From Candidatus Thiodiazotropha sp. (GTDB taxonomy: Bacteria > Pseudomonadota > Gammaproteobacteria > Chromatiales > Chromatiaceae): DNA of 45,081 bases. The notes below the pieces were generated by a model, which saw only the letters and a list, made by a program, of their open reading frames with translations, had not been told where the DNA came from and searched no databases. Shown in pieces: positions 1-45,081 of this stretch. Position 1 is the stretch's first letter; every line of letters starts with the position of its first letter. The stretch covers positions 2,898 to 47,978 of the forward strand of contig JARRQD010000011.1 in the NCBI GenBank assembly GCA_037382205.1, read 5' to 3'. The translations under genes were made by a program, and so were the position numbers.

Positions 1-2
1 TC

Positions 3-674
3 GGTTTTGTAGAGGCAGGTATTCCCCTTGGCGTCACCTTCTCATTTCTCATCGCTTCACCAATGATCAATGAAGTCGCTGTGGTGATCCTTTTCGGTAT
101 TCTCGGCTGGCAACTCACCCTACTCTATGTCGCTGCCGGGTTGCTTGTAGCCTGGTTTGGCGGATTGACCATGAAGTGGCTTAGAACGGAGCGCTGGGTA
201 GAAGATTATGTGTGGAAAATTCAAATGGGAGAACTGGCCCAGCCGATTGCCGATCGCTCACTCAAGGGGCGTCACCAATACGCGATGGCGGAAGTCAGGG
301 AGATTGTCGGCAGAATCTGGAAGTGGGTATTCCTGGGCATCGGTGTAGGAGCAATATTCCACGGCTACATTCCCGAAGATTGGGTTACCCGCCATCTTGC
401 TTCTGGTAACTGGTATGACGTACCAACGGCCGTGTTGTTGGGAATCCCCCTATACTCAAATGCCACGGGAATCATCCCAGTGGCTGAAGTGATGCTTGGC
501 AAAGGTGTTGCAATCGGCACCACATTAGCGCTGATGATGAGCGTAGCAGCCCTATCGCTACCGGAGATATTAATCTTGAGAAAGGTCATAAAATGGCAGG
601 CCCTGGCACTTTTCATACTTGTTCTCGCCTTATCTTTCATCTGTGTTGGCTGGGTCTTTAACGGAATTGCCTGA
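3..674 (+). CDS. DUF318/ArsP-family permease, 5'-truncated by window edge
   Basis: Frame is open from position 3 (GFVEAGIPLGVTFSFLIASPMINEVAV), with later family motifs GIPLYSNATGIIPV and GTTLALMMSVAALSLPE; multiple TM segments. Confidence 0.85.
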   Translation, partial: GFVEAGIPLGVTFSFLIASPMINEVAVVILFGILGWQLTLLYVAAGLLVAWFGGLTMKWLRTERWVEDYVWKIQMGELAQPIADRSLKGRHQYAMAEVREIVGRIWKWVFLGIGVGAIFHGYIPEDWVTRHLASGNWYDVPTAVLLGIPLYSNATGIIPVAEVMLGKGVAIGTTLALMMSVAALSLPEILILRKVIKWQALALFILVLALSFICVGWVFNGIA

Positions 675-800
675 GCGTTTTTGATCGAGATTCGTCGACA
701 TGGCCAAGCTAAATGATTGAGGTTTGACTTGTTTATGATGAGTGTTTGCAGTGATTGGCGTCGATTCACAGCCAATCAAAACTGCGCTACGAGCGTACTG

Positions 801-1355
801 CTATCTATTAGCTGGCCTGAAAGGAAGCCCCTTCTTTGGCAGCGGGCTTTTTTTATCCTTCTCCACATTCAGCTCAAGGAGCTGTTTTTTTCCTCGTCGA
901 ACAACCGTCGCACTTGTCTGATCGACCGATTCCAGCTTCCAGTCATCTTGACTCATTCCCTGGGCAACCCGCAGTAAGCGGTTGCTACTGAGATCCCGGA
1001 TGACCGCAACCCGATTTTTCGGCGTAATCACCACACCTTCCAACTTGAGCTTCAACGGCGTCAGTCGGGCGACCGGTTTCGTGGTGTCTTTTTCAGGCTC
1101 TTCCGGGGGGATGCGGCCTTCTCTGAATAAGGGGCGATCGGTTATCTCCTGATAGGCAGAAATCGATGCCGGGGTAAATCGGCTGAGTGAGGCTATTTTT
1201 GTTGTCTGCTTTTGGTTAGCCTTGGCTTGTGGTTTGTCCGTCACCTCTACCTCAGTCGGATTCTGCCACTGATAGACAAATATTCCAGAGCCGAGACCGA
1301 TCCCGAACAGCAACAGCAGAGTGAGTGAATTGAAAAAAGTCTTCCAGGGGCTCAT
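801..1355 (-). CDS. T2SS GspN/XpsN (GspC-like) inner-membrane protein
   Basis: N-terminal TM, 'ITDRPLF..GR.PP' motif, beta-rich 'LKLEGVVI' domain; last gene of the T2SS operon, overlaps gspM by 4 nt. Confidence 0.7.
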   Translation of the reverse strand: MSPWKTFFNSLTLLLLFGIGLGSGIFVYQWQNPTEVEVTDKPQAKANQKQTTKIASLSRFTPASISAYQEITDRPLFREGRIPPEEPEKDTTKPVARLTPLKLKLEGVVITPKNRVAVIRDLSSNRLLRVAQGMSQDDWKLESVDQTSATVVRRGKKQLLELNVEKDKKSPLPKKGLPFRPANR

Positions 1356-1954
1356 GAATCCAGCCCCTTCACTTTCATATAGCCCACCAGTTCAAAGTCG
1401 ATGTCGAGCAACTCAAGGATCTGTTTGATCTTTTTGTTTGCCGGCAGTCGACGTCTAGCAACCGGTCGACTTCGAACCACAATCTCATCGACAAACAAGA
1501 AAGGCTTTTTACTCTCCAGTTGGTGGAATATCGAGACACTGTTTTCCAGAGTACTCTTCATTCTCACACGAATCGCCACTCGACTGAACCCATCCTCCTG
1601 GTCGTTACCGACGATCTGTGTACTGAGGATTTCCCCATTGTTCGAAGAGATAACCTGTTTCACCCGGCGTTGCAGTTCAGCCTTCGCCAGTGAGTCGGTT
1701 TCACTTTGAAGATAGCGACGATCCGACTGACGTAGCCGCTTCAAACGAGCGGCTTCAGCTTGGTAGTGATCCGCTTGAGAAGAGATCCGCTGGTAGAGTT
1801 GAATCTGATGCTGGTGGCTACTGATCTTTTCATCATAGTAATTGTTCAGTGTCCAGAGCGGATAAATCACAGCAAACAGGCTCAATGCAATCACCAGTAT
1901 GAGCAGCGCTAAGGCCAGCAGACGACTCTGTTTGGGGGTCAGTGATTCAACCAT
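1352..1954 (-). CDS. gspM: T2SS protein GspM (XpsM/PilO-like)
   Basis: Single N-terminal TM, coiled coil, 'LES.KPFLFVDE' ferredoxin-like C-terminus; position after gspL. Confidence 0.8.
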   Translation of the reverse strand: MVESLTPKQSRLLALALLILVIALSLFAVIYPLWTLNNYYDEKISSHQHQIQLYQRISSQADHYQAEAARLKRLRQSDRRYLQSETDSLAKAELQRRVKQVISSNNGEILSTQIVGNDQEDGFSRVAIRVRMKSTLENSVSIFHQLESKKPFLFVDEIVVRSRPVARRRLPANKKIKQILELLDIDFELVGYMKVKGLDS

Positions 1955-1989
1955 TCAAACCACTCCCTTCGATCGCCATCGGAAATCGC

Positions 1990-3069
1990 TCATCTCTCAT
2001 CTCCCACTTGCCCGGATATCAGCTCTGCAGAGATGTGAAAGCGCTCTGTATTGTTCCTTCTGTTTTGTGTTACCGGCGAACGGAATGAGACATTATGAAA
2101 AAGCTTGGAAGATTCGATCAGTGGTATCAGTACAGCGGATGCGACCGATTGACCATGGATATGTACCTTGTCATCTCGGATTTCGAAGTGGTTCACCCAG
2201 GTATCATCAGGCAGCAACAGGGTCAATTCATTGAGTATCTCCAGGATCTGCACGGATGATCTTTTCTTGTCCTCAAGAAATCTGTTCTCCAGCTCCGCAT
2301 TGGCTACAGAGTCTCTGAGTTTTGAGACCTCATTGGCTTGTTGTTGACTGTGGCTAAGTTGTTCTTCAAGCTGGGCGGTCAAAACAGCCTTCTGCCATAC
2401 CGGCAACAGTAGATTCCCTGCCAGGACAATCAGCAGCGCAAAGAAGAGTATCAGGTTGATTAAGCGGTAGCGTTTACGTGGTTTTTCCCGCTTTTGCGGA
2501 GGCAGTAAGTTGACCGCGTTAAGTTTTGGATCGAACTCTTCACAGGGTGAGATGGCATTAATCCTGACATTGTGCTCATCCAACTGCTGTAGAGCATGAG
2601 TGATTTGATCCACTGGCGCCAGAATCAGGGTAATATCAAGGGTGCGATTCTGCTTGTCTCTCCCATTGATCACATAGTCATAGTAGACCTGACTGGCATT
2701 AAAAGGGGTCTGGCGATCCATCTCGAATGCCAACACCTCTCTCAGGTTCTCCTCTGCCTCGATCGGTAGTGTGACCTTTTTGAACAGATATTTTTTCCTC
2801 TCCAGGCAGAGACGTATCTCACTGGCCGAGGCCAGCAGACGGTTCTGATCTGGATTGTCAAAATCGATAATCTTCAGGTAATTCTGTTCGACCTCTTCAC
2901 CGCTTAGGCCGTGGTTGACCATGCGTAGCGCCTCATCCTCGTAGAGCAGTTGCGCTGGCCGGCCGCCACTGAACAACGCACGCAGCGCTTCCGGCATGAG
3001 TGAACTGATTTCACCACGCCACCAGTGCCAGAAACCCAGCCATTGATATCTTAGTGTCTGTACGGCCAT
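1990..3069 (-). CDS. gspL: T2SS protein GspL (XpsL, PilN-domain)
   Basis: 'FWHWWRGE', 'LPIEAEENLREVLAFEMDRQTPF', 'NLLP'+TM, 'LLPDDTW' PilN-like periplasmic domain. Confidence 0.85.
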   Translation of the reverse strand: MAVQTLRYQWLGFWHWWRGEISSLMPEALRALFSGGRPAQLLYEDEALRMVNHGLSGEEVEQNYLKIIDFDNPDQNRLLASASEIRLCLERKKYLFKKVTLPIEAEENLREVLAFEMDRQTPFNASQVYYDYVINGRDKQNRTLDITLILAPVDQITHALQQLDEHNVRINAISPCEEFDPKLNAVNLLPPQKREKPRKRYRLINLILFFALLIVLAGNLLLPVWQKAVLTAQLEEQLSHSQQQANEVSKLRDSVANAELENRFLEDKKRSSVQILEILNELTLLLPDDTWVNHFEIRDDKVHIHGQSVASAVLIPLIESSKLFHNVSFRSPVTQNRRNNTERFHISAELISGQVGDER

Positions 3070-3095
3070 TGAATAATTCTATCCGCTTTTCCCCC

Positions 3096-3998
3096 TTATA
3101 ACGACTCATACCAGGAATGAATCGAATAAGGTTTTGTACCCTGGTTTTTCAGCGCCACATCCGCCACTAATCTGGCATGCCCCCCCGGCTTTGTCCTGGC
3201 ATTGACTTCTATGCGAAACACTCTGCTCTGTGAGGTACCGCCACCCTGGGTGAGATCTAGATCTGCCAATTCACTGTCCAGTTGGTCCAGAACCTCACCC
3301 AGTTCTGAACCAGGCTGGCGATTCGTGGTCAACAAGGCTGTCAGTTGCTCAGAGGCAAACCTGAAATCAACTGTGGAACTCTCTGAATTGAGTGTGACAT
3401 AGGGGCGTAACCTGTTGACCCGCTCGGCATCAAAACCCATCACATAGGCCAGCTCTTCAAGGCTGGTCAGATCTTTGCCAGTGGTCGCGTAGTTGTAACC
3501 CTCAGCCCGATAATCCTTGTCTTCCGCACCATTCAACCTGCGCAAATTATCCCCATCGCGCCAATCATTGAGTCGGTCAACCAAGCTATTTCGCTCTTCC
3601 GGGCTATCTGAAATCAGCACAAACAATCGATTCAACTGGTCAGCGGAAGCCTTATTCAGATCCAGCAAACCGGATGCGTTACGTATCGCAATCTCCAACG
3701 CCCCCTGGTTGGTCTCTAAGGTATATACCTGACCATTAAAATTCCATCTCTGCTCCGGATTGTTGACCATAAGCTCCATCACTGCCCGACTGAAACCAGT
3801 TTCGGCCAGGAGTTTTGCCTGAAGGGACGCCTTGGCGTTACCGGCAAGCCGGCTTTCAACCTTCGATTGGGTGGAAAAGCTGGCGGCAACAATCGTCATT
3901 AAGGCAACCAGCCAAAGGACCAGAATCAATGCAACCCCTCTACTGTGGCGGCTGGCTGTATAACCCCCTCGGTTTTGTCTATTTTTCAGCCTCATCAA
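3096..3998 (-). CDS. gspK: T2SS minor pseudopilin GspK
   Basis: 'G/VALILVLW' prepilin end without Glu5, 'GLLDLN', 'DWRDGD...GAE...Y', 'LEEL..V.G' motifs. Confidence 0.9.
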   Translation of the reverse strand: MMRLKNRQNRGGYTASRHSRGVALILVLWLVALMTIVAASFSTQSKVESRLAGNAKASLQAKLLAETGFSRAVMELMVNNPEQRWNFNGQVYTLETNQGALEIAIRNASGLLDLNKASADQLNRLFVLISDSPEERNSLVDRLNDWRDGDNLRRLNGAEDKDYRAEGYNYATTGKDLTSLEELAYVMGFDAERVNRLRPYVTLNSESSTVDFRFASEQLTALLTTNRQPGSELGEVLDQLDSELADLDLTQGGGTSQSRVFRIEVNARTKPGGHARLVADVALKNQGTKPYSIHSWYESL

Positions 3999-4663
3999 TG
4001 ATTGCGCCTTATTCTGACGATCCGCTCATTGGGCATGCTCATACCCTCTTCAGTAAGTGTGATCTTCACCAGTTCAGGGTAATTACCGTTGAGCTGTTGC
4101 CAAAGATCCGTCCATTCCGGTTCTGTCCGGTTGGGCAATCGTCCGAAAAAACTGAATTCGATATTTTCCAATCCAGATAGGAGTATCCGTTTGCGCCCCT
4201 CTTCAGGCAGTAGAAACTGGTGGTTATTTGGCTGGTATGGCAGGTAATAGAGCAGCAGATGAGTACCCTGTTCGAGATCATCCTGCAGCGCCAAACGATA
4301 CTCAAACAAGCCGCCTGGTCGATACTGCTGCGGTGCTGGCGCGATGAACTGTACATGTCGCGCGTCACCACTGAAGGCGATCTGGCGAACTCGATTCTGC
4401 TGCTGCCAAATCAGCGGAATCAGATTGCGAATGACCTGCTCCACCCGGGCAACAGCAAGCTGCTTCGCCAGTTTCTCGTCGCTGTTTTCCGCCACTCGCT
4501 CCCAACCTTTGACATTGAGAAACAGCATCGAGACAGAGGTTGTGCTAATAACGGCCAGCAGCAGCAAGGCGATCATCATCTCCAGCAGTGTAAAACCAGC
4601 ACAGGCGATGTTAGGGTCTGCTCGCTTAGGAAATCGGCTTGTCTGTCTATCAGGGTTTGGCAC
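3995..4663 (-). CDS. gspJ: T2SS minor pseudopilin GspJ
   Basis: G/FTLLEMM N-methylation site; C-terminal 'W...W....PELVKI'. Confidence 0.85.
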   Translation of the reverse strand: MPNPDRQTSRFPKRADPNIACAGFTLLEMMIALLLLAVISTTSVSMLFLNVKGWERVAENSDEKLAKQLAVARVEQVIRNLIPLIWQQQNRVRQIAFSGDARHVQFIAPAPQQYRPGGLFEYRLALQDDLEQGTHLLLYYLPYQPNNHQFLLPEEGRKRILLSGLENIEFSFFGRLPNRTEPEWTDLWQQLNGNYPELVKITLTEEGMSMPNERIVRIRRNH

Positions 4664-5063
4664 GTATCACCCCGATTCGAGTAAATGACAATTGCCGAGT
4701 GCCGCCCGGGGCATCCCAGCTGATTTTCAATATCTCTTCCACCGATCTGAGTGGCAACGCCATGAGTTTGCCATCGTTCCAGTCATAGGGCTGGCGTAAG
4801 TAGCTCCAGGTATAGGTGTCCTGCTCAGTACCCTGCTCGCTATAACTGTCAGTATCAACCTCCACACTCATCTGCTCAAGACGACTTCGAGCGATTGCTA
4901 CAGCTTCAAAATATTGTGATGCCACCTGATGGTTTCTTACTGCAGTGGAGTTTATTCTCAAAATAACGCTCATCGTCATGGCAAGTATGACGAAGGCCAC
5001 CAACACTTCAATCAGTGACATACCCTCAGACTTTGAATGGGACATCTTCGTTGAAATCGTCAC
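4650..5063 (-). CDS. gspI: T2SS minor pseudopilin GspI
   Basis: G/MSLIEVLVAF prepilin motif, 137 aa, position between H and J. Confidence 0.85.
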   Translation of the reverse strand: MTISTKMSHSKSEGMSLIEVLVAFVILAMTMSVILRINSTAVRNHQVASQYFEAVAIARSRLEQMSVEVDTDSYSEQGTEQDTYTWSYLRQPYDWNDGKLMALPLRSVEEILKISWDAPGGTRQLSFTRIGVIRAKP

Positions 5064-5511
5064 TGTTGAGCATCTGCACCCGACTGGTCAACCAATCCAC
5101 TGTGATCACAAATCCTCTTGTCTCATTACCCAGGCGGACAAAACCGCCACTTGAACTTCCATCAGGATAGAAGTGCAACACCAGTATCTGTTGAGTGTGA
5201 TCAATGTTCTCTGCATCAAAACTGATCCCTTCAGGCAGCTGTCGGACCTCACCCTGATTCAGCAAATCACTCTGATATTGATCGCTATGCAACTGAAAAC
5301 TGATTTTCGATTCACTGCCGGTAAGGATTGCCGACTGCTGTACATAGCGAATCTCCTGAACCAGATCTCTAGCCGCTGCCTTCAGTTTCAGTGCCGGGAA
5401 GGCTTTGTGCATCAGTGGGGGTGTCAAGCTAAACATCATCGCCATCAAGACCATCACCAACATCAGCTCAATCAGTGTAAAGCCCCGATTCTTTAGCATT
5501 TTTCTGTTCAT
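5026..5511 (-). CDS. gspH: T2SS minor pseudopilin GspH (FimT-like)
   Basis: G/FTLIELM motif; 'FYPDGSSSGG' and 'VDWLT' GspH signatures. Confidence 0.85.
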   Translation of the reverse strand: MNRKMLKNRGFTLIELMLVMVLMAMMFSLTPPLMHKAFPALKLKAAARDLVQEIRYVQQSAILTGSESKISFQLHSDQYQSDLLNQGEVRQLPEGISFDAENIDHTQQILVLHFYPDGSSSGGFVRLGNETRGFVITVDWLTSRVQMLNSDDFNEDVPFKV

Positions 5512-6728
5512 AGGGCCACCAACGAGTTAACCCCAAGGATGGCCACCAGGATGGACATGACCACACCAGCGATAATCAAACCAAGCACCAGAATCATCAC
5601 CGGCTCGACCAGACTGAGTGCCCTTTTGATCAGGGTCTGGGTCTCCATATCGAGGATCTCTGCAGTCTGCATCAGCATTGGCTCAAGTTGGCCTGACTCT
5701 TCGCCAACCCGGATCATCTGCAGGGCAAATTGAGGAAATTGGGCATATTCAGCCAATGGGTCAGCCAGCCTTTGGCCGGAGCGCAGATTTTTGATGACCT
5801 GATCCATGCCATCGGCAATCACAAAGTTACCAATCGTCTCTTTAACGATCGCAACAGATTTCAGCAACGGTACCCCATTCTCCAAAAGGGTGCCCAGGGT
5901 TCGGCAGAAACGGGCCGCTTCCACCTGCTTGATGATCGGCCCAATCACGCCAAGATTGAGTAAACGGCCATGCCAGCGTTTTGCCGTACGTTTGCGACTC
6001 ATCTGCCACTTAAAAAAGAGGATCAACAAAAAAACCGCCAGCGCCAGCAACCAACCATAATCCTGCAGGAATGTTGCCAGACCCATGGTGATTTGGGTGG
6101 AGAGCGGCAGAGCCTCCCCCATATCCAAGAACAGTTCACTGAACTGTGGAATCACATAGGTTAATAGGATCAGAATCGATGAGATGGCGACAAACAGCAG
6201 GATCGCCGGATAGATCAGTGCAGAGATTAGCGAACTTCTGACCTCCTGCGCCTGTTCCAGATGGATCGAGAGTCTTGAGAGCACACTTTCCAGAGCGCCA
6301 CCCGCCTCTCCAGCTCGTACCATCTGAATATAGAAGTTATTGAAGACTCCCGCCTCCTTGGCCAACGCATCAGCAAATGAGTGGCCACTTTTCAAGCTGT
6401 CACGAATACTCAGCAAATGTTGGCTGAACAGAGAGTCATCTCCGGAAATCGAGACGAGTATGCCAAGCGCAGAATCAAGAGGCTGACCTGAGTGCAGCAG
6501 CGTCGCTAATTCACGGGTAAAAGCAACCACCTGACCCTGAGTAATTTTTTTACGTTTGAACAGCCTGCGAGGTGATGTCTGAGTCTTTTCACGACTCTCC
6601 TCTACGCGGATCGGTACCTGCCCATTCAGGTGAATCTGATTAACTGCATGTTCCCGGCTGACTGCTTCCAGTACTCCTTCGATAATTTCACCATCTGATG
6701 CAACTGCCTTATAGAGAAATGAGGCCAT
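5508..6728 (-). CDS. gspF: T2SS inner-membrane platform protein GspF
   Basis: 'FTRELATLL.SG', 'MVRAGEAGG.L', 'ALIYP', 'VGEESG.L', 'EP' motifs. Confidence 0.95.
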   Translation of the reverse strand: MASFLYKAVASDGEIIEGVLEAVSREHAVNQIHLNGQVPIRVEESREKTQTSPRRLFKRKKITQGQVVAFTRELATLLHSGQPLDSALGILVSISGDDSLFSQHLLSIRDSLKSGHSFADALAKEAGVFNNFYIQMVRAGEAGGALESVLSRLSIHLEQAQEVRSSLISALIYPAILLFVAISSILILLTYVIPQFSELFLDMGEALPLSTQITMGLATFLQDYGWLLALAVFLLILFFKWQMSRKRTAKRWHGRLLNLGVIGPIIKQVEAARFCRTLGTLLENGVPLLKSVAIVKETIGNFVIADGMDQVIKNLRSGQRLADPLAEYAQFPQFALQMIRVGEESGQLEPMLMQTAEILDMETQTLIKRALSLVEPVMILVLGLIIAGVVMSILVAILGVNSLVAL

Positions 6729-8476
6729 CAGCTCTCCTGGGTGACTCTTAATAATTCTTCCAGTGTGGTGATACCCCGTGCCACCTTGTACAGGCCATCC
6801 TCATACATGGATTTTGCCCCTTCCCGCTTGGCACAGGCTGCCAGGGCATGTTTGTCTTTGCCTTGCAGTATCAGAGACTGCATCGCTTCACTCAGCTCGA
6901 TCATCTCGATAATCGCACTTCGCCCACGATAACCACTGCCACCACATTGATCACAGCCGACAGCTTTGTATAGCCTGGGTGATGCTTGAATTGCGGAAAA
7001 GCGGGCAACAATCTCTGCTGGCGCTGTATAGGGTTGTTTGCAGTGTGGACAGAGATTACGCACCAACCGTTGGGCAACAATCGCATTCACGGTTGAGGTC
7101 AATAGAAATGGCTCGATCCCCATATCGATAAACCGGGTGATGCTACCGGCCGCATCATTGGTATGCAGGGATGAAAGCACTAAGTGGCCGGTCAGTGCTG
7201 ACTGCACAGCGATCTTGGCGGTCTCCTGGTCACGGATCTCACCGATCATGATCACATCCGGATCCTGTCTGACAATGGATCGCAAAGCCTCACTGAAGCC
7301 GAGCCCGATACTCGCTTTCACTTGGATCTGATTGACCCCCTCAATATTGTATTCAACCGGATCCTCAACCGTCAGAATCTTTCTTTCGGGGCGATTGAGA
7401 TAGTTCAGTGCCGCATACAATGAAGTGGTCTTACCGCTGCCGGTGGGGCCGGTGACCACAACGATGCCATGGGGTCGATCGAGAATCTCCAGCAGCCGCT
7501 TTTCGGTGGCGCTTTCAAAACCGAGATTGGCGAAGTCCAGGTTCAGTTCATCCCGTTGTAACAGCCTTAATACCATGCTCTCGCCATGCAGCGTAGGAAC
7601 TGTGGAGACGCGCAGATCCAGGGTAGCCCCATGCACCCGAATCTTGAATCGTCCATCCTGTGGCAGACGGCGCTCAGCGATGTTCAGATGGGCCATAATT
7701 TTGATACGAGAGATCAAAGCCGGTGCCATATTGATCGATGGATGTTCCGTCTCGCGCAGCAGACCATCAACCCGATAACGGATCTTCAACACCTGTTCGA
7801 AGGGTTCAATGTGGATATCCGAAGCTTTACTGGAAACTGCTCGTTGAATGATCTGATTGACCATCTTGATGACCGGCGCTTCGCTGGCCAGCTCTTTGAG
7901 TTGCTCGACATCATCCAGCAGCAACTGATGCTCAACACCGTCACCCTCTTCAGCAGAACTGCTTTTCTGTAACTCGTTAAAATGCTCCTGGATGGTCTCA
8001 TCGATCTCACTGGCGATGCCAGTCAGCAGTTTCACCGGCTTACCGCTGATCAGCTCCAGAGCCTCTACAACGAAGCGATCACTGGGGTCAACCATGATCG
8101 CCAGTATGTAATCTTGCTGTTCATCAAACACCACCAGCCGGTGCTGCTTGAGGAAATTCGCAGAGATGTTCTCACTGAGATGAGCCAGATCCGGATACGC
8201 TTTGCGTTCAGCCAGAGGCACACCACAGATATCCACCAGGGCCAACGCAAGATCGCGATCCGAAATCAGTCCCAGTTGCAGCAGAATATTGCTGATCGAC
8301 TCATCGCTTTGCTGACTCTCTTTCAGTCGTACCGCCCGATCCGCTTCGGCTGCTCCAAGGCGTCCGGAAGCCACCAGCGCCACACAGATGGGTTGTCGAG
8401 TATAGACAGGTTCCAATTGTTCTGTGTCTTCTGTCGAGAGAGTTTCGTTGTTGATGGTGTGACTCGTTGTGTTCAT
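6728..8476 (-). CDS. gspE: T2SS ATPase GspE with N-terminal extension (XpsE-type)
   Basis: ASDIHIEP, PQDGR, Walker A GPTGSGKTT, EDPVE, RQDPDVIMIGEIRD, TGHLVLSSLH, two CxxC pairs. Confidence 0.95.
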   Translation of the reverse strand: MNTTSHTINNETLSTEDTEQLEPVYTRQPICVALVASGRLGAAEADRAVRLKESQQSDESISNILLQLGLISDRDLALALVDICGVPLAERKAYPDLAHLSENISANFLKQHRLVVFDEQQDYILAIMVDPSDRFVVEALELISGKPVKLLTGIASEIDETIQEHFNELQKSSSAEEGDGVEHQLLLDDVEQLKELASEAPVIKMVNQIIQRAVSSKASDIHIEPFEQVLKIRYRVDGLLRETEHPSINMAPALISRIKIMAHLNIAERRLPQDGRFKIRVHGATLDLRVSTVPTLHGESMVLRLLQRDELNLDFANLGFESATEKRLLEILDRPHGIVVVTGPTGSGKTTSLYAALNYLNRPERKILTVEDPVEYNIEGVNQIQVKASIGLGFSEALRSIVRQDPDVIMIGEIRDQETAKIAVQSALTGHLVLSSLHTNDAAGSITRFIDMGIEPFLLTSTVNAIVAQRLVRNLCPHCKQPYTAPAEIVARFSAIQASPRLYKAVGCDQCGGSGYRGRSAIIEMIELSEAMQSLILQGKDKHALAACAKREGAKSMYEDGLYKVARGITTLEELLRVTQES

Positions 8477-8618
8477 CCCATGCCTGTCTTCAAACTACCA
8501 AAATATATTTATAACTAGTGTAGTGTCCAATATAAGTAGCTTGCTGGTTTAGCTTCGTTTCATTGACCCACTAGCTGCTTTGCAGGCAGGTATTAGAGAC
8601 GCCCCCTATGCAGCGAGA

Positions 8619-10844
8619 TCAATGTACAGCACGTCGTCGGTTGAAATCATCCTGAAACAGGGTTGCCTCTTTAATTTTCTCTCTCAGCTCTTGGGAGATA
8701 TCGTAGGCTTCCTGAGGATTTCGCACCACTCTTGGGGTAAGGGTGATGAGCAACTCTGTACGACTGATGTCCTTTGTTGTGCTGCTGAACAGGCTACCGA
8801 GCAGAGGAATGTGCATCAGCCCCGGTATTCCCGCCTGACCACTGCTGGTATTCTCACGGATTAGCCCGCCAAGCACCACGGTTTGGCCATCATGGACTAC
8901 AACTGTGCTCTCAATGGTGCGTTGTGAAATTGCCACGTTGCCGCCGCCGCCGATCGCTGGCGCTGAACCGGGTGTGCTAACCTCCTGACTGACCTCCAGC
9001 GTGACCATGCCACCCTCATTAATCCTGGGAGTGATTTGCAACAGGGTACCTGTATCCCGGAACTGAACCTCAGAGACGATCGGGGCATTCGGATCTGTGG
9101 TGCTCTGCGAGGAGCGGGTAACTATGGGTATCTGATCACCGACCCGGAAACTGGCTGTCTGGTTGTCGATCACCATGATCTGCGGAGCCGAGAGAAACTT
9201 TACTGAAGACTCATTCTCCAGAATATCGAAGAACACCTTCAAATCATCCAGGCTGTTGAACAACCCCAGGGAAAAACCATCTCCGCCAACACTATCGGGC
9301 AGCGGTGATCCCAGCCCGCCCTGATAGGGACGACCGCCGCCGGTGGAACCGTTGAAGAACCAACGCACGCCATAACTGAGATTGTCTGAAAGTTGCACTT
9401 CGGCGATGGTTGCTTCAATCATCACCTGCTTGGGGGCCACATCGAGCCGGGTGATGGTAGCTTTGATCTTCTGGTAATCCTTGGGGCTGGCCATCACCAG
9501 AATCGCATTGTTATCCGGATCGGCAATGATCGTTGCCGTGGAGGCTGCGCCACCACCGACCATTTTACTCGCTGCATTATCCGCCAATGCACCATCACCA
9601 GTGGCCAAACTGGGTTGATCCTTGGTCAAGGCCGCTTCACGATCCGCATTACTGTTTTTCAGGTCGATACCGCTCGTGGTCGGCGTCCGCACATTAGAGC
9701 GCAGCAGTGGATCACTGTTACTGAGTGGCCCGGCGGATTCTGTTGCAGTCACCTCATTGCCGAAAATACTCTGCAGAATTGTGGCAATATTTTCTGCTTT
9801 GCCATTTTTCAAATGATGGACATAGAGCCTGCGATCCGGGGACTTATCGCTCCCCTGGTCGAATTGAGCAATCAGACGACGCGCCTCGTCGATATATCTT
9901 GGCTGCTGACTGATCACCATCACCGCCCCCAGTCGCTCGACCGGGATCAGTTTGATCATATTGCCCAGCGGCGAAGCCTCTCCATCACCGAGAATATGTT
10001 TCAACTCATCGGTAAGGGTTTTGGCGTCTGTGAACTTTAAAGGGATCAGACCGAAGGACATTCCACTTAGCCAATCCACATCGAACATCTTAATGGTCTG
10101 CATCAGATTGTTGATCTTCTGATAGGAGCCACTGAGGATCATCAGGTTTCTACCCGGATCGATACGAATCTGTTCGGATTTACTGGTGAACGATTCGAGA
10201 ATTTTTTTCATCTCCACAGCGGAGATGTATTTTAGGGGAACGATCTGTACCCCCTGACCGGCACGCATTTTTGCTTGTCCCTGCCCGACAGAAGGTTTCA
10301 GCGCCATGCCTTTAAGATCCGTTGCCGGTAGAATCTTATAGAGCGCGCCATTCCGAACTATCACCGCGCCATTCATTTGCAGGATGTTCTCCAGAATCGG
10401 CAATACCGCATCAGTACTGACTGGATAGGTGGTGTGGATGGTGACTTTACCCTGAACCTTGTCGTCGATCAGGTAGTTTTCACGCAGGATCTCCTCGAAG
10501 ATCACCTTCACCACTTCACGCAGATCAACCGCTTCGAAATTAAGGGTGATATCACCTCTGGCGGGTTGGCTTTGTGGCTTCGATAGAGCCTTACGATTGA
10601 TGAACTCACCACTGCCTTCACGGACAAAGAACTCAGTCTCCCTTTGCCGTTCTTGGGAAAGGACTAACTCACTCTGATCAGTGGGGCTTGAGGCAGGCAG
10701 TTCAGGACGCTGTTGACTGATAAAAGCCACCCCCCTACCTTCAGCAGAATCATCTACCTTGGGCTGCTGGGCGCAGGAAGCCAGTAGCATTGTCAGGCAT
10801 ACTGAAAGTATAACAACCAACCCTCTGTTGAAACTATAAACCAT
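8619..10844 (-). CDS. gspD: T2SS secretin GspD, lipoprotein (XpsD-type)
   Basis: Lipobox LAS-C, 'ITLNFE', 'QVMIEATIAEV', 'GGLI', 'IPLLGSLF', 'RTELLITLTP'. Confidence 0.95.
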   Translation of the reverse strand: MVYSFNRGLVVILSVCLTMLLASCAQQPKVDDSAEGRGVAFISQQRPELPASSPTDQSELVLSQERQRETEFFVREGSGEFINRKALSKPQSQPARGDITLNFEAVDLREVVKVIFEEILRENYLIDDKVQGKVTIHTTYPVSTDAVLPILENILQMNGAVIVRNGALYKILPATDLKGMALKPSVGQGQAKMRAGQGVQIVPLKYISAVEMKKILESFTSKSEQIRIDPGRNLMILSGSYQKINNLMQTIKMFDVDWLSGMSFGLIPLKFTDAKTLTDELKHILGDGEASPLGNMIKLIPVERLGAVMVISQQPRYIDEARRLIAQFDQGSDKSPDRRLYVHHLKNGKAENIATILQSIFGNEVTATESAGPLSNSDPLLRSNVRTPTTSGIDLKNSNADREAALTKDQPSLATGDGALADNAASKMVGGGAASTATIIADPDNNAILVMASPKDYQKIKATITRLDVAPKQVMIEATIAEVQLSDNLSYGVRWFFNGSTGGGRPYQGGLGSPLPDSVGGDGFSLGLFNSLDDLKVFFDILENESSVKFLSAPQIMVIDNQTASFRVGDQIPIVTRSSQSTTDPNAPIVSEVQFRDTGTLLQITPRINEGGMVTLEVSQEVSTPGSAPAIGGGGNVAISQRTIESTVVVHDGQTVVLGGLIRENTSSGQAGIPGLMHIPLLGSLFSSTTKDISRTELLITLTPRVVRNPQEAYDISQELREKIKEATLFQDDFNRRRAVH

Positions 10845-10960
10845 TGGCTTTCCTGTGTTAAATCCCCAAGATTATTGCAAGTTTCTCGAATCCTAGTCCT
10901 GACAGCTATTTGCAATTTACAGCAGCAGAATTTAGCTCAATCCATTGCCTCCGATCTAAT

Positions 10961-11070
10961 CAGAAATATCCTTACTTTATCTCAGCAGAAATCAGTGAAT
11001 AGTTTGATTGATGGGAGGGTGTATTTGCATATGGGGTAACTCCTTACCTTGGATGCATAAAAACCCTACC
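10961..11070. promoter_or_regulatory. Cluster of CC(C/T)TAC half-sites upstream of gspD (putative NarL/FixJ-type operator)
   Basis: CAGAAATATCCTTAC (10961-10975), GGGGTAACTCCTTAC (11033-11047), AACCCTACC (11062-11070); the same 9-mer occurs upstream of the oxidase operon. Confidence 0.4.
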
Positions 11071-11489
11071 GTAGCTTCTACAGCCTCAAGCTGCTTTAGC
11101 CAAAACCATTACTCAATAATAACAACAAGTTATGAAATTCTTGTTGCCAACTAAGAATCTCATTCTCAGCATACAGGGTAGTAATAGACCCCATCCACGG
11201 GTAGTAGTAGTCGGCATATCGCCTAACAGCTACAAAGAATATAGTTAATTTACTGTCAGTGTGGAGCTTAGGGCCGGGGAAATAAATAATAATCCAATCT
11301 TGCTTGTCTTCTGCCCCGGCTTGGTTGTTGCACAAAGGGTCACGTAGAGCGGCTATGCTCCCCTTTGTGCGCCGAGAATCCGGGACAAAATCCAGCGCAA
11401 TCTTTGGATGATTATTGATTTCTCCGACCCTTAGATCACGGAATTCAGGGCCTTGAGGAACCGATCGTCTTTAGTATGGCGAACTCAAC

Positions 11490-14396
11490 ATGTTAAACCG
11501 ATTCAAAACCACTGTTATCCTGGCGGCTATCACACTCCACCAGCCGATGCTTTCTGCGGCAGCGTTGATGGCTGATGCCGAAAAGCTGCTATCGGATGCG
11601 ACAAGACTCGATCGGGTACCAGTGATTGTTCGGTTCAAGAAACAGCATCAAATCAGTGAATTAAAAGAGCAACACCTAAAGTCTGAACAGTATCGAAATC
11701 ATAAACAGAAGCGCGCCATAAGTCGCAAGCAGTTTCGACAAAGCGTCTTCAGCAGTCTGCAGCAACAGACTCGCTCAGCCACAGCTAAATTGTCTGAACT
11801 GCTGGGTAAACGTGGCATCAAGAGCAAACTGAAACCCATCTGGACGATCAACGGCATCGCATTAGACGCCCCAGCCGAGATGATCGATGAAATTGCTGCA
11901 TTGCCTGGCGTTGAGCGGGTCACCGCTGACATGCGATTGACCATGAACACCCCTGAGGTAGAGGCGATAGAGATCCCAACTCAGTGGAACATTGAGAAGC
12001 TCAATGCGGCCAGACTCTGGGAACGAGAGATACGCGGCGAAGGAGTTGTTGTCGGCATCATGGATTCCGGTGTCGATGTCAACCACCCGGATCTTATTGA
12101 CCGCTGGCGTGGCGGTGATAATAGCTGGTTCGATCCCTACGGAGATCAAGACTTTCCAATCGATCTGGTTGGCCACGGCACTCAGGCGCTGGGACTGATC
12201 GTGGCAGGCGATGAGAGCGGCTATCAGGTCGGCATGGCCCCTGAAGCAAAATGGATCGCTGCACGAATCTTCGACAATGCCAACCAGACCACCCTCAGCG
12301 CCATCCATCTGGCGTTTCAATGGTTGCTCGATCCCGATGGAGATCCATTGACAGATGACGCTCCCCATCTGGTCAACAACTCCTGGGGTTTCGCGAATAC
12401 CATCAACCAGTGTTATCAGGAGTTTGATGAGGATATCCGGCTACTAAGAGAGGCGGGTATCGGCGTGGTGTTTTCTGCCGGAAACTACGGCCCCTTCGCA
12501 GAGACCAGTATCAGCCCGGCCAACAACTCAGGCTCGCTTTCAGTTGGCGCCATCGATCTGTTGGATCAGATCGAGTTTCAAAGCAGTCGCGGCCCCAATG
12601 CTTGCGATGCTGGTATCTACCCGAAACTGGTTGCACCAGGCTCGCAAGTCTATACCACAGACCGACTACCGGTTGGTTATAACCTGGTCTCCGGAACCTC
12701 CTTTTCAGCCCCCCACATCACCGGCGCCCTGGCTTTGCTCAGAAGTGCCTTTCCAGAGGCCCCGATCTCTCAGCTAGAGACCGCACTCTACGACAGTGCA
12801 ATCGACCTGGGTGAGCCTGGAGCCGATGATCAATTCGGTTACGGCCTGGCCGATGTCTCTGCAGCCTATGATCTGCTGTTGAGTGATGCAGGCTCCGGTA
12901 ATCAAAGTCTGCTGCAGTTCGACCAGCCACAATACTCGATCGATGAAAACACCGCCAGGTTGATCGTTACTGTCAGACGTGTGGGTAACACAGAGGGTGA
13001 AGTCTCTGTTGAGTATTCAACCAGTAATGATGAGGCACAAGCCGGTAGTGATTATATCAGCCAATCCGGCCGACTGACCTTCGCGGATGGGGAGACTCTG
13101 CGCAGCATTGAAATACCTATCATCAATGACCGGGATGACGAGGAGAACGAAGCTTTACATATCCTATTGAGCGATATCAGGGGGGATGCCTCACTGGGAC
13201 ATCAGGATGAAGTCGAGGTTGTCATTCTGGATGATGACGGCGCTGGGACCGTGGCCTTCAACTCGCTCTCAGTGGCGGTTAATGAATCCCGCGGTGAGGC
13301 ACTTGTCAGCCTGCTTCGAACAGGTGGCACAGCCGGCATGATCGAAGTCGGCTACCGGACAATAGCGGATACGGCCACCGCAGAATCCGATTTCATTGAG
13401 ACTGAATCGACCGTTCGATTTCTACCGGGAGAGACCGAGAAGCAGATAGCCATCGAACTGATAGACGATGATCTGTTCGAAGAGAGTGAAAGATTCCAGT
13501 TGATCATTACTGAACTGGAGGGTGAAGCAGAAATAGGAACCCCAGCCTCAACCACCATCTCAATCTTGAATGATGATGCTGACACCAATTTTGCGGCTAT
13601 CTCACTGGAGTCTGTCAGCTTTGAGATTAGAGAGAATGACAACCCGCTCAATGTGAATGTGATACGGCAGGGTAACCTCGATATCGCTGCCACTGTGGAG
13701 TATAAAACGTTGAACGGCTCTGCCAGAGAGGGTGAGGACTTTCGACCAATTGCCGGCACACTGACCTTTGCTCGAGGCGTAAGCCGCCAAAGCCTGACCG
13801 TCGATATCATCAACGACACCCTCTATGAACGAGAGAGCAGTTTCACCTTGATACTATCCAATGCTGGAGACGGTGCTGTGATTGCCGATCCAAGTACGGC
13901 GATCATTCGTCTTCTCGATGATGATGCCCTGCCCTTTGTATCCATACAGTCTCCGGCACCTGGTTCTGCATTCGGTAGATCCAGTAACAATCCGTTTGAT
14001 CAGCAAAATAGCACTCGCAACCAGGGAAAGAGAAACACCCGAGAGGCAGGCGCATCGAGTCTTAAGGTATTTGAACTGAAGTTACACAACTCTGGACGCA
14101 GCCGAGCAGACGAGAACCAGGAGAAACTGGCCAACATTGATGACGAACTAAAACAGCAACAAAAAATTGAGGAAAACTCGTCCTGTAGCGCCACTGATGA
14201 CCAAACAAGTTGTGGATCAGACAATCAGCTCACTGAACAAGCAGAAGAGGGTTTGGCAACTGAAACAACGGATTCCGATGCTGAAGAAGCTCAAGCTGAT
14301 CCCGTCAATGAAGCAGAATCAAACATTAAAACAGACCATTCTGGCAACCCACCGACCGCACCAGATTCAGCCTTAAACAAGAGTGACCGGTCCTAA
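11490..14396 (+). CDS. Secreted subtilisin-family (S8) serine protease with three Calx-beta domains and an acidic low-complexity tail
   Basis: Signal peptide, prodomain, catalytic DSGVD / HGT / GTSFSAPH, oxyanion AGN; three 'F..GE....I.II.D' Calx-beta repeats. Confidence 0.9.
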   Translation: MLNRFKTTVILAAITLHQPMLSAAALMADAEKLLSDATRLDRVPVIVRFKKQHQISELKEQHLKSEQYRNHKQKRAISRKQFRQSVFSSLQQQTRSATAKLSELLGKRGIKSKLKPIWTINGIALDAPAEMIDEIAALPGVERVTADMRLTMNTPEVEAIEIPTQWNIEKLNAARLWEREIRGEGVVVGIMDSGVDVNHPDLIDRWRGGDNSWFDPYGDQDFPIDLVGHGTQALGLIVAGDESGYQVGMAPEAKWIAARIFDNANQTTLSAIHLAFQWLLDPDGDPLTDDAPHLVNNSWGFANTINQCYQEFDEDIRLLREAGIGVVFSAGNYGPFAETSISPANNSGSLSVGAIDLLDQIEFQSSRGPNACDAGIYPKLVAPGSQVYTTDRLPVGYNLVSGTSFSAPHITGALALLRSAFPEAPISQLETALYDSAIDLGEPGADDQFGYGLADVSAAYDLLLSDAGSGNQSLLQFDQPQYSIDENTARLIVTVRRVGNTEGEVSVEYSTSNDEAQAGSDYISQSGRLTFADGETLRSIEIPIINDRDDEENEALHILLSDIRGDASLGHQDEVEVVILDDDGAGTVAFNSLSVAVNESRGEALVSLLRTGGTAGMIEVGYRTIADTATAESDFIETESTVRFLPGETEKQIAIELIDDDLFEESERFQLIITELEGEAEIGTPASTTISILNDDADTNFAAISLESVSFEIRENDNPLNVNVIRQGNLDIAATVEYKTLNGSAREGEDFRPIAGTLTFARGVSRQSLTVDIINDTLYERESSFTLILSNAGDGAVIADPSTAIIRLLDDDALPFVSIQSPAPGSAFGRSSNNPFDQQNSTRNQGKRNTREAGASSLKVFELKLHNSGRSRADENQEKLANIDDELKQQQKIEENSSCSATDDQTSCGSDNQLTEQAEEGLATETTDSDAEEAQADPVNEAESNIKTDHSGNPPTAPDSALNKSDRS

Positions 14397-14448
14397 ATCG
14401 TTTTACCAAGAACTACAAAGCAACCCACATCGGTTGCCAGAAATACGA

Positions 14449-14802
14449 TCAGCCTGACCCTCGATCAAGTCTTGCATCCTCTTCCCAAGCCGGGATGGTC
14501 TGTAGCGTGAAAACCTTGCATCCCTGCTGTGGTCCGATGGCAATGCGATAGCTCACTGAGCAACCCAATACCTGTTGCATCGGATCATCGTCACCCTCCT
14601 CCAGGTTCAGATAACTGTTCTCCTCATCGCGCTCCAGGATACCGGCTCGTTCCAGAAACCCAGCAATCCGGCGGCTGATGGCATGCACCAGTTCCACCAA
14701 TTCCTGCTGGCTCGGGGCTTTGGTACGATGAAATCGGCTTTTGCCCCAAGACGTGGTGATGTAAACCCCGTCAAAAAACAGCATGTGGAAATGTTTGTTC
14801 AA
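14449..14802 (-). mobile_element. IS91/ISCR-family transposase remnant (internal fragment, pseudogene)
   Basis: HUH motif HFHMLFFDGVY and 'GILERDEENSYL...SYRIAIGPQ.G.KVFTLQT' as in ISCR-type Y1 transposases; truncated at both ends. Confidence 0.85.
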
Positions 14803-15066
14803 TTTGAAATAACCATCTGATTTTTCATGGCTTTAGACTATCCTAAACGGTGACTGTCCTGATATTTTCCATATTTTCTGATATTTTTCCGGTAGGACGC
14901 GGCTTGCCACACCGCACTTCATGGGTTACAGGGGAATATACGGGTTTGACGGCGAAAACTCATCCGGTGGCCCGATGGTTGGGGCACTACATCGGAAGTT
15001 ACAAGTTTCCATGCAAAAACGGGCTTGCTATAGTCGGGTTAAAATGGACAACAATTGAGGGGACAG

Positions 15067-16680
<1,614 letters not shown>

Positions 16681-16875
16681 TCTTGAATTGGGTTGCGCGC
16701 TACGCTCACGGATTATTGGCCCCCTCTCCCGCTAGTCAGATGTGAATACCCGGTGCTATACAAACCAGTCCAAAGTGGGCGGCGCCCGCGGAGCAGGTAA
16801 CAAATCTGACGGTGGTGGCAATGCACCCTTGGCCTGTAAGTGCTGAAGAGAAGTGGCACAATCTGCAGGGCCTGT

Positions 16876-17071
16876 TCAACCTAAATAAATCAGTTGGACA
16901 GCGTGAAGGGTGCGCATGTGGTGGTGCAACGCCGCCATGCGCCGCTACAAGCGTGCCATTCACGCTGTAGCGTGATTCACCCAGTAGGTGACCATAACCA
17001 TCGAAGCTCTTTTCATCATAATCAAACACCTGCTATTAGAATGGAGCGGCCAACTGATTTTTTTAGGATGA
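16876..17071. mobile_element. MITE-like element, copy 1
   Basis: 22-bp terminal inverted repeats (16876-16897 / 17050-17071, 20/22 match); interior closely similar to 42511-42760. Confidence 0.8.
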
Positions 17072-17149
17072 TAGTAGTATCTGGCTCTGCCGGTCGCCCC
17101 CATCGTTACGATCACCACCCAGGCAGGAGAACACCAGGTGGTATGGGAT

Positions 17150-18604
17150 CTAGGTGTTATCGAATAACCAGACTGCTTTGACTTCCCACAGCCCTGTTGA
17201 CGCCTCAATAACAAAAAACTCACCACCAGATAAGATGGTTTTCTCTTGCAGTGCGACGAAAAACCCAGGCAATTGATCACCAGAGCTCAGACTTTTACTC
17301 TTACTGATGACTTTGGCCTGGAGTTGAAGTTGGTGATCAATGTTACTCAGGGAGACAACCACTTCACCATCCACCTTTTCTTCAAAGCAGATTGCTTTAA
17401 GGGTATCTTTGAACATCCTGTATAGAATTGATTTTTTATCCTGAGATATCAACGCTTCATTGATTGAAACATCTACGGTGATGTGCAATCCCGTGGTAAT
17501 CGTATGACACTCAGAAACCAGTGAATTGAGCGCAGCTTTGAGACCAAAATCGTCCAGACTCGGAGGACGGAGATCCATTGCAACTGCACGAATCTTATGC
17601 GCTGCTTTTTGTAAGGTCGGAATAATAACCGATGAGAGTTGTTTTGCATCAGCCTCATCTTCCTGCTTATTAAACTGTAATATGTACTTTTCCAGTTGCA
17701 TTTTAACACCGGAAAGAGTCTGTACGACATCTTCATGCAACTCAAAGGCGATACGTTTTTTCTCATCTTCCTGGGCATTGATCATTTTTGCCGTGAGAAA
17801 TTCAAGCATCGCCTTTTTCTCTCGGGTAATTCGATTTTGCGCATCAATGATCCGCTCAGATCGCCTGATATGCATCAGTAGAAATGTATAGAGAATCAGC
17901 ATCAATAGTATCGTCACAGACATCACAATGGTGATAGCCCCCATAGCATGATTAACATACCCACTTATGTCGTAATAGATCTCCATGACACCCATTACAG
18001 TTGAGTTATCATTGTTACGTATTGGTACATAGGTTTGTACCAAATTCACATCCGCTTCGTTGGAGTTAAATATACTGAAAATGTCGCGATAATTCAGAAC
18101 GGTTCTTGGTGTTCCCGACAACGCAGAGTTAAAACCATCATTATTTTCATCCTCTTCTTGGTAAGCATCCACTCTTGATGAATAAGCCACCTTGCCAGAT
18201 CGATCGTACAATTTAATACGATCCACGTTAGTATCCCGGATCATCCTTTGTAGAGCACGCTCCAGCAATGGTTCCAACGGCATCTCACCGGGCTTTTTAT
18301 TATTCAGTTTTATCAGATTCAGGTACATCACAAAATGGTCATTCAGTGTGTACTCAGTGGCGACGGTCAGTGATTCGTTACTCTGCTTCGTAGCGTCCTG
18401 GATGATATGAGCTGTTTCATATCGAAAAAGAAAAAGTATGACAGTGGCGATCAGTATTATGGCGATAAAACTGATTACGCCAAATCGCTTAGCCAGCTGA
18501 TAGTCTTCCCTGTATTGAGCCGCTTTGTAGCTAATATTGTTATCCATCAATCGAGGCTCATTAACCAGTAACCATGCCAAATGCAGTATCAGGGAGCCAT
18601 CCAC
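17150..18604 (-). CDS. Membrane sensor HisKA_3-type histidine kinase with degenerate ATPase domain (probable pseudokinase); alternative start 18547
   Basis: Two TMs flanking a periplasmic domain, 'AQEDEKKRIAFELHEDVVQ' H-box, 'LRPPSLDDFGL'; N-box Asn, DxGxG and GxGL absent. Confidence 0.8.
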   Translation of the reverse strand: MDGSLILHLAWLLVNEPRLMDNNISYKAAQYREDYQLAKRFGVISFIAIILIATVILFLFRYETAHIIQDATKQSNESLTVATEYTLNDHFVMYLNLIKLNNKKPGEMPLEPLLERALQRMIRDTNVDRIKLYDRSGKVAYSSRVDAYQEEDENNDGFNSALSGTPRTVLNYRDIFSIFNSNEADVNLVQTYVPIRNNDNSTVMGVMEIYYDISGYVNHAMGAITIVMSVTILLMLILYTFLLMHIRRSERIIDAQNRITREKKAMLEFLTAKMINAQEDEKKRIAFELHEDVVQTLSGVKMQLEKYILQFNKQEDEADAKQLSSVIIPTLQKAAHKIRAVAMDLRPPSLDDFGLKAALNSLVSECHTITTGLHITVDVSINEALISQDKKSILYRMFKDTLKAICFEEKVDGEVVVSLSNIDHQLQLQAKVISKSKSLSSGDQLPGFFVALQEKTILSGGEFFVIEASTGLWEVKAVWLFDNT

Positions 18605-20220
18605 TCTGATATTTTGGTTATTCCACCATTGCCATCTACTTTAGCCACGTAGAAGCCTCGCGATGCAAACCTCTGATCCGGCGCCATGCTGAGACGAGGA
18701 AAGATCGAAGTATAAGGTAGGTCATCAATCATATGTTCAATCTTTTCAATCACATAGTCTCGATAAAAGTAACCGCGTATATGTTTGATTGCATCACCAA
18801 GTACTTTTAATGAGAAGTAAGCATTGGCCTGAATCGCTTTAGCTTCTCTATTATAGATTCTTTTTGCTCTAAACCAACCTGTAGAGCGAATCAGTAATCT
18901 GTTCAGTTTGTCGGGCATCTCGGAGCTGTGAATGAAAACAATCGAATTTGCTAAGTCCTGGGGAATATTTTGGGTGTTTGTTCCATAATATTGACTGGAA
19001 AGCATGATCATCATTGACTCACCAAGCTGATCACTGATCAGCAAGTCCTCTGTAGCCAGCTTGTCCAACCACAATACAAGAGTGGTATCTTTGCCGGCCA
19101 GATAAGATCTCAAACCCTGTTCACCCATATGATCGACAGAGAGTGTATCGACATTGACACCACGCTGATTGAGTTCATCGACGAGGGCGTCTGAGGCAAC
19201 CGTACTGAGTGTATCAGAATCATCAAATATCTGTAGTACCCGGGCAGATGGACGATTTTTCATAATATAGGAAGCTACCGCCTCGGCTTCATGGGCGGCC
19301 CCCTTATTCAAATAGATGGTATAGTAGTTCCCATCATCGATAGCTGGCTGCTGTGTGGTGGGAAACAGGCACGGTATACTATTTCCTTCACAGAATTCAC
19401 TGACACTTTCCCAACCAGTGGGAACCAAGCCGTTAACCAGTGCAAAAACAGGTTGTTTGGAGTAATAGCTATTCAGCTGCTCCGGCCAGGTCTCCTTATC
19501 CCCAGTTAGTTCCCAGATATGTATCTTCCATTTTCGATAGGTTTTAAACATCCACTCCTTATGCCAAGGCGCGTTTTTTGCCCTTTTTGTTTCATATCGA
19601 GTTTCAACATTCTTTTGCTCGACATAGGTCTCCATAACGTCGATCAGTGCTTTATTCTCCTCCTCACTGTTTGAGGATAAGACAATGGTTGCAAAATGAA
19701 TGGTGGTTTCGGTCACTCCGGGTGACGGTACGTCGGACAGAGTGCTGAGATAAGCCATCAAACCTTCCAGAGCCTCATCGTCAATCTCATATCTGGGCAT
19801 AAAAGGATCCAGCGGCTGCCCATTGGCATCAATGCCATCCCTCACCGCCGCCATAAGACTCTCCTTGGTATAGGCTTCTCGGTAGACAGGAGGTTCAGGT
19901 GGCTTACTGGTGGGAAGTTTCAATGGTTCAAAGAGGATACTACCAGCCACAGCTGGTACCACCTGTTGACCTTCGGTAGAACCCAGTCCACTCCTACGAT
20001 GACAGGTCTCACAGATCAATTGGTCCCCTTCAACAGCGATATCACCCTGAATGCTTGCTTTTACCAGCTCTCCATTTGGCAATATGCCTTTTTTGTAAAG
20101 CAATTTACCTGCTATGAAGGCCTGAGAGTTAATCGTTACTTCATTGTAGGAGGCGGCTGAGAACAACACCAGACAGAAGAATATCGCAAACGTAGTAGCC
20201 CTTTTAAAGGAGGTTTCCAT
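18589..20220 (-). CDS. c-type cytochrome fused to a periplasmic-binding-protein-like domain
   Basis: Signal peptide, CETCH heme motif, 'MPRY' axial Met candidate, then ~380-aa alpha/beta domain ('QPVFAL', 'FCE...IPCLFP'). Confidence 0.75.
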   Translation of the reverse strand: METSFKRATTFAIFFCLVLFSAASYNEVTINSQAFIAGKLLYKKGILPNGELVKASIQGDIAVEGDQLICETCHRRSGLGSTEGQQVVPAVAGSILFEPLKLPTSKPPEPPVYREAYTKESLMAAVRDGIDANGQPLDPFMPRYEIDDEALEGLMAYLSTLSDVPSPGVTETTIHFATIVLSSNSEEENKALIDVMETYVEQKNVETRYETKRAKNAPWHKEWMFKTYRKWKIHIWELTGDKETWPEQLNSYYSKQPVFALVNGLVPTGWESVSEFCEGNSIPCLFPTTQQPAIDDGNYYTIYLNKGAAHEAEAVASYIMKNRPSARVLQIFDDSDTLSTVASDALVDELNQRGVNVDTLSVDHMGEQGLRSYLAGKDTTLVLWLDKLATEDLLISDQLGESMMIMLSSQYYGTNTQNIPQDLANSIVFIHSSEMPDKLNRLLIRSTGWFRAKRIYNREAKAIQANAYFSLKVLGDAIKHIRGYFYRDYVIEKIEHMIDDLPYTSIFPRLSMAPDQRFASRGFYVAKVDGNGGITKISEWMAP

Positions 20221-20789
20221 CAGTTTGCAGCCGATACGACTTTCTTGTACTCCTTGACAATATCTTCTGCACTGGCCAAGCCATCGATGCGCGTCCAGTG
20301 CTTTCCTCCTTGACCTCGTATCAGGGTGATCGGTTCATGATTCATTTTGGATCCACGGAAGATGTCAAATGCCTTCTCCACAGATACTATGTCATTGTAG
20401 CTGCCGGTATAGAAGTTCCATTGGTCACCCGCTTTAAATCTTTTCGAATATTCCATTAACTGCTCTGGAGTGTCGTAGTCCGGATCGATGGTTATCGACA
20501 CCATGGATAGCGAGCCGACCTCATCACCCAATATCTTTTGAACTTGATGAAAGCTGGCAGAGAGAACCGGACAGATGGTTGTACAGGTGGTGAAGATAAA
20601 ATTCAGCATCACAGGTTTGTCACTATCCAGTATATCTGCGAGCTGTAGCGGCTCACCTCTGTGTGAGATCAGTTTGACGTCAGGCAGATGGTAACTGGCG
20701 TGTTTTACTTGATAGGACTTATTTTCCAGCATTGCCCGATGGTGGGCATGTTGATCATGCTTATGTAGAGAATGATCTTGCATATTCAT
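20220..20789 (-). CDS. SCO1/SenC copper chaperone with His-rich N-terminus
   Basis: FIFTTCTTICP (CxxxC), 'SITIDPDYDTP', distal His (NHEP); N-terminus DHSLHKHDQHAHH. Confidence 0.9.
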   Translation of the reverse strand: MNMQDHSLHKHDQHAHHRAMLENKSYQVKHASYHLPDVKLISHRGEPLQLADILDSDKPVMLNFIFTTCTTICPVLSASFHQVQKILGDEVGSLSMVSITIDPDYDTPEQLMEYSKRFKAGDQWNFYTGSYNDIVSVEKAFDIFRGSKMNHEPITLIRGQGGKHWTRIDGLASAEDIVKEYKKVVSAAN

Positions 20790-23700
20790 AGCAACTTTGA
20801 ATCGGTCACCAAGCTTCTGGGAGTTATTTGGCCTAGTGATGCAATCGAGTTTGAATTCCCTTTTATTGTCCGCTCATCAACGGAGTACTTTCTGATTGCT
20901 GGAACTTGGCGGATATACTGCAGTTGCAGATAGCCTAAGAAAAATACCATCAAACCTAACAGAAGCAACAGATCGGCTGATCCACCACCTCCGCCGCCAC
21001 CACCATTGTCAACACTCCCCCCATCCTGGCCATCATCATCTTCTATGGTCAAAGTAAAGCTGCCTGAATCATTATCGATACTGGCAGTAGCGGATGCATT
21101 ACCCAGTACAAAAGTGACTGTTCGGTTTCCATCAACAACCGTATTGTCAATGATCTCCATATTGATCGTCTTCTGAGTTTCATTGTTGGCGAACACCAGA
21201 GTGCCAGTGGTAACATTGAAATCGCTACCAACTACCGCTGTTGAAACACCGACACTCAGATCCACACTGACGCTTCCAGTGAGCACCTCACTGCGGTCTA
21301 TGGTGAAACTCGCATTGACTGAAGATTCATTCACAGTAAGGCTGGTAATGGTAAAGCCAATCACTGCAGACGCACTGAGTGCGTCATCATCAGTGATTGT
21401 TATCTGTCCCTGACTCTGCTCCCCGGCTACCGCGCCACCCTGGAAGTTACTCATTAGCAACAGTATGCTTTCATCTGATTCCACTTCGGAATCATTGAGC
21501 ACTGGCACTGTAAACGTCTGCTCGGTGGCATCGCCATCGGCAAAACTGACCGTGCCGGAGCGATAGGTATAATCCGAAGAGGCTGTCGCAGTGCCATCTG
21601 CGGTATTGTAGTCAACAGATACCGCACCGCTTGAACCACCACTGCGTGAAACGGTTACACTCACCTCTCCACCATCCTCCGCTGCAACAATCGCTGTATT
21701 GGAAAAAATCAGCGAACCTGCCGCTGGCGGTTGATCATCGTCACTCACGGTTATCGTGGCGGTAGCAGTATCACCAACTGACGCACCAACCGCATTGGAG
21801 AGTACCAGATTGATGGTCTCATCCCCTTCAAAAAGTGCGTCATCCATGATTGTCACTTCAAAGGTCTTTGTCACTTCGCCGTCAGCAAATGTCAATATAC
21901 CGCTTGCCACCTGGTAATCGATACCGGCGTTAGCTGTACCATCAGCGGTTGCATAGTTGACCTGTGCAACACCGGTACTACCACCCTGACGCTCCACAGT
22001 AACCTCGATCAAACCATCAGTCTCCGCTGCAACAAAGCCACTGGCACTGAAAACCAGTAGACCCGCTGCGGGTGCCTGATCATCTTCGGCGATGATCAGA
22101 GTGACCTGAGAGGTCTCTCCCAGTACGGCGCCCCCGGTTGGATTGCTCAGAGTCAAAATAACCTGCTCATCCCCTTCGTACCCGTTGTCATCAAGCAGTG
22201 TGACCTGGAATGGCAAAACTCAAACTCCCCGATGCAGCGGTATAGTCCTCTCCAGCCACTGCGGTCAAATCACTGGAGGCATAGCTGACGCCTATGGCGC
22301 CACTGCTGCCACCTGAACGAGAGACTGAGATGGTGGCTGTACCACCATCCTCATTGATCTGATATTCGGAAAGGCTAAACTGAAGACTGCCTGAGGCAGG
22401 AACAGGGTCATCACTGCTCAAAGTTACTACAGCTGAGGCCGGCGTACTCAGTACAGCACCACCACCAGGCGAGGCCAGTGTTATCATAAAGGTCTCGTCA
22501 GTCTCGTAACTGCTATCATCCAATAGTGGTATTGTACAATTGCTGGTGAGCTCACCATCGGCAAAATTTACTGTCGTTTGGGTAGCTGTATAGTCCGATC
22601 CTGCGGTGGCCGTTAGATTACTTGTACGACAAACGATGGAGACGGCGCCACTGCTGCCATTGCTCCGAGTCACCGGAACTTGTATTGTTGCATCACTCTC
22701 AGAAGCGTTATAACTTGAACCACTGAACTGCAATCTGCCCGCATTGGCGATCGGTTCGTCATCAGTAATCGAGACTTCTGCGACATCCCTGACACCCAGG
22801 CTAACCGATTGTGGATTTGACAGGGTGATAAGCAGTGTCTCTGTGCCTTCAGCCGTTGCATCATCTGTGATGTCCAGAGTGACACTACTGCTGATCTGGC
22901 CATCGATAAATGATAAGCTGCCAGAAGCCGCTGTGTAATCGCTGCCATCGATTGCGGTCACATCACTCATTGCATAGTTCACAGAACCGCTACCTGAACT
23001 ACCACCATCACGCTGCACGGTGATGGTAACGCTGCCATCAGCCTCACTGAAGCTATAGCTACTGCTACTGAACTGGACTTGTCCGACGGCCGCTGCATCA
23101 TTATCAGTAATGGTGATCGTCGCACTGTTTTGCGCGCCAATATTCAGACCACTGAGATTAACCGTAAAATTTTCGCTCTCCTCGAAGACGTTATCATCCA
23201 GAATATCAATGGTAATATGTTGACTACTTTCACCATCAGCAAAGTTAAGTGTTCCCGAGACTGCTGTGTAGTCTTGACCAGCACTGGCCGTGCCGGTTTC
23301 ACTATCGCTCGAGTAATCAACAGAGAGGGCGCCACTGGTGCCACCGGTGCGCTCCACTGTGAGCAGAAGTGTTGAAGCACTTTCGCCCACACTGTAGGAA
23401 GCGCTACTGAACTGCAACTTCTGCCCGGGAAACGCGCCTGACTGGGCACCGAGAGTAAAGTCATCTGAGAAGAAGATATTGACCTCATCGCCACCCTCAT
23501 CCACCGCCGCCACCTGCACAGTAGTAAAACCTGCATCGTCGATGAAGCCAAGAAATGTCCATTCAGATACTGTGGCATCAGAGCCAGTAAAGTCCACCGC
23601 AGCTGAACCATTGGCGGTAAAACCAATTTTTGCCCCGGTACTGCTACGAAACCAACCGCCCACCCCATAAAGCGTTGTACCGCTTGCAGACAGTGTATAT

Positions 23701-24062
23701 TTATCCGGTACCAAGTGGGTGTTTCTGTTGTCCACTGGAAACATCAGATAGCTGCCTTCGTGAACATCGCCACCACTGGTGGAGGTGCGAACAAATGAGG
23801 ATTCCGTTGAACTGCCTGACCAGGTAATCCCTTGAGAAGTGACACTCTGAACACCGCTACTCCGGGTTCCTTCCCAATCACTGCCCTCAAAGCTCTCTTT
23901 TGTAAGATCCGTGGAGATGGAAGGCAGGTTCGAGAGATCCTGTATAAACTGGGCTTCAGCTGTTGCATCGCAGCAATAAACGCTCACCACTGCATGAGAT
24001 TCAAGTGAGTAGATCAGTCCAAATATTGTTAGCAAACCAAGCAGATGATTTCTGTATTGCAT
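20786..24062 (-). pseudogene. Exported 7xCalx-beta protein with C-terminal GlyGly-CTERM-like anchor, frameshifted at ~22211 (ORFs 22191-24062 and 20786-22216)
   Basis: Upstream ORF ends SGSLSFA|IPGHTA*; downstream frame resumes FQVTLLDD within the same Calx-beta repeat; poly-Gly + hydrophobic helix near the C-terminus. Confidence 0.8.
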
Positions 24063-24084
24063 ATTTCCTTCTCAAGTCAGCAGA

Positions 24085-24681
24085 TCAGTTGACTGTTAAA
24101 TTTTCAGCTTTGAAGTCGCCTATCACCATAGTAACCTTTTCTCCTGATTTTACATGGGCATCAGGATTGCCGAATACCATATAGTAAGTTTTGTTGGGCT
24201 TGATATTTTTGCCCCGATTGGTTGCCCTGAAGGCGCCCACGTTGGCAGCCATTGGTATAGGTAGTTTAGCATTAGATTTCTCAACCTTAAGGTACGGTTT
24301 GATACGCTGATCAAAAAATATCTTGGCTTTCTCTAAATCAAGCACCTTAAATCTAAAATCGATCATATAACCAGCGGCGGTAAGATGAAGACTGAGCAGC
24401 TCAATCCCCCATTTATCAGCGATTTTTTTGACTGTTACATGATCCGTCGGCGGTTTTGCAACAGACGGCTTGACAATGGGCGGTTGCCAAGTTTTTTCTT
24501 TTGACACTTGCGCTATGGTTTTCACGTCAGCCTTCTCCTTAGCATTTGCGATTGATGCAGTAAAGGCAATAAAGCCCATACTACAAATCACCAGGACAAG
24601 AATCACCAGCAGTGGATTGCCACCTGGATGTCTCTCCCGCTCATCCTCAAACCTGTTTTTGGAAACGTCTGAACTTCTCAT
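24085..24681 (-). CDS. Conserved hypothetical membrane-anchored/exported protein of the oxidase operon
   Basis: N-terminal TM, then a basic beta-rich domain 'WGIELLSLHLTAAGYMIDFRFKV...YYMVFGNP...VIGD'; RBS-like TAGGT. Confidence 0.7.
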   Translation of the reverse strand: MRSSDVSKNRFEDERERHPGGNPLLVILVLVICSMGFIAFTASIANAKEKADVKTIAQVSKEKTWQPPIVKPSVAKPPTDHVTVKKIADKWGIELLSLHLTAAGYMIDFRFKVLDLEKAKIFFDQRIKPYLKVEKSNAKLPIPMAANVGAFRATNRGKNIKPNKTYYMVFGNPDAHVKSGEKVTMVIGDFKAENLTVN

Positions 24682-24712
24682 GGTACTACCTAGGTGTTTG
24701 GTGTTGTCTATC

Positions 24713-24738
24713 CCGCCCCCCCGATAGCAAGGGGGCGG
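24713..24738. terminator. GC-rich hairpin after the third cupredoxin gene (attenuator or mRNA-stabilising stem)
   Basis: CCGCCCCC-N10-GGGGGCGG; no U-tract on the minus (coding) strand. Confidence 0.4.
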
Positions 24739-24756
24739 CGTTTCACGTCATACTGA

Positions 24757-27700
24757 TTATGGCTCTATAGCGATCGGAACATTCAAGTAGACAGCCTCAG
24801 GATAGGTTGCCAGATCTACGACCTCTAGCTCCAGATAGTCGTTGGCATCCGGTGCTTCTACTTCGGGCCGGTTGTTGCCAACACCGTTGACATTGATACT
24901 CCATACACGTTGCCCGCCTGCATTCCTGATACGACCATTATTGTTGTTGGTCGCTGTGGGAACGATTTCGACCCGCGGTGAAGCCACACCGTTGGCATCG
25001 ACACGCACCAGGAAGGCTCGTACCCCCTGCGCACCACCGGAAGTGGGGATTGCAGAATCTACAATACCTCTGAGGCGCCATCTATCATTGCCAGTGCCTG
25101 CTGTATTCCGTTCCAGGTACGAGACACGAGTAATAGTGATCTGACGAGCATAGTCAGCCTGAGCTGTATTACTCAGACCACCGTTTAGATCACTGACTTC
25201 AAACTCGACACTGCCTAGCACACCGACACTGTTGTTATCGATCAAGATGGGTGTGATAGCACCATCAACCGAGATCGCAGGATCGAGTGTATCCGGATCA
25301 TTTACCTCTGAGGCGATGAACGCTGTATCACCATCCACATCGGTAACGTTACCAAGCACGCCTGGCGGTGCAATGCTAAAGGTAACGCTCTGCGGCTGTC
25401 CCTGTGGCCCGAGTACAGTAGCCGCCGCATCCTGCAGATAGAACAGCTCATTGACCGCTACTGGATTATCATTCACAGGATTCACAGTAATCTCTGCTGT
25501 CACTGTGTTACTACTGATGGTTACCAGAGCGCCGCCATCATCGTAGCTCTCTTCCAGGTGATAGACGATGGTATCGGCACCTCTCGCACCCCCTGCATCA
25601 TTGAGCGTACAGGCATCCCCATCGTCCACTGGAGGATTGTCACTATTCCAATCCAGCAGAGGTTCGTAGTGGAAGGATCCGATCGCGCCATCATAGCTAA
25701 AGCTACCGGCAGCCGTATTGATACAGCTTGGCACGCTGTCCACAACCACGGCCAGTGTGCCGCCATGTATACCCGCTTCGCCATTCAACAGGCCGTTGGC
25801 GGCAACCACATCCAAAACAGCATCTTCGTCAGTCGTGTAGGTTTTTCCTCCAACTGCAATCAGACCGGATGCGGCAGCAGGATCGATGGTAACTGTAGCG
25901 ACGGGTGGGTCAGCGAGACAGACATCATCCCCGGGAGCACTGGTCAGACAGTAGGTAAAGCTTGCTCCTGTAAATGACGCAGGTGGGCTATAGGTAATCG
26001 TGCCGTCGTCATTCACCGTTGCTGTACCGGCAGTCGCGGGGGATGCAAGCGCCAAACCATAGACGAGCGGCAGATTGAAGTCGTTGGCATCAATATCGGC
26101 TGTACCAACTTGATCCAGTGTCAATGTATCGTCGATCAGGGTCGGGCCGGGCAGTACTAATGCGACTTCTGCGGTTTGTAGCTCCACCACATTCAGACCA
26201 TCTGTGATGGTAAATTCGAGCGCAACAATCTGTGGTGTTGGATCAGCCGTAAAATCGATCGTGCAGCTTCCTGCCGTATCGTTGCAAGCTAATGGATAAG
26301 ATGCCCCAGCTAGGGATACGGAACCATCAAATACCGTTACTGTATCCCCGGGGGTAACATCCGTTGCACCAGCCACAAGGTCTGCCAGGTTGAATGTAGC
26401 TACACCAGACACCAGATCTTCCGTGGAAATCACAACTTGAGGCGTGATTGGCAATTCTGGGGCTGCATTGAGCTCGACAGTAATATCGATATTACCTGAA
26501 ACTGGGGTGCTGTTTGCAGCAGTGACGATATCGTATTGGTATTGGGTTGTCTCACCTCCCGACACAGTTGGTGGCAAGCCTGAATCAACGGTTAAGTCAC
26601 AAGTTGAACCCGCTGCTTGGCAATCTAATGTCAAAGTCAGGCCAGGAATCGTCAACACATCAATTAGTGATGTATTGGGAGTAGCAAGTTGGATTGCATC
26701 ATTATCCGCATCCACATCATTGGCCAACACATCAATGGTTTCTGTTACCTGGTAACCCGTATCACTACCCACAACCTCTGGGATCTGGATCGTGATTGAA
26801 TCAGCATTCGCAACCGGTGGTTGGTTGGCGCCAACATTGAAACCGAGAAAACGTATCATACCGCCGATTTCGTCACCCTGATTGAAATCTTCAGGATCAC
26901 TCGGATTGGTCATGTTGCCATTACCATCATAGACCGCATACTGACCACTGTGGGTTGGCTGAATGATGACATCTTTGGTTTTTAATGGAGGCAGGCCAAC
27001 TGAGTACTGCTGAACAGGCGCAGCATGGATACCAGTATCATCCTCATAAGTATATGGGATGCCGTCCTCGGCATGGATTGTACCGTAGAGCCCCTGTAAA
27101 ACCGGTACATGTTTCTCGGTAGCTGCGCTTACAAAGCGTAACAGTGTCGGACCAGCTGTGGTCAATGGATTTAAACCATCTTCATCAGTGACGATTGCCG
27201 GATAGCCTGCCTGGTAGGGTTGTCCATTGATCAAATACCAATTGGGATGACGATGGATAGCAGACTCCAGTGTGCCGGCAACGACTTCCGCATTAAATGC
27301 TGTATCGATATCATGGTAGAAGAGGATGACTTCATTGTCGTAGCTAACCTCATCACCGGTGAGATCAGTTCTGACATCATAAAGCAGATTGCCTGCATCC
27401 AAGTCTTTGGTAGCGACACCATACAGCCCCATATAGAGCTGTTTCTGAGGAATAGTGCCTGTATGGTAGATAAAAGTACCACTGTTATCGATGGGATTCC
27501 CGTTTGCTGCCGTCCAGTTATACTGTTGAGTGCCGCCAGCCGGCGCCTCTAGACCGTATGAACGCATCTTCAGGCTGAGATCGCTGCCACGACTGCTGCG
27601 GGCAACACCGTCATTCCAGGTTGGCCCCATCTGTCCGGCGGAACTGGGCAGTGGTTGACCGGGAATGACTATCGATGTCTCTTCCGGCAACATATTGGTC

Positions 27701-28008
27701 AGAAAGATATTCAGGTCGGTGTCTGTTGGATCGATACTAATCCTTGGTCCTGGCGCACTCGCGACCGGACCAGTACAGTCTGCACCGGCCACATCGGGTG
27801 ATCCACTGTTGTAACAGGCGCCATTAGGATCCAGTGCATAACCCCACATGGTGGGATCCTCCGCAGCCGGGACACCTGGCAGATCCAGTGTGAATTCTTT
27901 CGCAATGAGATAGACATCCAATGCATTCGCCTGTCCAGCGGCAACAGCCAGAGCACAGGCGACTACGATCGGTTTCAGTGTTCGCTTCATGGTATTAGAC
28001 CTTTTCAT
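24757..28008 (-). CDS. Cupredoxin subunit C: two Cu-ligand-less multicopper-oxidase-like domains followed by cadherin/Ig-like (Big_9-type) repeats
   Basis: Start 28008 with RBS GGGAGG; signal ending GQANA; 'MWGY', 'PGPRI', 'GTFIYHTG...YMGLYG', 'LING.PY', 'GGMI'; then 'NQPPVANAD', 'DVLANDVDAD', 'VNPVNDNPVAVN'. Confidence 0.75.
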   Translation of the reverse strand: MKRSNTMKRTLKPIVVACALAVAAGQANALDVYLIAKEFTLDLPGVPAAEDPTMWGYALDPNGACYNSGSPDVAGADCTGPVASAPGPRISIDPTDTDLNIFLTNMLPEETSIVIPGQPLPSSAGQMGPTWNDGVARSSRGSDLSLKMRSYGLEAPAGGTQQYNWTAANGNPIDNSGTFIYHTGTIPQKQLYMGLYGVATKDLDAGNLLYDVRTDLTGDEVSYDNEVILFYHDIDTAFNAEVVAGTLESAIHRHPNWYLINGQPYQAGYPAIVTDEDGLNPLTTAGPTLLRFVSAATEKHVPVLQGLYGTIHAEDGIPYTYEDDTGIHAAPVQQYSVGLPPLKTKDVIIQPTHSGQYAVYDGNGNMTNPSDPEDFNQGDEIGGMIRFLGFNVGANQPPVANADSITIQIPEVVGSDTGYQVTETIDVLANDVDADNDAIQLATPNTSLIDVLTIPGLTLTLDCQAAGSTCDLTVDSGLPPTVSGGETTQYQYDIVTAANSTPVSGNIDITVELNAAPELPITPQVVISTEDLVSGVATFNLADLVAGATDVTPGDTVTVFDGSVSLAGASYPLACNDTAGSCTIDFTADPTPQIVALEFTITDGLNVVELQTAEVALVLPGPTLIDDTLTLDQVGTADIDANDFNLPLVYGLALASPATAGTATVNDDGTITYSPPASFTGASFTYCLTSAPGDDVCLADPPVATVTIDPAAASGLIAVGGKTYTTDEDAVLDVVAANGLLNGEAGIHGGTLAVVVDSVPSCINTAAGSFSYDGAIGSFHYEPLLDWNSDNPPVDDGDACTLNDAGGARGADTIVYHLEESYDDGGALVTISSNTVTAEITVNPVNDNPVAVNELFYLQDAAATVLGPQGQPQSVTFSIAPPGVLGNVTDVDGDTAFIASEVNDPDTLDPAISVDGAITPILIDNNSVGVLGSVEFEVSDLNGGLSNTAQADYARQITITRVSYLERNTAGTGNDRWRLRGIVDSAIPTSGGAQGVRAFLVRVDANGVASPRVEIVPTATNNNNGRIRNAGGQRVWSINVNGVGNNRPEVEAPDANDYLELEVVDLATYPEAVYLNVPIAIEP

Positions 28009-28024
28009 GATTGTGCCCTCCCGA

Positions 28025-29470
28025 TTAATAGATAGGTGTACTAGGAGGCAGCACAACGACAGAACCCAGGCTTCCGCCGGGAAAGATATCAAAGGTAGTC
28101 AGCTCTTTTTCAGCATGGGAGTGCCATACCAGGAAATAGCCGCCGAAGGGATTTAAGCCACCTTCACCAGGAGGCAGGTCTCCGGTGTCACCCAGGAAAG
28201 GACTGCCACTCCACCAGCCACCTAGAGTCAGGTCACCGACACCCGGCAGTGAAACTGGGATTGGCTTGCCGTGGTCATTACACCATTCACCAGGGTAGTC
28301 AGATCCTGCATCGGCGTATCCATCACGGGGACTGACGTCGATACAGTTGTGGCCAGTATCGTGGCCATAGATATCCCAACCCAGGTCTTTACCTGTCCAG
28401 GACCATAGGGCATCAACCGTCTGCTTAGGTGCAGAGTTGATGGTATTATCGGAGCGACCCAAGTTGGAGACCAAACCGTCAGAGCTGAGCATCTTACCGT
28501 CACGACCGATGAAGCGAAGGTTTTCGCCATGGTAGTGCATGGGGTGTGGATCCTGGCCGGCATTGACACTGCGCACCAACACATGGTCACCTGGATGCGC
28601 CATCACAAGGGACTCATAAGGTTGGTTTGGGAATAGCGTGTTGTAGTCCCCTTGAAAAAGATCGGGAAAGACCCTTCCATTGATAAACCAAACCTTGGCA
28701 TAGCGGTCGGTATTGGTGAAGTGGTTAACATGCCCCTTCTCCATCTGGATATGGATATCCGGATCGATCTCAGTCATCAGATAGAGGTTTTCCTGATCGT
28801 ATTCGGTTGCTGTGCCTGCACCATAGGCGGTCCGATTGTTGACCGGGTCAAAATCCGCCGGCCTGACGATCATCGCACCCACCAGCCCCATCTCTGTATG
28901 CAGACCAGGGTTGGCGCCTGCCAGACTGTGGTAGACATAAGTGCCAGGTGACCCCGCAGTAAAGCGATAACTCACGGCCTGACCCACAGCGGCTTCATTG
29001 GTGAAGCGGCCTGGCGTACAGTTTGTCGCGCCCGTTGTTGGCGTGGCGCCGCCGGGATCAGGAATATCGATGCATTGAGAAGTGATCTGATGGCCAGTCA
29101 CCTCAACTGAAATATTATCCGGCACACCGTAGTTGACCAGGTTAATGGTTACATCTTCACCCTCTGTTACGATCAGGGTTGGTGCGGGATATTGCGGCAG
29201 TTGGTAGTTGTTACCCTCGTCGTGTGAGGTGCTCGTCTCCTCCCCCAGATCCAGATCACCGAAGCCCCACATGTAGAGACTGGTGCCTTCCGGCAGATTC
29301 ATATTGAATGGGTAGGCATAGAGGTTGAACACACCATTGGCACCTTGCGAGATACCACGGATATCGTGTGCCGCCTGAGACTGCTGTACAGTCAGTGCAC
29401 TGCTGGCGCCCAAAAATAGGAGGCCCATAAGCCGTCCAGGTTGTTTGAGTAGTTGTTTCATTAATCTCAT
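28025..29470 (-). CDS. Multicopper-oxidase subunit B (domain-2 HxH motifs, no type-1 Cys); likely start 29461
   Basis: Signal peptide; 'PAPTLIVTEG', GTYVYHS, 'INGR.FPD', HPMHYHG, WHSH. Confidence 0.85.
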   Translation of the reverse strand: MRLMKQLLKQPGRLMGLLFLGASSALTVQQSQAAHDIRGISQGANGVFNLYAYPFNMNLPEGTSLYMWGFGDLDLGEETSTSHDEGNNYQLPQYPAPTLIVTEGEDVTINLVNYGVPDNISVEVTGHQITSQCIDIPDPGGATPTTGATNCTPGRFTNEAAVGQAVSYRFTAGSPGTYVYHSLAGANPGLHTEMGLVGAMIVRPADFDPVNNRTAYGAGTATEYDQENLYLMTEIDPDIHIQMEKGHVNHFTNTDRYAKVWFINGRVFPDLFQGDYNTLFPNQPYESLVMAHPGDHVLVRSVNAGQDPHPMHYHGENLRFIGRDGKMLSSDGLVSNLGRSDNTINSAPKQTVDALWSWTGKDLGWDIYGHDTGHNCIDVSPRDGYADAGSDYPGEWCNDHGKPIPVSLPGVGDLTLGGWWSGSPFLGDTGDLPPGEGGLNPFGGYFLVWHSHAEKELTTFDIFPGGSLGSVVVLPPSTPIY

Positions 29471-29488
29471 CTCCTAGTTCGGCCGGGC

Positions 29489-30847
29489 TCAGTTGATGAC
29501 AATCTCAGTGATCATGCCACCATCCATCTGGGTTGCATTACTCATTTGATGCACTTCGGTGGCATGCAAGAAGTAGGTACCAGGGGCAACATCGGTGGTA
29601 TCGATGATGACGTCCAGCGTCTCACCTCCGCCAAAGTTGTGCGATGCGGCCTCTTTATAGATGTTCTTGCCATCGACACCCCGCATATGTCGTGCACCGG
29701 TTCCCACAACCTTCATCGTCAACCCCATTGCTGTGATGGTCCAGAATCGATCCAGACCGACATTGGAGAGACGCAGCAGCAGGCGCCGTTCACCACTGTT
29801 ACGATCCAGTTCGATGCTGGAACCGATCAGCTGTGTAACCGCACCATCGGTCAAGAGTTCTCCAACATTGCCGGTTACCTTACCGCCAGCCAAGCCATCA
29901 GGGTCCGCTACTGGATCTGTGGCATCAACAGGCGCGGGTAATGCGCCAGGATTGACCGTATCGGGATAACCTCTGCCGTTGAATTGCGGATAGTTGCCAC
30001 TCAGCAGTGCAAATGGCAAGGGTTGTACAAACAGGCTGGCATCATGGAAAACTTGATCAAAACTCGCTAACTGGATCGCTTTTTCCTTATCGAAAGCGGT
30101 AGAGCCATCGCCATCGTTGTAGACGTAACCACCTTCTCCACCGGTTGCACGAGGCGCAATACCACAAGCGGTTAGATTCGGCGTTTTGACAGGATCGTAG
30201 ATATTCGGCGTAGATGGATCGTCTGCACCCAGCGTGTAACAACCCAACTCATCCTGTATCGGATGAACATAGAGATTGGCCAGCATGCCCATCTCCATAT
30301 GCTCGGTGGCTTCCACATGGCAGTGGTAGAGATAGGTGCCAGGCTCGACAATGTTGTAGTAGTAGGTCAGGGTCGATCCCATGTTAATAGCGATGGAAAC
30401 CTCGGGAACCCCATCAAATACCGCCGAGGCATTAGGAAAACCGTGAAAGTGGACGGTATGGGGATCGAACAGGTCAGGTCGAACCACCGTTCCCACATTG
30501 GTCAGATTGAGGTAAAACTGATCACCTTCATCTAACTCGATGGTTGGCCCTGGCCACTCGCCACTAAGGATACCTTCTGCAATAACCTGATCAGGCGGTA
30601 TGCCGGTCTTATCACCAAAGCCGAAACTGTAAAGTGGATTACCATCGGACATCGTCGTAAAGCTGTCGCCAGCGATCAGATGCATACACTTGGTATCGGC
30701 AGGCTCGACTTCCCCTCCGGTCCAAGTTGCGTCCCCATTGTTATCGCCAGGGCACTGGACATTGACAACGGCGTTGGCCTGGCCGGAAACCGCCAAGAGT
30801 GCCAGGCTAATTGCACCTGCGAGGGTGTGCTTATTTAGTAGTTTCAT
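29489..30847 (-). CDS. Multicopper-oxidase subunit A (type-1 Cu site and HxH motifs in domain 1)
   Basis: Start 30847 after RBS GAGGAG (ORF track begins at 30958); signal ending GQANA; HTVHFHG and YHCHVEATEHMEMGM; domain 2 lacks HxH pairs. Confidence 0.9.
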   Translation of the reverse strand: MKLLNKHTLAGAISLALLAVSGQANAVVNVQCPGDNNGDATWTGGEVEPADTKCMHLIAGDSFTTMSDGNPLYSFGFGDKTGIPPDQVIAEGILSGEWPGPTIELDEGDQFYLNLTNVGTVVRPDLFDPHTVHFHGFPNASAVFDGVPEVSIAINMGSTLTYYYNIVEPGTYLYHCHVEATEHMEMGMLANLYVHPIQDELGCYTLGADDPSTPNIYDPVKTPNLTACGIAPRATGGEGGYVYNDGDGSTAFDKEKAIQLASFDQVFHDASLFVQPLPFALLSGNYPQFNGRGYPDTVNPGALPAPVDATDPVADPDGLAGGKVTGNVGELLTDGAVTQLIGSSIELDRNSGERRLLLRLSNVGLDRFWTITAMGLTMKVVGTGARHMRGVDGKNIYKEAASHNFGGGETLDVIIDTTDVAPGTYFLHATEVHQMSNATQMDGGMITEIVIN

Positions 30848-30960
30848 TGGGCGTTTACTCCTCATCATTTTGTAAGCGCCTGACTCACCAGATGTATGTT
30901 TCTGAAAAATGCTGGTAGACCGCTGCTTTTCAGTTACGTTTGTATCGATAATTTTCATGA

Positions 30961-33900
30961 TTACAACCTCTCATCAGCACCGGCGTCGGTTCTGGCGCCT
31001 TGCGGTCTTGCGTCACCATCGATGTCAGTTGCGTAGATACCGTTAGCATTCCCAGCAGCCGAATCAACAGCTGGGTTTGTCCCGGCTGCGAGGTGATAAT
31101 CGATATTGCCATCCGCAGTTGCGGCATTGCCGTCGATATCGAGTAGAGAGAGCGGACCGAAGTTGACCTGCAGGAAGTTACCGCCTTCATCGAATGCACC
31201 TGCCACTTGCAGTACTTTGAACTCAGGGAAGAGCAGTGCATCACGATCCTCATTAAAACGACCGTTAACAAACAGAGGACCAAGCATATTTTGCTCGTCG
31301 TTGTTTGCTGTGCTATAGCCTTGGATATAAGTATTGTTGAAGGCTGAGGCACCGGTCTGTAAGACGTTACGCAGTGGGCGCAGCAGCATGTCACCAAACT
31401 GTGGATGAACCGGATTGATGGTGTGTCCGTTTAGCACCGCCAGATCCTGGGTGTAGTCTTCCACGTTTACGTTCGCAATATCGCAGTTGCTATTGCTGGT
31501 GTTATCACAAGTGGCAGGCACCAGACCACTCTCAATCAAGATGGTGTCTGCATCATCTGTATTCCGCCAGTAGAAGGAACGGTTGTGGTAGATGATATTG
31601 TCAAACAATTGGATCGGATCAGAGAATGTTATCCGCTCATCACTACGATTGTTAACATTGTCCTCATCTAACCGCGAGCCAGGGAACTCTTCTACATAGC
31701 GTTCTGTAAGAGCTCTCATGGTTGCACTGTGATAACGTGCAACAACACCGGCTGGTTTTGCGATCGATTGATTGGGATCTACGCCAAACGCCTGCGAACC
31801 GGTTGCCGTTGAATCGTTGTTTGCGATGGTGTTGTAACGAATGTAGGTCTTGACACTATCCGCCAGCGAGATTGCACCGGCAAGTCCTGAGACATTGTTC
31901 GTCAGGATATTGTTGGAGACGATCACTCGATACCAACGTCCGAAGCGCTCTGGATCCTGGGCGATATCCTCACCATTGACACTCAGCATTGCGATACCGC
32001 CACCATCACCGGCACCAGCCAGATTACCCCGGATCTGATTGCCGTCGATGTTGACGTTCCCAGCACCTGGAGAGAGGGTTAGACCCGTCTCTTGATCGAC
32101 ACGCAACCCAGCCAGGCCGCCGACAAAAATACCGGCACCGGCAGGTTTACTGCCAGGAGTCTGACTGAAGCTCTCATTAAAGATAATGGTGTTATCGAGG
32201 ATACGACCACCACGGGAGAGCCCCAAATGCCCGATACCCCCACCATCGCCTGTTGAGAAGTTACCGCAAATCAGATTGCTGCGAACACGATAGTTATTAG
32301 CGCCTGTGTGTATGGAGATACCACCGCCGGCACCATTCAGTCCACCATTCTTAAGGATCTCATTGTGATGGATGTTCATATTGTCGGCAAAGGCATCATC
32401 GTAGGCCACGAAGCCATTTTCAGCCTGATCTCTCAACCAGCGGTTATAACTACGCCTGAAGAAATCATCATCCTCCCCAGTAACTTCATGAGACAGAGTG
32501 GTGTGACCGATTCGGATGCCACCCCCATAGAAACCGGAGTTTGATGTGATGCGGTTATTCGATATGTTCAGCCACTGGATATAGCCATTGGCCACGATAC
32601 CTCCACCTGTACTTGCACCAATAATGGTGAACCCATCGATACGCGCAAAGCGGTTTCTGTTATTACGACGGAATCGGTTCTGACCGGACCACTTACCAGC
32701 CACCAAGATGCCGGCACCCTCCTCTGTCGGGAAGATCGGTGCGCCAAGCGCTCCTTCTACCCCGCCTAAGAAAGGTACGGCAACTAATTGACCAGGCAGC
32801 TGATCAATCAAACCTTCACCGACCAGTCTGGAAGCCAGTTGACGCCAGGCAATAACCTTTTCTGTCGGAGTTTGTCTGGCATTGATGGTCACCGCACCGG
32901 CGCCAAAGCCTTGCAACTTGACCGGCTTCCACATGATCACCATCTCATTGTAGATACCGGGCTTAACGATGATCAGATCACCGGCGCGAACACCCGTTAG
33001 ATTGTTCTCCAGGCTGCCTATGGCATCCTGAATTGTCGGGTACTGAGTACTAGGAACATTGACGACATTGTATTGGTTGTTAGGATTATTCTGATTTGCG
33101 TCACCACGAACACCAACGCCTTCAGCGATACCCACTGTCAGGGTGACACCCATCGGTGAGACACTGCCATTGCCGTGTTCAACCAGCAGTTGATAGTCGC
33201 CTGCCGCCAAGCCGGCGGTTGAAGCGACAATGGTGTTGTCACTCCAAGTCGTAACACCCAAGGCAAGACGCGCTCCGTTAACACCGAGTTCGTTGCCGTC
33301 GCGATCTTGTACAAAGACAGTGCCAACCGTAGTACCAAATCCATAATCACGATCGATCATCTGCTCGGCAAGTGGATCGCCTTCAGCCCATTCCGGGTTG
33401 CGTACAGCAGTAAGACCTTTGGCATTGATGATGATGTTCTCACCCGTGTCAACGATAACAAAAGGACCTTCAACACCACCAACAGGCACCGTCTCACGCA
33501 GCACAGAAGAGATCGCAGGCGTCTGTGTCGGTGCTTCACAATCGAGTGCAAATTGATCTGGCCCGGCAAATGCCGCAACGGGTACCACCGGGGTGTCCAG
33601 ATAGGTGACGGTTCCGGGCATATATTGGAAGGTGTAACAGAACTGACTGTACTGAGAATCAAAGTTTGGATCGATAATGAACTCAGGGTTGCCTGCAGCA
33701 TCAACACCATCACCCACCGTGCCACTGAACTCTGGGTTCGCTATCGGGCCCGCATCATTCATACAGGAGACCAGCATGTTAGGCGACATACCCGAAGGCA
33801 TCGGCAAGTTCGCTGTGGTGGTGGAAGCCACCATCAGGTTGTAGCGACCATACTCGTCCGCATAGACCCGATTAATCTCATTACCGTTCCAATCATAGAA

Positions 33901-36900
33901 GGCGACCGGCACATTGGTCGGAGCGAACTTCTCACCGAATTGGGGTGAGTTCGGATTGAACTCATTGGCCAGATCGTTGAGGATCATCCCGGAGATGTTG
34001 CCCGCTTTAGGCACATCGGTCATCAGGAAGAACTCAGCCGCCGCATTCTGACCGGCGGAGAGTGGCACATGCTTGAGATCACAGAGTGGTCTTAATTCGC
34101 CAGCAAAAGGCGCTGTGCCATCTTCCATACCGGGAATAACCTGGTCAGCTGCACCACTGCCATCCCTGGTCGCTATTGCCAGATAGGGAGGTACTGCAAC
34201 CCTCTCGCCGACGCAGCTGGCAGGAAACGCCTGTAGTGAGGGGATGTAGTCATCGCCATAGTCGACATTCTTATGGTGCTCCCGGACCAGTTTGTATCCG
34301 GCTGGTGTCGCCGATTCAACAATATAGTCACCGGGGAGTAACCAGGCCTCAGGAAGATTCAATTCCGGGAAACCTGTAAACAAATCATTATAGAAATCTG
34401 CCAACTTAGTAGCCACAGTCGCCGCATTGTAGCCAGTGGCCGCCTGAATCGATGCCAAGTGAGCCAGATCGTAGTCTTCAAAAGCGAAGCCACCATCAAA
34501 CACCGCCGGACGAATCTGATTAAAACTTCTCAAACCATCAAAACAACGCTGGTCATCAATTGCCGGACTAACCACGGAGCCGGGTGGATTGTTGGTTCCC
34601 TGACAACCAGTAGGTAGACTGTCATCCCAGCTGTCGGTGTGTGTAACCTGCAGCGCATCGCCTAGATCAAATTGACCATTTCCATTGTAATCCACATCCT
34701 CAGGGCCAGGAAAGTTACCCAACGGATGATTATCGACGTCAGCGCGCTGAATGCCGGGCTCACCGTTGATATCCTCGATCTCGCCATCATCAGGGTCCTG
34801 CTGACCATTACCGTTCCAGTCCAGGTCGCAAGGATCACTTGGGAAATTCGTTAAAGGAGGACAGTTGATATCACCATCCGCATAGAGGGCCAACTGGACC
34901 CGTGGCACACCGGGCTCCCACTCCTCCGCTACTGCGAATTGCGGATCTTCTTCAGCTCGAGTGGTGGCATAATAGACAATACCGGAGATACCTCCGTTCT
35001 CACCTACGTATTGAGAGACTCTTGGAGGAAAGGATGTGAAATCGAAAGGTGTATCGATGGTATAATCGACTTTACCAAACTGCATCACACTGGTCTGCCC
35101 AAGAAAACCTTGAACACCCTGAGTTAAAACCGCCCCCGTTTCTGTACGCGAAAGGTTATTGTTGGTATTCGGATTGATCATCTGGCGAGCATTCTCAACA
35201 ACCCAGTTGACGCCATCATCAGAACCCAGGCAGTCACCGATTACGCCACGGTTATCCGTCGCGGAGATTACGATATCGCTGTAACCGGTACCGCGGGCCT
35301 CACATTGACCCTGTGGATTGAGTTCATCAAATGTGGGATCGTCCCAGCCTCCATCTGCTCGTACTTCACCGCCGGCATCCACTACAAAAGTGGCGCCTGT
35401 GGCCTTCTTATTGGCAAAGCTGACTTCTGCCACCAACCAGTGAAAGAAGGGAAAGAATTCATCGAATGGCGCCAGGCCTTCCCCATCTGTCGGAAAGTTC
35501 TGATAGATGGTGCCATCACGCCAGCGCAGACTGACATCCTGACTCTCAGGACCAATGCCGTTCTCATCATCTGCGGTATCGGCAATACCATCTTCACCGA
35601 GCGGTTCCCAAAAACCGTTTTGGTTTTTATCGTTAAAGATGCCAGTGTTGAGACGTGAAAACCAGTTGAAAACAGGCACCTCACCAAAACTACAGGAAGC
35701 CACTGCGCCACCATTACAGGATCCGCCAACGGGATCCACAGTAAACATCATCGAGCCAAACACCACATCCAGATTGGAATCCCAAATCGCCAATTGATAT
35801 TGGCCTGGTGGAACAAGATCAATAGAGAAGTCACTATCGGGACCACATGCATCTGCATACACGGCTCGTCCCAGGGCGCCACCTTCACCAACTTGGTTAA
35901 TGGCTACCCAACAAGCGGGGAAAGGACGGCCGCTGAAAAAAGTGGTCGCCGGACTACGCGACATATGCATGTCATTAACCATGCCACTGACAGTTGCCAC
36001 CTGCTCTCCCTGCTGGGCAGCCGGCATATCGTTAAAGGGCTGTACAAAACCCACGAAAACGTGAGGTCCGGGAATGCCAAATTCTACAAATACAGCTGGT
36101 TCGTTTGCCTTTACCCAGGCATCGATGACTTTAGTACCCTCAATGGTGCTAGTCTGCTGCCAAGCTTGATTTGGCGGTGGGATAATAACAATACCATACT
36201 TGGCAGGGGCAAGATTTTTAACGGACAGAAACCCGTCAGCGTCTGGATGGAGCGTACCATCACCCAGCTCAGTAACAATAGGATTACCCTCTGCATCGAG
36301 GCATGTAGCAATAATCTGGCCGCCAGGATCTGGTGCATCACCAGTGGTACCAGTAGGAGTACTTGTTGCACAGGTCTGATCGTAATTGGTGCCAAGTGGA
36401 TTGCCGAAGGCATCCTGAATCACCTGTCCACCGGCTATGCCATAACGCCCCGCCGGCTCTTCGAGAAACAAACTAAATTCTGTCCAGTCAACACTGCCAT
36501 CATTCTGCTCTTCAGGAAGATCAGGAACGCCATTAATAGGATGCTTATCTTCAAATAGATAAATTGAGATTTGAGCGGTAGGAATCGGTTGCTGCTGCAC
36601 TGTCACAGTGACCTGTCCGGCTGTTGTGGTTCGAAGGTCAACTGGAGCACCGCTAATGCTATACCCACTGTAAGGATAAACAGATAGATAATAACGGCCG
36701 GCACCGATGAGATCTGCAACATCAGCTTGATCCGTATCACTATTCCCAGTCAATGAGCTGCCATCAGTTGCCACACCCACATCGTGGTTACTGGGATGAA
36801 AGCCGAGTGAGAGTAACTCATCAGCCGTTGTTCCAGGGTTTGCAGGATCAACAGGGAAGGTATTATCCCGCTCAAGCATCCAGCGGAAACCATTGACTGG

Positions 36901-37029
36901 GCTACCTGACTGATCAACCACATTGATTGTCAATGAGGCTGCGTTCAGTGTGGTAACCAAAAATAAGAGACACAGAAAAACAAATATCTGTAGTCCTCTG
37001 TTCATGTAACCCTGATCTTCATTTATCAT
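30961..37029 (-). CDS. Giant (~2,020 aa) exported acidic protein: SdrD-B/prealbumin-like domains, DxDxDG Ca loops, IPT-like domain, right-handed beta-helix, choice-of-anchor-Q-like C-terminus
   Basis: RBS GGAG before ATG 37029; signal peptide; DKNQNG, DWNGNG, DYNGNG; 'VPSTQYPTIQDAI...IVKPGIYNE' beta-helix cap, GGGI repeats, 'DYHL...AVDSA...DIDGDARPQG..DAGADE'. Confidence 0.75.
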   Translation of the reverse strand: MINEDQGYMNRGLQIFVFLCLLFLVTTLNAASLTINVVDQSGSPVNGFRWMLERDNTFPVDPANPGTTADELLSLGFHPSNHDVGVATDGSSLTGNSDTDQADVADLIGAGRYYLSVYPYSGYSISGAPVDLRTTTAGQVTVTVQQQPIPTAQISIYLFEDKHPINGVPDLPEEQNDGSVDWTEFSLFLEEPAGRYGIAGGQVIQDAFGNPLGTNYDQTCATSTPTGTTGDAPDPGGQIIATCLDAEGNPIVTELGDGTLHPDADGFLSVKNLAPAKYGIVIIPPPNQAWQQTSTIEGTKVIDAWVKANEPAVFVEFGIPGPHVFVGFVQPFNDMPAAQQGEQVATVSGMVNDMHMSRSPATTFFSGRPFPACWVAINQVGEGGALGRAVYADACGPDSDFSIDLVPPGQYQLAIWDSNLDVVFGSMMFTVDPVGGSCNGGAVASCSFGEVPVFNWFSRLNTGIFNDKNQNGFWEPLGEDGIADTADDENGIGPESQDVSLRWRDGTIYQNFPTDGEGLAPFDEFFPFFHWLVAEVSFANKKATGATFVVDAGGEVRADGGWDDPTFDELNPQGQCEARGTGYSDIVISATDNRGVIGDCLGSDDGVNWVVENARQMINPNTNNNLSRTETGAVLTQGVQGFLGQTSVMQFGKVDYTIDTPFDFTSFPPRVSQYVGENGGISGIVYYATTRAEEDPQFAVAEEWEPGVPRVQLALYADGDINCPPLTNFPSDPCDLDWNGNGQQDPDDGEIEDINGEPGIQRADVDNHPLGNFPGPEDVDYNGNGQFDLGDALQVTHTDSWDDSLPTGCQGTNNPPGSVVSPAIDDQRCFDGLRSFNQIRPAVFDGGFAFEDYDLAHLASIQAATGYNAATVATKLADFYNDLFTGFPELNLPEAWLLPGDYIVESATPAGYKLVREHHKNVDYGDDYIPSLQAFPASCVGERVAVPPYLAIATRDGSGAADQVIPGMEDGTAPFAGELRPLCDLKHVPLSAGQNAAAEFFLMTDVPKAGNISGMILNDLANEFNPNSPQFGEKFAPTNVPVAFYDWNGNEINRVYADEYGRYNLMVASTTTANLPMPSGMSPNMLVSCMNDAGPIANPEFSGTVGDGVDAAGNPEFIIDPNFDSQYSQFCYTFQYMPGTVTYLDTPVVPVAAFAGPDQFALDCEAPTQTPAISSVLRETVPVGGVEGPFVIVDTGENIIINAKGLTAVRNPEWAEGDPLAEQMIDRDYGFGTTVGTVFVQDRDGNELGVNGARLALGVTTWSDNTIVASTAGLAAGDYQLLVEHGNGSVSPMGVTLTVGIAEGVGVRGDANQNNPNNQYNVVNVPSTQYPTIQDAIGSLENNLTGVRAGDLIIVKPGIYNEMVIMWKPVKLQGFGAGAVTINARQTPTEKVIAWRQLASRLVGEGLIDQLPGQLVAVPFLGGVEGALGAPIFPTEEGAGILVAGKWSGQNRFRRNNRNRFARIDGFTIIGASTGGGIVANGYIQWLNISNNRITSNSGFYGGGIRIGHTTLSHEVTGEDDDFFRRSYNRWLRDQAENGFVAYDDAFADNMNIHHNEILKNGGLNGAGGGISIHTGANNYRVRSNLICGNFSTGDGGGIGHLGLSRGGRILDNTIIFNESFSQTPGSKPAGAGIFVGGLAGLRVDQETGLTLSPGAGNVNIDGNQIRGNLAGAGDGGGIAMLSVNGEDIAQDPERFGRWYRVIVSNNILTNNVSGLAGAISLADSVKTYIRYNTIANNDSTATGSQAFGVDPNQSIAKPAGVVARYHSATMRALTERYVEEFPGSRLDEDNVNNRSDERITFSDPIQLFDNIIYHNRSFYWRNTDDADTILIESGLVPATCDNTSNSNCDIANVNVEDYTQDLAVLNGHTINPVHPQFGDMLLRPLRNVLQTGASAFNNTYIQGYSTANNDEQNMLGPLFVNGRFNEDRDALLFPEFKVLQVAGAFDEGGNFLQVNFGPLSLLDIDGNAATADGNIDYHLAAGTNPAVDSAAGNANGIYATDIDGDARPQGARTDAGADERL

Positions 37030-37188
37030 GGATTTTTCTCCAGACCCCTTACGGTCATTCAACTTTCCCGGGGCTCATCTGACCAAGTCATATGATCCTT
37101 CAGCCCCATTACCAGTACTTAGGCCAAAGTCTATCTGTCTATATAAGGGTTGGCTTTGCGTGAAACTACGCTATTTCTCTATGCAAGC

Positions 37189-37283
37189 CCCTACTGGAAA
37201 AGGAGATAACCCAGTATTTTAATGTCAGGAATAACCCTACCCTGAAAGGTAGGGTTGTCAGATAGGATGTAGAGTCTTCCTAT
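37189..37283. promoter_or_regulatory. Operator array between the oxidase operon and the response regulator
   Basis: Perfect IR AACCCTACC-N6-GGTAGGGTT (37233-37256), IR ATAGGA-N10-TCCTAT (37262-37283), extra CCCTAC at 37189-37194. Confidence 0.5.
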
Positions 37284-37592
37284 GAAAACTTAAAATCATA
37301 AAAAGCAAAGAAAAATGCACTAAAAGTTGACTTTTGAACGGTAGTAATGATGCAACTGGATCAAGCACACTGAATCAGTAGATTATTAAGCTGGCGATAG
37401 TGATGATTTTATGGTTTATTCAATGAACATTTTGTGTCATGGTGAATAGCAGTAAATAGCACCATAAAGTAGATAGACAGAGTTAATATTTGCATCACAT
37501 GCAATCACACCTAAACTTGTCTGAATAATTGTTGGAACAAGATGCGTAAAGGATTCAAACCTAAAATGAGTTGAAGGTAGATTCAGCAAGCA

Positions 37593-38255
37593 ATGAACAG
37601 CGACAAGAAAAGAATCATCATCGCAGAAGATCATAATATTCTGCGTGCCGGTTTAAAGGCTCTCTTGATATCCAATCTCCAGTTCGAAGTGGTTGGTGAA
37701 GCAGATAATGGCCGTGATGCAATACGTCGCGTCATTGAGCTGAAACCTGACCTGGTGATTATGGATCTGAACATGCCCGGCATGAATGGCATGGATGCGA
37801 TACGGGAGATAAAAGAGCGGGATGCTGAGATCAAAACCCTGGTGCTGACGGTGCACAACGAGGAGGAGTATGTATTGGCAAGCCTTAAAGCAGGCGCCAA
37901 CGGTTATGTGCTCAAAGATGCCACCCAGAATGAGTTAATGACAGCGGCTGAGCGTGTATTGAGTGGTAAGACCTACTTGAGCGCGGAGATAACGGAAAAA
38001 GTTGTCAACAGCTATCTGCAAACCAACAATGTCAACAATGAACCCCTCACCCGCTGGGACACAGTTACTCAGAGAGAACGTCAAATTTTAAAGTTGATTG
38101 CTGAAGGACACACCAACAAAAGTATGGCTGACTATCTATGTATCAGTGTAAAAACCGTTGAGAAACACCGCGCCAATCTGATGAAAAAACTTGATCTGCA
38201 CAACGTTTCAGCACTGACCACTTATGCGCTGGAGAAGGGTTTAATCAATCGCTGA
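37593..38255 (+). CDS. NarL/FixJ-family response regulator (REC + LuxR HTH)
   Basis: 'IAEDH', 'DLVIMDLNMP', 'GYVLK', 'TQRERQILKLIAEG', 'SVKTVEKHRANLMKKL'. Confidence 0.95.
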   Translation: MNSDKKRIIIAEDHNILRAGLKALLISNLQFEVVGEADNGRDAIRRVIELKPDLVIMDLNMPGMNGMDAIREIKERDAEIKTLVLTVHNEEEYVLASLKAGANGYVLKDATQNELMTAAERVLSGKTYLSAEITEKVVNSYLQTNNVNNEPLTRWDTVTQRERQILKLIAEGHTNKSMADYLCISVKTVEKHRANLMKKLDLHNVSALTTYALEKGLINR

Positions 38256-38264
38256 TCTAGGAAT

Positions 38265-39107
38265 TTACAAAGGAAAGGATGCGCGGATCTGTACACCCTG
38301 ATCCACACCGGAATCGATCCTGATTCTGCCATCAACCGACTCGGCTCGCTCACGCATGCCAACCAGCCCCATACCCAACTTACCCTGAATATCAGAGGGA
38401 TCAAAACCAACCCCGTCATCGACAACCAGCAGGTGGATTGCATTATGAGCCTGTAGCAATGAAACACGGATGGCTGTCGCTTTTGAATATTTAATCGCAT
38501 TATTCAGTGATTCCTGAACGATACGATAGATAACACTCTTATAATCTTCAGGGATAGAGTCTTCATCCACATCGAAATCGGTAACCACCTGGGTATCGGA
38601 ACAGACTTTGCTAATCTGGCGACACTGCCAGGAGATGGCAGGCACCACACCTAAATCATCGAGAATGGCAGGACGAATTGCACTGCAGATCGATCTCACT
38701 TCGGACATCGCCTGTTTGATCATCGATGAGACGACTTCCAGGGACTCTTGTTGTTGATTTTGCTGCTCAGGTTGCTTGTCACCAGAAACATCAAGACAAC
38801 GTTGTACATGTAAATTCATGCTGGTGAGCAGTTGACCAAGACCATCATGGAGTTCACGGGAAATACGCTTTCTTTCAAGCTCCTCTGAGGAGACGTGGAG
38901 ATGCGCACCCTTTTGGATCTGGCTGATACAGGAGAGACCATCCTTGATATGTTGATTGGTCAGCCTGAGGTTTTCATTGATCGAAACTCCGGATTCTATC
39001 CCGCTCTCCTCTTTAGGAAATTGAGATGATGCGAGCTTCAGAGTGGAGCTCCCCATAAAAGCGTTGCTTCCCAGTTGATCCTTTGCCAATACCATATAAA
39101 AACCCAT
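38265..39107 (-). CDS. Cytoplasmic HisKA_3 histidine kinase lacking a recognisable sensor domain
   Basis: ERKRISRELHDGLGQ, QESLNNAIKYS, DDGVGF, GMGLVGMRER; no TM, short N-terminus. Confidence 0.9.
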   Translation of the reverse strand: MGFYMVLAKDQLGSNAFMGSSTLKLASSQFPKEESGIESGVSINENLRLTNQHIKDGLSCISQIQKGAHLHVSSEELERKRISRELHDGLGQLLTSMNLHVQRCLDVSGDKQPEQQNQQQESLEVVSSMIKQAMSEVRSICSAIRPAILDDLGVVPAISWQCRQISKVCSDTQVVTDFDVDEDSIPEDYKSVIYRIVQESLNNAIKYSKATAIRVSLLQAHNAIHLLVVDDGVGFDPSDIQGKLGMGLVGMRERAESVDGRIRIDSGVDQGVQIRASFPL

Positions 39108-39237
39108 TATTATTGTGCCTTCTGATCACATCTTCGGAGCTATTCAAATAGTGTTTAGATCTCGATGAATTAAACAAATTTGAATTATGATGAACACGTC
39201 ACAATTGTCTTGCTAAGCCAACACTGAGACTTGTCTT

Positions 39238-39253
39238 TGCAGGGTTTGTGCCA
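39238..39253 (-). promoter_or_regulatory. Putative sigma54 (-24/-12) promoter for the soluble kinase
   Basis: Minus strand TGGCACAAACCCTGCA = GG-N10-GC, about 130 nt upstream of the ATG at 39107. Confidence 0.65.
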
Positions 39254-39327
39254 TATTTATAATATTCTTTATTAAACATATAGTTAGAAAATATTTCCTA
39301 TAAATATCACTGTATAATAATTTTTTT

Positions 39328-39418
39328 GTGTAAAATATTTCGACAAATACACCTCTCATTCCTAAAATAAAGTGAGTTAAATGACCCATTTATGGCGAGT
39401 CGTCGAGATAATTTACAC
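39328..39418. promoter_or_regulatory. Paired putative enhancer (bEBP) sites
   Basis: TGTCGAAATATTTTACAC (minus, 39328-39345) and CGTCGAGATAATTTACAC (plus, 39401-39418), 15/18 identical and inverted relative to each other; AT-rich spacer to the promoter. Confidence 0.5.
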
Positions 39419-39429
39419 TGTTTATATTT

Positions 39430-40188
39430 TCATCCCTTGAGACTTTCTTCAGCCTGCTGAAGGTCATCACGTGTATCAACACCGTGTCCAGGCTCCATCC
39501 TGGCATTACTGACATGGATACGACCACCATGCCAGAGCACTCTGAGCTGCTCAAGGGATTCAGCCCGCTCAATCGGCGCCCTCTTCCAAGCAACATACTT
39601 GGCCAGATAGCCGGCTCGATAGGCATAGAGACCGATATGACGCGCAAAACCTGTGTCTGCGGGTAGCAAACTATCCGCCTCGATGAACTCGTCCCGATGC
39701 CAGGGGATCGGAGCACGACTGAAATAGAGCGCATAGCCCTGCATGTCTGTCACCACCTTAACCACATGGGGATCAAACAACATTTTACGCTCTGTGATTG
39801 GAGCAGAAAGGGTAGTGACACCTGCCGCGCCGTGCTGACTCATATCTTCAGCAACCTGGCTGAGTAACTCAGCCGGCATACAGGGCTCGTCCCCTTGCAG
39901 GTTGACGATGATCTCATCATCCCCCCAGCTCCTTTGTGCTGCCACTTCAGCAATTCGATCGGAGCCACTGCGATGCTCTGCGGATGTCATGCAGACATCG
40001 GCAGAAAACGCCCGGCAAACGTCGGCGATCTGTTCGTTGTCAGTCGCCACTACTACCTGATCGGCACCGCTCTCCACCGCACGGTCGAATACATGATGGA
40101 TCATCGGTTTACCGGCAATTTCCAACAGAGGTTTACCCGGTAAGCGAACGGAAGCGTATCGGGCGGGTATAACAACCTTGAATTTCAT
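39430..40188 (-). CDS. kdsB: 3-deoxy-manno-octulosonate cytidylyltransferase
   Basis: IPARYASVRLPGKPL, VNLQGDEP, ALYFSRAPIP, HIGLYAYR, ESLEQLR. Confidence 0.97.
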   Translation of the reverse strand: MKFKVVIPARYASVRLPGKPLLEIAGKPMIHHVFDRAVESGADQVVVATDNEQIADVCRAFSADVCMTSAEHRSGSDRIAEVAAQRSWGDDEIIVNLQGDEPCMPAELLSQVAEDMSQHGAAGVTTLSAPITERKMLFDPHVVKVVTDMQGYALYFSRAPIPWHRDEFIEADSLLPADTGFARHIGLYAYRAGYLAKYVAWKRAPIERAESLEQLRVLWHGGRIHVSNARMEPGHGVDTRDDLQQAEESLKG

Positions 40189-40193
40189 ATCAA

Positions 40194-40382
40194 TCAGCCT
40201 TCGGGGAGCGCTTCATCGGCTGGAATTTTCCGGGCCTCCTCTTCGAGCATCACCGGAATATCATCACGTATCGGATAGGCCAGCCGATCGGCGCGACAGA
40301 TCAACTCCTGCTCTTTCTTCATATAGAGGAGCTTCCCCTTACACACCGGACAAACCAAAATATCAAGCAGTTTTCTATCCAT
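40194..40382 (-). CDS. ycaR: Trm112-family protein (YcaR/UPF0434)
   Basis: [16 protein letters not shown]...[13 protein letters not shown] between lpxK and kdsB. Confidence 0.93.
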
Positions 40383-41355
40383 CTAAGAGCCTTTTCACCT
40401 TAGTCTTGAGTTGATGTTCAAAGTCCGCCGACACACTGGCGGTTGCGGGCACGTACCAGTGATTGGATTGGGCGAACTTTTCGCACTTTACCGCATCTTT
40501 CTCAGTCATGAGAACCGTCTTTTGGCTGAAAGGGGCAAGATCATCGCTGGAAAAAGCATGATGATCGGCAAATGGATGCCGTCCTATACTCAGTCCAGAG
40601 GATTCAAGCATGCTGAAAAAGCGTTCAGGATTACCGATACCCGCGATTGCATCAACTTCAGTTTTGAGTAGCTCGGTCAATGGTTTGCAGCGTCCGCCAG
40701 CCACTGGGCAGGCCGTATCGCCAATCACTGACATGCCATATTCACCCTCTCCAACATCATCATTAACAATCACCAGATCGACCTGCTTGATTCGTTTCTC
40801 AGTTTCCCGCAACGGCCCGGCTGGCAGACAAAAGCCGTTGCCAAAACGTCGCTTTCCATCGATCACTAGAATTTCAAGTTGCCGCTGAAGGGCATAATGC
40901 TGCAAGCCATCATCGGATAGAATCACATCACAGGGGTAATTTGAGAGCAGTTTTTTCGCAACCATCGGTCGCTCCGCACCGGCAAATACAGGACATTCAG
41001 TGTGACGTTTTAGTAAAATTGCCTCATCACCCACTTGCTGAGGTGTCGAATCGGCAGTCACTTCACAAGGCCATTGTTCCGACTGACCACCATAACCACG
41101 GGTGATGATGCCAGGTTTGAAGCCCCACTCGGTAAGCTTTTGCGCCAACCAGATCACCAACGGCGTCTTGCCCGTACCACCTACGGTAATGTTACCAACA
41201 ACGATAACAGGGCAAGCTACCGCATGACTCTTTAGCCAGCCCCACCGATAGAGCCCTCGTCTCAGAGCAACCAGAAGACAAAACAGCCCACTCAGTGGTA
41301 GTAGCAGATAGCTGAGAGGCTGCCGTCGTTGCCAGGACGCTTGAATTGGATTCAA
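40375..41355 (-). CDS. lpxK: Tetraacyldisaccharide 4'-kinase
   Basis: [48 protein letters not shown]. Confidence 0.97.
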
Positions 41356-41368
41356 AGCCAGAGCACCC

Positions 41369-41788
41369 TCACTCCACGCTAGGCTTGTGCGCTGATAAGG
41401 TCATTTTGGTTAAACCTAATTGACTGGCTGCGTCCATCGCCGTCATCACCGATTGATGTGGTGTATGTGCATCGGCATTGATGATGACCGGTATATTGCC
41501 CCGCTCGCCCACAGCTTTGCTGATCGCCAATTTCAAGGTCTCTATCTCAGTATTGACAACTTCACGTTGATCGACAAAAAAAGTGCCAGCAATATTGATG
41601 GTGATATCCAACTGCTGCTTCTCTCGCTGCATCTCCTCACCGGTCGCCTCAGGCAGTTCGATGAGGATTTGGCTCTCATGTTCGAAAGTGGTCGATACCA
41701 TAAAGAATATCAAGAGTAGAAACACCACATCGATGAGGGGGGTGATGTCCACCTCTGGCGATTTTCGAGCTTTCGATCTGAAATTCAT
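41369..41788 (-). CDS. exbD: ExbD/TolR biopolymer transport protein
   Basis: 'ITPLIDVVFLLLIFFMV', 'INAD..TPHQSV'; start at MNFR (41788). Confidence 0.92.
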   Translation of the reverse strand: MNFRSKARKSPEVDITPLIDVVFLLLIFFMVSTTFEHESQILIELPEATGEEMQREKQQLDITINIAGTFFVDQREVVNTEIETLKLAISKAVGERGNIPVIINADAHTPHQSVMTAMDAASQLGLTKMTLSAHKPSVE

Positions 41789-41789
41789 C

Positions 41790-42401
41790 TCAGTGCTCTC
41801 TTTCACCATGTATGACTTCGACCATTTTCAAGGCCTGCTCTTCCATGCCGATCACCAGCTGATCGATGAGACCCGTGAAATATCGGTGGAACATCAAACT
41901 GGGAATGGCGACAGAGAGTCCGGCTGCTGTAGTGATCAACGCCTCCGAGATGCCACCAGCCAATACACCTGGATCACCGACACCAGCCGTCACAATCACA
42001 CTGAAGACCTTGATCATGCCGATCACTGTTCCCAGTAAACCAAGCAGCGGTGAGATGGAAGCAATCGTCCCCAATGTGTTGAGGTACTTTTCCAGCTCAT
42101 GAACTACCTGACGACCAACCTCTTCAATCGCCTCTTTCATGACATCCTTATCGTGATTTCGGTTAACCAGTCCGGCGGACAATATCCGGCCAAGTGGTGA
42201 GCTGCTTTTCAGCTTCTCCAGATCAGCCAGATTGAGTTTCTTCTCCTGATGCAACTGCAATATCTGTTTCATCAGATAGTCCGGCATGACTCTTTTGCGC
42301 TGCAAGGACCAGAATCGCTCAATGACAATCCCCAATGCAACAACAGAACAGGCAATAATAGGCAGCATCAACCAGCCACCCGACTTTACAAGTTCAAACA
42401 C
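41790..42401 (-). CDS. MotA/TolQ/ExbB proton-channel protein
   Basis: 'SPLLGLLGTVIGMI', 'GGISEALITTAAGL'. Confidence 0.93.
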   Translation of the reverse strand: MFELVKSGGWLMLPIIACSVVALGIVIERFWSLQRKRVMPDYLMKQILQLHQEKKLNLADLEKLKSSSPLGRILSAGLVNRNHDKDVMKEAIEEVGRQVVHELEKYLNTLGTIASISPLLGLLGTVIGMIKVFSVIVTAGVGDPGVLAGGISEALITTAAGLSVAIPSLMFHRYFTGLIDQLVIGMEEQALKMVEVIHGEREH

Positions 42402-42510
42402 TTATCCTTTCCCTTCTCTGACTTTTCATAAAATTCTTCACAATCCCGACATGATACTCGCCAGCAACAATTGTTGCAGCAATTACAAGCTTTTATCGAA
42501 TGATAGACGC

Positions 42511-42760
42511 TTCAACCTAAAAAGATCAGTTGAACAGCGTGAAGGGTGCGCTTGTGGTGGTGCAGGGCAAGGGTCGCTCCTGCACATCCATGTGCCCGCG
42601 ACACTTGTGCATCCCTGCACGGCGCGCAACGACGCGGAATAGCGTGCTATTCCTGTAGCGTGATTCACCCAGTAGGTGACCATGACCATCGAAGCGATTT
42701 TCATCATAATCAAACACCTGCTATCAAAATGGAGTGGTCAACTGATTTTTTTAGGTTCAA
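42511..42760. mobile_element. MITE-like element, copy 2, with an extra internal palindromic segment
   Basis: 23-bp TIRs (42511-42533 / 42738-42760, 21/23 match); same orientation as copy 1; extra GTGCAGGG...CCCTGCAC segment (42560-42620). Confidence 0.8.
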
Positions 42761-42803
42761 TGGCGGTCTGCTTAACGATCCTGGGATGCCTCAGAGCAAT
42801 ACC

Positions 42804-45071
42804 TCACGGCTGCCAGTAGCGTCGATTCACCTCCCGATATAGACGGGGCATCGAATGTTTCTCTCCCGGCAGCAATCGAAACTCAATGGCGCCGACCTTA
42901 GCTGTATCCAACAATTTGGCGCCCTGATCCTGCCAGCGCTGAACCACCTCATGGTTAGGAAAACCATAGCTGTTTTCGTAGCCCGTTGAAAATAGAACCC
43001 ATTGAGGGCCAACCGCCGTCACAAACTCAGCTGTTGACGAGCTGTTCGAACCATGGTGCGGCGCAACGAGTATATCGGATCCGAGCTGCTGGGGAATCGT
43101 TTGCAGCAACGCAGCTTCAGCCGCCCATTCGATATCCCCGGGCACTAGAATAGACCATCCGTTGCTAGCGATTTTCAGAACACAAGAGCGATTATTACTG
43201 CCCTCAATTTTCTGCCCAGCTGTCGGATAGAGTATTTGAAAATGAACACCATCCCAGTCCCATACCTGTCCAGCCTGACAAGCCCGAGCCCTTTCAATCA
43301 TCTCTGCTTCACCGGCCAAAACGTCTTCACTCGGAATGACGCTCTGCAACGACTCAAAACCACCCATATGATCCTGATCACCATTGCTCACAACCAGTCT
43401 ATCGATTCTCTGATAATCTCTGGATCTGAGCAATGGAATAATCACCGAGTCAGTAACCGCCCTGCCCGGCCCTGTATCATAGAGTAAAACATGGTTGCTG
43501 GTCTCAATCAGACAGGCCAACCCCTGCCCCACATCCAACAAGGTAAACCAGATTTCCCCCTCTGCTGGTCGCTCGGTGGCAACAAACAACATTGGGGTAC
43601 AAAGTAGTATTCCTAAACCACGTCCTGGCAGACCTGGTGGCGCCAACAGCAACAGACAGCCAAGCATAACAGCCCCTAACATCGGCAGACTCGGCACAGA
43701 CAGGTCAAGCATGGCGAAAGGCTGCATCGAACACCAGGCCAGCACCTGCAAGGTGATTTGAGATAGAAATTGCAACATTAAGAACCAGATAGCAGCTATT
43801 TGAGGCAACATTAACAGGGGCAAGCCGATCAAGGTCAATGGCACAAGCAGCAGACTGAACCAAGGCACCATAAACAGATTCACCAGGGGGGATATCAGGG
43901 AAATCTGGCTAAAAAACAGCGCTAACAGCGGTAGCAACCCCAAACTGACCGAGATTTGTACCTGAACGCCCTGGCGCCAGCTGCGCCAGGCGGCAAGGCG
44001 ACCACCGATAGCCCATAAAATGACTGCCACGGCAGTAAATGAGAGCCAAAACCCATGACTCAGAATGGCCAACGGATCAAACAATACCACCAAAAAGAGG
44101 GCCAGCAGTAGGCTTCGTCCAAACGGTATCCGATAGCCCAGAATCAGCCCCCCAAGCGTAACCACCAGCATAATCAGAGCACGCTGGGTTGGCAGTGTGA
44201 ATCCAGCCAAGGCGGCATAGACTGCGGCCCCGAGCAGAGCAACGATTGCACCGGCTTTCAGCGCTGGTAACATCAAGCAGAGCCTGGCGCTGCGCCGCCA
44301 CAACCAGGCGCCGACCAACAGCAACCAACCGGCAACCAGTCCAACATGCAATCCCGAGATAGCGATCAGATGGTTGGTGCCTGTGCGGGTAAACAGATCC
44401 CAGGCCTGATGGTCAATCGCCCGCTTATCGCCTACCGCAATCGCCTTGAGTAGCGCTGCGGCCGCTGGCTCATCCGTTGCGCTATCTATACCAAGGGCAA
44501 TGCCTTGACGTAACCATCCGACACTGGGCAGGAACTGACCGCGATCGATCCGGCGATTGCCTGACCAGTCTCGAACATAACCTTTGGCTTGGATCCGTTG
44601 CACAAACAGCCACTTTTCATGCTCGAACCCCGCTGGATTCTGATTCCCCCGGGGTCTTATCAACCGGACCTTAAAACGCCAGGTATCACCAACACTCAGG
44701 TCTTTCGCCGCACCAAACCAACTCAGCTGAACACGGGAAAGATCACACAACTGACCGCTTTCGGCCTGCAGTGTGCTGACACGCATCTGAAAACGGGTGA
44801 TCCCACCCTGGGTATTCGGCAATGTCTCGACGACTCCCTGCAGAATCATGTCAGTGCGCTCCAATGACAGGGGTAGCTGCTGCAGCATCAGGCTTACATG
44901 GAGCAGACACCAGCCTGCACCAAGCGCCATCGCCATCAATGGACGCAAATAACTGAAGCGCCACAGCAGTGGAAAAACCACAAATACAGTGAGCCAGATC
45001 AATCCTGGTAGACGATCCAGCAGATGAAATAGCGCCACTCCGATGACAAAACCGATCAGTAATCTGTTCAC
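42804..45071 (-). CDS. comEC: DNA internalisation competence protein ComEC/Rec2
   Basis: 'TGTNHLIAISGLH', 'GFWLSF', 'LDVGQGL', 'YDTG', 'GDIE', 'PHHGS', 'YGFP' (competence + MBL domains). Confidence 0.95.
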   Translation of the reverse strand: MNRLLIGFVIGVALFHLLDRLPGLIWLTVFVVFPLLWRFSYLRPLMAMALGAGWCLLHVSLMLQQLPLSLERTDMILQGVVETLPNTQGGITRFQMRVSTLQAESGQLCDLSRVQLSWFGAAKDLSVGDTWRFKVRLIRPRGNQNPAGFEHEKWLFVQRIQAKGYVRDWSGNRRIDRGQFLPSVGWLRQGIALGIDSATDEPAAAALLKAIAVGDKRAIDHQAWDLFTRTGTNHLIAISGLHVGLVAGWLLLVGAWLWRRSARLCLMLPALKAGAIVALLGAAVYAALAGFTLPTQRALIMLVVTLGGLILGYRIPFGRSLLLALFLVVLFDPLAILSHGFWLSFTAVAVILWAIGGRLAAWRSWRQGVQVQISVSLGLLPLLALFFSQISLISPLVNLFMVPWFSLLLVPLTLIGLPLLMLPQIAAIWFLMLQFLSQITLQVLAWCSMQPFAMLDLSVPSLPMLGAVMLGCLLLLAPPGLPGRGLGILLCTPMLFVATERPAEGEIWFTLLDVGQGLACLIETSNHVLLYDTGPGRAVTDSVIIPLLRSRDYQRIDRLVVSNGDQDHMGGFESLQSVIPSEDVLAGEAEMIERARACQAGQVWDWDGVHFQILYPTAGQKIEGSNNRSCVLKIASNGWSILVPGDIEWAAEAALLQTIPQQLGSDILVAPHHGSNSSSTAEFVTAVGPQWVLFSTGYENSYGFPNHEVVQRWQDQGAKLLDTAKVGAIEFRLLPGEKHSMPRLYREVNRRYWQP

Positions 45072-45081
45072 GACGACTCCT

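Follow-up and report, generated by a model that had tools for sequence, protein, structure and literature searches.

Two-domain multicopper oxidases (MCOs) are described as homotrimers. A locus in Candidatus Thiodiazotropha sp. with three adjacent genes, here termed A, B and C, for two-domain cupredoxin-like proteins raises the question of whether such an oxidase could be assembled from different chains that share one set of copper ligands. The window, that is the whole stretch of 45,081 nucleotides analysed, also contains two partner genes, D and E. Contigs of run X1 were identical to the window at 26372-28101 and 30269-31000, and X1 is possibly the window's own source.

Copper ligands in the three subunits

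Subunit A (29489-30847, minus strand; likely start ATG at 30847, with the ORF extending to 30958; best PDB match 3g5w, E 1e-13) is a two-domain protein whose first domain holds a full type-1 site and four cluster histidines. In the numbering of the 489-aa ORF, the motif HTVHFHG (30440-30460) provides the type-1 ligand H167 and the cluster ligands H170 and H172, while the segment at 30284-30325, which begins with HCH (30317-30325), provides cluster ligands H212 and H214 and type-1 ligands C213, H220 and M225. In the window sequence HxH motifs are absent from domain 2 of A and from domain 1 of B (28025-29470, minus strand). Domain 2 of B carries HPMHYHG (28526-28546; H312 and H314, with H309 varying among distant relatives) and WHSH (28115-28126; H450 and H452), and Ser451 occupies the position of the type-1 Cys. 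The initial annotation had described this division, with a full type-1 site and half a cluster in A and the other half in B, and its motifs translate exactly on the minus strand. The set that characterizes the MCO superfamily, one type-1 site plus eight cluster His, is supplied by A and B jointly and by neither singly. A and B were the sole Cu-oxidase_3 matches in their own genome, which is 94.7% complete.

Subunit C (24757-28008, minus strand; ORF extending to 28092) consists of a ligand-less two-domain core in approximately the first 390 aa and a variable Ig/cadherin stalk. The earlier description of C as lacking any HxH holds for the ligand positions, but a single HRH is present away from them (27247-27255) and is weakly kept among relatives, with His in 17/73 and 38/73 rows. 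Pfam searches returned Cu-oxidase domains for A and B and only cadherin/Ig domains for C. The two-domain fold originally assigned to C was borne out by a profile search of the PDB, in which C resembled two-domain laccases and nitrite reductases (best E 1e-10), by HMM cross-scores, B scoring 115 bits against the C model, and by the predicted structure of a C homologue, which shows the same cupredoxin kinship and matches 3g5w and 2zwn. A second metal site formed from residual histidines (B H181, C H210 and A H465) was suggested by close relatives and was discarded, these residues being unconserved in distant ones.

Conservation, co-occurrence and fusion of the subunit genes

Conservation of the ligand split was assessed in a pooled sample of 170 related loci from several bacterial phyla; these loci are not independent, many being from Ca. 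Thiodiazotropha, and counts refer to rows covering the position. The type-1 set of A was intact in 146/146 rows (145 with Met, one with Leu), the four cluster His of its domain 1 were likewise kept in 146/146, and H167, H170 and H172 of HTVHFHG were His in all 146, with no more than one His in domain 2 in 155/155. Among relatives E219 of A was invariant and E216 nearly so; D182, also invariant, lies at what we take to be the place of the cluster's second-sphere Asp. For B, the four domain 2 His were present in 162/163 rows and the type-1 Cys was absent from 167/167. For C, the Cys was absent from 142/142 rows and domain 2 had one His at most in 125/125. In protein-level matches, a set overlapping partly with the pooled-loci sequences, the type-1 set was kept in 248/250 A-type proteins and the four His in 127/129 covered B-type proteins. 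When 1.84 billion representatives were searched with a mixed A+B profile, none of the A- or B-type chains among the best 150 matches had both His halves. These data demonstrate a nearly invariant, complementary ligand split between A and B across phyla, in support of the initial annotation, and this retention across phyla places the motif pattern far above chance.

Homologues of A and B also co-occur, as the proposal in the initial annotation requires: of 151 genomes of the order, the 38 that carried A were also the 38 that carried B, with the two genes adjacent in 37, and in the 170 loci every case of A without B (3) or B without A (9) was a contig end. C was present in 146/170 loci, D in 126/170 and E in 102/170. 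The operon was found in 22/25 genomes of the Ca. Thiodiazotropha genus, in the culturable Cupriavidus metallidurans CH34 and Paraburkholderia, and in Moorella and Desulfocucumaceae. In a quick tree built from 25 of 74 loci, A, B and C each formed one clade (SH-aLRT 100/97/95) and the subtrees mirrored each other. Natural fusions of D-A, C-D and B-C (seven cases of the last) were seen together with one A-B fusion, at locus L196, in which a linker of approximately 11 residues connects the second domain of A to the first domain of B. No second clean A-B fusion was present in the best 120 matches to an L196 query, and the matches listed contained pairwise fusions only, with no A-B-C fusion. Six further candidates (P0153, P0304, P0307, P0312, P0321 and P0364) and an L070 ORF, considered as A-B or B-C fusions, appear to be frameshift read-throughs or fragments and have been left out of the counts.

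Neighbouring genes and the Sideroxydans homologue

The initial annotation overlooked D and E, constant partners of A-B-C, and a published Sideroxydans homologue of the operon. D (30961-37062, minus strand; likely start ATG at 37005) encodes a putative scaffold or adhesin of approximately 2,000 aa with a signal-like N-terminus and no Pfam or NCBIfam match. Its C-terminal half comprises an Ig-like domain and a right-handed beta-helix (model pLDDT 85, pTM 0.92), the model being only weakly similar to the beta-helices of lyases, epimerases and tailspikes, and its conserved residues are largely Gly, Asn, Asp and Pro. D was also considered as a redox or copper protein, and this was rejected as a conserved His/Cys cluster and a haem motif are both absent. 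E (24085-24681, minus strand), a small conserved protein with an N-terminal hydrophobic segment, likewise belongs to a family with no Pfam or NCBIfam match, and the Atlas clusters it matched were all unnamed; by peptide comparison it is a homologue of Slit_1815.

Beyond E lies a gene for a Calx-beta repeat surface protein with a Gly-rich motif and hydrophobic tail (20786-24062, minus strand), which occupies two frames in the window with a break near 22210 and is uninterrupted in locus L003 (1,082-aa ORF). This is followed by genes for an SCO1/SenC copper chaperone (20220-20789, minus strand; CxxxC present, N-terminal part apparently split off near 20860) and for a monoheme cytochrome c/periplasmic-binding-protein (PBP) fusion (18589-20220, minus strand; CxxCH), which fits the description of MofC-like proteins in PMC5566968. 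The SCO gene was found in 48/170 loci and the cytochrome/PBP gene in 45/170, although many loci are short and absence of the latter from most loci is to be read accordingly. A NarL-type response regulator gene (plus strand) and a histidine-kinase gene (minus strand) lie upstream of D at 37593-39107, and a second kinase gene at 17150-18604. A type II secretion cluster at 801-10844 (minus strand), identified by its Pfam content (GspC-M), is the likely exporter; among 21 chosen operon-bearing genomes, 15 had the secretin gene no more than 30 kb from B.

The Slit_1812-1818 cluster of Sideroxydans lithotrophicus ES-1, described by Keffer et al. (2025; PMC12016527) and He et al. (2017; PMC5566968), is the same operon, in which homologous A, B, C, D, E, SCO and cytochrome genes occur together. 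Slit_1818 corresponds to A, 1817 to B, 1816 to a C-D fusion of 2,873 aa, 1815 to E and 1812 to the cytochrome/PBP protein, assignments made from sizes, gene order and comparison by eye of published peptides with locus L121 and the window rather than from full-length alignments. C and D are fused in Sideroxydans, whereas in the window they are separate genes with D first. The cluster is co-induced late on magnetite (PMC12016527), and in the accessible portions of both papers Slit_1817 and 1818 are termed proteins with 'canonical' MCO motifs and a split or shared site goes unmentioned. PMC5566968 notes that the cluster has SCO and MofC-like genes in common with the MofA (Leptothrix) and OmpB (Geobacter) clusters, in which, as here, these genes accompany an extracellular MCO. 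Unlike the three-gene set, MofA and OmpB each consist of one large chain, and He et al. describe the three tandem MCOs as non-homologous to them. The operon in PMC13488337 was considered as a match and set aside as a different one, of four genes.

Predicted assembly and putative function

We consider it probable that A, B and C form a 1:1:1 ring, in the predicted order B→A→C, that holds one type-1 copper and, where domain 1 of A meets domain 2 of B, one predicted trinuclear site. Such a complex would probably be secreted together with D, and its substrate would most likely be a metal ion or the surface of a mineral. A and B have their best PDB matches among the type-C two-domain MCOs (Nitrosomonas europaea blue copper oxidase, 3g5w; metagenomic laccase, 2zwn; 3gdc; Nmar_1354, 9cck), which like A, B and C have two cupredoxin domains per chain. 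In these enzymes the type-1 copper lies in domain 1, and the cluster sits at the junction of that domain with domain 2 of the neighbouring chain (PMC13151041). Type-C enzymes are homotrimers with both His sets in every chain and three sites, whereas here a type-1 site in domain 1 is found in A alone and no A, B or C row carries the four cluster His in both domains. Eight His could not be provided by a homotrimer of any single chain. Searches of the open-access literature found no two-domain MCO described as split or heteromeric; the 'heterotrimer' of Nmar_1354 comes from a single gene, its chains differing in whether they have an extra domain (PMC11761707).

In a ring of order B→A→C, domain 2 of B would face domain 1 of A. 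This order is suggested by a model of a B-C fusion, from a distant homologue without A (pTM 0.65; second half of B domain 2 at pLDDT <50), the register of which, taken from scores rather than aligned ranges and possibly driven by resemblance to solved structures, sets the second domain of C against the first domain of B. The model matches 3g5w at 2.9 A and gave TM 0.41-0.46 against full six-domain proteins (approximately 1,100-1,200 columns), where the ceiling for a single unit is TM ~0.38, and TM 0.23-0.25 against chains of 611-670 residues, which presumably hold two adjacent units. By analogy with ceruloplasmin, the short linker of L196 would favour the opposite order.

A rather unlikely alternative is that the active site is built from A and B but C is no fixed member, the protein being an A-B dimer or a variable A/B/C mixture, for example B- and C-rich rings with scarce A, in which C mainly links D. 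The short-linker A-B fusion, the C-D fusions of Cupriavidus and Paraburkholderia, and locus L134, where an Ig-like gene follows B and no C core was seen, point in this direction, as does the Sideroxydans proteome of PMC12016527. There the late abundance percentile on fresh magnetite is 29.5 for A (Slit_1818) vs 74.8 for B and 79.3 for C-D, and summed iBAQ, from unlabelled columns whose reading is interpretive, makes A approximately tenfold rarer than B (~1.4e7 vs 1.7e8); this scarcity does not fit a 1:1:1 stoichiometry unless detection is biased. However, C is widespread, and of the 21 cases of B without C 18 are contig ends and two more are explained by an extension of B itself. The tethering role that the initial annotation gave to C could not be upheld, since the stalk is missing from many relatives (C being ~330 aa in L072, L073, L178 and L187) and both cupredoxin domains remain; survival of this core, the existence of B-C fusions, the ring-type C/B contact of the model and the suitability of three paralogues for a three-membered ring all argue for C as a ring component.

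In the A-B-C ring, substrate would reduce the type-1 copper of A (H167, C213, H220, M225) and electrons would travel via C213-H212/H214 to a trinuclear cluster held jointly by H170/H172/H212/H214 of A and H312/H314/H450/H452 of B, where O2 would be reduced to water. This route from type-1 copper through the cluster to O2 is established MCO chemistry. C would close the ring through two metal-free interfaces, and SCO may load the copper, the type II system may export the complex and D may attach it to a surface. Mn(II), Fe(II) or a mineral is the leading candidate substrate, at somewhat less than an even chance; oxygen scavenging or another role is only slightly less plausible, and organic polymers or phenolics are the least favoured of the three. 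Iron oxidation cannot be the general role of the operon, because no MtrB/PioB match over cut-off was found in this genome and the operon also occurs in lineages that we take to be anaerobic heterotrophs.

It is improbable that the complex serves in vivo not to reduce O2 but as a copper electron-transfer or anaerobic redox module, for example passing electrons from mineral to cytochrome or acting on a nitrogen oxide. Such a role would suit the linked cytochrome/PBP gene, the magnetite induction, the members in Moorella and Desulfocucumaceae, presumably anaerobes, and the general consideration that an oxidase passing electrons to O2 outside the cell conserves no energy. Against it, the cytochrome gene was undetected in most loci, though many are short, and the four plus four cluster His kept by A and B are the MCO set, not the three-His site of nitrite reductases, whose NCBIfam model TIGR02376 gave 31.4 bits for A and 27.8 bits for B vs a cut-off of 296.3. 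The further possibility that each paralogue is decaying on its own or has a separate function, such as A carrying electrons and B binding copper, is very hard to reconcile with exactly complementary halves kept across phyla, identical A/B presence in 151 genomes, mirrored subtrees and fusions.

Six-domain MCOs (MnxG type, ceruloplasmin) have six cupredoxin domains and one trinuclear site; their type-1 copper lies in even domains, and bacterial forms keep one type-1 site (PMC3600357), giving the copper count predicted here. Theirs is one polypeptide, whereas here the six domains are spread over three and the type-1 ligands lie in A domain 1. The proposal that the locus represents an evolutionary intermediate between homotrimers and six-domain oxidases is not supported, as the type-1 site here falls in the first domain of a type-C unit and not in an even domain; it is a parallel design, not an ancestor of or step towards ceruloplasmin. 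A broader reading, which we put forward tentatively as rather less likely than not to be correct in full, is of a widespread surface machine, a one-site heterotrimeric oxidase on a giant beta-helix scaffold with its own type II export that oxidizes solid or dissolved Fe(II)/Mn(II), having reached 'six domains, one cluster' independently by gene triplication without fusion.

Each of these genes is annotated as a multicopper oxidase, yet from their ligand content none should work alone, so that tests of the magnetite-induced Sideroxydans proteins would need A and B, and probably C, to be co-expressed. The presence of the operon in culturable C. metallidurans CH34 and Paraburkholderia makes the proposal testable now. 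If true, an obligately heteromeric oxidase whose subunits share a single site would give two-domain MCOs an architecture new to the class and provide a clean example of subfunctionalization following gene triplication.

Ligands of the A, B and C subunits and their conservation

Translation of the adjacent minus-strand genes A, B and C, which encode paralogous two-domain cupredoxin subunits, bore out all four motifs claimed for A and B in the initial annotation. In the A product (489-residue ORF, used for numbering; likely start 30847) HTVHFHG (30440-30460) and HCH (30317-30325) were read, domain 1 containing H167, H170, H172, H212, C213, H214, H220 and M225, and no HxH was present in domain 2 of the translated ORF. 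The B product (481 residues; HPMHYHG, 28526-28546, and WHSH, 28115-28126) carries H309, H312, H314, H450 and H452 in domain 2, with Ser where the type-1 Cys would be, and its translated domain 1 has no HxH. For C (1,111 residues; likely start 28008) neither ligand set is present, as had been stated, but the subunit is not free of HxH as claimed, one off-position and poorly conserved example being found. A and B both hit Cu-oxidase domains in Pfam, align with each other as profiles at a probability of 99.8, and come nearest to type-C two-domain oxidases such as 3g5w; the C profile matches two-domain laccases and nitrite reductases. A hydropathy scan, used with no dedicated predictor, indicated hydrophobic, signal-like N-termini in all three. 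A non-ligand His also occupies a paralogous position in A (H305, 98/98) and B (H240, 120/120) and not in C, and an RPDLxD loop upstream of H167 is invariant in A.

Homologues were examined in 170 loci, many closely related, of which 80 were picked with A (the best 80 of 103) and 90 with B (the best 80 of 590 metagenome matches, 8 genome stretches and 2 chromid records). Named records span Gamma- and Betaproteobacteria, Verrucomicrobiota, Lentisphaerota, Kiritimatiellia and Acidobacteriota, with Bacillota, Chloroflexota and Actinomycetota added by protein matches. A was present in 161 loci, B in 167, C in 146, the scaffold D in 126 and the small protein E in 102. Every case of A without B (3/3) and of B without A (9/9) lies at a contig end; B lacked C in 21 loci, 18 at contig ends and two filled by B's own extension, leaving L134. 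The division of ligands proposed initially is kept in these homologues: among rows covering the positions, both the type-1 set and the four domain-1 His of A were retained in 146/146, at most one His occurred in A domain 2 in 155/155, and B had its four domain-2 His in 162/163 and lacked the type-1 Cys in 167/167, a residue also absent from C in 142/142. The tallies leave out rows in which the position was not covered (16/162 in A domain 1, 5/168 in B domain 2 and 25/150 in C domain 2). Because one search pattern sat in the type-1 motif, the selection made with A carries a bias; the ligand tally from the B-picked set had the same outcome. Co-occurrence of A and B also held, the identical 38 of 151 genomes of the order having both, adjacent in 37. 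Beyond the order the system is patchy, occurring in 2 of 400 sampled Pseudomonadota and 1 of 200 genomes in the phylum of genome G551.

Loci L114 and L115 (genomes G420 and G452, same genus) hold a divergent operon copy that does not adjoin the secretin gene, which suggests replacement by transfer. In the clade of L187 (5613-8971), L196, L186 and L192, A, B and C apparently have no signal peptides, and near protein matches are named Bacillota, Moorella included. MnxG and CotA are located at the spore surface, and by likeness to them a similar location might be guessed for the proteins of this clade.

Ancestry and gene neighbourhood

A profile combining A and B, run against 1.84 billion representatives, gave no chain of either type with both ligand halves among its best 150 matches. 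A more distant four-domain multicopper oxidase, P0341, has one ligand-complete type-C unit fused to a half-degenerate second unit missing its domain-1 ligands, as well as a C-terminal cupredoxin; its sequence suggests something of the ancestor's make-up and a possible intermediate-like relative. In a quick tree of 25 of the 74 complete loci, A, B and C each formed one clade (support 100, 97 and 95) with similar deep splits, indicating an old, single triplication.

Gene order on the minus strand is D (2,033-residue ORF), A, B, C, E (198 residues), a Calx-beta protein, SCO, a cytochrome c/periplasmic-binding protein and a histidine kinase; nearest named relatives, at 84% identity, are Ca. Thiodiazotropha. 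Cu-oxidase_3 matches nothing but A and B in this genome (94.7% complete), so that no other oxidase is available to supply either missing half. Between the type II secretion cluster (801-10844) and the operon lies a subtilase with Calx-beta repeats (11490-14396), likely a second secreted substrate. Relative to the intact locus L003, a frameshift interrupts the Calx-beta gene near 22210 (22170-22260) and the N-terminal part of SCO is missing (about 20860); these may be assembly errors or real decay, and none of the long contig pieces listed spans either break.

Fusions and structure models

Fusions join D to A (Verrucomicrobiota and relatives), C to D (Cupriavidus, Paraburkholderia), B to C (seven proteins, linkers of 160-470 residues) and, in the single case of L196, A to B (linker about 11 residues), from which we infer that A, B, C and D would belong to one assembly. 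Retention of C as a tether, as first proposed, was not borne out, since the stalk is absent in many lineages and the conserved part of C is its cupredoxin core. In P0121 and P0122, B lies behind a PAP2/vanadium-haloperoxidase-like domain (Pfam PF01569, PF22778), a hint of some connection with halide oxidation in certain lineages.

The natural B-C fusion P0145, a homologue without A, was folded from a checked 25-row alignment (mean pLDDT 73, pTM 0.65; near 90 in the C half and below 50 in the second half of B domain 2). In Foldseek one unit matched 3g5w at 2.9 A (TM by query 0.28), and some ceruloplasmin, factor V and factor VIII entries reached TM 0.41-0.46 over about 1,100-1,200 columns, other entries of these proteins giving 0.25-0.28 over about 940-1,020. 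One of these other entries, 8fdg, had a long alignment and scored 0.28, and chains of 611-670 residues, which hold two adjacent units, scored 0.23-0.25. A single unit could score no higher than about 0.38, and an alignment of about 1,200 columns is consistent with units 1 and 3. These scores suggest indirectly that C domain 2 packs against B domain 1, although the register may reflect likeness to solved structures; such packing would give the ring order B→A→C, with B domain 2 free for A domain 1. The short A-B linker of L196 would instead favour the opposite ring order. The C-terminal half of D folded confidently as an Ig-like domain and beta-helix; its fold matches, to polysaccharide lyases, epimerases and tailspikes, were all weak, and its conserved residues look structural.

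Proposed assembly and role

These data make probable a ring of one A, one B and one C with four coppers: A would hold the single type-1 site, A and B would share one cluster at their interface, and the ligand-less C would close the ring. Such a ring would work like a type-C oxidase (homotrimers, as defined in the accessible part of PMC13151041); unlike type-C, the ligand set is not complete in any one chain. The initial annotation saw a step towards six-domain oxidases; these have type-1 sites in even domains, bacterial forms having one type-1 site and one cluster (PMC3600357, accessible part), whereas here the site is in A domain 1, and the A/B/C system is no six-domain oxidase. Accessible parts of PMC11761707, PMC7036934, PMC13488337 and PMC13741234 do not describe such a split, and searches of openly accessible literature yielded no account of a two-domain oxidase that is heteromeric.

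In Sideroxydans lithotrophicus ES-1, a mofC-like gene and a copper chaperone accompany three tandem genes for extracellular multicopper oxidases (He et al. 2017, PMC5566968, accessible part). Comparing peptides of PMC12016527 with L121 and the window by eye, we equated Slit_1818 with A, 1817 with B, 1816 with C-D and 1815 with E. The accessible part of that study (Keffer et al. 2025) reports Slit_1812-1818 as higher in late magnetite than in late Fe(II)-citrate cultures (on fresh magnetite, log2 differences of 3.5-7.7 across six genes checked), and names similar clusters in Paraburkholderia, Ralstonia and Anaeromyxobacter. In its data A reaches only about a tenth of the abundance of B, C-D and E, which counts against a 1:1:1 ratio. 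The accessible parts of both papers make no mention of the ligand split.

SCO would likely load copper into the complex, which would likely leave the cell via the linked type II system, with D keeping it on a surface. A secretin lies within 30 kb in 15 of the 21 genomes chosen, and the window genome has a second, more distant one. A metal or mineral is our leading guess at the substrate, a tentative one that draws on the MofC/SCO module held in common, on the magnetite results and on acidic residues conserved next to the type-1 site. The breadth of hosts speaks against a general role in iron oxidation, and MtrB/PioB gave no match over the cut-off in the window genome. The chromid of Cupriavidus metallidurans CH34 holds an A-B-(C-D)-E-cytochrome-SCO cluster (L120; NC_007974.2, about 1.33-1.35 Mb), making this organism a tractable host for the operon.
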